DNA from: Schmidtea polychroa
Taxonomy: Eukaryota
Length of the DNA stretch: 64,000 bases
Reading direction: 5' to 3'
Assembly: GCA_044892525.1 (NCBI GenBank)
Contig: CM097885.1
Location: forward strand, 240,498,001-240,562,000
Both the position numbers and the translations under genes were made by a program. This document shows, piece after piece, positions 1 to 64,000 of the stretch (the first letter of the stretch is position 1; every line of letters begins with the position of its first letter). Under the pieces are notes generated by a model. That model searched no databases. It saw nothing but the letters and a program-made list of their open reading frames with translations, and was not told where the DNA came from.

Positions 1-3000
1 TTTTAAATCAGTTTTCGGAATTCTAATTAAAAAATTAATTTTTTCTTCAGGCGCCAAAGTTTTCTTTCCCGATACAATGTACGTATAATTTGTGAACGAA
101 CCGAAATGAAAATTCAATTTCAAATATCCTTGATGAATCAGATTACAAAGTGCTTTATCGAAAAACAATTTAATATCGATTATTCCAGGAAATCGATTAA
201 TCAAATCAGCGCTGTACAAATCCATTTGATTGGCCAATTCTCCAACAAGTTTATTGCCGGTTATATTTGGATTTTTGGATGTTTCCACATTATTGATAAT
301 TGACAGTGCAGATTTGTAGACATTGGTAATGTCTGCTTGTGACAATGTCGATTCTAACTTCATAAATCAAACGGAAATTATTATTTATCAAGTTACCGGT
401 ATCAGTACAAATTGAACACATTGTTTTGCAATCGTTTTCTGAATGTTTTTCACCGAATATTGGTGCAAATAAAGCCCTTTTACATACAATTTCATCAAGA
501 CAGTATTGATTAATTATTTGCAGATTTTTAATGCCAACTTTCTCAGTAAATAGATTTGATGCGAGTTTAAAATATTCCGATAACTTCCAAAACAAAATAC
601 AATCGGATCTTTTACCATCTCGGCCTGCTCTACCAGATTCTTGGTAGTAATTCTCTAAGCTTTTACTCATAGACATATGGATGACAAACCTCACATTTGG
701 TTTATCAATGCCCATTCCAAAAGCTATTGTAGCAACAATCACATTACATTCCTCATTTAACCATTTATTGTGTACATCTCTTCTATATTCATAACTCGTA
801 TTGGCATGATAAAAACATGCATTGATACCATTTAATACCAACTCATTGGCAAGGGTTTCACAGTCTTTTTGCGTAAAACAATATACAATACCTGAAATAC
901 TGAGCTTTGATACTAATAATTTTGTTAACTAAATAAAATATTTTTTTGAGTTTAAAAATATATGGAACAAAGGGATCTTGAATTAAAAATAACTTTACCA
1001 GTTTATAGCGTGCCCAGAAATCCTGTGGTGGATCAACCATATATCCAATTTCTTTTTTTGCGACTTAATATAACAATTGGATCAGGGATAGGGACAGAAA
1101 ACGAGCATTCCAACATATTTTGGATTTAGTAGAAGAAAATTTAGGATCATAAAAGTACATTTCAATTTATTATAAATTTAAAGTTAATCCGTAATTAAAC
1201 ATACATGGCAATGATTTAATTATAAGAAAGCGCTACTCAAACATTCGGGTGCTTCTTCATATTCTATCGAAAGGATGATGAACCTAAATTTGTGTTGGTA
1301 TTTGTATTGTGTTGCTATGTTTATTTCTATTATTTCCCACGAAGCTGTAATTACAGTTTGTCGTCTGTTAACGTTTACTTGTTCGAGATCTACCGAACAG
1401 AAATAATAAACTATATAGTTAATTCTCTATAGTAAACTATTACTATAGAGAAATTTAAAAAAGAATAATAATAATAAAATTTATAACACAAAGTTCAAAA
1501 ATTATCAAATAAAGAAACAGACATTTCCCGTAAAATCTTTTCAGCTATTCAAAAGGATATCGGATTTAAAAAGAATCGATAGAAACTATAAATAAATTTA
1601 TAATCTAGAATAAAGTAAATTGGGAAATTGCAAAATCCAACAGTTATAATTTAGAAGCTCTCCCAAAGACTAGTCAAGGGATTAGATCAAATACTCGTAC
1701 AATTTGGAACAATACACTTAACCTTTCATATCCCATTATTATTCGAACTCAAAAAGTTTATTCGAGAATTGTGGTTGTATTTAGTTCATCGAGTTACATA
1801 CATGCACCCCAATTGTCCCGACAAAATTTTTTAACGACGACTCTATTGGGCTCTTCCGTTTCTTAGCACAAAACATAATAACAAGTAACAAAATACAATA
1901 ACATTCGACGAAACATAATATCAAATAACTACGCTCGTTAAGCCTTCAAACAGTATTGCCGTACCCAGAAGATTTTACAGATTGTAAAATAAAGATAAGC
2001 CCAAAATAAGCAGTTGGAGAATTTTAATTATAAGATTGTGTAAAATTCATGTAAAGTAGGCAGTATGTTTATCAATAAGTCTGAAACTCCGGTCGGATTG
2101 TGTTCGGATCTCGTTTATAAATTTACATGTAATGTGTGTAATGCCATATACATCGGAGAGACTTCCCGTCATCTCTGTATTCGAACTTGAGAACATTAAC
2201 GACAGAAGGCATTGGTCAACATAAATGAGCACAATAAGGACTGTAAGAGTAAAATAGGTATATTATAAGAACTTTATTTCTTCAAATTTTCACCACTGAT
2301 TTTTTTTCCATTGAATTTATTAAAAAGAGAGTTTGAAGACTATAAATCAGTAATATATCGATGCTTGTTGATACTCACGAATTTTCGGCACTGCCTTTTT
2401 CAAGTGTATTTGATCATTATGATATATATCATAATAATCAAATACACTTGAAAAAGGCAGTGCCGAAAATTCGTGAGTATGTGTTTCTCTCAATTGTTGG
2501 TCGATCAAGATATTAAGGAGTTATGGTTAGTATGGGTCAAAAAGATAGCTGTTTTGGTGATGAGGCTCAGTCTAAGAAATGAGTTTTAACTTTGAATTAT
2601 CCAAACTTGTTACAAACTGGAATTATATGGGAAAGATCTGGAATCATACATTTTACAATGAATTTCGAATTGCAGTAAAAAAGCATCCAGTTATTCTTAC
2701 CGAAGCGCCACTGAATTTAAAAGCTAACAGAGAAAATAACTCAACTCATGTTTGAAATATTCAATGTTCCTTTTATGTATTATGTTATCAAACTGTTCTG
2801 TCGCTTTATGCTTAAACTGCCATTGTTTTAGATTCCGGAGACAGTGGGACACGTACTATGCCAATTTATGAGGGTTATGTGTTACCTCAATGGTTATTTT
2901 AGAATAGATTTGACTGGGAGAGATTTGACAGATTATTTGATGAAAATAAAACAGAAATAATAAATTTAAATACGAGAAAGCCCCAATCAAACATTCTTTT

Positions 3001-6000
3001 CACGATTTATTTCGATAGATTTCCTATAATCGTCAGGTAGGATATAATAACTATATAAATTAAGGATTTTTAAACCAATTTAGTAATTGTATTAATTATT
3101 AATTATATAGAAAAAAGAATTTTTAATAAAAATATTTCATTCTTTTAAAAATTATATTTCAAATAATATATTATTTTTTTAATCTTTAACATACAAAATT
3201 TAATTTAATAATTTATTAATTATTTAATTTAACAACAACAATCGATACATACAATATACAAAAAATTATTTAAAAACATTTAAAACACAAGTATTAAAAT
3301 TAGGCTAGTATTTAATTGAGCATTAATAATATATTGAATGAGCATTAATATAATAAAAATTTAGCATTAATTTAATAACATTATAGAAATTATTTTTGAG
3401 CATTAATTTATTTAAAGAACTACATTAATATAAATGAAAAAATACATTAGATAAAAAAGGACCATTATTTAATATTATTTTAAAATTGAAAAACCATAGA
3501 ACATTATTTATAAAATTGTCATTGTTATTGTATTAGTGAAGCTGTTTTAGCTTTCGTAGGTCTACCTTTCTTCGCTTGGTTCCAATATTTTTGGAACCAA
3601 GCTTCTAACTCATCCAAACTTATACTGGGTGTTCCATATTCTTTACTTTTAAACTGCGACAAAAAAATTGGTAGTTGTTGTTTCGTTGCTGTTCTAAGAC
3701 TCAATTTGGTTTGAATTTCAGTTTGAATAATTCGCAAATTTCTTTCTTTGTTTCTTCTTTAATGTCTGTTGTTCATGGTTGTTCATGTTGATGTTCATCA
3801 TTTGTAATAAACATAGTTACAGTTTCATTGTCACTGTGATATAGCAAATGAATAGCGACTGGACATCTTTTGGCTTGATTACATCTGTAGTATAATCTCT
3901 TGCCTTTAACTGTAATATTTGTCATTGAAATGTTCCAGATTTCATCAATCTTTATTTTTTCTAAAGCTTTTTCCTTGTTATATTCCTTATTTATTATTTC
4001 CTTTGAGTGTTTTGTTTTAGAAGCTGTGTTGTCTTGGGTGTTGTCTATCTCTTCTTCTGTATCGCTTGTGATTGAGCAATTTAAAACTTTAAATTTGAAA
4101 ATTTAATGCTCATTCAATTTAATTAATGCTAAATTTTTTTAATTCCCATTAAAAAAAATTAATGCTCATTTTAATATAATTAATGCTAGTATAAATATAA
4201 GTGTATTAAAATTATTAAAATTTAAATGTTAATTATTTTTAATAAATTGACTAAAAATATTTAAACATCAACGGGCCAAACTTTACAAAAACACCATTTC
4301 TTTTTGATAAAATGATTATTTTATATTTCTACTATATTTTCAAATTTTGTTAAAACTAAATTCTCTTTCGAATTTATTTATATTTATCCCCATTATTTAT
4401 CATCTATATTTCTATTAATCTTTAGTATTAATCACAACATTTCTTGTATTTATAGAATCCATCAAATAAATTAATTCAAATTAAAATAATAATCAATGAA
4501 TAAGTATGGATTTTAGCATATAATCATAAATTTATACAACATTTAATAATAATTTAATATAAGCATTTTAAAACATCTAATTTGTTAACGCTTTGATTTT
4601 ATTCACAATAAATTACCTGATTGTCCAACATATCGACTTTTAATTAATTTGCATACCTCTTGGCTATCTTTATCTTCATGGGATAAAAATTTTACCTAAT
4701 GACAAAGTTTAATCTAACTAATGGAAAAGTATTACATCATAAAACAGATTCGGGCGATTGTAAACATCTCGATAAACCAGACAACCCACATTTAGTCCCA
4801 AAATTTCCTTTATATCATCTATTATGGCATCAGTAGCAGTTGCCGTTAATCCAAGAATTGGAATATTTGGAAAAAGAGATTTGAATATGTGCAACCCTTT
4901 ATAATCTGGTCGAAAATCATGGCCCCATTGACTACAGCAATGGATTTCATCAATGACAATCCGGGCGATTCGATTATCAGCATAGGACTTTTCAATTGCT
5001 TTCATTAATTTCTTACTTTTTGAAATTTTTTCAGGTGTGACAAAAATCAATTTATACTTCATTTTGTCGACCTAAAATTTAAACTTAAGGTAAAAGTTCA
5101 TTAAAGATTTTCTGTTCAAATATTTCTTTTTATTATTAACATATACGTATGTTAACCTGTTGAATTCTCATAGCAAATATATTCGCTTCGTACAAATCCT
5201 TACCATTCTCTCTATATTTGACGAATACATTCCACTGGGTGAATTTACCTCAAGTTATTGATTGTGTAAAATATAAAAAATATCTTTAATGGGGTGTCCC
5301 TTAGTACATAGCAAAAAAATGAAAGTTATAATTTCAATTCTGGCACCAATCCAATCTGTGCCAAATATAGACATATTGAATTGTGCAAAATATCTTTACA
5401 ATTGGACAATATTTAGAGATGGCCTTTGGTGTTTAAGTTTTGTAAGTAAATTTTAAAATGCCATAGTTTCCTTGCGTGCTTAATTCAGATTTATTTGACA
5501 CACAATCACACCCAACAGCCTGTAAAAGTTCAGTTTACTATTACATAGAATACTATTACTGATTCAAAAACAAATCCAACTGCACATGTTCAGAATTATG
5601 TCTCTGCTAGATTGTCAACTGTTCATCCGTGTTACTGTCATTTCCCAGTGTTAAAGATTCCTTAAAAATTATAATGCTACAAGAAAGTAGAGAATTAAGC
5701 ACTATTGATTACTCTGATTCATGTAATGAATTTAATTATTCTGGTAATTTTATGGAATCAACATTAATGGAATGTCCGAACAAGTAAAACAAGAAGTATT
5801 ATGGAGAGATCTAATACTTAACAGCTGATAAATAATTTTTTCTGTCATTTTTAAATGCCTTTGGCTAGTTTTATAATAATATTAAAGATTTTTGAAATTA
5901 AATAACATGATATTTTAAAATATTTAGTTAGATATGAAATAATATTTCAATTATAAGTAGCATGATTATATTTTACCGGGTCGGATTGCATTGATTTATA

Positions 6001-7431
6001 AACTTCATTCTGTAATTTTACTGGACAATTGGCATCAAGAGACATAGAAGGAATTCCGAATCTTTGTGAAATCAATAGTTGATCCTGCATCAGTGATACC
6101 AAAGGTGAGATTGCAATTGTGAGTCCAGAAAGTAAGGACGGTAGATGATAACATAAACTTTTCCCACCACCTTAACATAAAATGTGGCCGATTATAAATC
6201 ATGCTCTAATGCGAGTAACATCAATAACATAGTATTGGATAAGCGCACAATAGTTCATATGTTGTTCTACTAGATAAATGGCAGTGTATGAGGAGCTCTT
6301 AAGATAATTAACAGCAAGTCGAACATCGACTAATCTAGTGTACTGATCAGACCAAAGGATAAAATTTACTGTAACATAATTGTAATTGTAGTAGATTGTT
6401 GCATTTTTGACGTTTATTTTCGAAAATAACTCAATTAGGTTTCGTTTTTTTCTTTTGAACATAATAATTTACAATGGTAAATTATCGCTATAGTAAAATT
6501 TAAAAAAATTAAATAAAAAAATCGAAGAATTAAAAATTGATAATAAAAACTTAAAATACTAGAAGATATATCAAAGTTCCACAAAATAAAACGACGGATT
6601 CGAAATCATCGTTTATTCGAGGATATCTATAAAAATTTCCTAAAATCAAAGTAAACAGATTAGAAGTTCCAAAGAACGAAATAATAGTTTTGGAGTTTCA
6701 TTCGTAGAAGTATTAGAATTCTAACTTTCAATTTCCCTCGAATTTCCGGAACGAACAGATCAGAAATTCCAAAGAAAAAGTCTCATTCACAGAAGTAATA
6801 GAATACGAACTTTCGATCTATCCCCAATTTTAAGGTTCTTACTTTTTTTGTAAATAAAAGTTGTAATTTTATTTTATTGTTGTTATTACTTATTCAATTG
6901 CTATAATTCTTTTTTAACTTTCATACACACACCCCAGCAGTCCCGACACACTTTTTTTATCGGTGACTCTATCGGGCTCTCCAAATCTCCTCTCACACAC
7001 TATCACACATTACATAAATACCTAAATATATACCATTGAACTCTACAACAGTAATCTTCTAATCGGAATCATCGGTATTATCAAATGGACGAAGGACAAA
7101 CGATCTATACAAGACAATCTACAAACTATATTACGTGTGTGATCCGATCATTTGAGTCGTACCTATTCTATTCATAGGTAATTAATTGATAGTCAACAAT
7201 AATCAGTGATATTGGTGAGATTTGAAAATAGGTTTAGGATTCTTTTATAAAACGCTTTCAATTTTTACCCAAATCATATTTTCGAAGTGATTAAGGACTG
7301 AAACAAGTGCCTACAGAATGTAAGATTATATAGATAAATTACAGTTAGTAAATGCTTAATTATTCTGTGAAAATATTATTTGTTTATTGCATTTATTATT
7401 GTTCCATTCGTGATAATTAATTGGTCCGTTC

Positions 7432-7462
<31 letters not shown>

Positions 7463-9384
7463 TCTGTTGGGTTATAGAGTTGGTGACAATATCTGTAAAT
7501 TCAAATCTTTAATCTGGCTCCAAAGCGTGTTTATTAATTCCCAATTCAACACTCTCGAACACAATAAGCTTTATTAATATCCACACGTAATAGTACAAAT
7601 TTCAATTACAACCAATTAACTATAACCAATTTATCACACAGAGCTTATTTCGACACTACGTGAAGAATAGCCCTTTCTGTAACCACAGCAATAATCACTA
7701 GCCGTCAACTACTCAATTACAGAATATGTTGATCGATTGTTCTATTTGCTTTGACCACACAATTTATTTACTCCACATTTACTTTATATTCAATTTTATA
7801 AAAGATTCTTGTCACTTCTCTTTTCACTCTGTTTTGATTCCCCTTTTTACTCTGTCGTCTCTAATTTTACTCTACTTTTTGCCTCTAATTTCGTTTCGTT
7901 TTGCTCTCAACTTCGTTCTGTTTCCGTTCTACTTTTCGCTCCAAATTTGTCTAAATTTGCTCTCAATTTGTTCTAATTTCATGTTCACCAGTTTTCCCTT
8001 ATATAGTTCGCTTATCTTGTGGCACTCCAGATAATCGAGTGTTTTTCCACTTTCCATCTCCTGCTTTCCCCGACTGTCCCATTTTTATCTCTGACAGCTG
8101 TCAAGTTGTTTTTCCCTTTTTCCTTTCTTGTTCGACCGCCTTCTCCCATCCATTCTATTATAATTTACCATGGTAAATTATCGCTATAGTAAAATCAGAA
8201 ATTGAAAAATTAAATAAAGAATCGATCAAAAGAATTAAATAAGAGAAAATTTGAACCGGATTTAAAAAACAATTTAGATATCTGTGCCAGTTAGAATAGT
8301 CACGAACCTAACACGTATTTTGTAAAAGTCAATTTTTGAATTCGCTGAATATTACATTGCAAATTAATTATTTCCATCTGTAAAGCTTCTGGAATAGCGG
8401 AAACGTCCACTTGAAATGGAGAGGAAAATATCTTAAACGCTTTGTCATATTTTGTAAGTTCTGTAAACTATTAAATTCAACTGAATGTGTTTTTATTTCA
8501 TCAGTGTACTTTGACTGCTTTTAAACTCGTTTAATAGCGGGAAATGGTGAAGATTGTTCCTTCTAAGTTCGCCCTCGATTGTAACTCCTTGTTTAATTGG
8601 TTCATTTGATTGGATATATATCAACCAAGAAACACAGGTCCAACAACCACACTTCACCAGTTCTTTCCTCGGTCATTAAATTGTCAATTTCCTCCCGTAT
8701 TTCCAGAAATCTTTATAAACATGTTCCGCGACTTAACCATCTTACTTTGGTAAAATACACAAGGATTTTTTGCTATATATTAGAAGTTATTTTAACATTT
8801 TCGTCATTTTTTTTTCTCCTTCCTTTTTATTCGTTCCAACATACTATGAGTTCAATCAAAATTTAATTAACCTTTTTATATTTATAATCTTTATTCAATC
8901 TATTTATAAATTTATATTTTTAAACTTTTAATTGGTATTTTTAACATGCGATATAAAATCATGAAAATAAAATTAGAATCTACCTGTAGGTTTTATTAAA
9001 ATACAATCTCTTTTACTTAAAGTTGTATTTATTGTCTTCAATTGCAAAGCTCTAAATTTATCAAGTTTAAACACTTCTTGAAGCGTTTTATTCACGGTTA
9101 ATGACCAAGGAAAACAATCGTTTTCATAATCTGTATCATCATTTACAAATGCTGATTTTATATGTTGTTCCAACTAAAAATTGTTACACAGAAATAATAA
9201 AGTTTAAATAGTGCCAAATATCTAACGGCTTGTTTTTTTTTCACCAATTCTGTTTTCTCCGCTAATAATTTACGAAACTCTTCATCAATTTGTATTATTC
9301 TATCTTTAATTTTCACAAGTTGATCTATTAAAAAACTTTACACAAAAATGTTAAGTACTAATAATAACTTTTGTAATCACACAT
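1..9384 (-). CDS. RECQL: RecQ1/RECQL-type ATP-dependent DNA helicase, copy A (8 exons seen; 3' end runs off the left edge)
   Basis: Exons on the minus strand: 9384-9369, 9324-9227, 9173-8984, 6170-5977, 5071-4736, 4695-4617, 891-397, 353-<1. All introns are GT-AG and phases are consistent (1761 nt, no stop). Protein has an N-terminal coiled coil, FPWS..FRALQ (motif 0), [66 protein letters not shown] zinc cysteines and a winged-helix hairpin (FHFGSFTNY). This matches RECQL architecture. Exon 1 is the least certain. Confidence 0.93.
2040..2480 (+). mobile_element. Penelope-like element 3' remnant (decayed GIY-YIG endonuclease plus terminal repeat folded into an inverted duplication)
   Basis: 2085-2200 reads [30 protein letters not shown], a PLE GIY-YIG. 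It is followed by a tail (2280-2414) that recurs near 20020, 21180, 21600 and 43020. Confidence 0.8.
2376..2475. ncRNA. Two inverted copies of a minimal hammerhead-ribozyme-like motif (plus 2445-2475; minus 2376-2406)
   Basis: cac-TTGAAAA-A-GGC agt GCC-GAAA-ATTC-gtg. This gives stem I cac/gtg, a U3:A8 variant of the CUGANGA core, one extra nt after A9, stem II GGC/GCC, GAAA, a palindromic AATT helix III and cleavage base C17. Activity is not shown. Confidence 0.6.
2481..2958 (+). pseudogene. Intronless actin retro-pseudogene fragment
   Basis: Reads [86 protein letters not shown], with stops and frameshifts. Lies antisense in an intron of RECQL copy A. Confidence 0.92.
3290..4200 (-). mobile_element. 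Decayed Mutator-like (MULE) DNA transposon
   Basis: Minus-strand decayed [30 protein letters not shown] (WRKY/FLYWCH-like Zn finger) followed by [11 protein letters not shown]. Flanked by inverted AT-rich termini built of TGAGCATTAAT subrepeats (~3300-3415, ~4100-4200). Confidence 0.55.
7465..8313 (-). mobile_element. Solo-LTR-like element (849 bp)
   Basis: Inverted termini TGTTGGGTT...AACCTAACA, strand-biased composition, and AATAAA signals near the minus-strand 3' end. No matching TSD found. Confidence 0.5.
8340..8830 (-). mobile_element. hAT transposase remnant (SPIN/GTF2IRD2-like)
   Basis: Minus strand reads [43 protein letters not shown]. Confidence 0.8.
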
Positions 9385-9690
9385 AAAGCAACAAGGGGAG
9401 ATATTATTATTTGTCAAAATAAATTAACTTATAAAAGTAAATATAAATTTAAAATATATTAACCTTGATATTCGAAAAATTATAAAACGTTTAATATTAT
9501 ATAAACAAATTCTTTTAATTTATTTTATTATTTTAATAATGAATGATTTCAAAAATGAAATTAAGTTGTATTTCACTTATCTTAGTAAGGCAATGCTTTT
9601 TCAAATTTTCATAATCGTGGTCTTTTTCTAACAATTAAAAAGCCTGAAAATAGTTATATATATTATTTCAAACACGAATGCGAATCAAAT

Positions 9691-11487
9691 TGTTGGGAAA
9701 TAAACAAAAAAGAGCCCTGTTGTTTATCTGAAATAATCTAAGAAATCAGCAACAAAAATCAAGAAAAGTTAAATCAGAGCAAAATAAATTCGAAAATGAA
9801 ATGAAAATATATATCAAGAAACCAAAAATAGAGTATAGAATAAAGTGTCAAAACGGTAAGCAATTTAACCCCGAAGGAAAAGAGAGAAGAGTCGTAAAAA
9901 CATGAAAAATATATTTAGATGTCCAAATTTTGACTGAATCATCACTCAAAAAGTATTCAATTATAAAATGGTATGCGCTGAATCAACCTGAAATTGCTGA
10001 CCAATTGATTGGGTGCTCAGAATCAATATCGGAGCACCCTCATGAAAATAAATCCTAATTTTTACTTGGTAGAGTAAAGTCTTACATGAGTTAAAAAGAG
10101 TATATATACCCGAATAAAAACTGAAATAAAAAATAAGAATCAAAAGAAAACAACCAAAGAAACAAAAACTGATAAAACGCATTAAACCGGGAAACTGTGA
10201 AATATTTTAAAGACAGTAAAAACTCAGAATACTCAAAACTCTCGAAAAATATAAATTCTACGAAAGGACGTAATACTCAGAAACCTACTCAATTAGTGAA
10301 CGAAAAATTCTCAAAGAAAGCGTTTAACAAAAGCTTTTCAACCAATCAAGCAGCAGACTAATGTAAACTGAAAATCAGATCAAGAATGGTTGCTCTATTT
10401 ACCGAAGAGAAAGAAAAACTTTTATCAGAATTTAAACTTACAAAGGTGTATTCACGAAAATTTATCGAAAGCACTCTGCGATTTCCGAAATCAAATAAAT
10501 CGGTAAGTCTTGTAATTTTTAAGTTTTTATGATATGATTCAAGTTGAAGTTAAATATTTTAGGTTTCAGCTATCTATGTAAAGCAATTACTGGAAGGCCA
10601 TACTGATGGTTAGGTGGAAGGACGAGGGTGTAGCGAACCGGTTCGGTGGTTATCTGAATTGACTATCTTGACCCATCCACCGCCTAAAATGACCGTTATA
10701 CAAACCCAAGTGGTTCAGGCTCCTGCACCCTAGACGTTCTTCAATGCCGACTTGAATGATCCGGATTTTTATTTGCAGGCAACTTCTTGAATTCAAATGG
10801 CTATAGTTGTTTAATGTTAGACTGATAATAAATTTCTAACTCCTTTTTGTTTATGTGTTTGGCTACTTTGTTTTGTTATTTGGATACTGGAGGAACTAAA
10901 TTATTTAAATGGCACCGTTGCAAAATCATCAGTACTCCAGATCTTCTCTTACTTCCTTGCGACGTTAGCAATACTCGACTAAATGTTTTTCACCTATTCG
11001 GGCGTAGGTTATTAATTCGTGTCGTAAGGTCTTCCAATGGCAGTCCTGATCGTTGAGGAGTGTATGGGCCAAGCAGTCCGATTAAGCAAGCTCACCTTTG
11101 CTCATACAATCCACCGCTGTATATTGAACCAACGAGTCTCACCAAAGCATCTACCAAAACGCAGGTGTACAGTCGGTCGCTTGAAATAGTCGTGTTAGAC
11201 GTTCTAGGTTTTATCGCCAGATTACTTCACCCCTAGCGAATACACTATAGGAAAGCTAAAACAAGTTGAACGAACCGAATCTTTAGTCCGACGCTGAAAG
11301 AGAATGGAGTTGACCTGGTTTAAGTTAGACTATGCCAAGACGTTACATCAGCAGATAGATCGCCTGGAAAAATCACGGACTGAAAATCAGAATATCATTC
11401 GTGACTTAAAAATTACAGTAGGAAAAGAAGCTCTGAAGATCATTGAGATTCAAGCTGGACTAAGTTATTTTTGGTACTAGTCCAACA
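9691..11487 (+). mobile_element. Large solo-LTR-like element (1797 bp) containing a spliced mini-ORF
   Basis: TGTTGG...CCAACA inverted termini, A-rich 5' part, AATAAA at 10827 followed by a T/GT-rich tract, and a GC-richer 3' part. Shares a motif with the 48.3-52.1 kb LTR. No TSD match. Confidence 0.55.
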
Positions 11488-12176
11488 CTATGAGGTAATA
11501 ATAGAAATCATTAAAAACAATAGCAATTGCTGGGTTCGAGTAGGTTTAAAAATTTTATAATGTAATCCTGTTTATACATCTTCTTCGAAACTGCATAATT
11601 TAATTAACACAGATGATACCTGTCACTTAATTACGTTGATACTGTACTATCAGGTTTGGAGTTTAAAAAATGAGTTTCGTTCCCGCGACTGCAAAGATTA
11701 ACAATTATGTGCGTTCAATAAAATGACCGATGAAAGGTCTTTAATTTCAATTTATCTAAACTGTCACATACAATGCATAAAATTACAAAATATTTTATGT
11801 TTTAATGGTATTATTTCTCATCACTTGTACTTTCTCAGACTAAACACATTTACTTCTGCTTTAGAGGGATAGTAGTAAAATATACTGGGAAACGAATTGC
11901 TTCGTTTTGCATACCGACCACACTAATAGTACACATCGTATCATTATGTTTGGGTCTAAAAGTCCATGGTATGTAAATTATTCAGTTTAGCTGAAATACA
12001 ATTTTTAATTATATATCATTATTCTAGTGAAAGTATAAAATATGAAATATAAAATATGAAAAATAAAACAAAGATTTCCTAAAAATGAATATGCAAATTT
12101 TATAAATGTTACAAAATAATAATATATCAATTATAGATAATCACCTTGTACAATTGAGACATATAAAACACTTCTT

Positions 12177-12447
12177 GTTTAAATGTCGAAAGGAACATGT
12201 TGGCTCTGATAAACTCGTTCTAGTATTGAGCATCATATTCTTTCGAATTTCAAAATAAAATGAAAATAAATGAAAATAGTTTAAAGGAAACCATAATTCA
12301 CCATTGATCAGCTAGGGCTGTCTCCACTGCACCATTGGTGCGTAGCCCCCTGAAGAGAACCACGCTCTGCTATCATGTTTAAATGTCGAAAGGAACATGT
12401 TGGCTCTGATAAAATCGCTCTGGTATTGAGCATAATATTCTTTCGAA
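12177..12447. repeat. ~70-bp local direct duplication (12177-12247 and 12377-12447)
   Basis: TGTTTAAATGTCGAAAGGAACATGTTGGCTCTGATAAA..GTATTGAGCAT.ATATTCTTTCGAA occurs twice, 200 bp apart. Confidence 0.9.
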
Positions 12448-12639
12448 GCATCAGCTAAAAGCCTTTGACTTGATTCCTCATATAGTAATGACTCATGTTC
12501 CGGGATAACGGCAAGCATAAAGACCGATTTATAGAGATTCGTGTCCAAATTTCCATGCGTCTATTCCAGTTTTATTGTTCGAATATATAGAAATTCATAT
12601 TTGGATAATGGATCAACTATCCGTTTAAAGTTAATCATT

Positions 12640-12971
12640 TCTGAACCTTCAACTGATTTGAATTTATTAAACTTTATTTGATCAAGATTTAATTTCCATA
12701 CGATTACATAATCACATAAATCCACATTTACAAGGAATGAGTTAGTTTTGTTGATTAATTTCGTTATTGATTCTGAATGTCCATATAATATATCACTCTA
12801 TTTGCCATCTTCTAAACTCCATACAATTATAATATAATCCATTCGACCAGTGAATGCGACTCTCGATTTATTGTCACAAAATTCTGACAAAACAACCTTC
12901 GAATGACCACTCAAAACAAATTCATCATATTCATTATCCTTAGCATTTTTAACATCCATATCATTTTCCAT
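12640..12971 (-). pseudogene. Intronless WD40-repeat gene fragment, AAMP/Sqt1-like
   Basis: MENDMDVKNAKDNEYDEFVLSGHSKVVLSEFCDNKSRVAFTGRMDYIIIVWSLEDGK*SDIIYGHSESITKLINKTNSFLVNVDLCDYVIVWKL: an acidic N-terminus plus two GH...W WD40 repeats with an in-frame stop. The AAMP assignment is from recalled similarity only. Confidence 0.6.
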
Positions 12972-13642
12972 TTCGAAATTAATTAAATGAATTTAAAAAA
13001 TTTATTTTTCAAAACTCACAAAAACTTACAAAATTCAAACAACTTGATATAAAATACAAAGATATTATCACCACAAAATCCAAAGAAAAAAACAGATCTC
13101 CAAAACTCGATCATTAAACTCGACAATTGTCCGCGTCTGTGTGCGCACACAACTCAATCCAATGACAAAGCAAAAAACGCACACAGGCGCGAAACATAAA
13201 CTCACAATTCACCACTTCTCTTTATATGTGTTACTCCATTTTTATTTGGTCGAATAAAGCAAAACTCTTTATAATTTTAATTTAAAATTTTAATTATATA
13301 TATTTCATTTAGTTATAATATTTTTCAATTAAATATCTATTTTTATTATTAATTTTTATTGTATTTATTTTCATGAATATTTTCATGATATAAATAATTG
13401 AATAATTTTATTTAAACATGTTCGATTTTATTATAATTTTAATAAAATATTTATATATATATATATATTATTTTTTTATTATTAGAATCACTTTTCAATA
13501 AATTAGTTTTATTTATTTATTAAATTTCAAGTTTGATCTTATATCTGCCATTTTAATTCTTTACTTGTGCGTTTTCCTTAGTTTTATTTTTAATTTTGTT
13601 TCATTTTTATTAAAAATAAATAATTAATCGATGATTAAATTA

Positions 13643-14655
13643 CAGTAGAACCTCCATTATCCGGACCTCGATTATCCGGATTTTCGATTATCCGGATTGT
13701 TAAAAATAAAAACCTACTTGATGGATTGCATAATATTGTGTGTGTGTTCAATAATCGACAGTTATTTCTTGAAAATTTGTTGACGATTTAAATATTTGTT
13801 TTAATATTCTCAACATGGAAAAGAAATGAAGAGAAAACGTGTTGTAGTATCATAAAGACAAATTAAACATAATCTCTCACGTTTTTTGTCTAATAAACAC
13901 GGTGTTAGAACGTAAACGATCTCCTATATATAAAAACAAAGTGAAAAAATTATGAAGTTTACTAATTCATTATTATTAGAAGATGGAAGCTCAGAGCGTA
14001 AGGTTATGAAAAAATCAGTAAATGAAGAAGTCGAAGAGTGTATTTTTATGTGGTTCGTTCAAAGGCGATAATCTGGACACCCAATATCTGGTTCATTATT
14101 GTGCGAAAAAGCAATATTTTTTAATACAAAATTTAATGGAGATTTTACCTTTAAAGCAAGTTTGGGTTGGCTCGAAAAATTGAAAGAGCGCCATGGTATC
14201 AGAGAACTTGAAATTCATGAGGAAAAATTTTCTGCTGACGTAACTTCAGATAACACTAAGAATGATTTGACGAAGAATTTATTTATAATTCTGGCGAGAC
14301 CGGTTTAAATTTGAAGGAACTAACCAACAAATCTTTAGCATCAAGACACGAAAATACTGCACCAGGGTACAAAACTAGTAAAGAACGTGTCACTATAATG
14401 GTATGTGTCAATGCAAGAGGCAGACACAGACTCCCACTGTTAGTCATTGGGAAATCAAAAATCCTTAGGTGCTTTAAAAATATTAGAAGTCTTCCGGTTG
14501 AATATGATCATCAGAAAAAAGCCTGGATGAATGGGGAAATTTTTAAACGATGATATGAAAAACAGTTCATACCAGAAGTAAAAAATATCAAAACTCTATT
14601 CGATTATCCGGACTATCTTCATCCCCCATTAGTCCGGATAATCGAGGTTCTACTG
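13643..14655 (+). mobile_element. Internally deleted Tigger/pogo (Jerky-like) DNA transposon
   Basis: 24-bp TIRs CAGTAGAACCTC(C/G)ATTATCCGGAC with TA target duplications on both sides. Contains a CENP-B HTH (FKASLGWLEKLKERHGIR) and a DDE_1 fragment (SKERVTIMVCVNA..LPLLVIGKSK..KAWMNGEIF). Confidence 0.92.
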
Positions 14656-14887
14656 TATAATTATTATAATTAAATTTTAAATTAACATCATAATGATTTT
14701 TGTTTTTTCAAATAAATAACAAACGGAGTGACACATAAAAATGTATGATATAAAGTTTATAATTGTTGAGGTTTTCAAATCTCAACTTGATGGTTCCTAT
14801 ATAAATAAGAACACAAACACTGGTTCAATAAAATTTATTTGATTATAACAATTACAAATTATATAATATAAAATTAACAATCACCTC

Positions 14888-15027
14888 NNNNNNNNNNNNN
14901 NNNNNNNNNNNNNNNNNNNNNNNNNNNNNNNNNNNNNNNNNNNNNNNNNNNNNNNNNNNNNNNNNNNNNNNNNNNNNNNNNNNNNNNNNNNNNNNNNNNN
15001 NNNNNNNNNNNNNNNNNNNNNNNNNNN
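14888..15027. other. Assembly gap (140 N) between the two RecQ genes
   Basis: Run of N. Confidence 1.
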
Positions 15028-15943
15028 TGCTTGCAGCTTCCTGAGCTCGGATGTGTAAAATAGGTATCAATTTCTGAATTTGAAATTCTTCTTAGAAACT
15101 CTTATTTTTTGGGTTGTTTGACTGAGAAATCAGACGACTTACATATAAAATCCCTGTTGACACTCCATTTCGAACGTCAACACACTCTATTCTGTTAGAG
15201 TCAATAGAATTTCTGTTTTTAAAAATGCAGATTTTAATTGTTACTATTTTTGGAATCATCCCTTTATCCAGCATCTTTAATGTATTTTTGTTTGTTATTC
15301 TTAGACAAAATTTATAAAAGATTATTAATAAATTCTAAAACACATTCAATTTAAACATTAATCGATAACTGTAAGATTACAAGTAAAATCAGTTCAAAAC
15401 ACACAAAGAAACAACAGTGGAAGATTATTAATATTCTATTAATATGCTTGTCTATTATTTATTTAATTCTTTTTAGTTAACAATTCTGACTTTTTATATA
15501 TGTGATATGTTCCGCATCATTCGCAGCAGAAGATTATACAGGTTATCAAATTGAAGGATTTTTCAATATATTCAATTTTAAGTGCGCTTGCTAATTTGAA
15601 TTGTTTTTTCATTTGTTGAATTAGAAATTATTTTTAAAATTTTCCATAATTTAAATAATTAATTTATTTATTACCAAATGAGATTTATTTTTAAAAATAA
15701 TATTGTAAAGTTAAAATAAATTCCTGTGTTCAATAAAACAAAATTCAATAAATCGATGTATAAAGATTTCATAATTCAGTCTAACTATTATATATTATAT
15801 TGAGTCAAGATTTGATGTGCTTTCATGCTTCTATTTTGATTACTAGAACAAACAACAGCAATTTTAATATCAGATGGCATCAGTTACCAAATTCAATTAA
15901 TTTATAAATTTAAAAAAATATGAAATGCACTTAGTGCACTTAG

Positions 15944-15944
15944 T

Positions 15945-16027
<83 letters not shown>

Positions 16028-16035
16028 TAGCAATA
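15944..16035. repeat. (AAT)n microsatellite
   Basis: Long AAT tandem run. Confidence 0.95.
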
Positions 16036-17132
16036 ACAATAACGATCATTATAACAACAATATAAATTTATTATAATGTCATCAAGAACTAATAAATCAA
16101 TATAAATTAACACATCACATCAAATTGTTAATAATAAGTTATTATCACAAGTCAATATAATAATGTTTATTCCTTTCATTACATAGATATTATCATTGTT
16201 AATTATTGTCCACATTTATATTTATTCTGTACCTATTTGTTCCTATTATGTAGTATTTGAGCTTCAAAGTCTTTAATGTTCTTCTATCTTCTAACATAAT
16301 ATAAACAATGACAATTTTTTTTTGAATTAAGCATTAGTAACATTCATTATGTCTTATATACCTCATTTTATACAAAAATGGAAATGATTCACTTTCGTAT
16401 ATTTTATCTATGGTCGACCTGTGGCTTTTTGAAACATTTACAAAAATTACATATATTATATTTAGAAAAATTTGTTTGTTTTTATTAATTAACGTATCTC
16501 GCTAAGTAGTCATATTATTAAATAGTAAAAAAAATAATTATTGGTCATGCTGTTTGGGTAGTCATAATATTTAATGTTTTCAAAAAAATAATAAAAGAAA
16601 ATTTTTTTATTCGTCGGTCAGATATAGAATATCGTGTTCAATCTTGATTATCATGATAGCTTTAGTCAAACAAATTTGTTTATGATTCTTGTTTTGGCCT
16701 AATGTCATCTATAAAACTCGATACTATTGTTTTTGTATTATTTATGTAATATTTCCTATTTCTATGTTTATTTAACTTGTTGATGGTACTTGTACATGTA
16801 AAATCGTTTTATTCTAACAAATTGTCACTTTCTCAATTTTTGACCAAAATACAAGTGAAACTTATCTGTTGTAAATTTAAAAGAAACTATATTTATTCAT
16901 ATGAGATAAAGAACAGTCTAACTTACTCTTAAGTGTTAAAAATTGAATTTTTATTAGTAAATAGAATATTATACGTAAAAAATTATTTTGATGTTTTATA
17001 CTAATTAATTTTGTTTTAATAATTAAAAGGCTAACAAATAAATAATTGAATAACTTATTAAATTTTTTAGAAAATCGGGATCTTAAATTTTTTGTGAATT
17101 CATTAATTTTATTCCAAAATTGTTAGTACTCA

Positions 17133-19290
17133 ATGAATAGTAAATGTTTTTTACGAAGATAATCAATTCTTATAATTCATTTTAATAGATTCTCATACTC
17201 AATCCACTGAAATAGATAAAAGAATTGTTGCTATAGATAATGAAATTAAAACTCTTACACATGAAAAAGAAGATTTAATAAAGAAAAAGAAACGAGTATT
17301 TTAAATAGATATGTATGCATATAACATTTCTAAAACTTAGTTATCTATGCCCACGATGTCTAATAAAGATTACGGAAAAGAAAATTTTCCATGGTCGGCA
17401 AATATTAAAAAGTTGTTGCAAGATAAATTTAAATATAAAAACTTTAAATCATTACAATTGAAAACTATTAATGCCACTTTGGATAAATTAGATTGCATAT
17501 TTATATCTCCACCCGGTAATTTAATATATTATTATTATATGAAAAAGCTGGCTTTTTAATTTGCTAAATTATGTTGTAATTTATAATGCTCTTAATTTTA
17601 TAAGATAAATGACTAATCAATCGATTTAAAGCCTCCAAATTTTGCAGAATTAAAGACCCTATTGCCAAAAACTTATTAATTAAATCTGAGTATTCTAGCT
17701 TTATTATAGTTTGAGATATTTAAATGTTGTTATTGTACAGATATATAGATAGATTCTTAAAACTATTGAGGTAAAAAGTATCATTAAAAAAATTTTTGGA
17801 ATACAAACTCTCGCAGGAAATGCAGATTAAATTACTTAAATTTCAAAGGAGTATTTTATCACACTGTATTACAGAACTCAACCTGAAAGTATTAGGCTAC
17901 TCAAAAGGAATGTAAAAATCTATAGGAGTCTTAAAACAATGATTTCCGATGATCCAAAATAATTGAAATTGAAAATTGGTACATATATAACGTTGTTGGG
18001 AAATTTTAATGCAATGAAAGCACTATTGAGTGGTACAAATTTAGTCATAAGAAACCTTTACCAAAAATTCTGATTCTAATTCTAACTCAGTGGTTCTCAA
18101 TTAATATAAAAGCGCGGAACACCATTCACATGATTTTTTTGACGCGGAACACTGACAAAAAATACTTCCCATAATGAGTGACCAATCACAAATTACTATA
18201 AATCTGTCGTAAACGTAAACAATGCCTTCTTATAAGCAAAGAAAATACCACGCGCAACAATAACAAGCAATAAAAACACTTTTATATTTGTATATTTATA
18301 TATATCTGTGTAACGGCTTTCTTATTGAATCATCTTATAAAAAAATTAATTGAGGTTTTTGATGATATGTATCTTAAATGCAAATTTAAAGATAAAATGT
18401 CATTTTTTTCGCGGAACACTGGAAGCGTAATCGCGGAACACGGGTTGAGAACCACTGTCCCAACTGGTAGCAACAAGAGAGAACGAGATTGTATATTTCG
18501 CATTGATTAAGAACTAAGTCAAAGTTCACTGCCACGCAGAATGTGATGCCATAAATTACTTGTAATTTTACCTTTAGTTATGATGATCAATCAATCTTTT
18601 GATCATATTGTATTTATCTTTCTGAGTCTGTATCTATCCCATTATCTGACAAGGAAATCATGAGAATATATAAGATTTTGCTGGAATAATGAAATAATAA
18701 ATGGCCACCATTATTCAAAAATCCACGCAAAAAAGTGAAGCTCCCTTCTAGTTATAAAATCGATAGACCTGTTGATTGCTTTTCATTATTTTTCAACGAC
18801 GAAGTAATTGAAATAATTGTGAAACATACAAATATTAAAGCTACAAGAAAAATTGGTGGTAAATGGAAAAGGACTACCCCAATAGAAATCGGCGCATTCA
18901 TTGGACTCCTACTTACCGAAGGTGGTAATAAGCAAGGAAATGTGAATTATGAAGATTTTTGGGATCCCCTTTTTGGAAGCCATATATTTCGCGCTACTAT
19001 GGGTATATGGCGTTTCAAGTCAATTTTAAGATTTCACAGATTTGATGACAAGGAGACTAGGTCAGTGCGCAGATTCAATGATAAATTGGCTCCAATTACG
19101 GAAATCATAAATAAAAATTTCTCAAAATATATTATTCCAGGCCAAAAGTTAACAATTGATGAGCAGTTGGTTCCTTTTCGTGGATGAGTAAGTTTCAAGC
19201 AATACATACCCAGTAAACCAAATAAATATTAAAAAAAATTTAACATTTTTCTTTTAAATTTTTATGTATTAACATATATTATAATATATG

Positions 19291-19359
<69 letters not shown>

Positions 19360-22300
19360 ACTGGACATGGAAGGGTTTAAAGGCATTCTAAAATATTTGC
19401 ATAAGTTCCCCATAGTCAATTGATAAAATTTAATAGAATAATATATCAGAGGAACTTTCGTACAGAATACGTTTATTACCGTATTACTTCGAATATAAGC
19501 CACCCTCGAATTAAGGCCTCACTAAGGTTTTATGATAGGTATTTTAAATAGGATTAAGTAAAAATAAAAATGCTTTAATAATAAGGTTGGTCAGACAAGT
19601 GTGCACAAGACATATCTTCACAATGACAAGTGCGCTCGATGACAAATGCTCACATAGACAAATTCGCACAAGCTTATTATTATAATTTAATTATTATTTT
19701 ATTATTATTATAAATGCATGTATCTACAGAAGTTGTTTTGATCATGATATATAACAAATACTCTCTACACATTGGCAGTCAGATCAATCTGAAGGTCAAT
19801 ATAAAACTATTTACTGTAAATTCATATTTTAGTCTTGTGCGCACTTACAATGAAACCAATAATAAGGTGTTACATAATCTTTTTATTTAACCTTATTTAA
19901 TCTTCTTCATACACATCATCACTTTCGACACCTTTACACCTCATCTTCACTGTTGCACCAGAGTACATCATCTTCGGTACCGTTTAAATCATTAGTTATG
20001 CAACATTTGAACTTTTTTTCCCAATTTCACCACTGATTTTTTTTTCATTGTATTTATTAAAAAGAGCTTGAAGACTATAAATCATTAAATATATCAAAAA
20101 CATCGATATAATTACTGATTTATAGCTTTCAAGCTCTTTTTAATAAATATATTTTTATTTCCGCTACAAAGGCTTTATTCTTCCTCAAAACGAGGAAACA
20201 GATATAATATTGTTTTTATCTCTCGAATTCGATGTTTTATAAATTGCTTATTACATCCAATATAAGCTACACCCTAATTTTGCACAATAAAAATGTAAGT
20301 AAAATTCGAAGTAATACTGCTCATCAGTTAAATAAAATATTGAATTCATTAATATAACTATGTTAACTTATGCATTTTAAGGCAGTGGAAAAAGCTTATG
20401 TTACCAATTAGCGTCAATGATTTCAGGATTTACGTTAGTTATTGCCCCATTGGGTTCTTTGATACATGATCAAATGATTCTGTCAGAAAAGTTTGGTATA
20501 TCATGTATTTCCCTTGATTCTAATAGTTCTGTAAAAATACAGAATGAAATATTTAAAGTCATGGAAACTGATCCGGTATTTTTAAATTACATAATAATAA
20601 TATAATAAAAATAATAATAATAATTTATTATAAACTAGCTATATAACTATTTTACTATGACCTGGATGTTTGATAACTGATGCAAACATATTTGTATGCA
20701 ATGAAGTGAAGTAAGTATGTATGCGATCTGTATCAATAAACTAATAATACTCCGTTTTATTGATTATGTAATTGAAAGTCCTATAGTACATTGTTTTAAA
20801 ATACGATAAAAAGCGTGAAATTAATTGTAATATGCTTTTGAAATAAAATTAGATCAAATACGAACTATTATTATCAACAATTGTTGTCATTATTTATAAC
20901 AACATAAATTCTTTTCAATTCATATTCTTAGATGTAATTACATTGCAATATTATTCAATTATTTCCATACTAACAAATAATTCATTAACAATAAACTAAT
21001 CAAGAATATTGATTACAAATTTTCAAAATTTTATTTAAATATGCTTTAAATTTTTAAATTTTATTATTGATCTTTATAACAATTAGTTTTAAAAATTATT
21101 TTATTATATTTTATTACATATTATTTAATCAAAAATAATAACTTTTATAAATATATATTTTTATATTTATTAAAAAAATTGACTATGAATCAGTAAAGAT
21201 ATCAATGTTTTTTCATATTCATGAATTTTCAGCACAATCTTTTACAAAACACTTGAAAAAGGCTGTGCCGAAAATTCATGAATATCAAAAGAAAAAATCA
21301 ACCATAAAAATATGGTTTTTGAAACTCTTAATTTCAACATATTTTAGATATAATTACGTTATCTCTTTAATCTGAAGTTAATGAATAAATAAGAATTTAT
21401 ATTGAAATAAGGAAATAACACTAGATTCGACATATCAATATTTTTTAAATTAACCAACTTTCCTTGATCTTATCAATATAGAATTTTGATTGCATGTAGT
21501 GTTCTCGACATCGAATCTACTTTTCAAATTTCAGCTCAATTCGATCACAGAAAGTAAGTTAATTTGGCCCCACGAACTTGGCGTGGCACATACAAACATC
21601 AGCGAAATTAATATAGAGTAAAAAACATCGATATCTTTATTGATTCATAGTCAATTTTTTTAATAAATACAATGTCAATTGAAAATAAGTCAGGATGAAA
21701 ATTGAAAAACGTTTTTATAATTATATTTTTGTCATTATTTGGATATTGATTTATAATTTTCTTTACCCTGCCATAGTGCCCTAAATTTGGGTTTTTACTC
21801 CAAAGCAATGCTGAAATTTCTCATTGACTTGGTTAAGAAACACTGAACTAATCAATACGTAGTTATTTGATTAGAAATTTTAAAATTTGATAGAATCATT
21901 TTTTTATAAATTTAGTATGAAAAATTATAAAATTTAAAAATACTTTTTGAATCCAATAATTTTTCTATATTTAAACTTCGAACTTTTTAACACATAAATT
22001 AAATTTTTTCACTAAATTAGAATAATTTTATCATTAAATTTGCTTATAAACAATATCGTAAAGTTCAAATAGTGTCAAATATATTTCTTGAAAAAATATA
22101 TTTTTAAAATTTGAATTTAAATAATAACTTATATTTCAATATATCTTATAGTATATAAAAATGAAAGTATGTGTTTGTATAACTTCAAATTACGGGTAAA
22201 AGATAGACAAAGGTATTCAATTTTTCAAGTTAAAAACACAAAAGACCGAATTAACTACTAATTCATTTTCTTTACTATACTAATTCGCTTTTTTAGACAA

Positions 22301-25300
22301 TTTTAGAACGTTTGTATTTTTTTGATTTTCTCATTTTTGTCTCTATATTATTTCATTCTTTCGTCACGGTATATCTGGATTAGTATGGTATGGCGGAATA
22401 GGGTGAGGTAAGGTGAGATGGTAACTTCGTAATTTTTGTACAGAAATGAAAATAAATAAATTTTCATGGCCGCTTGTAATATTTTTTTAATCTTCCAAAT
22501 AGCCCGGTAGCCTAACATGTACTAAATAGTATATTTAAAGGTTTTATTATAATTTTTATTTCTAGCAATTTAAAATATTTGAAAAATTGAAAATTACTGA
22601 ACTCACTAATTTAATACATTTGAAATCAATAAACAATAATTTACTACAAAAAATATTTAAAAACATTCAAAATACAACTATTCACATGATTTTGCTCATT
22701 AGTTTTCAGATTTAACGATTTTATCAACAAACCTTCACCAATTACATGTTTCCAATAATTATTTTGAAAAATTAATTAATTTACAAATCAAATATGTCTA
22801 TTGTACTATACAACTCTTATTGTGGATGATGGAAGTCGCTCCAATATATTACAATCTATGAATGTGAATTGATGAACGAGATCTGAATACAATCCAACCG
22901 TAGTTTTAGATTTATTACTACATATATTGCGTACTTTACATTAATTAGATACAATCTTTTCCCAACTACTAGCTTATCTTTCTCTTATAATCTGTAAAAC
23001 TTCACAAGTACCACAATACCACCACAAATTTAGACTTACAGTCTTTACACTGACTATTGAATTTAATCACCTTACTATTCAACTCATCCACATCAATCAA
23101 ATTACACCCAGGCATTCTCAAACTTGAATTCTTAGGATTTTTAATAAATTTGTATTCTTTCTTTAATTTTTATAAGTTGACTCATTTTAAATAATCATTC
23201 GTTATATCTACCAATAGGTTAAGTTATTTCTAAAAAATATTATTCTAACTTCTGATCTAATAATTTGTTTTTATGATTCATTCTTATTTTTGAAACAAAG
23301 AATTTAAAAACTTATCTTAAATTAAAACTAATTTAAGTAAATTTAATATATTAAAATAACGATTTAAATTTTGTATATATTATATTAAAATCAATTAAAG
23401 TATTTGTTACCAATCTCAGCATTAATATCAGAATTACAAATAACTCAGCTGTTTGAATGTCTGAAAACAAATTGGGTTTTTTTTTAATTTTTTATGCGTG
23501 CATTTAATTAAATCTATTAATAATAATTAAACTTAATTTAGATAGATAATGTAACATATAAATTGATTTACACAACTCCGGATAAGATTTCAAACAGTAA
23601 AAAGTTGACGAAAGCCATTGAAAAATCATATGGTGATAAACGTTTAGCGAGACTGGTTATAGACGAAATACATTGCTGTAGTGAATTAAGTCATGATTTT
23701 CGTCAAGATTATAAAAACCTTAATGGGTTGAAATCTCTTTATCCAAATCTGCCAGTTCTTGGTTTGACAGCAACTGCAACTAATTCTGTCATCAATGATA
23801 TCAAAACGACTTTAAATTTAAATTCTGACTGTTTGGTCCATAAAGACAATTATAATCGATCAAACATCTTCTATGAAGTAAATATTGCCTTTTCATATTT
23901 TTGAAAATATAAAATTATCAGGTTAAGTTTTTATCTAATGACAAAAAGGAAGGGGAAGAAATTTGTAAATTGATCAAAAGTCGATTTGGTGGTCAATCAG
24001 GTTAGTCATATAATAATTATATTATTAATTATAAAGTGATGATTTTTCGGTAGCAGCACTTATTATTTAAAACAATAAAATGATAATTTAAGCCTTTTGC
24101 TGCGAATAATGTATTTAATGAAAAAATTTTCGACTATAAGATAGTCCTTGTCAATCTCCTGGAATTTAGCAATGTTCTTTCCAAAAATACCTTTCAATCT
24201 TTCTTTTATTTCCTTTCTCTTAATTCTCATTGGTTGTAAATATAATGAATTTTTTTATTAAAAACTTTTAAAATTTTACTGAAAATTAAAATAAAAATAA
24301 AATATATACCATTTAAAATTCCAAATTGACACAAACAAAAAATTTTTAAATTTTTTTATACAGCTTCTATAATTAGCTTTAGAAGCCTAATAAAATATTT
24401 CAAAATATTCTAAATAAAGCCTCCAATAACTACTTATATATGCTATTTAAATATTTCAATAAATGGGTCAATTCCGATTTTCAAATCCAATTTTTTATTA
24501 AATTTTTCTATATTATTTTTATTATTACTTTTTAATTTATTATATATTTTTTTTAATTTCTTTATATATTGTCAGTTATTCTCAAGGTCAATGACAACAG
24601 ATCAAATTCACGATTTCATTGATTTCTTCTTTAGTGTTGATCTTTGGCTGTCTGTTTATGATGAGAATTGCTTCTTTGAATCTGACATTTTTTTGGATGT
24701 TTCCATTAGCTATGATTTCTATTGAAATATTTTTTCTTTCCTCTGTTGGCTGACACTGCTGGAGATGTCTGCCCAACGAGGATGTTCCACCAAGATCTAG
24801 GTGTTCTTTAACTCTTTGGTGCAAGGTCCTGAGTGTACTTCCAATGTAGATTTCATTGCATACATTGCACGTGATGCAATAGAAGATGTTTTTTCTAAAG
24901 CACACATCTTTCGGTGTCTGGCAGTTTTTCATTGTGCAATTTTTTTCTCTATTTATGTTGCCTGCCAGAGCCCTTCTCAATGTCCAAGATTTATGTGCTA
25001 TCCGAATTGGAAGACCGGTACGTTTAAGTTCTTCCAGGATCTTGAAGTCGAGTATGTCACTGATGGGATATTCAGATAGAAATATTTCTGATTCTTTTGT
25101 GTTAATTCCCTAGATCTTTTGGGGTAGAATTCATTCTTTCAATGTCCTCACCCATATATCCGTTTCTGTGTAGGATTTTATTGAAATTTTATTGTTCTTT
25201 AAAGTTTTCGTTTTTTTCCGTGCATCGATTGGCTATTCTTCGTTTCTCGTTTCTTATGACATGTACTTTCTGTAAGTATGGAAGCGCTGATCTTTGATGC

Positions 25301-28300
25301 ATAAATATTTCTTTTTTTCCATACTTATGTAAGGAACAGAACTTTAATGAAAAATGGACCAACAACTAAAACAAGTAAACAACTAAAAAGATCTTGAAAC
25401 CTTTATTGGAAACCTTTATTGAAATATTTAAATAGCATATATAAGTAGTTATTGGAGGCTTTATTTAGAATATTTTGAAATATTTTATTAGGCTTCTAAA
25501 GCTAATTATAGAAGCTGTATAAAAAAATTTAAAAATTTTTTGTTTGTGTCAATTTGGAATTTTAAATGGTATATATTTTATTTTTATTTTAATTTTCAGT
25601 AAAATTTTAAAAGTTTTTAATAAAAAAATTCATTATATTTACAACCAATGAGAATTAAGAGAAAGGAAATAAAAGAAAGATTGAAAGGTATTTTTGGAAA
25701 GAACATTGCTAAATTCCAGGAGATTGACAAGAACTATCTTATAGTCGAAAATTTTTTCATTAAATACATTATTTGCAGCAAAAGGCTTAAATTATCATTT
25801 TATTGTTTTATATTATTAATTGTTATTGTATTATTATTATATTAATTTTTTAAGTATAAAGTGATGATTTATTGGTAGCATCATGAATTAAATTTTAAAC
25901 AATTAAATGATAATTTAAGCCTTTGCTGCGAATAATATATTTAATACAAATTAAAAAATTTTCCACTATAAGATAGCTCTTGTCAATTTCTTGTAATTTA
26001 GTTTCTTCTATTTTCAAAATGCCTTTTGATCTTTTCTTTTATTTCCTTTTTTTACTTCTAGTAATGATATCACATTACAGGCCAAAGACCAATTGGCGAA
26101 GAACATGCAAACGCAGATGGATTATCAAGGATCGAGGGTAGTTTATGTGCACAGTGTCAGACGGCACATGTACAACATAAAAAAGAAAGATCAAGAGCAA
26201 GATATATCAATTTGATACAAAAAACACAATGTTAGAAATTATGGAAAAACAGAAGAAAGATAAATTGTTTCATGAAGCGATGGAAATTCTTTGGAATCAG
26301 ATAGATGTTTGGAAGGAATAATTTCTAAATAGTTTTTTATTCAGATATAAAGATAGGTTAAAGATATCGGATGATATGCTTGTATTGGAATCAGACAAAA
26401 TAGATCTAGTGATAATCCCAAAAAGCTATCAATCTAAACTAGTGATTTATGTCACGTTGAAATTAAAAAACTGTATTATTATTTTTAAAGGAATTTTTTC
26501 TGGCCGAAAATGCAAGAAACCGTTAAAGAGTTAGTAAAACGATGTGTCACATGTCCAAGAAGTAAAATAGACCAAGAGAAGACAAAGGAAATTTTAATTC
26601 CACACGAATGTTCTGAATTTCTAGAACATATTGTGATGGATGTTGCTTTCATGGAGAGAACTTCAACCTACAAAAAGTATGTTATCGTTATTATTGATAG
26701 GTTTAGCAAATTAGTAAGTCTAACGGCTACAGCAAACCAAGATGAAAAAACTATTTTCAAGACGCTAATGAACAATTGGATTTACAAATATGGTAAACCT
26801 CAAAGTATATTGACAGACAGAGGGCGAAATTTTGAAAGCAAATATTTTAAGGAAAAATTAGAACAACTTGGAATAAAGCAAGAATTCGCCTCACGATATA
26901 AACATCAGTCGAATGGCTTAGCGGAAACAGCTATCAGAACAATGAGAGATTTACTTGTGACGACGATGAAAGGGGGGCTCTGCTGAAAAACAGCGGCCCG
27001 AACTGCTGCCTCGAATTGAATTCAGTATAAATGCAACTTATCAAAATGCTACAAAATATTCACCATTTGAGATAATATATGGACAGAAAATAACGTTCAC
27101 GCTAGTAGGTAGTTATGTGCACTCCAGATCCAGACCCCCCCATAATTTTAAAATTTTTTTTAAATTTTTAAAATACCCCCCCCCCATACTTTTTTTTTAA
27201 TTTTTGTTTTAATTATAAATTACGTAATAATTTATAATTTTTAATCACCGATTACGTAATAATTTAATTTTGTTTTAATCATTGATTACATATTACTCTT
27301 AATTTGTTTGAATCATCAATTATGTAATAATTTTTAAAATTTTTAAATCGTTGATTACATCATAAATTTTAATTTTTTATAAGAATTTTTTATTTCAATA
27401 TACTTGAAATTTAATTCTCTATTAAATGAGACTGTGATGTAATCAAAAATCTGAAATTTCATTATTAGTACACCATTTTTGAATTTACACATCTTTTTAA
27501 ACAAATCTTTCTCATTCATTCATTCATCTTTATTGAAATATTTACAAATTAACATGTTTTAGTTACAAAAATAGTTATCAATAAATCGAGTAAGGGTAGG
27601 AAATTATTTAGAATCAATAAGTAATACACAGACCTAGATGACTAGTTAACTATATGTGTTAGCACTGTACTCAAAAGTGTTCATATTTTTATTATAGTGT
27701 TTTTTATTTGGGGTATGTGAGATTTCATATCAGGATATTAAATATTTATATGAATTCGAATTTCTGTTTGTCACATTAAATATTATTAAATAAAATTTCT
27801 CTCGGTTTTATGAACTTAAAAATTATTATTGAAAATAATAAATCTTATTGATAAATATATTATTTTTTTTTAAGTTTATTCAATTCTCAACTATGTTTCT
27901 CAATATTCTATAAATTGATAACATGTTATTGCACTACTAAAACTTACTAATTTCTACAACTAATTCATAATTAATTCGAATAACATGTTAATTTAGAATT
28001 CTTAAATTTAATAAAACTTATGATTATTAAGTATTATTTTAAAAAACATAATTTAAAAACTTTGTAAGTTTAATTTTAATCTATTTTAAAAAAAAATTAA
28101 GATTTCTAGTTATGAAGTTTCATAATTTTTGAAAATAATGAGTGGTAAATGTGAATAATTGTCAACTCAAACAATAGAATTTAAAACTCTACAAAATGAC
28201 ATCATTATTTATTCACACTCAAAACACCTAAACCTTTTTTCAGCCAAATTTTATATACACATTTAAAAAATATAATACTATACTTAAGAAAACCTATTCT

Positions 28301-31010
28301 CATATTAAAACTAAACATTTATTAAAATCATGAGAAATTCGATCGTTATCTATTGATGATATGACCTAACCTATAGAAATTCGTCAACAATTAAGGGTAA
28401 ATTTTTAAGGAATTATATGTCAATTTTGAGTAAATAAAAAATGAGCTTAAAGCATATATATTGCAATGAAAATATGCGTCTTATTAGGGTTAGTAAATAA
28501 AATAAAACTTATCACAATGTAAACCATATTTTTAATAATTATTTAAACTATAAAAATCAAGACAAGAGAAGACAAGGCAAAGTTTATGCATTTATTATTG
28601 CCAGGCCTAATGAGCAGTGACCAAATATCTGTGCCTGAAAGACACGGTGGATATTTGTTCGCGTCCACAAGGGTCGTCTGTGCCTCTCCAAAAATTGACA
28701 TATAATTCCTTAAAAATTTACCCTTAATTGTTGACGAATTTCTATAGGTTAGGTCATATCATCAATAGATAACGATCGAATTTCTCATGATTTTAATAAA
28801 TGTTTAGTTTTAATATGAGAATAGGTTTTCTTAAGTATAGTATTATATTTTTTAAATGTGTATATAAAATTTGGCTGAATAAAGGTTTAGGTGTTTTGAG
28901 TGTGAATAAATAATGATGTCATTTTGTAGAGTTTTAAATTCTATTGTTTGAGTTGACAATTATTCACATTTACCACTCATTATTTTCAAAAATTATGAAA
29001 CTTCATAACTAGAAATCTTAATTTTTTTTTTAAAATAGATTAAAATTAAACTTACAAAGTTTTTAAATTATGTTTTTTAAAATAATACTTAATAATCATA
29101 AGTTTTATTAAATTTAAGAATTCTAAATTAACATGTTATTCGAATTAATTATGAATTAGTTGTAGAAATTAGTAAGTTTATTAGTAAGTTTAACATGTTA
29201 TCAATTTATAGAATATTGAGAAACATAGTTGAGAATTGAATAAACTTAAAAGAAGAAGTAAAAACGAATAGCAAGCACATTGCGCAAAAATTGAGGAAAT
29301 TTGGAGCGTAAAAAGAATTAAACGACATTTCGAAGTGGGGAAGAGGTACTGGTAATACGAGAACCACATAGAAGAAACAAAAATTATATTCAATATGATA
29401 GTCCATATAAAATTCTTAGATTTGTGTCAAATCATCAAGTTGAATTGCCAGATACGACGCGGCACCAACGAATCGAATGGTTAGAGATAGCATCAATCTT
29501 ATGACGGGGAGAGTAATGATATTACATTAGAGTTCAAAGACCAATTGTGAAGCAGTTCAGAGTATATTGCTAACATACAATGTGTTAGTTATTGCGCAAT
29601 ATACATTACTATTTAAGAGTGATCACTCTGTGTTAATAAATAATAAATCTTAGGAAAATTGAAAGGTTACACAGAACTATTAAAGAAAGCATACGAACAA
29701 AAGCCAGAGATAGAGATTAATTAGAACAATTACTAACAATCATACTGGGATTAAGAATCACTCTCTATTCAATAGACAGTGAAAGCCCTGCATATAAAGT
29801 TTTTGGGTAGAGAAACAAATTTACTTTCATTAGAAACAATTAGCGAAAATAACAAAAAAACAGCAAAACAAATAGCAACTCAAAATAGCGAATTCGACTC
29901 AAAAGAAAGACAAAAAATATAGCACACGGTGAAGTACTTTTTACCACAGGATACGTCTAAGTAATAAAAACCATTCACGAAACGATTCGAATCAAAGTAT
30001 GAAGGTCCATACAAACTACTCGAATTAAACAAAAACGTGGCCACAATATTAAAAATAACAAAGAAATGCGAATAAATATATGTAGATTAAAACACTACCA
30101 CCAGACAAAACAAGACCCATATAATATACTAAAGTTTAGTTTTTAAAGAATTTATTTCCATGGTTACTATTACTATTTTTTTTCAAATTTAAATGGAAAA
30201 TCAACGATTTTATTACGATTTTATTTTGATTTGATTTATGCCAATTTGCAAATCTATTAGAACTTAGAAAAAATAAAACCAAAAACTTGAAAAAATTTCC
30301 GTATTTTTAAATATAAATGTGAGTCATATGCTCGCGGACCCTCAGGGGTCCGCTGACCACAGTTTAAGAACCGCTGCACTAAACAACAACAATCAAACTA
30401 AGCTAAGACACATTTTTTCAACAACCATGAAACATTACAATCTTCCAATAAAAACACCCATACACTAAACACATACAGAAAGCAGTACATTAACTGTTTC
30501 AAATTATACAGCATATAGAAAACTAAAATCAAACAAACAATTGTAAATTGTACAACTTTTATGTTTAATCTATCGTTTGGTTGTAACACACAAACCACAC
30601 TAGACAACAATAATATAAATAATAAAATGATAATTTAAGCCTTTTGCTGCAAATAATGTATTTAATGAAAGAATTTTCGACTATAAGATAGTCTTTGTAA
30701 ATAAGATGTATATTTTTATTCTGTGGTTGCATCAATCTTATGAAGGGGAGATTAATAATATTACATTAGAGGCCAAAGACCAAATGTGTCGCAGTTCAGA
30801 GTATATTACGTAATTCAATACAATGTGTTAGTTATTGCGCAATATACATTACTATTTAAGAGTGATCACTCTGTGTTAATAAATAATAAATCTTTAGATG
30901 GAACCTATTGTTGCAACTCTTCTCATTGGTTAAAAATAATAATAAACTTTTCTGAAAAATTTAAAATTTTATCGTTTTATTTTTATAATTATATTTGTAA
31001 TTGTTTTATT

Positions 31011-31064
<54 letters not shown>

Positions 31065-32519
31065 TTATCATTATTTTAATTTTATTATTATTTTTTTATA
31101 TTATGATAAATTAAAATTATTAATTATATTAATTTATCATTATTTTTATTTTTTTATATATTTTTTTATTATTATTATTAGGCTTTGAATTATAATTATA
31201 CAGTTTGGCTATAAAAACTAGTTTGTATGTTTTTTTAAATGTTTACAGGAATTGTGTATTGCTTTAACCAAAAAGACTGCGAAAACCTCACTAATGAGCT
31301 TGTAAATAATGGCATCATAGCATCTTCATATTATGGAACATTGAGCCATGATGTCAAAAAAGATATTCATAATAAATGGCTTAATGAAAATTGCAAGGCA
31401 TTAATTACATTTATCTAAAAGTGTAATATATAGTTCGAATAATTCAGGTAATTGTTGCCACAAATGCATTCGGAATGGGCATTGATAAACCAAATGTGAG
31501 GTTTGTCATCCATATGTCTATGAGTAAAAGCTTAGAGAATTACTACCAAGAATCTGGTAGAGCAGGCCGAGATGGTAAAAGATCCGATTGTATTTTATTT
31601 TGGAAATTATCTGAATATTTCAAAATTGGTTCAAATCTGTTTACTGAAAAATCCGGACTCATAAATCTTAATATTATGAATCGATATATTTTGGATGAGT
31701 GCACTTGCAAACGGGTATCTTTCTCTTTGATCTTAGATGAAAAATTTAATGAAAAGGATTGCAAAAAAATGTGTTCTGTCTGTGCTGATACTGGTAAATT
31801 ATAATTATTTTATTTATTATTCTATTTATTAATTATTTATTTCCANNNNNNNNNNNNNNNNNNNNNNNNNNNNNNNNNNNNNNNNNNNNNNNNNNNNNNN
31901 NNNNNNNNNNNNNNNNNNNNNNNNNNNNNNNNNNNNNNNNNNNNNNNNNNNNNNNNNNNNNNNNNNNNNNNNNNNTTGCAGGATTTAAGAAATTGACAAA
32001 GGCTATCTTATAGTAGAAAATGTTTTCATTTATTTTAAATATATTATTCACAGCAAAAGGCTTATGTTAGAAGCCATAACATTCAATTCTTCTGTCATCA
32101 AATAAATTACTAAGACTAAATAAATCCAAAATTATATTTCATTAAATCTGCTTATATAAATAATTGTTCTTGGGACATTTTCTTTTTATAAATTTTAATT
32201 TCAACCAAATATCAACATCCCACATTCATACTTGAATTGCAATTTTATTAAAAATTATTTTATTTCAAAATTAAAATTAAAATATTCATTTTAATTCTAA
32301 TATATTTCACATAATTTAAGTTTCACTTTTAATTTTACAAAATTTAATCATGAAATAATTTTAATTTAACATTTTAATTGTAACTCTTCACATCTTAAAT
32401 TATCATTTAATTGTTCAAAATAGCATTATTTTTATTATATTAACTTTGCTGATGTTTGTATATGCCACGCAAATTTTGTGAAGCCACGTTGTGGGACACG
32501 TCATCAATTAGGACCTGTT

Positions 32520-32566
<47 letters not shown>

Positions 32567-33637
32567 CGACCGTTATTTTTGCATATTGGCAATACTGATT
32601 ATCGAAGTTTGACAACTCCTTCAAAGCGGCCGGTTGGGCATGGTATAAAGAAATTCGGGAAACACTGGATTAAAGAAATAACGTACTTATATCTAAAATA
32701 TGTTGAAATTAAGAGAGTGAAATAGAGAGTTTCAAAAAAGTTTTTTATGGTTGATTTTTTATTATTTAAATTTATTATTATATATTTTATTATCTTTAAT
32801 TATTTTTTTATTAATTAATTATTTTTATTATTTATTTTTTTATTTTAATTTATAATTATATCTTTTAATATTTTTATTTATTTACTAATTAATATTATAT
32901 ATTAATTTGATCGTTCTTTTTTGTTACTTATAATTTTTTTTATTTATTTATTTTTATGTTTTATGGTATATTTTCATATTATTATTATTTATCAACATTA
33001 TTTATATAATTTTATTTTATTATAATATATTTTATTTTTTTAATTTAAACGTCTTCGTAATATATTTAATTATTATTTTTATTAAGTATTTCTATTATTT
33101 ATTTTTTGAATATATTTATTATTATTTTATATTAATTATTTTTATTATTAAAAATAAAATTTTTATTATTTTCACTCAGAATCTGAATTGTCATCAATCG
33201 ACATTACTGATATATTCACAACTGCATTGGGAATTATTAAAAACATAGAAAAAACCAAAAATCCAAAAATTACTGGTAATAAAATGATTTCAGAACTGGC
33301 CAATCAAATGAATTTATATAGTGCTAATTTGATTAATCGATTTCCTGGAATCGATTGTAAATTGTTCTTTGACAAAGCATTTTGTCATTTGGTTCTTGTT
33401 GGCTATTTGAAGCTGGATTACAGTTTTGGTTCATTTAGTAATTTCACCTATGTAAATGTCGGAAATAAAACTCTGAAATCGGAAGAGAAAATCAATATTC
33501 CAATCCGAGTCTCTAAATCGGAAAAAATGCAAAATGTTAAACAAGATGAATTATCGAATATCAAGAAAAGTTCTTTGAAACGGCTATTCAAAGGTTCGAA
33601 TCAAGATATTTCGGAAACGAAAACTCAAAAACGTTAA
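17133..33637 (+). CDS. RECQL: RecQ1/RECQL-type helicase paralog, copy B (9 exons, 616 aa, divergent aromatic loop)
   Basis: Exons 17133-17139, 17189-17295, 17341-17515, 20382-20575, 23542-23877, 23922-24000, 31249-31397, 31448-31793, 33180-33637 total 1851 nt with no internal stop. Exon lengths 194, 336 and 79 are identical to copy A. One GC-AG intron (31398-31447). Motifs [30 protein letters not shown] and the Zn cysteines are present. Confidence 0.92.
18088..18457. mobile_element. hAT (Charlie-type) MITE
   Basis: TIRs CAGTGGTTCTCAA / TTGAGAACCACTG with an imperfect 8-bp TSD (TTCTAACT / TCCCAACT). Confidence 0.85.
18690..19230 (+). mobile_element. piggyBac (PGBD4-like) transposase fragment
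   Basis: ORF 18735-19187: [67 protein letters not shown], then [14 protein letters not shown]. Confidence 0.9.
19295..19357. repeat. (TA)n microsatellite
   Basis: Long TA run. Others occur at ~7436-7462 and ~32522-32560. Confidence 0.95.
19479..20319. mobile_element. Non-autonomous Tc1/mariner-pogo-type element with nested repeats
   Basis: Inverted ends C(C/A)GTATTACTTCGAAT, TA on the left only. Contains a Penelope-tail fold-back at 20020-20150. Confidence 0.45.
21180..21310 (+). repeat. Copy of the Penelope terminal repeat with a hammerhead-like motif (21250-21280)
   Basis: CACTTGAAAAAGGCTGTGCCGAAAATTCATG, the same family as 2445-2475, again set in a partial inverted duplication. Confidence 0.7.
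24069..25810 (-). mobile_element. 5'-truncated Penelope-like element with ~385-bp inverted pseudo-LTRs
   Basis: GIY-YIG ORF 24588-24980 ([40 protein letters not shown]) with decayed RT thumb/linker sequence upstream ([18 protein letters not shown]). 24069-24452 is the reverse complement of ~25415-25810. Confidence 0.88.
24120..24158 (-). ncRNA. Minimal hammerhead-like motif, second family, in the Penelope pseudo-LTR
   Basis: gaga-TTGACAA-G-GACTAT ctt ATAGTC-GAAA-ATTT-tttc: U3:A8 core variant, 6-bp stem II, AATT palindromic helix III. A mirror copy at ~25719-25758 has a stem II mismatch. Confidence 0.6.
25880..26045 (-). repeat. Further copy of the 24-kb Penelope terminal repeat
   Basis: ATGATAATTTAAGCCTTTGCTGCGAATAAT..CACTATAAGATAGCTCTTGTCAAT. 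Additional partial copies occur at ~30625-30700, ~31976-32065 and ~52450-52515. Confidence 0.8.
26060..27100 (+). mobile_element. Ty3/Gypsy pol remnant (RNase H end, integrase)
   Basis: [11 protein letters not shown]; ORF 26510-26986 with [37 protein letters not shown]; continues [27 protein letters not shown]. Confidence 0.9.
27868..29251. repeat. Long inverted repeat: ~560-bp arms (27868-28427 / 28691-29251) with a ~265-bp spacer
   Basis: The arms read as near-identical reverse complements (one small patch and isolated mismatches seen). Confidence 0.92.
29252..30100 (+). mobile_element. Gypsy integrase C-terminal remnants (two pieces) around a short LTR-like repeat
   Basis: [18 protein letters not shown]; [12 protein letters not shown]; [15 protein letters not shown] ~165-bp repeat starting with a GGGGAGA polypurine tract occurs at 29489-29652 and again at 30729-30893. 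Confidence 0.65.
31846..31975. other. Assembly gap (130 N) in the last intron of RecQ copy B
   Basis: Run of N. Confidence 1.
32063..32290. repeat. ~230-bp dispersed repeat, second copy at ~63719-63995
   Basis: TGTTAGAAGC.ATA.CATTCAATTCTTCTGTCATCAAATAAATTACTAAGACT...GGGACATTTTCTTTTTATAAATTTTAATTTCAACCAAATATCAACAT is shared. Confidence 0.85.
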
Positions 33638-34149
33638 GGAAACTGAAATTTTATTTGTTATTGTGCAATTAATTATTTTCTATGTCTCATTATGGATTGT
33701 TATGGATTTGTTGTAGCGGTTATTTTTATATATTTCTGTTAGTAAAATTTTCTATAAATATAACAATTTATGTAATTATTTTTTATTTTCAAAATAAAAT
33801 TCATTTTCGACTTTATCTTTTTTTTACTAATTTGTAATTATTGATTCTTATTGAGGTAAAGATTATTTTAGATTTTAGATTAATTCATTGGTTAATTATT
33901 CATGATTTGCTTTATTAAGACGATAATTTATGCATACAAACACTGAACCTGGTGGAACGTGCATGATTGAGCGTGGTTTCACTATTGAGGATAATCATGG
34001 GTGGCTCTCCGCCTCGCTTCGAGCTGGTGGCGGCGTAGATTTTACGATTCTGTTTCGTTGTCTCCACTTGGGTAACTCCGACTCCATGCTTCTATCTTTA
34101 CACGGTCTCTCCCGTTTTTGGCCCACCGGGGAACTAATTAGGCACTCCT

Positions 34150-34790
34150 ACTGTCTAAAATCAACATAATTAATTAACCTTTATTTCCGTGATACAGCAA
34201 ACTTTATTGGGGCGTTATCCATTAAAATTTGTCATGACTCTGGTACTTATTCTCCGAATCCTACACATCAAACTGGTTGAACATGCAATCATAGTATAAC
34301 TGTTGTGATTCGCTCATGATTTCAAATAAATTTGCGTTGCTGTTGGTTTCACATATATTTGGTAGCGATCCATACAACAACTGAATCCAGTGATGCATAG
34401 ATATTCAGGTTGCATCTCCACAACCATTCGGTTCATCTTGACAAACCACATGAATTGCTAGATAATATTAAAAATCCAAATTCTTGCCTCGTTGCAAACC
34501 AGATCGGGAATTATTGTTGTTGGTTTACCATTGAGGATTTTAGACAATTGTGAATAATAGAACTTCATCGTTCCAAAATAACAGTGGTATAAGCATCTAC
34601 AAATAAAATATTAAACTCAAATTCACCATAATTTTTGATTTCATCCATAGATCTAGAGCTAAAATAACCATTCGTGATAATATAACGTCCGAGATGAGTC
34701 AGTAATGGAGTTCAAGATTATAAACTGACCTCTTCCAACCTGGCAGAAATGACAGAACATTTCAAAAATATACAGCTACTCAAACTCAGA
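34150..34790 (-). mobile_element. Heavily decayed Gypsy-type integrase relic
   Basis: Minus-strand fragments YGEFE..ILFVDAYT, GKPTTII.D and PNGC resemble an integrase core. Many lesions. Confidence 0.4.
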
Positions 34791-35074
34791 TAAATGAGCT
34801 ACTTACTGAATAGTGGATTAGCAATCTTAAAAGAAGATTTAGAGTTGTTAAATTTTTGAATCCGGAAATTTTGATGTCTTTGAAACAAATAAAATCTATC
34901 TTTAGTCTATTTATATTTTATTTGTTTTATAAGCTAAAAATAATAAAATTAAAAAATTAGAAAATATTTCACTTCTAAGGTAATTTAAGGTAATTTTTAA
35001 TGAATAATTCTATTCTTCAGTTATCTTTCTAATATAATTGTTTTAATAATATTTATAAATCAAGATATGTACCA

Positions 35075-38000
35075 ATGAGATTTAGTTTGTCAAATTGCAT
35101 ATTTATTTGTATTATTTTCTTTTTTGTGCTTTTATTTAGTAAGTTTTGTCAATTTTATTTTTAGTTAAATGAAAAAAAAACAATTAGATAAGTTGTAAAT
35201 TGTTACTTAGGTTATTTTATCAACGAAATTCAGAAACTAAACAATGAACTTTTTTTAATTAATCAAGATTTATCAAATCTACATAAAGAATTATTACAAG
35301 TAGAAAAATTTCAAAATAAGCTTAAGTTTGTTAAATTAGTTATCATACTTAATTTTCAACTATTATATTTTTAGTCCTAAGAAAAATAAAATATTTCGAT
35401 CTCATAAATCACACACCAAACGTATTTTAGTTAGTTTGTTTATTACGTAAATCCATTTTCATTTTATGAGTAGGTTACCGGAGGAGCTGGATTTATTGGT
35501 TCTCATTTAACAGACGAGTTAATTTTAGAAGGCAATGATGTAATTGTGATAGATAATTTTGCTACTGGAAAAAAATCAAATATTGAAAAGTGGTTAGGTC
35601 ACCCGAATTTCGAATTCATCCATCATGATATCATAAACCCGATTTGGTTAGAAGGTTGTTGTGACTTTGATTATTTGATAATATAATTTCATATATATTT
35701 CTAAACGAAATTTATACTGGGAATTTTTTTGTATAATTTATTAAATAATTGTTTACTATTACATTATTAAAAATAATATAAACATTTCTACACAGTTAAG
35801 CATTATAAGGGGAATGAAAGTTGGATTTATTTGATTTTTGTTAACTCAGTTATTTAACTACACAATATAAATATAATACTCAAGTAATAATTAATTTTTG
35901 AAAATAGTTTTTATAATAAAATTATATTAAAATTCGGTAGATAAAAATAATTTAAAATGCCTCAACAAAAATCAAAATAATCGATTTAATTTTTTTGTAA
36001 TTTAGAAATTTTTTTATCAACAATATTTTTGTTTGAAATAATAAAAAATATGATTTTTTAATATTACTGCAAAGTCTCTTACATCTTTTTCTATCGTATG
36101 ATGCTTGAAATTGACAATTCTTCTGTACGTTAATGTTTTCGACTCCGTCTCTATAGTTACCTCTTATCTCTTCTGTCAACTGGAAACTAAAATCCTTGCC
36201 TGCAATATTTATTATTTATTTTCGAATCCTAGCATTGATAGCTAGGATGTTATAGGAAACCTGAAGAGGCCATTTGGTCAAGTGTACCCATGTGATACTT
36301 GATAATGTTATAAAATATTCCTGTTTCTGAAATACCATCGCAATCTTCGGTAATTCTTGTCGTATTACATATAAAGTAGCAACCAAATTAGATTTTTTTG
36401 CAAGCATTTCGATGCTATATTTATCGGCTTATTTGGAATGTATTGTGTAAATTGGCATCTAGCTTTTGTTTGGAACAATTACTCATCGACTGTTATGTTT
36501 CCGTTATTCTCAGGTACTTCTTTTCATTTTATAAAATTGTCTCTATACATTGATTGGGAGAAAACAGTCGAATCTTAATTAGACTACAAATTTAAACATT
36601 TTGTGTTTTTGTCTCACATGCTGCTATAGTATATAAATTTGCTACAAAGGCTCATAAATATGATTTTGGAATTCTCTATTCTTTATTCTCCATCGTAAAC
36701 TCCTTACCGAGTCAAACATAAAAAAATAATTGTACTTAAACAATATTCTAGTGAAATCATAATATATTATCTAGTACTGCATTTTCAATTTATTTGAAAA
36801 ATCGATTATGTGATTAAATTCTTTATTTTACGCCGTGATAACAATCAGCAAATATGTGATCAATTGCAGACAACTTATATCTACAAAGCAATATATCTAC
36901 AAGTGGGTTATCCAGTTCAAACAAGGTCAACAGTCAGTGTTTGATGATGAGAACGTTTGTTGTCCTGGAAAAACTCTGACTATAAAAGAGGAATGTTTGG
37001 AAATTGCGAAGGAAAAATGTAGAATCACTATCGAGTATATATCACGGCGGTTGAATGTGAATACCGGAGGTGTGCATAAGAAAATTGGCATTCACTTTCA
37101 TCCCACGTTTTCTTTCCTTTGAAATATGTGAAAACCGAAGGGATTGCTGCCAGACAAACCTTCTCATTTTGATGAACATGATAACCGATTCTGTGTGGTC
37201 TCCTTTTATGGGTCCTCCAAGACAACGCATCAATCCGCAAAGTGCGGAAACAATGGCAGAGATTTGCAAAAAAGAATTTGTTCTCTTATACCACTCTCTC
37301 TACTGTCCTGACTTTGTACCCAGTGACTTTTATCTATTTATCTACATTTGTGATTGAAAATCTACCAAAGTGCTATAGATTTTGAACCGATTGTGGAACT
37401 TTTCTTTAAAAACCAAAGCCAAATTTTCTTCAAAATTGCCTCTTTGGAACTCTTGCACCGTTGGAGATACTGTGTGAACAATATAGCCAGCAATAAAGCC
37501 TATATACCCTTGTTGTTCTTATGTTAAAATATCAAGGCCGGGTATTTATTGAACGCACCACGCAAAATCTTAGACATCTTCGAACATGAAATAACTCGGT
37601 AAACTACCTCCATCTCTATCTTTTTTCAATGTTTCTCAAAACTTCCTTCATGAAAGCCCTGCATTTCATGTGTTTTGAAATACTGAAAAATTAATTTGAG
37701 TCTATTCGTAAATATAGTGTTCATATGAAAAAATTATGTGTATGTGGCCTAGAAAAAGGAAGAGATTCTTTTAAAAAACTTAAGTGTAACCACTGTCTGC
37801 TGAAACTGTAAAATATAGAATGGTCAAAATGTTTTCGAAAATAACCAATCATCAAATCGAATATCTTAAACTGGTTTCAGCTTTGTCAATAGGTATTGAT
37901 GAATCTTGTGGTATAACTGATAGAGCACACGTTTCACTTTTTGTTCGATTTATTTCGTATACCGGTCCTAAAGAAAAACTCTTAGATTTATTATCACTGA

Positions 38001-41000
38001 AAGGTCAAACACGTGGTGAAGATACTGCAAATGCTGTTATGGAATGCATGGAGAAATATCATATCACACTGAAGAAAATTATTTCAATTTCAACCGATGG
38101 AGCAAAAATTATTGTTTTTATTTTGAAGGACAGAATAAATCACGAGAAACTTTGTACCATTGCATAATTCATCAAGAAGCGCTTTGTTCAGACATTTTCA
38201 GAATAAATTTCCAATGTTATGGAATTGATCATCAAAATTGTTAATACAATTATAGCTAGAGCTCTTTATCATCGCTAATTTGAAGAATATTTAGATGAAA
38301 TGGGGAGTAAATACGCAGATATTCTGTTCCATAATAAGGTACGTTGGGTCTCAATAGAGAACTTTTAAAACTATTCGCCTTCTTATTATTAGAAATTAAA
38401 CTATTTCTCCTTGAGAAGGGTGTTGAATATCCTGAACTAAAGGACGTTCAGTGGATCCAGAAATTTTATTTCATGGTAGATGTTACGTCTCATCTAAATA
38501 CTTTTAATCGTAAACTACAAGGTAAAAGAAAGATTGAAAAGAAAAATTGACATTTGTTATTAAAAAAAAAATTTAATGTGAGAGAACCTTTTCTACGGAG
38601 GTTTCAGGAATTCAGAAATAGCATAGCGACGTTAGACTTTGTTAATAAACCACGTAGTGCTGTAACAGAATTGAATTTCTCTCTCTTTACTATTGACATT
38701 AGCGCTTTTGAAATGCAATGGGTGGAGTTAAAAAACAAAGAATTACGGAGTTCGAAATTTGAACGTCTTAATGCAGAACTGGAAAAATTAGAGAAAAACA
38801 AATGTTGTGGCAGTTCACAGCAAAAGTGGTCTGCTTTGAAAAACCTTGAGAAGAAAGACATGATAATTGATAGCACCTGGAAGAGTATCTTACGATCATT
38901 TAAAAAAGCTACCATTTGGTATTCTTTCACTCTTTGACTTTACGTATTCATGCGAACAATCATTTTCAAGCATGAACCTCATCAAGAATAACCTAAGAAA
39001 TAAACTTTATTTATCTACCCGAATCAAAAAATTGCTGTTAATGACAATGAGTAAGAGGTTCTGGAATCCTAATTGAAATTAAAAACAACGACATACAAAT
39101 CAGACTTATCAAAACTTCTGATGGTAATTGTCTATTTTGTATCATTAACAGCAATTTTTTGATTCGGGCAGATAAATAAAATTATCTCTCCTACGAATTT
39201 CTATTTTCCTATTTAACAAAATTTAAATTTTAATCGTTATTTTGTAATAAAATATGAACTTTAATCTAGGAGGAACGAGAACTAGATGTGTAGTTACTTA
39301 TTGTTTGTGTCTTATCTATAGCGATTCGTTATTTTTAGATGCTTTTTTTTGTTTCACTTGTTTATTCTAGTTAAATCTTGTAAGTAAATTTTTGCCCATT
39401 TCCACATTAACGATTGACTTGAAACTTTATGCAAATACGTAGTTCCAATTGCAATATAATATTCAAAAATTTAAATGCAGAATTATAAAATATCAAATTC
39501 TAAAATCACCGAGCCTTACATCGCGGTTGTTTTCATCAATGCATGATTCCTTTATGTAATATTTGTTTACATTCTAAGAAAATACTGAAAATATTTGTTA
39601 AATATAAAATACACATCGATGAGTTCAAAATAATAACATATGGCCTACAGACACCAAAGTAAGTCAGTTAATAATTATTTATCATAATCTATTAAGTTCA
39701 AAATAGTCTTCTTTCCCTCCGAAATGCAAATGACATCTTCTATAGATATGGTAGCAAGTTATTTTTTCAATGTTTCAAATTATGCTGTGTTTTTTTCTTT
39801 CAACTCTTATTGATTTCTGAGTTTTTTATTGTAAACTTTGTCTTTGATCAGAAATAAGGTTCACCATCCAAATGATTTCACTAATATTACTTAAACATGC
39901 CAACATAGATAGAACTTTGTTTTCTAGTATCTTAGTTAATTCTAAAAGCACAATTGTGTGTATTCAGACTTCGATCCAGCTTAAGTTCAAAGATCCTAAT
40001 CCTGGAAATCATCGCATTAATTTCTAACTGCTCAATTCATTTTGTCTATATTGCTTATCATAATTGAGTGTTTGTTGCAAGTGAGAATTCAAGTTTCTCC
40101 ATTAAAGTTCTTTTAATATTTCTTAGCAAAGTTGTTATTGGAATTTCCCAGCTTACTTGAAGATATCCATTGCAATCTTTTTGGAGTTTTGCCAACGGTA
40201 TTTTATGCTTTTCTCTCAAAAATAAGTCTTTCTGATAGTTGTGCTTACATTATCGATCTTGTTTTTTGAATTCTTTTTATACGTTGTTTTACAACTCTAT
40301 GGGATATATTCTGGTAATTATTTTCGAAATTTCAGTTTTACTAAATCACTCATTTTGTTCTGGCGATAACTAAATTTGCTCTGAATTTAATCAACTTTGA
40401 TTGCCATAATTCAATCTTAAATAAATTTAAAACAATTAAATTGGAATATTAGCTGTATTTTATCCGAAATTTAAATTTGTCTATAAAATATTGTTATTGT
40501 AAAGGAATTTCTTTGCCATCTTAATTCAAAAAATAGGTCACAAATCTTAATGTTAACCCCTTTATAGTCGATCAAATTTACCACTTGGCATCACCTGCAT
40601 CTCCTTTGATTTATATGAAAAATCCAATAAAAACAATCAAGACCAACACAATGGGAACTGTAAATATGCTGGGCTTAGCGAAACGCAACAAAGCAACATT
40701 GCTTTTGGCGTCAACATCTGAAATTTATGGCGGTAGTTCATTTTCATTCTTATTTTCATCGATGGAGATTTCTTTATAGACCCTAAAGAACATCCTCAAA
40801 AAGAAACCTATTTTGGGAATGTAAATATTTTTGGCCCACGTTCATGTTATGATGAAGGCAAACGATTGGCGGAAAGTCTATGCTATGCTTATCACAAACA
40901 AGTATTAAATTTAATTTTCAATTAATCTTCACCAATTTTTGCGCAAATTTAAAAACATTTATACTCGATTGAATCTGAAAATTTTTAAGATGTCATATTT

Positions 41001-44000
41001 TGTCTTTGTTAGATTTTTAGGTTTAACAGGCCAGTAAAACAAACTAAAACTCTGAAAATACTTCTCAAAAGATTCAAATATTTACTTTAATTTTTCTTTA
41101 TTTTTATAAATCTATTATTTATGGCATAATAATTACTTTTATCATATTCGTGAATAAAATCAGTTTTGTTTAATAAAATTATAAAACAAAAAATAATTAA
41201 AATAATCCCAGAGGAAATAACCAAAAGTCAAATAGAACATTATAGACTAAAAGTCTATTAACCCTACAATGGCGCTGATGCATATATTCAACAACCACTT
41301 TCTTACTTAATATATTTGTATGTCAAGTATCATATAACGATTTAATTGGTTCGTGTATATCTAAATCAACCAATCACACGACTTGTGGCATAGTTGGTAA
41401 AGTCGAGTGCTGTTTTACTCATAAATTTTACAGATGAAGTAAACATTTTGTCAATAAGTGCAACACGTGGTCCGTTTCAGTTTCAAAGCTTAATAAGTTG
41501 TTATTTATAACCAAGGTAGGTAATCAAAAAAATTTAAATTTATGTGTAAATTTATGTGTAAATTTATGTGTAATGTGTGAAATAAAATTGACGAAATTTG
41601 CATATTTATGGCTATCAACGAACAAAGAAGGTGTGATTCATATTCGAATCACTGCGCATTTGTATAACAAAGCGAATTGAATATTGTGATGTAAATATTC
41701 TTGAATTTATACACATTATTTGATCGTGGATGTACTTTTATATGATCACATTTTTTTCATTATTTCAGATGCCCTTTATTTACAAAAATTAATCAGAAAA
41801 AATGAATTTAGAATCTCTGAATGCTGATGAACTATTTGATCTTATTTACAACATACCATGTGTTAGTGAAGATGAATTGGATATTATCGACACAAAAGAT
41901 ATATCTGAAATAGCTCATGTAACACAAGAAATTTTGGATATCCGTTTTCAGTGGACAGTTGTAGAAGAAATGCTTGAACAACCTTCTACATTATCTTCTG
42001 TATCTATTGGAGTTTCTAAGTCAAGAGCATTGCCATGGAAAGAAAGAAGAATAAGAAAAGTGCAATGTACATTTACTGGGACAAGAATATTGCCTGATAA
42101 TATATGATCCTTGCAAACACCTGTCGAGGAGAGCAGAAGGTATAGCATTTCAAAAAATCCAGAAATAATATTTGATTTTTCAAAAACTCTACTTATTAGG
42201 TATTTGGGAATATGTATTATGTCATCAGTTGTATATATTTCTAATGTGAGGATGTATTGGAGTCAAGTAAATTGATATAGCCCGAAATGTTGAGTCAAAA
42301 ATATTTGAAAACAAAACGGTCTAATTTACATTTCAATGATAATTCGGTTATTACAGAAGATAGGAGGAGGAAGGAAAAAATTAACGTGTCTTGTCCAGCT
42401 GTTGTAAAACAGTACAACGAGCACGTTGGAAGAGTTTATTTGCTGGACAGCTATATTGGGAAATGTAGAATAAGAATGATGTCTCGAAAATGGTACATTC
42501 TACTGGACATTTTGATTATAAATGCATGGCTTTTATATAGGAAATGCAACGAACCTTATAGATTTCAGACTTGAATTGGCTTAGGTATTGTGCAATATTG
42601 GATCACACAACACACCAAAATGAGGTAGGCCTTCGGACATACAAAGAGAAATTGAAAAAAAAACAAAAATCAAATGTCACTCCACTTCCTCCGCAACATC
42701 CCGGTCTAAGTGATAAGACAATAGACGATGGTGATTCCCAGTGTTTTACCGCTTTAGTATTAAGCCAGAATGTGGTTAATACTTTATCTTATTAACCCTT
42801 CTCAATATTAAAATTAAAGTAAGACAGTATAAAAATGATTACTAGTACTTCGTTAGTGTAAGTAATTTTGATTAAACTAATACGAATAAATAGGTCATAC
42901 CAAAAACTATTTCCTTGCTCGCATTGTTGTCTATGGCTTAACAATTATAATTTTTAAAAATAGTGGTTCGAATGGTTCTAAGTTCCATTTTAAAATTAAA
43001 TATATTTTCTTATTATAAGAACTTTTTTCCAATGAATTTATTAAAGAGACCTGAAGACTATAAATCAGTAATATATCGATGTTTTTTGATGCTCACGAAT
43101 TTTCACCACTGCCTTTTTCAAGTGAAATTCACTGATTTAATATATCTCTCTTTTTAATATATTTTCTTGCTTTTAAGAATTTTGAAATTATAGATTTCTT
43201 CTACTTATAATTAGTAAGTAGCTTAATGTTAAATTTATTTAAACCTGATTTTGTCAGACAGTTCAAATTTTTAGGTGACAATACGAAGTACTTATATGCT
43301 GATGCTAGCTTTATTTACATTTTGCATAAAATTTTATCGATAATATTAATTCACAAGAAAAGTTTCTAATGTACTAAAATATATAATTATCGAAACTTTA
43401 GAATAATGTAAATTTACTATTGACACCCTGAGAAATAATATTAATGCAATTAATGGAAATTATCCATTATGTACTGAAACTTAAGTGTAATACAAAATTA
43501 AATTGAAAGTTTCAGCAATTTGTTAACGTGTTTGATTTTCCAAATTTTGTATACAAAGAAATTTTTAGGACTTTATTTTTTATCGTTTGTAAAATAACTA
43601 TCATTTGCTGCTATCTGAAAAATTTCTTTACTGAAAACGTTTTTTGATTGTTATACAGATTGCTGGTATTGTAATTGTCATTTTTCGTGATTTGTGAGCA
43701 AATGATGTACAGAGTACATTGTATATTTTACAAATTTGTAGGTTTATACAATTTCTTATTTGATTGATTGTCACAAATTAATATGAATTGCTACGTGTTA
43801 AAATCGAAGACCATAAATTTAAGAGATTTCAATTATTTTAGAAAGGTTTATGGAAGTTTATTTTTTAACTCGGTGATGCCTTATTAAACATAAGAGTATA
43901 AAAAACAGTATCAACTTAATGTTATCCTAGAAATTGGTTTACATATTGAATCTTTAAGTTTCTCTTTTAATAAAATTAATTAGCAATTAATACAGATGTC

Positions 44001-47000
44001 CAGGAGAACGGTGAATTTAAATATATTGATTAGAAGTTGTCTTTTTAATCAATTCTTGCATTTTTTAATAACTAATATTTTTGATTCTTTTAGAAATTAA
44101 TGGAATTTAAAAAAGAAGTTATTTCTCATACTACATGCTAAAATCGAATCTAGGATGTAAGAATACCCCATGTAATTGGTTAGGAACAATATGGGAAGGA
44201 AAACAACACATAGAAGAATGTACGCATAGACTCAATCGCTGTGAACTATGTCAACAAACGATCAAAGTAAGTGAAGAAAAGGAACACCAAAAACTAATGT
44301 GAAGAAAGACAAGAAAAATGCGAATATTGTGGAGAAACAGATACATGGAAAAACCTAACCAACAAACATAATCTACAAGAAGAGAAATTGTGTGCAGAAT
44401 TCACAAGTGAATTTCCGAACAGATGTAATAAAAATGGAATGCTAAAGTTAGCGCAACATCTAAAAGAATGTGAAAAAGAAAAGAATAACATGCATATTGG
44501 AAAAATGGGGATGTCAGAAACAACTGAATAGAGAAGTGTTATCATAACATTTGGCAGAAAACATAACGGCACACACCGAGATGTGGTCGGAAGCAATACG
44601 AGAAAATGAGGATAAAACTAAACAATTAGAGAAAGAAATTACCTCATTAAAAGCACTAATCAGAGAATTACTAGAAGTTAGAGAAGCGTTTGAAGAAGCA
44701 AGGGCAAGTACAAAAGTACAGGCAAAATTAATAGAAGCAAGACACGAAACTATCAAAGAGATGTATGAAAAAGTGAATGAAATAAATTTAACAGAGGTAA
44801 TACCAACAGCACCATACATATGGAAGATACAAGGAGTGAAAGAGAAAATACAGAGAGCAAAAAATGGAAAAGATACAACAATAATGAGTCCAGCATTCTA
44901 TTCATGGAAAAACGGATACAAAATGAAATTGAAAGTATATCCCAACGAAAATGGAATCGGATATGGAACGCATTTCTCAGTATTTTTCCTACTATGTAGG
45001 GGAGAAAATGACGAACTATTAGAATGGCCATTTCAAGCAAAAATCGATATTGGGATGTTAAACGATCAAAGTATACATGAACAATGTTTCAAAGCGTCAG
45101 GAAATCACATATGTTATCAGAGGCCCTTGTAAAGAGAAGGATCAGAGTCCGGAGCGCCTAGCTTCATCTTACAACGGAAATTGGAGGATATGGCAAAAAA
45201 TGATACTATATACATAAAAGTGTCATTAAGGAGAGAAGGAAAAGCAGAAGAGAGTAACAAGAGAGGAGAAAATTTTTTATATAATAAATTTGTAAATATC
45301 GTTGTATATATCCCAATAACGTTGTATATGATAATATTATGGGTCACCCAAGCACCATAATCTAAAAATAAAGTGAAAAAATAATCAATTTAATAGTTAA
45401 ATATCAAACGAAAATAAGGTGTAAATAAAAATTAACCCTATAACCATTCAGAAAAAATTACACAAGAGAAAACCACAACCCCAAATCAGATATCAACAAC
45501 ACCAATCAACGAAGAAACCCGGAAAATGGAATAAAGTAATGCACCAATTAACAAATAGAACCATAGCCTATATAGAGGAGGCAAGAGAATTGGATTTTCA
45601 TCAGTCCCAATGGGTGATCCAAAATTTACGGGCAGAGGCCGAAGCGTGTAAGAGAGCTGCCAAGTGGTCAGCATTAGAAGCTACCCAACAAGAATCCCAT
45701 AGTCACTACTTAAAGCAGTTAGTGAACGAAGCAAGGAAAAGGTCAAAAGACATGAATAAAAAATGAGATAAAGAAAGAGAAAGAGATGGGAGAAAAATCA
45801 ACAATCTTCTAAGAGAGGCCAGAAAATGGAAGCGAGAAAATAAAGAATTACGAAAACGAATAAAGGAACTGCCGCAAAAATTAGGACTAGCCGACGATCA
45901 GGAGAAGTAGGAGGAAAACCTTAATCAGAAAGAGGAGCTAAAAAGACTCAGAAGAATCGCCGCACGTAGTCAAACGTGGCAGAAGAAGGCGATGGAGTTC
46001 GAGAGGCATATGGCAATGAAACTGGCCATTAAAGAGCAAGAAAACCTGGAAATGATCCTACAACAGTCAGGAAGAATAGTAGAACCGGTGAACAAATTAG
46101 CAGAGCTCGAACGAGACAGCAACGGTTATAAAGGAGCACTGGAACAAAGGAACATAGTGCTAGCCGGAAAGAACAAGAAGCTTGAAGACGAAAGAAAATG
46201 TATGCGGAAAATATTAAAAACCTGGAGAAGGAGATAGAAAAATGGAAAAGCGGTGAAAAGACAGAAGGACTAGAAAAACAAATTGAAGTGAGAGATGACG
46301 AAACTAGATATCTAACGTATCTCCTAGATGAAGAATTAAATATATACAGGGTATTAAGGGACGAGGTACATGAGCTGAGACCTCAGTTGCCAAGATACTA
46401 CGTACCACATGACCCTATTGCTATCCATCTAGGATCATCGGTAGAAAGCGACGAAGGTTACGGTGGACAGGAAAAAACATTTGTATAGATAAATTAAAAT
46501 CGAAAAAATCAAAAAATACGGAACTGTATCCCAAACAAAAAAAATTAACAGTATAATTTTAACAATACAGGGACTGTAATCCTATGTATATAAAACATTA
46601 CGTATAAATGTATATGTATAAGTCGCACCGTAGCGCAAATATTAATCTGTAAATATTGTAGAAACGTGAAAATGAAAACGGAAGAAACAAGTAAAACGTC
46701 AACAACCGAAGTAGAAGGGGAAATCGAAATAGAAATAGTAGAAAGGAAGAAAACAATAAAAGAGGAGTTACAAGAGGAAAAACAACAAAATGAAAGGTTA
46801 ACAAATAAATGGAGAGAAAATCGGAAGATGGTAAAAGTGCTGAAAAAGGAATATGAATTGCTAGAAGAGGTAAAGAAAGAAGTGGAGGAAGAAAATGAAT
46901 GGTTACAAGAACAACGAAAGCGACGGAGAAACTGGGAAAAGATCGCGGAGGAATTATGGCAAGAAAGAGCCAGCCATAAGGCAGAAGAAGTCATCGAGGA

Positions 47001-50000
47001 CTATTGGAAAACAGAGGCAGAGAAACGTCAAGAAATAATAAAAGAACTAAACGAACAACTAAGAAAGAAGCAACAAGAAATTAAAGAGATGGAAAAATGG
47101 AGCCGCAGATACCAGGAAATAGAGACAAAATATCAACAACAAAAACAAGGAAACAACAATCGAGAACAAGAAAATGATTTCCTACAAATTGAATACGAAC
47201 GAAGTCTAGAAAGGAAGAGAGAAGAAATCAGACTACTGAAGAAAGAAATAGGACAGTTAAGACTCGAAGCCCACGAAAAAGACAGACAATTAGAACTGCT
47301 ACCCGAGTTAAGACCCAGGTTCATAAAAGCAGAAACAAAAATAATGAGGTTGTCTGAGAAAGCCCATAAAAGAAAACCCTATGATAACTAATGATAGCGA
47401 AAAGTGATGTAAATAATTACAAACAAAATATATAAAGATTGGCTATATTAGTATTATGCGGAGTAGAATAATAGTAACGATAATGATAATAACTGTCAAT
47501 CTGGTGGGATTACAACAAGCACCCTCGCAATTAGAAAGTATTCAAGATCATCGAAAATCCGATCGCAATTCCAACCAAGAAGTACATCATAATACGAACC
47601 CAAATGCTATAAAAATGGAAATCATCGAATCAATTCGCATTTATATCAACAATCTACGGTTGATATGCAACCCCAATCCTACAGGCAAAATGATGAACAA
47701 AAGAATACTAAGTCAAATTCATCAACTGGAGCAGCTGGAACAAGAAATCAAACAGCAAACATTCACGAACCCAGCTGGAAAAACAGAAAACCCAGCCGAA
47801 ATAAAAGATACCCAGAACCTCCTATACGTGGTAATCGCAGAAACCACATTAAATACCATAATCATCTTCGTAAAATTATATGAAACCCTCAAAATCTGGA
47901 AAATTAACAACCCAGTAAGAACAAGACAGCAAATAAACCCCCAAGAAGCCGCCATGGAAAATAACACCCCGACAAGTTTTCAACCAAGAACACCCGTAGC
48001 CGAATCTAACCAACTATTACAACACCAGATCCCAAGATTAAGATTGACATTTATCAAACTATCGTCATATCGAAACTATTTATCGATTGTGTATCTGAAC
48101 TATTGGTGCAATTTGTATATAAACCTGGTCACCTTAAGTGACCACTGCTTGCGTAAAGTTTGACATTTATCTTTTTAATAATTTTTTTTGATTCGTTTTA
48201 TTAAGTAATTTTATTATGTTATGTATGTGAAATGCGGGGCGCAATTTTAACGGGCCCCGGAGTGATTTGTTGGGCTGAATTTGACTGTGGTATTAGACTG
48301 AATTGGATGTGGGAAAAAGTCAAAAATAAAAATGAATAAGTAAAAATTCAATATTAAATAAACTAAGTAAGAAATAAACCCTAGAATAAAGAGAGTCGAA
48401 GGTATTACTAAGAAAAATTTAAACAAATAATAGAATAAAAATAAATCAGTTAAAAATAAAAATCACAAGAAACGGAAACAAGTATAAAGAAACAAGATAC
48501 CAACCATGGCCAACAGACAAAAAGATAAAAAATAATTAAATAAAAATAACAATTAAGAGAATAAAATCTTAATACGAAAAACATAAAGTAAGGGCATAAA
48601 ATATTAACTAAAAGCGAAAGAAAATTAGAAATAGGCAATTACACACAAAATTATTAACGAAAATTCACAAAAATTACACAGAAATATAGGAAATCAATAA
48701 ATTAACAAAATAAAACAAATAAATAACCCAAGAAAAACATTTAAATTATAAGAAATAAGGAAAAATAACCAAAATACAACATAACTCAGTCCTGATTGGA
48801 CAAAATATACTATATAAGGTAAAGTCATTCGCCTAACCTCTTAAAAATCCTTACTCAGAATCTAATATTTGCGAAATCCATTACAGGACTATACAAACTC
48901 ATTACGGGACTATTAGACATCGACTTCACGAAGAATTATTTGAACAATAACCGTTTAAAGAGCATTGACGAATATTAATCGACTAATTTCTACATCAAAT
49001 TCAGTCTATCAGTTTGAAAAAAATCAATTGAAAAGAACAAGTAAATGCTTGATAATTTTTTGGTATTCATAATTGATTGTTATGGTATTATAACTTTTCA
49101 TGAGATAAAATATTATATTTAACAGCATTTTATGACTTTTCTCTTCACGGGACTTGGGACGATGCCGTTTGGGAACTCTGAGTATGATGGTCATGAACCG
49201 AAAGTGCGAGAACAATGAATCAACAACGATGCAATTTTCTGAGGATATGCGATTTGTTTTCAGGTCAAGATGATAATTTTAGCATGAAATTAAATGTATG
49301 AAAACTATGATGGAGGGCGATTGAATCAGACGTATATTGAATACCTTTAAAGAATGAATCTTAAGGATAAGATCGGATACGACACATCATACTCAGAGCC
49401 AAAGGACATGGTCGCTAGGTAGATTAGATACATTTATAATTTTTATTAAAAACCAATGATTTCATTTATAAAGTTTTATTCATATACATTTTGATATTTG
49501 CATTCTATTTATTATTATGGGTATGGTAGATCCGTCTTTCGTGGTGGTCTGGAGACGGTCGGTAGCAATACCGGTGGTCCCCAGGTAAGCCATGGTAAGT
49601 GGAGAAACCAATGAAGTGAATATATAAAAGTTAGCGTAATTCCATGAAATAAGTGTCTTCATCGAGGAGCAGCCAAATGAAAATAAGTCCATTTCAGTAG
49701 TTTTGTGAGGATTACCAGTTGTCTCGAAAATTTCGAACGTTCTAGCAGACGAAGAAACGCATGATCTTCAGAGAGAAATTTAATCTTCCAAAATGTCAGT
49801 CGTAATAGTATACGGAGAAACGTCCGACCCAATCATTAATAGAGAATTTGCATCTTTAGATCTTCTATCGTTGGACGACCAACTTCGCCTGAACTCTCGC
49901 AATTATTTCCAACATCCAGTTAATCGTCGTTGTCAACGCCAGCAACAAGAGAAATACTCTCACATGAAGTTGTAGATCCAATTTTGGCATGTAGATTCGG

Positions 50001-53000
50001 ACATTGGGTGAACATCAGCATAATTTCACATTTCGCGATTCCGCCCTGATAAATCTTCGAACTCGTTCACTAAAACGTCGAAAAGTTATTGTAAATATTC
50101 TGTACATCCGGTCAATCGAGGTTTAAATATTTATCGAAGATACTATTCCGAAACTGTTTTTCTAAGATTCATAAGCGACGAGCGGATCAATAGCATAAAC
50201 GAAGTCAGATAGATTTGAACGTTGTTAGAAATTGATAAATCCTTGTTTACATCGTCGGTTCAATTAAATGAACCTGAGAATCACATTAACTATTACATTA
50301 ATCACCGGGTTAATATAAACGAATCCGAACCAGACGATGTTAGTTCGGGGTAATTACCGTTAAATAATTTAAACAATTGTTTAGCACAAGAAATACAATG
50401 TATGAGATGATATCCGGCGTAATAAATCGCAACTAAGATAACCAAATGAACAATATACAACTATTTAATTTATATAATAATGATAGTACTTTACTTCTGA
50501 ATTTGTTCTCTTTTATAAATGTATATTTCATTTAAATGATTATTAACAAAGGTAGAATTTTAGAGTTAAGAATGACACGTTCAACGCGTATTACACGGAC
50601 TACACTTAATAAGATGTAAAATTTCTGTAAAAATTGGGTATTAACAATTTCTTAAACAGAATTTATTGATCAAATCTCGCACTCGATGATTAAATTCCCG
50701 CAATGAAATTCGATTTAAATGGTACGGGGAGTAAAAATACATCGATGTTGTCTACATGGTAGGAAGTGGGAAACTATTATTGAAGCATCTAATAACTCTT
50801 TATGACGAATTTTCGTGTATTTCGATGAGCCATCTTAATTAATTTAGATACGTGCGAACCAAGTTTACCGTCAAAATGGCCACAACCATGCTTTTCTTGT
50901 GCAGATAAGAATGCAGACAACAGAAAACTGCATGAATATATAGGGGTTCTGAAGACGAGTATTGAGACGCTCGAATGCACGTGTTTCTCCCCGCCACAGA
51001 TGAAAGAAGAAAAGACGAAGATACTACAGCTGGAGCACTGCAAGGACAGTCTCCTCGAAGAAAGCCGTTGTCAGAGGTTGACAGTTAAGTTCAATTGGAA
51101 GCACTACATCAGGTGTATTCCGAATCAGAAATACGGAGAAGGGTACAAAAATACCCGATCAAAGATGGGACAAACGTGTTCCCCTTGCATCACCGGGATG
51201 ATGAACAGTAGTTACCTTTAACCAGTTGTACTGGACATGGATTTGAGTTTCCACCAATAATCGACCCAGTTTTGTCCGATTCATCAAAGGGACACTGTGT
51301 TGCCAAGGAAACAGCTTCTACTTCGTCGTCTGGTCGTCTAAATAAGTCCACCACATTATCTTTGAAAAAACGAAAGTGCCCCTCTCGGGCTGAAAGAAAC
51401 CAGGAGCGCCGAGACGAAATCGCCGCGTTAGAGGTGTCACTATTTGCCGTCCAGGCTTTGAGCGCACAAATTCCCAAAGAAAAGACACCACTACCAAAGG
51501 AATTTTATCGAATCGTTCCATCAGGGACACTCCGAATGATGCCCAGCTACAAGTAGACATAGATGCCCTGTTAGCCGAAGAAGATGCCTTCAATACTACT
51601 CAAGATTTGATGAATAGCATCCCGAAATCTAAATAACTCTTCGTAAACTTTGATCATTGAGTACCCGGCAAATTCGTATATTTTCTATCTTATGTAATAA
51701 ATGTTGTTAATGTTTGTTTTTTGTCTTATTATTGCTGACTAGCTTGCCTGAGTTGGATTTCAACTCATTTTGTAGTATATGAATTTTGAGAGAGTAAAGT
51801 CGTCCCCTTGGACCAGGGTCGTACTGTCTTGCTTGATCGAATGAGGTAAGTCCTTCTATGGCACTCCGGAACCCGCACAGTGAACCGCGCCGGGAGTAGT
51901 TCTACCACAGGGGCTCACCTGCTGGTAGTTTCCGACCTGCGTGTGCATCACCAACGTGACACATTATCATGGGTACTTGTATGGGAGATTATTGTCAAAT
52001 AATGAAGGTTGCTTAGGGAACCAAATCTGAGCATGTAAAAATCCTTCCCTCAGTGACCAACATTAATAAGATATAAAATAAATTAATTATCAAATAATTT
52101 AATAAATATTAATATTTTAAAATTTATTTATATTTTGCAATATAAATTAACAAAGATGCATTTAAATATTATATTTAAAATCAAAGTTTAATTAAATTTA
52201 AGACTGCATTGAAAAAATCTGCTGTTATTAAAATAATAACAATTCATTAAGAATATCCTGTCTTTTTTCTGTTAAAACACCTTTCCTTCGTTTTATTTCT
52301 AACTTTAATTCATTGTGGAATGATTCATGAATGATTCATGAATTATTTATTTATTAATTAATATTAATAAATAAATATTACTTTTTATTTATTTTCGGGG
52401 GTTAAATTAAAAGGCATATTATTATTGGGGTTAAATTAAAAGGTTGATCCAAATTTTTTTATTTGTATTAAATATGTTATTCGCAGCAAAGGCTTAAATT
52501 ATCATTTAATTTTTTTTAAATAATAATAATTGATAAGAATTATTTTTTAATCGAAAATTTTAATTTTAAGTTTTATATATATATATATATATATATTTAT
52601 TTATTTGTTTATTTATTTGTTTAATAATAATAATAATAATAATAACAAAAATAATAAAGTCTTAGAAGTAGTAATAATACAAAGCCCACAGATAAGTGAA
52701 AATTGTACTGTCAAATGAAAATGGTAATAATTTAAAAACAAAAACAATTTAATGTGAATTACTAGGCTTCTTTTTCTAAGTTTAAATTTAAAATAAAGAA
52801 TATTTTCATTTATTTATATATTATCACTTAAAAATGAGTACAAGTTTTCTTAGATATTGAAAACAAATTTCGATAAGTACAATCTATTTTTGGAACAAAT
52901 TATATTGTTGCTATGGTCAAATGTATTCTCAATTTCATCATTTCATCACAGGCTCATTGTTAGATTGTATTTGTTATGATTTATCTTAGTTATTTACGGT

Positions 53001-56000
53001 CAATTTGATAAATTTTCCAACACGTTGTAGACCGCTCTGGGAATGTAATGCAATGCAGTACACGGTTTTCATGATATTTCTAATATATTTTTGATGTCCC
53101 TTGCTCATTCGTTCACATTAAATTATCATTACATTTTTTATATAATAAAAGTAAAATAAAACACTTGAGAATGTCACTAGTTGTCGGTCGTAAAAAATGT
53201 GGGATGGCTACCTCATATTCAGGTACAATTCGTTATCATGAAAGTAATTCACGAAAAAATAAAAAAAATTCAAAATTCAGTTGGTGCTCATGTTGTGATC
53301 GTTACTATAAAATAATCGAAAAACTTCAAAATATACATACAAGTTACATGATAAATTACAAATTTATATTCATAAAATAATCCGCCAGTGATTCCAGACA
53401 AAAGTCAGCGATGATTTCTTAATTGTTGTTTATTTTGATAGACTATGTCTACTAGTGCATGCCTTATTGGTACAGTAAATGACCTGTGAGCCTTTACAAC
53501 TTAGTGTAATATGAACAATGTCCTATTACTGGCTTGTATTTAATTGAGTCAATTGATCTATCAATAATAAGGATTGGAAGGTCAAATTTCATTAATTCAA
53601 TAATAATAAATAAATAAATTACCCCATAGCATTATTAAATAAACAGTTCTAACGAGTAATTTGATATTTTGCACTTACATATAGACAAGTTATGTGAAAT
53701 AGGAAATGCCAAATTCTTAAATTATAAAAAAAGAATCGTACTTATCTGTTTACAGTTGAATGACACTTCACGACTATCAATGTAAATATAATATATTTTA
53801 TTGCATTTGATAATTAGTAAAAAAAAAGGTTAGAAAAATAATTTCAAAACGTGTTACTTATCAATTTCAATAAAACTTAGTTCAAATTTGCACGATTTAG
53901 ATTTATTTTCTTAATTTTTCAATATTTTTGGTAGATCAAATTAAATATTTAAATTTCGAAATTGAGACTTCATTTTTATCCACATAGTTTGATTTTTAAC
54001 AAATGAATGCTATATTTTATTAGAAGAATTTTTGGATTTTTGGGACTTTAGGAAAATAAAATGAACGAGTAAATATAAAATAAATGTTTTTTATTTGATT
54101 GTAAACATTTACGAATATCCTATATTATTGGTGTGACTAAAACTTATTAAGATTTGACTTTATTATTATTAAAGTCGGTACTGAATCTGACTCCACATGC
54201 TCTTTGTCTCAGTTATTAAGATAACACCCAACACAAAACATTTAATTAAATGTCAGCAAATTTGATACAAAATTTTCGGTTTCACTCCTTTTGTCCTGCA
54301 CTCTTTAATAAAAATCGAAAACAGGTGACCCTGGGGAGTTTTGGCAATGATTTTTCACCTTTATTCAAAGATCTCGTTTATCTAATTCAAAACTAATCAT
54401 CGTTATTGATTTTAAAAAGAGGCCTAATTTCTTTGGTCTATAAATTTTTGTACATGGAATCCGAGTATCGTTAACAAAGCCATTGCTCCAAAGGGTTAAT
54501 GGATTCACACTATAGTCAAGAGGTCAGTTTGGTCTATGGATTTTTTTACATAGAATCCTACTATCGTTAACAAAGCCATTGCTCTAAAAGGGTAATGGAT
54601 TCACACTATATGGGTCCCAAGGATTTTTTCCATACAAAATCCGACCCTAATTAAAAAAGACAAGGTTTTTTTAAGGTCTATATAATTATTTGTATGCGAA
54701 ATGCAGGTCTCGTTAAAAAATTGAAGTATTTTAAGGGCTATAAAATGCTTCAGACCAAATGTCACTAGGGGTCGGGTACTGTGATATTCAAAAGTATTCC
54801 ACAAGCAAACCGTAAGGAGGAATATCATATTTGCCGTGGTCTTACCAAACTAAGCATATGAAAAATGCATGTCATCGCGTCGTCCAATTGTTGGGGTTTG
54901 ACTCGTGCAGATTAGCGTATTATGGCTAGGATAATAAGTATAATAAAAATAATAGGAAAATAATAATAATTACTAAAAATAGCATTAATTTATTACTTAA
55001 AATAAATTATAAATAAAAATAGCATATTAAATTTACTGTATTTAGATAAATACTTATTATAGTAATTTATAAATATATATATATATATAATTAGTAATTT
55101 ATAACTACTAAAATTAGATATAATAGAATATAATTTTATATAAATAAGATTAAGTTTTTAGAAAAAATTAGATAATAAATTTTGTGCGAAAATCAATATC
55201 GATTGATAGCAATCAGCAAAATTATTCGAGAGATCAATAAGCAACAGCTGCGGTGATTTTAAACCAAATAAGAAGGTAAAATCCGGAGAATTTAGGACAG
55301 CTGTCACCGAAAAATTTCGTATTTAAGGAAAAGATTTTTTGGAAGAAATTATTCAATTTTTGATCAAACATTTCTGCTTCGACAAAAATAATCAAAAACA
55401 CTAAAAGCTATATAAGCTTGTTTGCAAAGTTCAATAAAATTCTTAACCATAAGGTTATTTGGATTTTATTTATTAAATTAATAAATTCAGCTGCACAACT
55501 CGACCGCGAGAAGCAGCATTTCTGCCTGACTTACTCGTCGGATATAAAACTTTAAGAGGGAAATAACTAGGTAACGGTAGATCGAACTTGGTCTACACGA
55601 TCGCGCAAAATTCGGGAATTCCCTCATCTTGTCCCATTCTTTTATACAGCGCTGTGAGTCATTAGTTCCAGCGTTTGTGCTTTATCTGAGGACGGTTTGA
55701 ATAACCGATTTCTTTGCTTAGAGTTGAGCGGCATTTTTGGGAAAACATTTATTTATTTTTGTATAATTGTGCATAGCTAATAAAGTTTCTATATATACAT
55801 TCACGTCTTATTTAATTCATATTAAATTATTTATAATTACACGCACATATTTTGTATTGATATCTTTGGAGTCAGATATAATCTGTGTTAGGAAGAATCA
55901 ATCCACCTGATCAGAACCTAACAAAATTAATGTAACAAATTATAACATATTATGGCGGTAGGTTGCAATTTAATAAAAATGTATTAATTTGTTTAGAATA

Positions 56001-56480
56001 AAGTTTATTTTGGATATTCAATGCAATTTTTATCTGTAGATTAATTTCAAGCTTCTTTATGCATCTCATTAAAAGTAAATGTTTACTGAAACATCTAATG
56101 TTGACTTATCTGATTTTATTAAAGTAAATATTTAAAATGCATTTTTACTCAGTCATTTTCAATATTTCCAAAACGATTTGGAATTAAAATTTTCATTTTT
56201 TTATTATTTATTCGTTTTTGTATTATTCAGGATTTTGCTAGACTGATTTTATCTTTTTTTCAAGTGTATTTTTATTTTTTCCTTATTTAATTTAAAATTA
56301 GAGATTTATTAATACGTATTTCTAAAAATTAAATTGTTGAATTTTTCCAATTTTATTTAGGATAATGTATCTATTAGGATCGCTAGAATTTTTAATACAT
56401 TTGGACCAAGAATGAAGCATGATGATGGGCGAGTTGTTTCAAATTTCATCTATCAATCATTAACAAACAAGTCTTTAACG
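35075..56480 (+). CDS. UXS1: UDP-glucuronate decarboxylase / UDP-xylose synthase (7 exons seen; 3' exons not found in the window)
   Basis: Exons 35075-35138, 35211-35325, 35375-35429, 35474-35654, 40568-40732, 40780-40901, 56361-56480 with consistent phases. N-terminal signal anchor ([14 protein letters not shown]), [49 protein letters not shown] (YxxxK), [19 protein letters not shown]. Confidence 0.95.
36150..36600 (-). mobile_element. Internally deleted piggyBac remnant
   Basis: Minus strand [24 protein letters not shown] joined to C-terminal fragments ([20 protein letters not shown]). Confidence 0.75.
36760..37563 (+). mobile_element. mariner transposon remnant
   Basis: [17 protein letters not shown] (HTH) and [18 protein letters not shown] (decayed YSPDLAPSD). 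Right TIR-like GGGTATTTATTGAACGCACCACG. Confidence 0.8.
37660..39110 (+). mobile_element. hAT transposase pseudogene (GTF2IRD2/SPIN-like)
   Basis: [73 protein letters not shown], broken across several frames. Confidence 0.9.
41262..42790 (+). mobile_element. piggyBac element remnant
   Basis: TTAA-CCC left end. Fragments [52 protein letters not shown]. Confidence 0.75.
44100..45360 (+). pseudogene. TRAF: Intronless TRAF-family gene (TRAF Zn fingers, coiled coil, MATH/TRAF-C) with a C-terminal hydrophobic tail; disrupted
   Basis: [47 protein letters not shown]; then [47 protein letters not shown]; same frame past TAA 45130: [39 protein letters not shown]. At least 3 frameshifts and 2 stops. 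Confidence 0.88.
45500..46488 (+). pseudogene. Disrupted coiled-coil ORF (~330 codons) in the retroelement cargo
   Basis: ORFs 45539-45766 and 45992-46237 are in the same frame, separated by two in-frame stops. A frameshift near 46200 leads into 46198-46488. E/K/R-rich heptad character throughout. Confidence 0.6.
46666..47391 (+). CDS. Intact 241-aa E/K-rich coiled-coil protein (retroelement cargo)
   Basis: Uninterrupted ORF (in-frame ATG at 46672) with TATATAAAA at 46587 upstream. No recognisable family. Confidence 0.6.
   Translation: MKMKTEETSKTSTTEVEGEIEIEIVERKKTIKEELQEEKQQNERLTNKWRENRKMVKVLKKEYELLEEVKKEVEEENEWLQEQRKRRRNWEKIAEELWQERASHKAEEVIEDYWKTEAEKRQEIIKELNEQLRKKQQEIKEMEKWSRRYQEIETKYQQQKQGNNNREQENDFLQIEYERSLERKREEIRLLKKEIGQLRLEAHEKDRQLELLPELRPRFIKAETKIMRLSEKAHKRKPYDN
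47456..48163 (+). CDS. Intact 235-aa predicted type I membrane protein (signal peptide, short coiled coil, TM) in the retroelement cargo
   Basis: [18 protein letters not shown] (signal-like), [36 protein letters not shown] (TM-like). TATATAAAG at 47429. Confidence 0.6.
   Translation: MRSRIIVTIMIITVNLVGLQQAPSQLESIQDHRKSDRNSNQEVHHNTNPNAIKMEIIESIRIYINNLRLICNPNPTGKMMNKRILSQIHQLEQLEQEIKQQTFTNPAGKTENPAEIKDTQNLLYVVIAETTLNTIIIFVKLYETLKIWKINNPVRTRQQINPQEAAMENNTPTSFQPRTPVAESNQLLQHQIPRLRLTFIKLSSYRNYLSIVYLNYWCNLYINLVTLSDHCLRKV
48268..52062 (+). repeat. 3.8-kb LTR
   Basis: 6-bp perfect inverted termini TGTTGG/CCAACA. A G-rich motif sits immediately upstream in the PPT position but is not a clean PPT. 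A-rich U3-like start, AATAAA at 51696 with a T/GT-rich tract, GC-rich U5-like end. Confidence 0.65.
50975..51636 (+). pseudogene. Decayed ORF inside the LTR
   Basis: 194 codons in one frame from ATG 50975 to 51556 with only two internal stops, then a shifted tail ending at 51636. Confidence 0.5.
54430..54646. repeat. ~96-bp tandem repeat, ~2.3 copies
   Basis: TATCGTTAACAAAGCCATTGCT..GG.TAATGGATTCACACTATA repeated at 54466 and 54562. Confidence 0.85.
54889..55923 (+). mobile_element. Solo-LTR-like element (1035 bp)
   Basis: TGTTGGGGTT...AACCTAACA termini, internal TATAAAA and AATAAA, near-matching 4-bp flanks (CAAT/AAAT). Confidence 0.6.
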
Positions 56481-56989
56481 GTTGGTTTCATAATATAATA
56501 ATTTTAAAGTCCTGGATTTTTCACATATCATGATTATTAATAATAAGTGATTTCCAAAGATTTTTTTATTCAACACAACCTACTTTTCTTAGTCTTTTTA
56601 ATGAGCGTTAAATATATCTAATTGTAAACTCATTCTTAATTCTATTCAATTAATTTTTGTTTTAAATTTATGTTTTATTTAATTTTTAAATTTAACCCTT
56701 TCAACTCTTGAATTTTTTGTATGACATACCTGTAATTCCAGCGTACATTTTTGCAATGTCAAGACAAAATTTATTAAAAAATAAAAATTAAAAAGGTATC
56801 ATGGAAATGCGAATTTAAAACACAAGACATATTAGTAAATTAATTTATTTAGACAAAAATAACAACAACCGATGACTATTTATAAGTTTTATAGCTTATA
56901 AATAGTGGTGAACTATAGTCGTCAACGAAGTGCAAAAGGTTAACATCTCAGAATAATAATCTTTTTTTTATGACAATGTCTTTAATAAT

Positions 56990-57560
56990 AGCAGAAGTAA
57001 TATAAATTCTGCTTATTATTTGTTTCATTTACAAACATATAAATTGTGATTTTTGACAAATACTTTAAATATCTATTGAAGACTTTTTCACACAGAATAC
57101 GAAACATTAAAGACATCAATTTTACACTTCTTATTTTTACCATTTTTCTTCCAATGCGGTCCAAAGTTATTTTTTGATAGAATTATGATTTTTTCAAAAA
57201 CTATTTATTTCACGAATTTCAAACAAGAATTTCAAAGTCACTTCCCAAGTAAATAACGAGACAGTTTCTGTTCTTAATTCGTAAGTAGCTAATTTTATCA
57301 ACCCAAAATATAATTTTGAATAAAATCACCTTTTTATTCTTTTTTTCTCGTTATTTGTTACATCCCACAAAACAAAAATGGTCTCGTGATATTGTTTTTA
57401 ATGGGTATTAAAGACAACAAATGTTTTTCACCATAATATAAAATTGTACTATTAGTTTCATCAGAGCTTTCAAACTATTTAAATATAGCTGAATGTTATC
57501 GGATAAACAGTCCACAATGATATTAATAATTTCAAATTGCAAAACATCATTCTAATTTTC
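56990..57560 (-). mobile_element. Possible hAT C-terminal remnant
   Basis: VKLMSLMFRILCEKVFNRYLKYLSK resembles the hAT dimerisation motif (STYLCE.GFS). A hAT-like terminus lies near 57735-57768. Confidence 0.35.
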
Positions 57561-57935
57561 ATACAAATAATCTTATAAATTATTATTAAAATCTCTACTG
57601 TACATAATAAAATCTATAAATTTGTTTATTTATTTCGAATACAAAAATACCGAATTTAGGATGGAGCATAAAATAATTCAACATAGTTTGTCATATTAAT
57701 CTAGTTGTAGCATGAAAGGACTCGAAAATATAAATGTGGCCGCAATTTTTTAAAGTTTGTCCAACCCTGGATTTGATGAAATATATATTATTACTACTCT
57801 TATAAAATTAATTTCAATTTTTATTCATTTTACTTTTTAATTTGTTAAAATAATGGTTCATAAATTATGTTAAAATTATGATTATTATTATTATAAACAG
57901 TACAAGCTTTGTGATACCCAGTGCAAATCCCAATA

Positions 57936-57972
57936 AGTAGACAGTTTCGAGCTTTTGGCTCTCATCAGTACT
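57936..57972 (-). ncRNA. Minimal type I hammerhead-ribozyme-like motif with a canonical core
   Basis: agta-CTGATGA-GAGC caaaa GCTC-GAAA-C t GTC-tact: canonical CUGAUGA/GAAA core, 4-bp stem II, GUC cleavage triplet, 4-bp stem I, vestigial helix III. Confidence 0.65.
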
Positions 57973-58112
57973 ATGCAGGAGGCGCGAAGACTTCTCTTCG
58001 CATACTTTTCCTGGTACACTAAAAATCACATCACTTGCTTATTAGTTTTGTCACAGAAAATATGTAAACTTGTAAACATGGCGTATGAAAAATCATAATC
58101 TGCGGACTAATA

Positions 58113-58114
<2 letters not shown>

Positions 58115-58166
<52 letters not shown>
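58115..58166. repeat. (ATT)n microsatellite
   Basis: Long ATT run. Another at ~31013-31060. Confidence 0.95.
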
Positions 58167-58167
<1 letters not shown>

Positions 58168-61007
58168 ATTATATAAAAACATGTATTCAAACCGTTACAT
58201 TTTGTCATTGTGCCTAAAACAATTTTTCAAAAATTGTTGATATTTTCTTAGACTTGTCAAGGCATTTCAGTGAATTAATAATAATGGTGTCAGATTGCAC
58301 CTCAACAAGCATCAATTGCTGTACCATGACCACACATTAATTGATGCTTGCTTGCATGCACCTGATGATGATTAATCCAGCAAATCTAACACAGCCTATA
58401 TTACTTGCTATGTCTAACTATTAATTACTGTTGCTATGCTGAAACTATTTCCATGAAGTCAAAAAATCATCTTTTTTATCATCAGTTACAGTCAGTGGAT
58501 TTCCATTATAAAACTATTTATATTTTCCTAAATATTATTTTAGTTTGTTTTACAAGTATTCGCTGGTTATTTATAATAATTGAATGAAAAGTTTGAACTC
58601 AGAAATGTTTTTTCTGATGGAAGTGTTTGTCATCTTGAAAATTGTAATTTAGATGAACTTGAGTAGAAATTGCTTAATATGCGTTAATCTCTGGTATAAA
58701 GTTTTTATTCAATCTTAGTAAACTTAAAATCATTTAGTTGAAATGTTGTGCATACGTTTAAAATCGACAATTGGAAATAATAATACGATAAAATCCAAGT
58801 TTTACAGTTTATCATTATTGTTTTGTTCTTGAGGAGGTCGTCAGGTCTGATAATTTTCTGCGATCTTTCATATGAAAAGTTAGATAGAACTGATATAATA
58901 TGTTTAAATTTTATATTTTTTCCGTTAGTTTAAAGTTAATCTGCAACCTGCTTTATTATATTATTTTATCCTTCTCACTAGTTTTTTATGGTTATATCTG
59001 TTTTTACCACAGTACAAAATCGAATATACTCTTGAAATAAATTTATTTTAGAACTATTTGTTTGATATTTTGGGAGCATATAACTAATATTCGCCTCCAC
59101 AAAATACCAGAAAGAATTTTGAATAAAAATTATTAGCAAATAACTTTTTGTAGATATAATCTATAATACATTTTTTATAATACATTAGTAATTTTGGATT
59201 AGTTTTTTTGTAGCAGTAGTTGATTATTAGTAATTATTACGAGCAATAAAGTCATTTGTCAAGATCATGTTTATCCTTTTGAATTTTAATTAAGTCTGTT
59301 AATGTTTCTTGTTTTGAAGAAATTGAGAACTAAAGAAAATAAGGAGTAATCGAAGGAAGCATATGACGATGAAATCTTTTCTAAAAATTGATTCATGATT
59401 GAGCAACTCAATTTTATCAACAAGCGTAAAGTTTTTGATATTCTTAAATATACTATAGATTCAATAATTAAAGATGTGTGATTGAGAAAACTTTCTCCAT
59501 CGTTTCCCTTTTTCTAATAAATGAAATGTATAAGGCTAATCTACAAACAATTAAGTAACGATTTCCAGAAAAATATAGCAACAAATGATAAATTTATATT
59601 CCCGACAATAGAAAGTCAACAGAATGCCAATTTTAAGATAAATATCAATGTCGCTAGAAATATTTCATGTTTTTATGGGATTTACTCACATGAATAACAT
59701 TGTTTTTCAGACATCGATGGATATGTGGTTAATTTATTCATCAGTTGGGGACTTGCATAGATTTTAAGTGTTTGGATCGGTAGAATAATGAAGTGATTTT
59801 AATAGGGAGTTAAGATCATTTCAATGTTTAAAGGAAAATTTAATCTCAAGTGAGAGATTTAGTTGGTTGAATATTGATTAAAATGACCAATAATTATGAC
59901 GATTTTTACGGTTCTGATTGCAACTCTATATGTTTTTGGATCTCAGTAAATATTATTACAATTCTAGAGTATATCGAATTATTGTCAATGAAAGCATGAA
60001 ACAACCAATTCAATTTCAATATACAAATAATTTTAGTTTTAAGGAATTAGTTTACATTTTTAGAACATATTTTATCTTTTTGTTAACACGAAACAACCAA
60101 TCAAAATTATTGAGTAAGAATTAATTTTTTTTACAAAGAAGAAAATATTCAATTGATAAAATCAATTAATAAAAACTTTGATCTTTATTGAATAGGCTGA
60201 AAATTTACTTGATTATTACTGACTAGAATTCGAAGTTCTTTTGTTTTACTTTTTGCTCATTAATTATCTTTTTATGATATTTAGTTTCATTGTTTAGGAT
60301 AATTTAAATATTCACATTTTACAATCATTAAATTAAAAATTAATTAAATTTGCATATTTATTTGAAAATCCTACAAATTCAGCAACCACATTCTTCACAA
60401 TTCACTTGAATGTTGAAAGTTTCCTTTAAAAATCAATCAATTACATTCATTTTTATGAAAAGCATTAATTTTTACAACTTAAATCAATAATTTATTAAAA
60501 TTTATTCTAAAATCTTAATTAAATTAATTTAAATATTTAAAAATCCATTAAAATCACAGTTATTGTACATTCAAATTTAGTTAAAGCTTTATCCACTATT
60601 TCGTATTATTTTATTGAAACATTTAATTATTATTTCCATTTGGAAAACATTTGCTGAACAAATTATAATTATAACTTGATTATTAGATGCTGCTAAAACA
60701 TTTTTTAAATCCGGTTCAAAAGTTAACGACATAATTCCAAGTATTTATTATATGACATATTGTATAATTTTAAACAAATTTTCAGCGTTGAATAAAATAT
60801 TTTCAAAACCATTTATCAAAATATTTCAATATTTAAAACATATTTATTTAAAAAATTTTCATTAATAAAAGTTCTTTTTTAAAAAGCTATTTTAATTTTT
60901 AATTCAAAAATTTCAACTTAAAAAATCCAATTTAAAAATTATTTAAAAGTTATTTTAATAGTCAATTATTTACAATTTAAATTTATTTTGATAAACCATT
61001 GAAATAT

Positions 61008-62490
61008 TTAACTCTCAGCTGAAAACTCCTCAGATCCCCCTTCTTTAAGAAATTTCTTCATCTTTTCAACATTTCTTTGAAACATTTTCCCACTTTGGTC
61101 TTGTAGCAGATATTGGCGATCATGGATCTTCTGCATTATTCTGTATGGTCCTTCGTATCTTTCCTTGTCTTTCGTTCTTGATTCTACTTTTATCAAATCC
61201 TCATCTCCAATATTGAATGATCTCTTTGTCTGCGTTGTTTCTGTTGTATCTTCTTTTTTTGAAATCGTCGCTTTACTATGAAATTGTTCTCGAGTTATTT
61301 TTCTTCCAAATATTACTTCTGCGGGACTTCGTCCAATTGATTTCTGAAATGTTGCATTCATGGTAAATTCAATCTCTGGTATGATCTCTGCCCAAACTGT
61401 TTTACTTTTTTCTTTTAATGATGAATTTATATAGTCTCTTATTGTCCTGAAATGACGTTCTATCACACCATTTGTATTATGGTGATATGGACATGAAAAG
61501 CATAGTGTAATTCCCATTGATTTTGTAAACTCTTTCATCGTCTTAGATTCAAATACTTTCCCACAATCTGTGTGAATTTCCTTTGGTGCTCCAAATCTAA
61601 GAATCCATTTTTGTAGTATTGTTTCCTTCTCCGTTTTCATCCTGTTTAGCGACAGCAGTCAGAGAGATATATCTGCTAAATTGATCAATCATTGCGACTA
61701 TATATTTTTTCTTTCTGAATGTTTCCTGTAATGGGCCACATATATCAGTGTACACTTTTTCCCACGGCTCCTCTGCTGTCATCTTTATTGTCTCTTCCTT
61801 CATCTTTGTTGTCACAGCTTTCGTTTTTTGACATGCCTGGCATTGTCCAATTGTTTCTTTAACTGATTCTTTTATGTCTCCGATATCGTAATTTTCCGCT
61901 AAATATTTTATCATCTTTTCTGCTCCTGCGTGTGATAGCAAAACATGAATACTCTTTATCATTTCTTGTCTTTTTTCTCTAGGTATCCATAAATTACCCT
62001 TTATAGTTTTCACCACGTTGTCTACCAGTATAAATTTCCAACTTGAACCTTGTGCTATTTTCTTTTTTATTTGTTCTATTTCTGTATTATTTTTTTGCCA
62101 CTTATAATCTTCAGCTTTTTCCATCTTGTTTATTCTTCGGGTTTTCATTCTTTCCACTTTCGCGTCTTCGTGTGCCAATAAACATTGTGTGCATGTTCCA
62201 CATGTACTCTTTGTCAACATATCTGCATTTGCATGATCAGTACCTTTCCTATACTCTATTTTAATATCCAGACTACTGAGGTAGTTAATCCATGTCTGAA
62301 ATTCCGTTGTTATTGGTTTCTTTGTGGATAGCATAAACGTGATAGCTTTATGGTCCGTTCTCAAAATGAACCGTTTTCCATATAAATAATGATTGAAGTG
62401 TTGACAAAAATAATAGATTGCCAGCAACTCTTTCCTTGTTATGCAATATCCCTTTTCATGATTGTTCATTGCATGAGAACCGTATGCTAA
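61008..62490 (-). mobile_element. Ty3/Gypsy pol remnant (RNase H, Zn-binding region, integrase, PPT)
   Basis: YCITRKELLAIY..LYGKRFILRTDHKAI..HANAD; HAG..CQACQ; DICGP..IDQFSR; then a frameshift to IHTDCGKVFES..PYHHNTNGVIER..YEGPYRI. PPT AAAGAAGGGGGA at the ORF end. Confidence 0.92.
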
Positions 62491-64000
62491 AAATAATAAG
62501 TTAAAAAAACAAATTATAGTATTTTAAAAGTAATTTTCCTTAATGAATTGCCACACAAACTCCCTGACTAGAACGATGTTAGTTTTCCCTTGCTGGATCC
62601 ATGCTCACAGTTGTTTACATCATTTAATCCACTAATAAACGAAAACCAACTGTATTCGAGATTTTGAGTTGTGATATATTATTTTCATCATATTTATTTA
62701 AATATCAAAACATTTTGAATATAATATGCCTAAAAACACTGCGTAATTTATTGGAAATTTAACGATAATTGATAATAAATTATAATTCTTAAATTTCCGT
62801 ACTTCGGTGGATTTCATTTTTTATGTTCAATAAATATATTTCGACAGCGTCATAATAGTTTGTAAATATTTTGATCATAATTTCACTTTGATATTATTTT
62901 GTGTTCTTTGAACTCGGGTTCACAAATTAATCGTATGTTTTAAAAAAATAAATGATCGTTTGTTATTTACTATAATTTCAACGGATCTGGTGAAAGGTTT
63001 TCTAGGTTGTTTTTGTAATCTATAGTGTTAATCAAAATTTAAATATCACATCATAATTTTTGATGGTAAAATCTATTTTAGTATTTGGGTGTCAACGTGA
63101 TGGTTTAAAGAATGTTGCACTAAATTAGCCTTATTTTCAATTGAATTATATATCAATGTCCGATGTGCTGTGCTTATTTATTCATTCAGACATGATTAGT
63201 AATTTTGTTCTTTTCATATCATCGAATGTAATGATCACGGATAATTTACGAAATTAATTATCTTATAGTTTTCATGGTTCTATTATTGTGAATCACACCT
63301 CTAATTTAAAAGCCGATGTAATAAAGTACAAAATAATTTGTTTTAATTCTTTCCAGGAGTGAATTTTTTATATGATATTAGTTTAAAATTTAGTAAAGTT
63401 TAGTAATTCCTTGAATAAAATGTTAAATTAAGTAATAATAATTTTAAAATGATATCTCCAAATTGATACGAAGAAAAAAAGAATACATTTGTTTAATAAA
63501 ATAGTTATTTTATATTCGAATTTTGTAATTAATTTATCATTCAGTATGTTATCTATAAAAGTCTTTCAACGAAAAGTATATACAACCACTCTGCTTATAT
63601 GAGAAAATTAATTTATATATTATGCAAAGGATTATGTTATTTTAAATAAGTGTTTTTCTATCGTAAATATAATCTTCATGTAAAAGTCAATGTTTAGCAA
63701 ATGTACTGAAATGAATATTGTTAGAAGCTATAGCATTCAATTCTTCTGTCATCAAATAAATTACTAAGACTAATTAATTTATATTAAATAATTAAATATT
63801 AATTAAATAAATTATTATTAATTAAATAAATTCAAAATTATATTTCATTAAATCTGCTTATATAAACATATGTTCTTGGGACATTTTCTTTTTATAAATT
63901 TTAATTTCAACCAAATATCAACATACCACATTCATACTTGAATTGCAATTTTATTAAAAATTATTTTATTTCAAAATTAATATTAAAATATTCTTTTTAA

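Follow-up and report, generated by a model that had tools for sequence, protein, structure and literature searches.

A 125-nucleotide tract identical between two ancient, inverted RECQ1 paralogs points to recent interlocus gene conversion over helicase motifs V and VI

The window analysed here, a stretch of 64,000 nucleotides on a chromosome-scale contig (C1:240498001-240562000), carries two RECQ1-type helicase genes in inverted orientation. The two coding sequences have diverged extensively, yet one short segment recurs in both without a single difference. The locus raises the question of how two old paralogs came to share a block of sequence in which even the silent positions agree. Direct comparison of the two regions bore out the observation of an earlier note, made from the sequence alone, that the reverse complement of positions 594-718 equals positions 31472-31596 letter for letter. 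The identity covers exactly 125 nt and does not extend by one base on either side, a mismatch standing directly outside each end, and 8-nt identical runs adjoin both borders just outside the tract. In the first gene (copy A) the tract occupies 594..718 on the minus strand and in the second (copy B) 31472..31596 on the plus strand, the two being about 31 kb apart on one chromosome. The tract is in codon frame, comprising 41 codons plus 2 nt, and its product of 42 residues spans what we take, from general knowledge of RecQ helicases, to be motif V (a 15-residue string) and motif VI (10 residues). A search of the whole 781-Mb genome placed the segment at these two loci only, and a multi-copy or transposon-borne RecQ family was rejected on this ground.

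Exons of the two genes downstream of the N-terminal coiled-coil exons were mapped by translated comparison of open reading frame pieces between both regions and by reading of the splice sites. The genes are divergently transcribed in a head-to-head arrangement, copy A from the minus strand and copy B from the plus strand, and the reading frames of both are open over about 571 aligned codons. In copy A the upstream coding exons (9137-8984, 6170-5977, 5071-4736 and 4695-4617, minus strand), which encode the DEAD domain according to Pfam, are followed by a fused exon (397..891) that corresponds to exons 5 and 6 of copy B and encodes the Helicase_C and RecQ_Zn_bind segments, by a 43-nt GT-AG intron (354..396) and by the last exon (1..353), which runs about 113 nt past the window start to the stop codon, the missing end being taken from L001. 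In copy B the upstream coding exons (17362-17515, 20382-20575, 23542-23877 and 23922-24000, plus strand), assigned by exon mapping and Pfam, are followed by exon 5 (31249..31397), a 50-nt GC-AG intron (31398..31447), exon 6 (31448..31793; exon mapping and Pfam), which carries the tract, and the last exon with its stop codon (33180..33637). Exon translations of both copies matched the Pfam families DEAD (PF00270), Helicase_C (PF00271) and RecQ_Zn_bind (PF16124), and the last exon of either copy gave no Pfam family match. Among solved structures the best matches of both copies were entries for human RECQ1 (9i22, 2v1x and 4u7d; E ~1e-47). Judged from sequence, by domain core, zinc-binding segment and nearest structures, both copies are classed as RECQ1 (RECQL) helicases of the RecQ family, whose DEAD, Helicase_C and RecQ_Zn_bind segments they possess, together with the motif VI string inside the tract; they differ from that family in being two diverged paralogs instead of one gene.

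A phase-0 intron lies just before the residues V-I-V-A-T, with GC-AG borders in copy B and GT-AG borders both in a flatworm contig (L004) and in a contig from a distant animal (L005). At the copy B intron an RNA-type contig is colinear with copy A, whose fused exon lacks an intron here; the equivalent point in copy A falls between 742 and 743. The position common to copy B, L004 and L005 indicates that the intron is ancestral and that its loss from copy A was precise, at a point 24 nt upstream of the tract. A cDNA-mediated event linking this loss to the tract was considered and rejected: six A/B mismatches lie within the 24 nt between the lost-intron position and the tract, which argues that the intron was lost in a separate event.

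Several repeats and possible mobile-element remains were observed in the introns. Within a copy A intron, positions 1151-1450 are a very high-copy repeat (in sequencing run X1 the summed contig word depth reaches 1.5 million, and loose ends are numerous at 1192-1302), and positions 3773-3925 on the minus strand, also inside a copy A intron, hold a Cys/His-rich open reading frame of 50 residues, perhaps a zinc-finger fragment from a mobile element. The large intron of copy B (24001-31248) contains long inverted repeats (24062-24484/25394-25816, 97% identical; 28037-28427/28691-29081, 94%; 27940-28096/29023-29179, 100%) and a 158-residue open reading frame (26510-26986) that appears integrase-like by eye; the repeats and the reading frame are probably transposon remains.

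Against this gene structure, the divergence of the two coding sequences can be compared inside and outside the tract. Over the 571 aligned codons the copies share 63% of their residues and 70% of their bases (512 of 1713 sites differ), and the exons other than the tract-bearing one, which the earlier note had judged far more diverged, were measured at 65-73% DNA identity. Outside the tract the Nei-Gojobori method gives a pS of 0.69 (dS ~1.9, effectively saturated) and a dN of 0.27, whereas inside it none of the 24 silent sites differs. Where both copies encode the same amino acid with degenerate codons, the codon is identical in 38 of 38 pairs inside the tract versus 174 of 314 (55%) outside, an excess with P ~2e-10 that becomes 10^-12.3 when per-amino-acid rates are used. 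The background of 55% is close to the 51% expected for fully randomised silent sites under the genes' own codon usage.

The length of the identical run is likewise exceptional. Elsewhere in the alignment the longest identical run is 29 nt, against 125 nt for the tract, and the tract's run of 41 identical codons is followed by a second longest of 9. Permutation of the codon columns in 200,000 rounds produced a maximum run of 17 compared with the 41 observed (P < 5e-6), and an analytic estimate for the identity run was ~4e-15. In terms of the GENECONV criterion, the 125-nt tract is an identity run longer than the surrounding divergence predicts; in terms of silent sites, it combines identity inside with diverged flanks. 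The rest of the tract-bearing exon is at background (same codon in 27 of 49), so that the borders are sharp, with no halo of similarity around them, which argues for one sharp event and not a gradient. Immediately downstream, 4 of the next 10 codons show silent-only differences (TTG/TTA, AAG/AAA, TCG/TCT and TTT/TTC), just as the earlier note had counted. GC3 is 0.34 in the tract, 0.26 in copy A and 0.27 in copy B, values that are uninformative on the direction of any transfer.

One further stretch of raised similarity was observed in the last exon (exon 7), where 60 nt (182-241 in copy A, 33292-33351 in copy B) are 90% identical and contain the 29-nt identical run as well as 12 successive codons shared by both copies. 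This region of low pS (0.365) may be a second, older and eroded conversion tract, but it is not significant (permutation P 0.10).

An identical patch could be produced in consensus building if one locus were overwritten by the sequence of the other, the real copies differing in the tract. Both loci are read from one assembly, and mis-polishing can create short identical patches between paralogs; the earlier note had named read collapse and mis-polishing as points to check. Logan contigs from four sequencing runs (X1, X4, X7 and X9), each from another study, were placed on window positions 1-1500. In X1, X4 and X7 a separate contig of exactly 125 nt lies on 594-718 with 0 differences, and copy A flank contigs stop at 623 and restart at 689, which is 30 nt inside the tract. 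This branching of a k=31 graph at both borders is that of a stretch sitting in two different contexts. Contigs to the left and right of the tract carry letters of copy B type (569, 578, 584, 593 and 719-749), A- and B-type flanks each overlap it by 30 nt, and the contigs of the four runs reported no alternative letters inside it. In X9, a 1874-nt RNA-type contig (record 24) reads B flank, tract, B flank with no difference inside the tract. Contig depths, which the tool cautions are not copy numbers, were 103.5 for the tract, 49.2 and 50.6 for the A flanks and 38-42 for the B flanks in X4, and 173 for the tract versus 53.8 + 119.9 in X7, both agreeing with a stretch in two contexts; in X1 the tract contig has a depth of 214, a value to which the flank depths do not add up.

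The same contigs carry a polymorphism close to the tract. At A-coordinate 578, 16 nt from the tract border, the B-type contigs of X7 read C>G, and copy B of the window, X4 and X9 read C>A, a silent change. X7 differs at this site but not in its borders, so that the tract is common to two or more B haplotypes. One of the DNA runs compared may be the assembly's own source; nevertheless, contigs from three studies break exactly at both borders with a stand-alone 125-nt contig in each, a transcript-type contig crosses from B flank to B flank, and a run with a different B-flank allele preserves the borders. Independent public contigs thus show the tract in both genomic contexts, and we consider an assembly or polishing artefact extremely unlikely. 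Spliced contigs were also present for both copies, with the 43-nt intron of copy A removed (353 joined to 397 in X7 and X9 contigs), exon 6 of copy B joined to exon 7 (X7 record 18) and the 50-nt intron of copy B removed. Provided that X7 and X9 are RNA runs, which is the tool's guess, both genes are transcribed and correctly spliced.

Given that the identity is real, silent sites could still have been frozen with no sequence transfer, by purifying selection at the nucleotide level on an exonic structured RNA, a small-RNA target or a splicing element. The tract is predicted to fold more stably as RNA than shuffled controls (z -2.45), and among 80 windows across the coding sequences of both copies the most stable predicted folds, with the lowest z-scores (-2.6 to -3.4), are those over the tract. 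However, the ortholog in the GC-richer flatworm contig L004, the sole relative with DNA, shows 28 differences from the tract in 123 bases, almost all at silent positions (pS 0.98), indicating that the interval is not generally frozen at the nucleotide level. Its equivalent stretch has a z of -0.74, and 12 of the 37 predicted pairs are broken in it with no compensatory changes. A search of the tract against Rfam gave no match, the sole hit having an E of 0.94 on the opposite strand, and a conserved structured RNA or cis-element inside the exon is not supported by Rfam or by the pairs broken in L004. Moreover, constraint would have to preserve all 125 bases with an abrupt start and end inside an exon, and it would leave unexplained why all 42 amino acids are identical where about nine differences are expected (see below), which a transfer does explain. 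The earlier note had named equally low dS in unrelated RECQL orthologs as a result that would count against conversion, and L004 shows the opposite. Selection on the nucleotide sequence is therefore judged very unlikely. We treat the stable predicted fold as a by-product, leaving a slight chance for an RNA-level constraint peculiar to this lineage.

These results are best accounted for by one interlocus (non-allelic) gene conversion between ancient RECQ1 paralogs, recent in evolutionary terms and without crossover, a reading to which we assign a probability of roughly 0.85. It is essentially the proposal of the earlier note, a recent ectopic conversion between the inverted copies; the statistics fit it, and neither of the two findings named there as refuting it was obtained. 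According to this model, a break or gap in one copy would have been repaired using the inverted paralog as template, and no more than 125 nt of a single exon, covering helicase motifs V and VI, would have been overwritten, silent and amino-acid differences alike being replaced. All data sets sampled from the species contain the converted form. The event is taken to be of the non-crossover type because crossing over in this inverted arrangement would have flipped the 31 kb that separate the copies.

Comparison with relatives bears on the age and direction of such an event. P0121, a 330-residue UniParc protein, is the copy A ortholog of a sister species: it is 87% identical to copy A over the C-terminal half, has A-type flanks, groups with copy A in a tree of the flanks (support 98/97) and matches the tract residues at 42 of 42 positions. 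L004 groups with copy B at 89/82, with uncertain rooting of the tree and one copy found in its run. The full-length alignment (A1) was used in place of the fragment alignment (A2), which had misaligned exon 5/6. Protein searches with the exon 5/6 piece, with P0121 and with the full-length profile A1, together with a scan of cluster representatives, yielded P0121 (protein only, with no contig on record) and P0001/L004, and found no sister-species copy B ortholog or sister-species DNA. Two high-scoring proteins, P0317 and P0318, were rejected as orthologs, being internally duplicated gene models of other animals.

Silent divergence since the sister-species split was estimated at ~0.2-0.85 from the protein distance between copy A and P0121 and the dN:dS ratio between copies A and B. 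A conversion older than the split would then leave an estimated 4-12 silent A/B differences in the tract; as none is seen, the last conversion would be younger than the split. The lack of any difference at the 24 silent sites puts dS since the event at no more than ~0.125 (95% upper bound), compared with at least 1.9 for the whole genes.

To gauge what an unconverted copy B would look like, alignment columns were graded by the match of 18 other animal RECQ1 proteins to copy A. On this basis about 9 differences between an unconverted copy B and copy A would be expected over the 42 tract residues, and complete identity would have a probability of ~1e-5 (a hand product of class frequencies). With about nine differences expected and none seen, the event probably erased protein differences as well. 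A transfer from B to A would require the original B residues to have been of A type everywhere, which is unlikely, so that transfer from A to B is favoured. The donor would most likely be copy A, the more canonical copy, whose sister ortholog has the same 42 residues, and the recipient copy B. This assignment leans on the rate assumptions, on a single event after the split and on one protein (P0121), and we hold it as probable with some reserve.

The awkward point for the conversion account is its initiation. Homologous repair between sequences that are ~70-80% identical is normally strongly suppressed. Identity around the tract is ~70-78%, and no long pre-existing identical block is visible, the longest outside the tract being the 29-nt run. 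The tract might instead be the product of recurrent or ongoing conversion at this spot (a conversion island) or of a replication template switch between the inverted copies, and no direction could be assigned in either case. Flanking identity of ~75-78% makes a single homology-driven event hard to start, and earlier conversions would supply the homology; nearby inverted arms favour template switching, and the 8-nt identical runs lie just outside both borders; and exon 7 offers a weak second region of low pS. However, there is no similarity gradient around the tract, codons in the rest of the exon agree at the background rate, and the exon 7 signal is not significant. As for a template switch versus synthesis-dependent repair, the sequence gives no feature that distinguishes them. 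Recurrence or a switch appears unlikely to us as against the single conversion. Going beyond that reading, it is conceivable, though we think it fairly improbable, that homeologous recombination is unusually permissive in this flatworm lineage, allowing paralogs of ~70-78% identity to exchange short patches, or that the patch was selectively retained as a 'catalytic-core rescue', a diverging paralog with ~9 drifted residues there having regained motifs V-VI, and with them the motif VI arginines, from the canonical RECQ1 copy.

The earlier note had suggested that conversion, and not selection, may be what keeps the motif VI arginine finger of copy B. This suggestion is half supported: transfer from A to B is the likely direction and about nine amino-acid differences were probably erased, but one event is not maintenance, and a single patch amounts to no maintenance mechanism. 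Furthermore, the reading frame of copy B is intact, the pair has a dN/dS of ~0.14, and spliced RNA-type contigs represent the gene, so that copy B appears to be transcribed, is spliced and evolves under purifying selection. Relative to L004, lineage-specific changes in the C-terminal half number 34 in copy B versus 24 in copy A, and copy B is not significantly faster; at columns at least 90% conserved in other animals, outside the tract, copy A keeps 82% and copy B 76%. Upkeep of motif VI in copy B by conversion instead of selection is not established.

The RECQ1 tract is a fresh example of a known process and reveals no new mechanism. It is of moderate interest for the age of the paralogs and for its position on catalytic motifs, and as a clean, independently verified short-tract conversion in a very old pair of paralogs, with each border known to the base, it helps to calibrate how much divergence recombination tolerates. 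Trees, dN/dS estimates and 'conserved motif' arguments that involve copy B should mask the 42 tract residues, whose conservation in copy B would be borrowed and not evolved.

Similar patches are known from conversion between the arms of inverted repeats and palindromes and from micro-conversion by diverged paralogs or pseudogenes, for example CYP21A2/CYP21A1P and the MHC genes. Like the tract described here, these are non-reciprocal transfers, tens to hundreds of bases long, from one non-allelic copy to another on the same chromosome, and the intervening DNA is not inverted. The arms in such systems are, however, usually more than 90-95% identical and undergo repeated events, whereas the RECQ1 copies are ~70% identical and share a single patch.

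The RECQ1 tract may also be set beside conversion in C. elegans, where GENECONV-type tracts have been described between linked paralogs in either orientation, at moderate divergence and reaching into regions of ~77% identity; the cases reviewed include the survey of Semple & Wolfe (1999), hsp16, col-12/col-13 and fog-2/ftr-1 (PMC3966223). The likeness extends to a run of complete identity far beyond what the flanks predict, to linked paralogs for which inverted orientation is allowed, to the reach into ~77% identity, and to short tracts, the fog-2/ftr-1 maxima being 93-102 bp (PMC3966223). The RECQ1 paralogs differ in being much older, with saturated silent sites and 70% DNA identity, in lying 31 kb apart, and in sharing a single tract, placed exactly over catalytic motifs V-VI of a DNA-repair helicase.

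Follow-up and report, generated by a model that had tools for sequence, protein, structure and literature searches.

RecQ helicases have a central part in the repair of replication forks, and coupling in these enzymes has its signature element in the aromatic-rich loop. The DNA analysed here, a window of 64,000 nucleotides from the AT-rich genome of Schmidtea polychroa (contig CM097885.1, positions 240,498,001 to 240,562,000), carries two RECQ1-type genes, one with an intact loop (copy A) and one in which the loop is altered (copy B), and raises the question of whether B is still a working helicase. An earlier note, made from the sequence alone, had proposed that B is helicase-dead or specialised for annealing. 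The gene can be regarded as a natural experiment on how much of the coupling machinery RECQ1 can lose while staying useful; a literature search for RecQ or RECQL paralogs in planarians or Schmidtea returned nothing relevant.

Gene structure of the two copies

Copy B was rebuilt with GT/GC-AG splice sites as a gene of nine exons on the forward strand (17133-33637), with a coding sequence of 1851 nt that encodes a RECQ1-type protein of 616 aa and closes with a TAA stop at 33635-33637. This frame contains no stop in 616 codons, whereas the two alternative frames have 44 and 84, and its eight introns are all GT-AG save one GC-AG. A putative mini first coding exon (17133-17139; ATG plus 4 nt, followed by a GTAAAT donor) would precede exon 2 (17189-17295), which encodes an N-terminal helical, coiled-coil-like region with 45% identity to an open reading frame of A at 9161-9337. 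Motif 0 (FKSLQ) and the beginning of motif I (PPG) lie in exon 3 (17341-17515), Walker A (GSGKS) and motif Ia in exon 4 (20382-20575), and TPDK, DEIH, the altered aromatic-rich loop (23680-23712) and motif III in exon 5 (23542-23877), which is followed by exon 6 (23922-24000) at a joint that is also present in the database protein P0001. The region of motif IV falls in exon 7 (31249-31397), where YYGT occupies 31329-31340; exon 8 (31448-31793) encodes motifs V and VI together with the cysteines that bind Zn, and exon 9 (33180-33637) the winged-helix domain, the beta-hairpin and the C-terminal tail up to the stop. The frame, the motifs and their coordinates, including the loop, YYGT, the four Zn cysteines and the beta-hairpin, had been reported earlier and were all confirmed.

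Copy A is a canonical RECQ1 gene of 621 aa on the reverse strand, head-to-head with B, running from 9384 to 116 nt beyond the left edge of the window (exons 9384-9381, 9324-9227, 9173-8984, 6170-5977, 5071-4736, 4695-4617, 891-397 and 353 to 116 nt beyond the window). Its exon 1 has the same layout as that of B (ATGT, then a GTGATT donor; 9384-9381), and the intron positions are common to the two copies except for intron 7, which A does not have. The two proteins are 63% identical, and 57% identical over exon 9 alone; B spans 16.5 kb versus ~9.5 kb for A, its introns being enlarged by transposon fragments. Across the 781-Mb genome, A and B are the only RECQ1-like genes: exons 5, 8 and 9 each occur exactly twice, once in A and once in B.

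Placement in the RECQ1 family

Human RECQ1 ranked first in solved-structure searches for all four exons queried (4, 5, 7 and 9), with E = 3.6e-28 for exon 5 and with exon 9 aligned to chain positions 448-548 (E = 1.5e-3), which places B nearest to RECQ1 and not to BLM, WRN, RECQ4 or RECQ5. Pfam families recognised in B were DEAD (30.7 bits in exon 5 and a weak match in exon 4), Helicase_C (45.1 bits in exon 8) and RecQ_Zn_bind, the last at 18.2 bits and hence under the cut-off of 25, versus 30.2 bits in A; the four cysteines of the Zn module in B align with those of A and of the outgroups. The 616 aa of B are similar in length to the 649 aa of human RECQ1. Human RECQ1 (RECQL; PDB 2V1X, 2WWY) has its parts in the same order as B, namely an N-terminal helix, two RecA domains, a four-Cys Zn module and a winged helix whose hairpin ends in an aromatic residue, and like B it has no HRDC domain. 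The two differ in that the human protein has the canonical loop together with YHA, PTGGGKS, TPEK and a motif 0 Arg, in place of the altered loop, YYG, PPGSGKS, TPDK and Lys of B. The hairpin tip, Tyr564 in human RECQ1 (numbering from PMC3061051), is Phe in B, and also in A and in the flatworm locus L007.

Among RECQ1-like proteins, A and B fell into one clade (support 100/100). When the duplication was timed against the L007 lineage, the best topology was (A,(B,L007)), with support of 92-93/83, and the groupings A+B and A+L007 were not rejected (p-AU 0.12-0.35); long-branch attraction is possible. The branch of B was 0.30-0.40 long versus 0.18-0.24 for that of A. A protein search with the B-type exons 5 and 6 gave only P0001, a protein that is 95% identical over B exon 5 and is not encoded in this assembly; the loop state of B, which the earlier note had wanted compared in orthologs, is the same in this one protein. 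The search with A exon 5 likewise gave a single close relative, the A-type P0002, and no other planarian orthologues, and a search for the encoding DNA found no contig for either protein. As far as its sequence goes, B is at present a diverged member of the RECQ1 family with a putative function.

Residues kept and replaced in B

The ATPase motifs had been described as intact, and all catalytic residues could be read directly in B (Walker A Lys, DEIH, TAT and QxxGRxGR, within the motifs GSGKS, DEIH, TATA and QESGRAGRD). B shows none of the losses that define a pseudoenzyme, which affect the Lys of Walker A, the Asp/Glu of motif II or the arginine finger; the residues gone from B are coupling and DNA-sensing ones, not catalytic ones. 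Motif I reads PPGSGKS versus PTGGGKS in A (T96P) and motif Ib reads TPDK versus TPEK in human RECQ1 (E175 to D); motif 0 keeps its Gln and has its Arg, at a column 89% conserved in outgroups, replaced by Lys (R74K; FKSLQ); R74K and T96P are both changes of B only, at columns that are 89-93% conserved in outgroups. In motif IV, YYG stands in place of YHA, which L007 still has, and His328 has become Tyr at a column where none of the 28 outgroups varies. Copy A keeps canonical motifs throughout, including PTGGGKS, YHAN and the intact loop.

A further replacement is in the aromatic-rich loop, directly after motif II, where QWG is changed to ELS and a Pro to Gln. Leu210, S211 and Q216 of B correspond to W227, G228 and P233 of human RECQ1, while the H, D, F and R of the loop are retained (F214 and R215 being the last two). 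Among database RecQ-like proteins, 127 of 137 and 89 of 91 have the loop Trp, and all but the B-type P0001 have the loop Gly. B alone is without the loop Trp among the five RecQ-family loci of the genome; the RECQ4-like locus of the same genome reads W-S-H and so has a natural Ser after the Trp position.

Selection, evolutionary rate and gene conversion

The comparison of A with B gave a saturated pS of 0.65, a dN of 0.25 and a dN/dS of at most 0.17, the last being a pairwise average across both copies rather than a value specific to B. Under neutral drift of just 0.045 substitutions per site, the chance that B would have acquired no new stop is p = 0.01, and the signs of a decaying pseudogene (stops, frameshifts, intron loss and a dN/dS near 1) were absent from B. 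The two copies have changed at different rates: at conserved sites, 37 changes were found only in B versus 16 only in A (p = 0.005), so that B is ~2.3 times faster, and the counts within RecA1 were 25 and 10. Scored against 28 RECQ1-type proteins from other organisms as outgroups, B alone had changes at five columns with at least 95% conservation and A alone at none; A keeps the conserved residue at all such columns save four where both copies differ. We do not claim that the changes in B cluster in motifs beyond chance, since conserved columns already concentrate in motifs, and therefore only the asymmetry between A and B is statistically supported.

A tract of 125 bp in B (31472-31596, forward strand), over motifs V-VI, is identical to positions 718-594 of A. 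Identity drops to 0.53-0.77 in the flanking windows, and the local dS is 0.15-0.39 versus saturation elsewhere, which marks the tract as one of gene conversion. Motifs V-VI are identical in A and B because of this tract; their identity therefore does not count as independent conservation and provides little evidence on selection for the ATPase of B.

Proposed function of B

B is a genuine old RECQ1 paralog that has been kept by selection, and on balance we think it probable that it is an attenuated or retuned ATP-dependent DNA motor, sub- or neo-functionalised rather than dead. After the duplication, B evolved about twice as fast as A, chiefly in the first RecA domain, where it exchanged residues involved in tuning the binding of ATP and in coupling the sensing of ssDNA to hydrolysis (R to K in motif 0, T to P in motif I, E to D in motif Ib, QWG to ELS and P to Q in the loop, and HA to YG in motif IV). 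The catalytic ATPase residues, the DNA-contacting H-D-F-R of the loop, the zinc module and the hairpin that separates the strands were all kept. The predicted outcome is that DNA-stimulated ATPase and unwinding are attenuated or retuned in B, and occasional gene conversion, from or to A, keeps motifs V-VI identical.

The loop mutants described in the literature bear directly on how severe such changes may be. Those of RecQ4 (W613L), RECQ1 (W227A-F231A) and E. coli RecQ (W154/F158/R159) resemble B in that the Trp position is changed in all three, and the very Trp-to-Leu change of RecQ4 W613L occurs naturally in B; unlike B, which retains the Phe and the Arg, they carry one or two changes in an otherwise wild-type enzyme. 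Outcomes extend from 58% of helicase activity (PMC5490261) down to none (PMC3061051). Human RecQ4 W613L also has 63% of its ATPase activity left, and only R618L abolishes unwinding (PMC5490261), whereas the RECQ1 double mutant binds DNA and dimerises without unwinding it (PMC3061051). Trp mutants of E. coli RecQ have lower DNA-dependent ATPase and helicase activity, and a yeast Sgs1 Trp mutant is null-like in vivo (reviewed in PMC1616949). The earlier note had cited RECQ1 W227A as losing helicase activity; the mutant in the literature is the double W227A-F231A (PMC3061051), and B keeps that Phe.

Homologues of RecQ without the loop Trp also occur among fungi, rotifers and protists, and several eukaryotes have L, M, Y or F there (QAG in Entomophthora muscae, MMG in Mucochytrium quahogii, QFG in Rotaria sordida, and VLG, TLG, LMG and QLG in Logan proteins). 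Like B, these database homologues have lost the Trp and kept the helicase motifs, with GHDFR in place; unlike B, which has Ser, all of them keep the Gly, and they are uncharacterised proteins of unrelated lineages rather than orthologues of B. The earlier step from loss of the Trp to a helicase-dead protein is not supported in that form, in view of the activity left in RecQ4 W613L (PMC5490261), the retention of H-D-F-R in B, the natural Ser of the RECQ4-like gene and the existence of these homologues. The helicase-dead reading of B is weaker than stated, and judging from its residues, helicase activity in B is more likely weakened or specialised than lost. The joint effect of the changes at W, G, H328, E175 and T96 could be far above that of the single W-to-L change in RecQ4.

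Possible but doubtful, in our estimate, is the alternative that B is a natural pseudo-helicase, which would bind DNA and perhaps ATP but be unable to couple hydrolysis to unwinding, and whose role would be strand annealing, scaffolding or, by way of hetero-oligomers, the regulation of A. The residues missing from B, namely the loop Trp and the otherwise invariant Gly as well as His in motif IV, Glu in motif Ib and Thr in motif I, are consistent with such a protein, as are the DNA binding and dimerisation of RECQ1 W227A-F231A without unwinding (PMC3061051) and the annealing activity of RECQ1, which is separate and linked to higher-order oligomers (PMC1769423). Pseudoenzymes, however, usually lose catalytic residues and B retains all of them; B also has both F214 and R215, and in RecQ4 it is loss of the Arg that abolishes unwinding while W613L keeps 58% (PMC5490261). 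Leu at the Trp position may moreover be tolerated, given the Trp-less homologues of several eukaryotes. Pairing between the N-terminal helices of A and B was predicted with a score of 0.54 (best of three controls, 0.02), classed as 'weak support'; in the score range up to 0.60, no more than 5 of 78 solved complexes reached the mark, along with all four mismatches that passed. The runs agreed in at least 97% of contacts and the partner pLDDT was at least 84, but the test is unproven on peptides and blind to which family member binds.

That B serves as a coupling-impaired RECQ1, a built-in modulator of a RecQ helicase encoded by a paralog, is a proposal that we judge unlikely; if true, it would be set in an animal whose stem cells rely heavily on genome maintenance. 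Should B be attenuated or helicase-dead and interact with A, the pair would represent the first paralog-based regulation in the RecQ family and would offer two genes for RNAi tests in planarian stem-cell biology. Should B unwind normally, enzymes of the RECQ1 type would depend less on the loop Trp than the work on mutants implies.

Splicing of intron 7 and transcription

The 616-aa frame of B depends on the splicing of intron 7 (31398-31447, forward strand), a non-canonical 50-nt GC-AG intron, absent from the earlier note, whose donor GC lies in a weak context (AAG|GCATTA) and which would introduce in-frame stops if retained, including a TAA at 31428-31430. The flatworm locus L007 has a 47-nt GT-AG intron at a codon boundary identical to that of B intron 7, and the intron is therefore ancestral and was lost in A. 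Public runs with just 14-69 Mb of contigs, from two studies, held 0.29-0.77 of the B exon 9 words and 0.38-0.67 of those of the exon 7 stretch, the status of these runs as RNA being a guess. The top exon 7 share in the small runs, 0.67, is near the 0.60 expected for exon-only words, compared with 0.92-1.00 in genome-sized runs. These word shares, from which both transcription and GC-AG splicing are deduced, fit removal of intron 7 and indicate that B is probably transcribed. A neutral or untranscribed B, either of which would have counted against the earlier reading, was not what we found: dN/dS is at most 0.17 as a pairwise average, and the exons occur in transcriptome-sized runs, if these are indeed RNA.

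The same intron suggests a further explanation, that B is a duplicate that has lately been disabled or is decaying, in which a GT-to-GC change of the donor leads to retention of intron 7 and a truncated product of 360 aa, the motif changes reflecting relaxed constraint. The weak donor context with the in-frame TAA, the 2.3-fold excess of replacements in B over A at conserved sites and the introns swollen by transposon fragments all point in this direction, and none of the runs that hold B is recorded as RNA. Yet 267 codons past the GC intron have stayed open and under constraint, stops and frameshifts are absent from B despite synonymous saturation, and exons 5-6 are open with the same loop in a second genome (P0001). 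GC-AG introns are, besides, a known minor class, and the maximum of 0.67 in the small runs fits removal of the intron. We rate a decaying duplicate as quite improbable.

Assembly gap in intron 8

Intron 8 of B (31794-33179, forward strand) contains an assembly gap of Ns (31846-31975) that begins 52 nt past the exon 8 donor and ends 1204 nt ahead of the exon 9 acceptor. The joint between exons 8 and 9 is in phase 1 and splits a Glu codon (G|AA), the same joint is present in A and in L007, and no residue is missing; as the gap lies inside the intron, the 616-aa frame is therefore independent of it. That this gap, of estimated length and beside repeats, hides a mis-join by which exon 9 or exons 7-8 came from another locus or haplotype, making the 616-aa frame chimeric, is highly improbable in view of the two genomic copies each of exons 5, 8 and 9 in the right order and orientation, the mere 57% identity of B exon 9 to A exon 9, the match of the split Glu codon and intron phase to A and L007, and the occurrence of exon 7 and exon 9 words in the same small runs. 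A dispersed repeat begins just past the 3' end of the gap.

Two divergent RECQ1 genes

The window (72% A+T, two N gaps; G000:C1:240498001-240562000 within a 781-Mb assembly) carries two RecQ-type genes, which stop-to-stop ORFs place head-to-head: the canonical RECQ1 gene, copy A, on the minus strand (~9384 to 1) and copy B on the plus strand (17133-33637), with transposon fragments between them and within the introns of B. Gene models were built from matches to the A and B proteins, and every junction was read. The nine exons of B (1,851 nt; TAA stop at 33635-33637) yield 616 aa, the length claimed in an earlier note on this DNA, and the eight exons of A encode 621 aa, the last extending 116 nt beyond the left window edge, where its end was taken from flanking DNA (L006). 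All splice junctions are GT-AG with the sole exception of B intron 7, and in both genes the parallel layout suggests that the first coding exon is a mini-exon of 4-7 nt.

The motifs that the earlier note had quoted were all located where it had placed them; those of B include the aromatic-rich coupling loop (23680-23712), TATA, YYGT at motif IV (31329-31340) and QESGRAGR, together with four Zn cysteines and a hairpin tipped by Phe; A has canonical motifs, with YHAN at motif IV, and the two proteins are 63% identical. Pfam matched B to DEAD, Helicase_C and, below the cut-off, RecQ_Zn_bind, and the best solved-structure match to exons 4, 5, 7 and 9 was human RECQ1, with BLM, WRN, RECQ5 and bacterial RecQ ranking below. 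Residue numbering was anchored on the K119 and E220 mutants (PMC1769423) and on alignment to 2V1X, so that L210, S211, F214, R215 and Q216 of B correspond to W227, G228, F231, R232 and P233 of human RECQ1. The loop Trp is kept at all three further RecQ-family loci in the genome: L003 and L004 have the canonical loops QWG and EWG, and the RECQ4-like locus L005 (G000:C3:117022637-117025822) has loop DWSHHFR and motif III LSATCT. A Ser following the loop Trp is thus natural in the RECQ4 subfamily.

The loop state of B is rare and shared with a second genome

Among the 150 best matches to B exon 5, the Trp was kept in 127 of 137 readable loops, and in 89 of 91 proteins of a set gathered with A exon 5; the loop Gly was invariant in both sets except in one B-type protein, P0001. 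Natural Trp-less homologues occur in Entomophthora muscae (QAG), Mucochytrium quahogii (MMG) and Rotaria sordida (QFG), and as unnamed proteins with VLG, TLG, LMG or QLG, so the loop state of B is rare, yet not one of a kind. P0001 (UniParc UPI000603928A, 187 aa), retrieved by an exhaustive HMMER search with B exon 5, is 95% identical over that exon, has its exon 5/6 joint precisely where our model places it and contains the same 11-residue loop as B. Because exon 5 is encoded in the assembly only by copies of 100% and 65% identity, P0001 must come from another genome (species, strain or haplotype), and the B loop state is common to that genome and the window.

Predicted activity of copy B

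B retains the H, D, F and R of the loop, the Walker A Lys, DEIH, TAT and the arginine finger, and the RECQ1-DNA structures show contacts of H229, D230 and R232 with the ssDNA end (PMC12164578). Human RecQ4 carrying the same W-to-L change as B keeps 63% of its ATPase and 58% of its helicase activity, unwinding being abolished by R618L only (PMC5490261); B has this identical Trp change and keeps the Arg. Taken together, the RecQ4 activity, the DNA contacts and the retained residues lead us to favour, by a modest preference over all rivals, an attenuated or retuned ATP-dependent motor, and they weigh against the "helicase-dead" B proposed in the earlier note. Such a pseudo-helicase is, in our judgement, a rather unlikely but serious alternative. 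Evidence that the changes in B may have strong consequences comes from the RECQ1 W227A-F231A double mutant, in which DNA binding and dimerisation are intact and unwinding is absent (PMC3061051), and from E. coli RecQ, where mutation of Trp154, Phe158 or Arg159 lowers DNA-dependent ATPase and helicase activity with binding unchanged, the Sgs1 Trp and Arg mutants being null-like in vivo (PMC1616949). The Trp is gone both in B and in the RECQ1 double mutant, but the Phe is kept in B.

Predicted pairing of the N-terminal helices of A (9322-9227) and B (17191-17295) scored 0.54 (best of three controls, 0.02); among scores up to 0.60, the pass mark was attained by all four passing mismatches and by only 5 of 78 solved complexes. 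The runs agreed in at least 97% of contacts with partner pLDDT of at least 84, and the tool returned "weak support"; the test is uncalibrated on peptides and does not distinguish which member of a family is the partner. The score is compatible with a regulatory role of B but adds little to it. Our literature search found no papers on planarian RECQ1 paralogs. B is a new, diverged representative of the RECQ1 family, and its functional distinctness is put forward as a hypothesis.

Age, selection and transcription

Between A and B, Nei-Gojobori estimates gave a saturated pS of 0.65, a dN of 0.25 and a dN/dS of at most 0.17, which points to an old duplication and to purifying selection on the pair, averaged over both copies. 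The coding frame of B has no stops in 616 codons (44 and 84 in the other two frames); with 5.5% of single-base changes creating a stop, the chance of its staying open under neutrality is p = 0.01 at 0.045 substitutions per site and p = 4e-5 at 0.1. We accordingly judge it improbable that B is a decaying gene.

B has diverged more than A. Against 28 full-length RECQ1-like proteins, identity is 3-5 points higher for A, and columns of at least 50% consensus show 37 B-only and 16 A-only changes (binomial p = 0.005), of which 25 and 10 fall in RecA1 (p = 0.017). Where at least 95% of outgroups agree, B alone differs at five columns (E175D, G211S, F228Y, L270I, H328Y) and A alone at none; W210L, T96P, R74K, P216Q, A329G and K179N of B affect columns conserved in 86-93%, and the A-private changes are conservative (H/Q, A/V, F/Y, I/L, I/V). 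The A-type fragment P0002, which belongs to a different data set, shares 79% identity with A and 64% with B.

L007, a 1,380-nt Logan contig (SRR33002330; 43% G+C) of another flatworm, holds the C-terminal half of a gene that shares 63% identity with A and 60% with B. The three form a clade with a long stem (support 100/100); the favoured topology is (A,(B,L007)) (92-93/83, conversion columns in or out), with the groupings A+B and A+L007 not rejected (p-AU 0.12-0.35), so the A/B duplication would be about as old as the split from the L007 flatworm. B intron 7 (31398-31447; 50 nt) is GC-AG, and A has no intron at the site, where its exon 397-891 (minus) corresponds to 31249-31793 of B; retention would bring the frame to a TAA at 31428-31430. 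Since L007 has a 47-nt GT-AG intron (303-350) at exactly this codon boundary (ECK|IIVAT against NCK|VIVAT), the intron is ancestral, lost in A and changed from GT to GC at its donor in B. Motif IV in L007 is still YHAS.

Furthermore, 125 bp are identical between A (594-718, minus) and B (31472-31596, plus), in surrounding coding DNA of 53-77% identity (60-nt windows); identity is raised from about 31449 to 31620, and dS is 0.15-0.39 near the tract and saturated elsewhere. The tract marks a recent gene conversion. It runs from the end of motif V to motif VI, so QESGRAGR, which the earlier note had listed as retained, is present in B as copied sequence and is not independently conserved.

Sequencing runs were searched with two B stretches, exon 9 and exon 7 plus intron 7 plus 30 nt of exon 8. 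Runs with just 14-69 Mb of contigs (two studies, 2016 and 2017; RNA status guessed) held 0.29-0.77 of the exon 9 words and 0.38-0.67 of those of the second stretch; as a random DNA run at 2-9% genome coverage would rarely hold both, these runs are enriched for B exons, which is indirect evidence that B is transcribed. For the second stretch, three small runs peak at 0.67 and genome-sized runs reach 0.92-1.00, exon-7-only words making up 0.60; these shares fit B mRNA minus intron 7, without proving its removal.

Assembly gap, repeats and neighbouring sequences

The gap in B intron 8 (31846-31975) starts 52 nt past the exon-8 donor (31794) and stops 1,204 nt short of the exon-9 acceptor. The exon 8/9 joint is in phase 1, splitting a Glu codon (G|AA), and is identical in A (43-nt intron) and L007 (55-nt intron); the alignment revealed no residues lost at it, and the frame and protein of B are independent of gap length. 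Exons 5, 8 and 9 each have exactly two genomic copies, one in A and one in B, and an assembly chimera is a very remote prospect. The break itself is attributable to repeats directly 3' of the gap: a dispersed element of ~75 bp (31987-32064) with four further copies in B introns (24089-24158, 25720-25789, 25916-25992, 30636-30702), two of the copies, inverted, flanking a GIY-YIG ORF, and a second repeat (32065-32294) with a 93-96% match to the right window end (about 63719-64000).

B introns 3 and 6 contain a piggyBac-type transposase fragment (DDE_Tnp_1_7; 18693-19184, plus), the GIY-YIG ORF (24591-25109, minus), which may be Penelope-like, and the integrase (rve; 26489-27197, plus) of an LTR retrotransposon; such fragments account for the 16.5-kb span of B against ~9.5 kb for A. 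The 7.7-kb spacer between the genes holds Tc5/pogo-type transposase fragments (HTH_Tnp_Tc5, DDE_1; 14072-14550, plus) and the second assembly gap (14888-15027). In A intron 6, an ORF at 3776-4102 (minus) scored weakly (23.3 bits) against a WRKY-type zinc finger and is possibly a transposon-derived DNA-binding domain. Just 3' of B, an ORF at 35474-35683 (plus) matches NAD-dependent epimerase/dehydratase families, suggesting a UDP-glucuronate-decarboxylase-like gene, which ORFs at 40537-40922 (plus) may continue.

Follow-up and report, generated by a model that had tools for sequence, protein, structure and literature searches.

A decayed Burro-type giant retroelement tail with a TRAF-led gene cassette in a UXS1 intron of Schmidtea polychroa

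A 64,000-nt stretch of the Schmidtea polychroa genome (GCA_044892525.1, contig CM097885.1, positions 240,498,001-240,562,000, forward strand; hereafter the window) carries, within an intron of a UXS1-like (UDP-glucuronate decarboxylase) gene, the decayed 3' tail of a Burro-type giant Ty3/Gypsy element (44135-52062, Table 1). The tail holds a TRAF gene, two coiled-coil genes (CC1 and CC2), a signal-peptide/membrane gene (SP-TM) and a 3,795-bp LTR. The UXS1-like gene lies on the same strand, with PF16363 exons at 35474-35638 and 40567-40734 (Pfam), and the exons bordering the intron encode ...YDEGKR...YHKQ and DNV..., in agreement with the intronic placement given in a preliminary description of this DNA. 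That description also listed four tandem, co-oriented, intronless units, of which the order and orientation stand (44135-48163), whereas only CC2 and SP-TM are still open. The A-skew that it reported was borne out as well, with an AT skew across the cassette of 0.33-0.45, the highest among the window's 64 one-kb bins.

Table 1. Features of the element remnant and its host intron (window coordinates)
Feature	Position	Strand	Evidence or remarks
UXS1-like intron holding the remnant	40902..56360	+	GT and AG ends
Left break	44133..44135	+	DNA likeness to relatives begins here
TRAF remnant (zinc fingers, coiled coil, MATH)	44135..45246	+	Pfam TRAF-mep_MATH 9e-21
Spacer 1	45291..45427	+	TGTAHATA at 45291, 45303, 45420
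CC1, coiled-coil ORF	45524..46488	+	72-77% identity to relatives; ~345 codons there
Spacer 2	46585..46662	+	TGTAHATA at 46585 and 46648; acceptor-like TAG 10 nt 5' of CC2 start
CC2, coiled-coil ORF, open, 239 codons	46672..47391	+	65-69% identity to relatives
Spacer 3	47408..47455	+	TGTAAATA 17 nt past CC2 stop; TAG 4 nt 5' of next ATG
SP-TM, predicted type I membrane protein, open	47456..48163	+	hydropathy peaks at residues 5 and 121; alignment
Best-conserved non-coding block, directly 5' of 3' LTR	48215..48267	+	91-96% identity among distant copies
3' LTR, 3,795 bp, TGTTGG...CCAACA, then TTAA	48268..52062	+	multi-copy; best relatives 72-85% over kilobases
Broken LTR-encoded ORF	about 50850..51560	+	~253 codons in relatives

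The TRAF remnant, 62-66% identical to the 462-aa RING-ZnF-CC-MATH protein of intact relatives, has lost residues 1-88 (the RING) and carries two frameshifts and in-frame stops at 44545 and 45130, while CC1 is interrupted by stops at 45764 and 45908 and by a frameshift near 46195. Upstream of TRAF residue 89 nothing of the element is left: the 5' LTR, the primer site, gag-env-pol, a 119-codon ORF and the TRAF RING are all missing; no other match to 43170-44132 was present among the scored candidates, and a search of the 64-kb window found no further element parts. The C-terminus of the window's SP-TM diverges from that of its relatives, and a predicted TRAF-docking motif is lost there. We regard this copy as very probably functionless, and an action of the decayed copy on its host as unlikely. 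At the 3' end, TGTTGG (48268) and CCAACA (ending at 52062) are the true LTR ends, as had been proposed; three solo LTR copies with identical ends carry 4-bp target duplications (ATAT, ATAT and TTAA). The block directly upstream probably represents the plus-strand priming region. The LTR also contains a broken ORF of ~250 codons that the preliminary description overlooked; it has a frameshift near 51090 and a stop at 51209 in the window, and a dN/dS of 0.07 between two young copies.

Full-length relatives could be recovered from the same genome, and they place the cassette in a giant element as a virus-like accessory module, as suggested earlier. Three of the first four regions inspected contain 25-30-kb elements (the fourth holds two partial tails), whose LTR pairs of 4,039-4,230 bp are 99.5-99.9% alike and enclose gag-pol and the cassette. 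Across all full-length relatives examined, LTR pairs were 99.5-100% alike; one such relative measures 30.1 kb, with 3.9-4.1-kb LTRs. Relatives have paired TG...CA LTRs and 4-bp target duplications, of which the window keeps the 3' LTR only, and a primer site 7 nt past the 5' LTR of a relative is complementary at 18/18 positions to the genome's tRNA-Pro(UGG)+CCA. Pfam domains in a full-length relative follow the order Retrotrans_gag, CCHC, Monjiviricetes fusion protein (PF24664), protease, RT, RNase H, integrase and ankyrins, with the env-like Monjiviricetes protein between gag and protease and a weak ubiquitin-like match (E 0.015). In one further copy the gag-env-pol-ankyrin domains occupy a single 4,617-codon frame. 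The region before env yielded an all-helical model (pLDDT 53) with a profile match to Bcl-xL at E 1.9, and its top three Foldseek matches, all with E ≥0.6, were BCL-2-family proteins.

The pol tail and CC1 adjoin TRAF at all 30 TRAF loci examined. Among 1,890 candidate TRAF copies, the 92 that were scored were all full-length at 92-100% identity (84 stop-free), hence at least 92 copies exist. A single-copy host gene cluster, or cargo of a Polinton or other endogenous DNA virus, is thus a far-fetched explanation of the cassette. The latter was raised by the closest cassette relative (79%), which adjoins polB, A32-like ATPase, integrase and pX-like genes, but this relative starts with the ankyrin tail of the retroelement's pol, the TRAF beside Polinton-like genes was otherwise unmatched among 40 scored candidates, and all 30 cassette TRAFs above are linked to pol. 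Linkage of the cassette to polB, ATPase and capsid genes within terminal inverted repeats, as expected of Polinton/Maverick cargo, was not borne out.

A Burro1-like family in this genome has a 4,688-aa ORF with an internal MATH domain, together with a BIR-RING ORF. It is 57% identical to the window's family over env-pol and has the small ORF, TRAF, CC1 and CC2 in common with it. CC1, which has no Pfam family and for which a database homologue search was empty, is 31% identical to its Burro1-like counterpart (E 3e-23), and CC2 is 33% identical to a 261-aa ORF (E 1e-9); the SP proteins could not be aligned between families. Since the window's family lacks both the MATH domain in its polyprotein and a BIR ORF in its cassette, both of which are found in the sister family, it is Burro-type but not Burro1. 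Its sole TRAF is a whole RING-ZnF-CC-MATH gene 3' of pol. It may correspond to Burro-2, -3 or -4; a search for a third Burro family found none.

The cassette genes evolved under purifying selection. The proposed comparison among copies gave dN/dS values of 0.13 (TRAF), 0.07 (CC1) and 0.16 (CC2) between two young ones. Between the window and a young copy, pN/pS was 0.17/0.71 for TRAF, 0.16/0.85 for CC1, 0.18/0.78 for CC2 and 0.35/0.63 for SP-TM, with pS near saturation; a 35% identity filter removed SP-TM from three of the four selection comparisons. SP-TM is the fastest-changing gene of the cassette and has been swapped between subfamilies, with TRAF staying nearly identical.

The TATA-like boxes and AATAAA signals noted previously between the genes did not hold up. 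In the window's three spacers, TATAWAW occurs 5 times against 3.1 expected, which is at chance level (418 of 2000 shuffles as high), and AWTAAA 3 times against 5.9; the supposed TATA box at 46587 is the end of a TGTATATA motif that begins at 46585. TGTAHATA occurs 6 times in these spacers, against 0.34 expected. In one 30-kb element, all 9 plus-strand occurrences fall within the five spacers (expected 0.72; matched by 0 of 2000 shuffles), as do 11 of 13 in a second subfamily and 7 of 10 in the Burro1-like family, the motif having been defined on one family (family B) and tested on only one other. By comparison, it was found in 1 of 30 host TRAF 3' regions. Spacer motifs number 33 on the plus strand versus 1 on the minus strand, usually start 14-23 nt past a stop codon (the CC1-CC2 spacer and one pol-ORF spacer have no motif close behind the stop) and read TGTATATA or TGTACATA in 16 of 33 cases. 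In addition, 11 of 18 ORFs have a YAG that ends ≤5 nt 5' of their first ATG (background 0.17, p 4e-5). We did not find this pattern, with TGTAHATA confined to cassette spacers and YAG before most starts, in the published literature. Taken jointly, the identity, truncation and decay of the remnant, the linkage to gag-env-pol and paired LTRs, the purifying selection and the spacer motifs leave us with hardly any doubt.

The spacer TGTAHATA and acceptor-like YAG suggest processing into single-gene mRNAs. A single LTR-driven transcript would be spliced, in cis or in trans, onto the YAG ahead of each ATG, and the tandem UGUAHAUA past the stops would be sites for a binding protein, their consensus being most like PUF/Pumilio elements; judged on DNA motifs, this model is about evenly balanced. 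Alternatively, each cassette gene could be driven by an internal promoter and end at a poly(A) site of its own, with TGTAHATA serving a DNA-binding factor. TGTAAATA includes a forkhead-type DNA site, with which GTAAATA is compatible; moreover, TATAWAW exceeds shuffles in one young copy (16 versus 8.3; 36/2000), and the motif pair ends in AATAAA in some spacers. However, TATAWAW is not enriched in the window, the second subfamily or the Burro1-like family, AWTAAA is enriched in none of four sets (these three and the young copy), and element spacers are as short as 44-90 bp. The strand bias, the position behind stops, the YAG ahead of ATGs and the recurrence of two motif forms also argue against internal promoters, which we consider unlikely. 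An ordinary 3'-end signal is disfavored by the absence of UGUA upstream of poly(A) signals in S. mediterranea (PMC5068929, partial text).

The TRAF of intact relatives consists of RING, zinc fingers, coiled coil and MATH, with TRAF3 and TRAF2 as best PDB matches; compared with the TRAF2/3 type, its MATH domain retains hot spots 1 and 3, and the serine triad by which TRAF2 holds the central Gln is replaced. SP-TM is predicted to have a hydrophobic N-terminus, a small helical ectodomain, one TM and a cytoplasmic tail (AlphaFold gave helices for a relative, pLDDT 54). Docking of this tail on the element TRAF reached 0.62, against 0.02 for the best of three controls, with ≥86% contact agreement between runs and a partner pLDDT of 60. 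The docking mark is passed by 51/78 solved versus 2/108 mismatched microbial pairs and by 71/105 solved versus 2/126 unrelated eukaryotic pairs, for a tool that has no benchmark on peptides or disordered chains and was not fed our own alignments. In the model, P163-V-P-E166 contacts K355, Y357, D361, F372 and T427-G-A429, the equivalents of TRAF2 hot spots, in a register matching that of the Px(Q/E)E motif (PMC6125299, partial text). The 163-166 motif was chosen post hoc, as the better conserved 172-177 had been expected to dock. The form [PS]-[VML]-x-E is present at this place in 10 of 15 (related) SP-TM rows and is absent from five, which include the window copy and one young subfamily; a strict motif also arises in 3-16% of shuffled tails.

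Hence, SP-TM may be a ligand-independent TNF-receptor mimic (LMP1/CD40-like), a tentative reading that we place somewhat below even. Its membrane-proximal [PS]-[VML]-x-E would sit in the MATH groove of the element's RING-bearing TRAF, and the docked TRAF would steer ubiquitin-dependent survival or immune signalling where the element is expressed. Such docking of an SP-TM tail on its own TRAF was not found in the published literature. A competing possibility, just short of an even chance, is that TRAF targets host receptors or adaptors (as a decoy or degradative ligase), with SP-TM otherwise employed (particle release, re-infection block) and the docking reflecting likeness to solved complexes. 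The absence of the motif from a third of the rows and the rapid change and exchange of SP-TM beside a nearly constant TRAF are consistent with this alternative, as is the tool's own warning that passes may reflect memorised structures, here solved TRAF-peptide complexes. On the other hand, docking controls stayed at 0.02 or less, three natural copies have PVQE/SVQE exactly, and PMEE is present in the membrane-protein tail of the Burro1-like family (31% shuffle chance).

The preliminary description further proposed that such elements seeded the host TRAF family, which we consider improbable in the form of domesticated Burro TRAFs founding the expanded family. Our survey covered the best 150 of 1,551 MATH candidates. 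Two element-free single TRAFs (L107 and L147) cluster with element MATH domains (support 79/73), several host TRAFs are intronless, with frames of 450-475 codons, and the AU test does not reject joint host-array/element clades (p 0.14 and 0.19). Nonetheless, the 24 host-array rows group on a branch of their own (support 85; 89/90 for the 13 retained), 0 of 37 non-element rows (35 distinct) are nested in an element clade, and cassette neighbours lie within 1.5 kb at 0 of 30 top-scoring host loci. Among the best 150 matches, ~64 were assigned by frame length to the sister family as element-borne (3 checked). MATH/TRAF transcripts are reported to be greatly expanded in S. mediterranea (121 domains, PMC6109357; 282 contigs, PMC7586133, the main text of which contains neither 'transpos' nor 'Burro'), and piRNAs target the mRNAs of traf and ankyrin genes (PMC6824462). 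Because at least 92 near-identical TRAFs of one family and the ~64 sister-family matches in the S. polychroa genome are element-borne, planarian TRAF counts and RNAi may mix element and host genes. In the widest reading, Burro would be a self-contained receptor-adaptor switch with a spliced or SL trans-spliced operon-like cassette under PUF-type control, and hundreds of element TRAFs would explain much of the planarian 'TRAF expansion' and the traf piRNAs; we find this unlikely as a whole. As an overall explanation, we consider it probable that the 5'-truncated, decaying Burro-type tail in the window stems from elements whose cassette likely yields separately processed mRNAs and likely rewires host TRAF signalling, with SP-TM predicted to recruit the TRAF of its own element. 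Burro elements are abundant and recently active, with known apoptosis and ubiquitin domains, and a role for their cargo was deemed worth experimental confirmation (PMC6431247, partial text); the predicted binding pair and the specific acceptor sites and motifs offer two direct tests.

The remnant is of a mostly known kind. Burro/GYPSM1 giant Ty3/Gypsy LTR elements of Dugesiidae planarians were reported by Jurka 2007 and Grohme et al. 2018 and are reviewed in PMC6431247, cited here from part of its text. They resemble the window's family in size (~30 kb, multi-kb LTRs), accessory ORFs, MATH/TRAF, RING and coiled-coil cargo, and one polyprotein with Gag-CCHC, a ubiquitin-like domain, an env of mononegavirus type set in frame between gag and the protease, RT-RH-IN and ankyrins. 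A polyprotein of 4,600-5,100 aa with env in frame between gag and pol, and a BCL2-like domain before env, are taken as marks of Burro; the review detected, by HHpred, a dUTPase-like domain between protease and RT, for which Pfam and phmmer gave no match here. It locates MATH within ORF1 in S. mediterranea and in an ORF further upstream in D. tigrina. Interference of Burro cargo with apoptosis and ubiquitin signalling is an idea already published in the review, the available text of which is silent on an LTR ORF, a membrane ORF, spacer motifs and a receptor-TRAF pair. Several short co-oriented genes behind pol, gaps of <300 bp, YAG just 5' of starts and an ORF overlapping the LTR recall complex retroviruses and foamy-like fish ERVs, which have accessory genes at the 3' end, as well as flatworm SL trans-spliced operons (partial texts of PMC12582326 and PMC8629364), although the window's element is Ty3/Gypsy. 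Flatworm SL acceptors are UUNYAG (same partial texts), whereas several acceptor-like sites of the element, known here from DNA, read ATTATAG. The predicted pairing of SP-TM and TRAF resembles EBV LMP1 and TNF-receptor-family tails (CD40) on TRAF2/3 in its membrane protein, Px(Q/E)E-type motif and predicted canonical MATH groove (PMC6125299, partial text; see also PMC10776578), a likeness of motif and groove rather than of sequence homology. In contrast to LMP1 and CD40, the binding here is a prediction, SP-TM has one TM helix, and the TRAF is encoded by the element itself rather than borrowed from the host.

Comparison with intact relatives and a six-frame view placed the cassette units and the long terminal repeat (LTR) where the preliminary description had put them (table below), and the UXS1-like intron proposed there as the host site was borne out. 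The positions of all four reading frames held, but only CC2 (a coiled-coil ORF) and SP-TM (a signal-peptide/membrane gene) are open. The TRAF gene begins at residue 89, so that the RING is gone; its frame shifts near 44295 and 44464-44510 and is interrupted by stop codons at 44545 and 45130. In the other coiled-coil ORF, CC1, stop codons lie at 45764 and 45908 and the frame shifts near 46195. The window copy is a fossil. It shares 68-71% DNA identity with young copies and 77-83% with other fragments, and belongs to an older subfamily. AT skew is 0.33-0.45 across 44-48 kb of the window. Elsewhere the window holds two diverged helicase-like gene copies (which we take to be RecQ-type), inverted to each other and 77-86% alike (290-715 with 4718-5062, minus strand; 31475-31804, plus strand). 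Further mobile remnants comprise two with long terminal inverted repeats (24062-25816 and 27865-29254; arms of 423 and about 550 bp), one within the same UXS1 intron that is presumably piggyBac-like (41802-42600), and a gypsy-like pol (61008-62469, minus strand).

Coordinates of the cassette remnant, its host intron and one whole relative (window positions unless a contig is named)
Feature	Position	Strand	Basis or remark
UXS1-like gene intron, 15.5 kb	40902-56360	same as remnant	contains remnant
TRAF remnant	44135-45246	+	six-frame view, intact relatives
CC1	45524-46488	+	six-frame view, intact relatives
CC2, open	46672-47391	+	six-frame view, intact relatives
SP-TM, open	47456-48163	+	six-frame view, intact relatives
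LTR	48268-52062	+	both ends verified in three solo copies that carry 4-bp target duplications
Whole-element example, polyprotein interrupted	G000:C1 (contig of the same genome) 204,619,895-204,649,978

Both the cassette (64 matches) and the LTR (78 matches; 40 scored candidates each) are multi-copy in this genome, and whole elements of 25-30 kb, with gag-pol linked to the cassette between LTRs that are 99.5-99.9% alike, were recovered in three of the first four regions examined. Their order is LTR (with a 253-codon ORF), tRNA-Pro primer site, 159-codon RING ORF, gag, a weak ubiquitin-like domain, fusion-glycoprotein env, protease, RT, RNase H, integrase, ankyrins, 119-codon ORF, TRAF (462 aa), CC1, CC2, SP-TM and LTR. 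The primer site is complementary to tRNA-Pro at 18/18 positions and lies 7-8 nt behind the LTR instead of directly at it; tRNA-Pro(UGG) genes form 475-bp tandem arrays (G000:C1:130.90-130.95 Mb and elsewhere), with 2,186 pattern matches genome-wide. The LTR ORF encodes a protein of about 253 aa in both LTRs of intact relatives (e.g., locus L027:2656-3417; counterpart in the window copy at 50850-51560), preceded by TTTAG, with a CxxC, a coiled coil and a basic cluster; it is under purifying selection and matched no Pfam family. The linkage to a Polinton or DNA virus that had been named as an alternative was not found, the cassette being tied to retroelement pol. A Polinton-like element with polB, A32-like ATPase, integrase and pX-like genes (G000:C2:110,240,000-110,251,000; loci L023 and L024) has a single-copy TRAF gene on one side and a head-to-head pair of Burro tails on the other. 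Relatives from the window copy's own subfamily are likewise joined to the pol tail, and the nearest of them adjoins Polinton-like genes by chance. TRAF as Polinton cargo is rejected, the Polinton-side TRAF gene having no second match among 40 scored candidates.

As had been proposed for comparison among copies, pN lies far under pS in the cassette genes, indicating purifying selection. Between the window and a young copy, pN/pS values were 0.17/0.71 for TRAF (368 codons), 0.16/0.85 for CC1 (316 codons), 0.18/0.78 for CC2 (226 codons) and 0.35/0.63 for SP-TM (188 codons), and within one pair of young copies dN/dS was 0.13 for TRAF, 0.07 for CC1, 0.16 for CC2, 0.07 for the LTR ORF and 0.02 for RT. 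These values suggest that the cassette was of use to the element during the divergence of its lineages and that the window copy was broken afterwards. In the same young pair pS is patchy (MATH 0.03, RT 0.17, CC2 0.60, LTR ORF 0.69) and the SP-TM proteins are about 20% identical, a pattern that points to the exchange of modules by recombination. Eleven tandem SP-TM copies, four with a stop, are spaced at about 1.5 kb at G000:C1:186,484,232-186,500,021.

The window's family holds at least 92 full-length TRAF genes, 84 of them without a stop, and at all 30 loci checked the gene lies between pol and CC1. Among the best 150 of 1,551 MATH candidates, 13 sit in frames of at least 2,400 codons and 51 (hand count) in 487-codon frames; the three such loci examined are Burro1-like elements, members of the sister family. 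Many others of these best 150 matches lie close together on contig C2, in frames about 180-210 codons long, with no cassette neighbours within 1.5 kb. Large host TRAF arrays occupy about 1-5 Mb and 105-124 Mb of this contig, and in two members that were sampled the peptide-binding hot spots are altered. In MATH trees (65 rows by quick search, then 34 rows after removal of 31 close relatives and duplicates), the host arrays form a separate branch and the element domains group weakly (69/81), while AU tests did not reject joint host-array/element clades. Hence, the elements inflate the TRAF count; the trees neither establish nor reject the suggested seeding of host TRAF genes. Two element-free TRAF genes, L107 (C3:47.375 Mb) and L147 (C3:82.735 Mb), join the Burro MATH domains weakly (79/73) and are candidates for a donor lineage or domesticated copies.

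Genes behind pol require their own mRNAs or another translation route. In one element, all nine plus-strand matches to TGTAHATA, which equals the PUF/Pumilio consensus, fall within the spacers between cassette genes (0.72 expected), as do 11/13 in a second subfamily, 7/10 in the Burro1-like family and six in the window (0.34 expected); for each of the four sequences, 0 of 2000 shuffles were equally high. The first match lies 14-23 nt past the stop in 12 of 16 spacers of intact copies. For 11 of the 18 ORFs of the two families, the first ATG has a YAG ending no more than 5 nt away (background 0.17). The TATA and AATAAA motifs noted earlier in the window's spacers are at chance level. According to two flatworm studies, YAG acceptors serve both cis- and spliced-leader trans-splicing and operon gaps are under 300 bp (PMC12582326, PMC8629364). 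Given the spacer motif, the YAG pattern and these precedents, we prefer, at about even confidence, a single LTR transcript that would be processed into single-gene mRNAs, and consider internal promoters unlikely. TGTAHATA follows host TRAF genes in 1/30 3' regions, and UGUA is reportedly absent ahead of S. mediterranea poly(A) signals (PMC5068929), which together rule it out as a general host 3'-end signal. Among the listed matches of contigs from three presumed-RNA runs and one other run to a young copy outside the most abundant subfamily, neither a GT-AG joint nor a leader-like loose end was seen, a result that carries no weight either way. In contigs of two presumed-RNA runs, each from a different study, the TRAF RING region is joined to SP-TM through an AG..CT joint (L029:1630-5045), which most likely reflects a deleted element copy and is not a splice.

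In intact copies the TRAF is complete and most like TRAF3/TRAF2; of the peptide-binding hot spots, 1 and 3 are retained, but the serine triad is not. SP-TM resembles a type I membrane protein. Co-folding of MATH with the SP-TM tail of the same young copy scored 0.62 against 0.02 for the best control (three runs, at least 86% of contacts common; partner pLDDT 60). The score mark is reached by 51/78 solved and 2/108 mismatched microbial pairs and by 71/105 solved and 2/126 unrelated eukaryotic pairs, peptides being outside this calibration; moreover, since TRAF-peptide complexes have already been solved, the docking pass may reflect likeness alone. The model places SP-TM P163-V-P-E166 in the canonical MATH groove, in the Px(Q/E)E register described in PMC6125299. 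At this position, 10 of 15 natural SP-TM rows carry [PS]-[VML]-x-E (PVQE or SVQE in three), and five, including the window copy, lack it. The site that had been expected, a TRAF6-type (P/S)QExx(M/L) at residues 172-177 (12/15 rows), gave no confident docking. That SP-TM and TRAF form a receptor-adaptor pair is accordingly offered as a tentative reading of the model, somewhat short of even; the fuller proposal, that Burro carries a receptor-adaptor switch (SP-TM and RING-TRAF) spliced from an operon-like, PUF-controlled cassette, is improbable as a whole. The C-terminal end of CC1 is formed by a conserved acidic DEG[YF] motif (window 46450-46475) that the Burro1-like family also has and that resembles beta-TrCP degrons; such a likeness would fit NF-kB or cell-cycle interference. 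A TRAF search returned 17 distant matches (24-28% identity) and none close, so proteins of the element-bearing lineage seem to be missing from the database searched. CC1 found no homologue among 8,000 candidates, and the SP-TM profile had no match in 1.84 billion representatives and no usable one in Atlas, its AlphaFold model (pTM 0.20) being too poor for a fold search; CC1, CC2 and the LTR ORF are without detected homologues, and CC1-CC2 paralogy is not detectable. We found no published retrotransposon/TRAF/LMP1 link in planarians, no account of UGUAHAUA in retrotransposons and no prior description of the spacer motif, acceptor pattern or SP-TM/TRAF pairing, although the primary Burro paper (Grohme et al. 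2018) and Repbase may already show the 3' ORFs.

Searches via env and BIR found no third Burro family: the three regions examined for env were all other elements, and the BIR list was mostly 392-393-codon frames, Burro1-like in length. A distinct high-copy env-bearing element (L208-L209, L218-L219) has a 3,319-codon ORF and no LTR pair over 1.5 kb. The Burro1-like family carries genes homologous to the small ORF (E 3e-16), TRAF (3e-87), CC1 (3e-23) and CC2 (1e-9), and its last cassette place holds a membrane gene not alignable with SP-TM. Burro itself, its MATH/BIR/ankyrin cargo and the 'tinkerer' idea are already published (PMC6431247), and the presence of Burro elements points to a triclad flatworm as host. 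The architecture of Burro/GYPSM1 described there agrees with the intact elements of the window's family, bearing out the view of the window copy as the tail of a Burro-type giant element, and the sister family fits Burro1, with its 4,688-codon ORF, internal MATH and BIR-RING gene.
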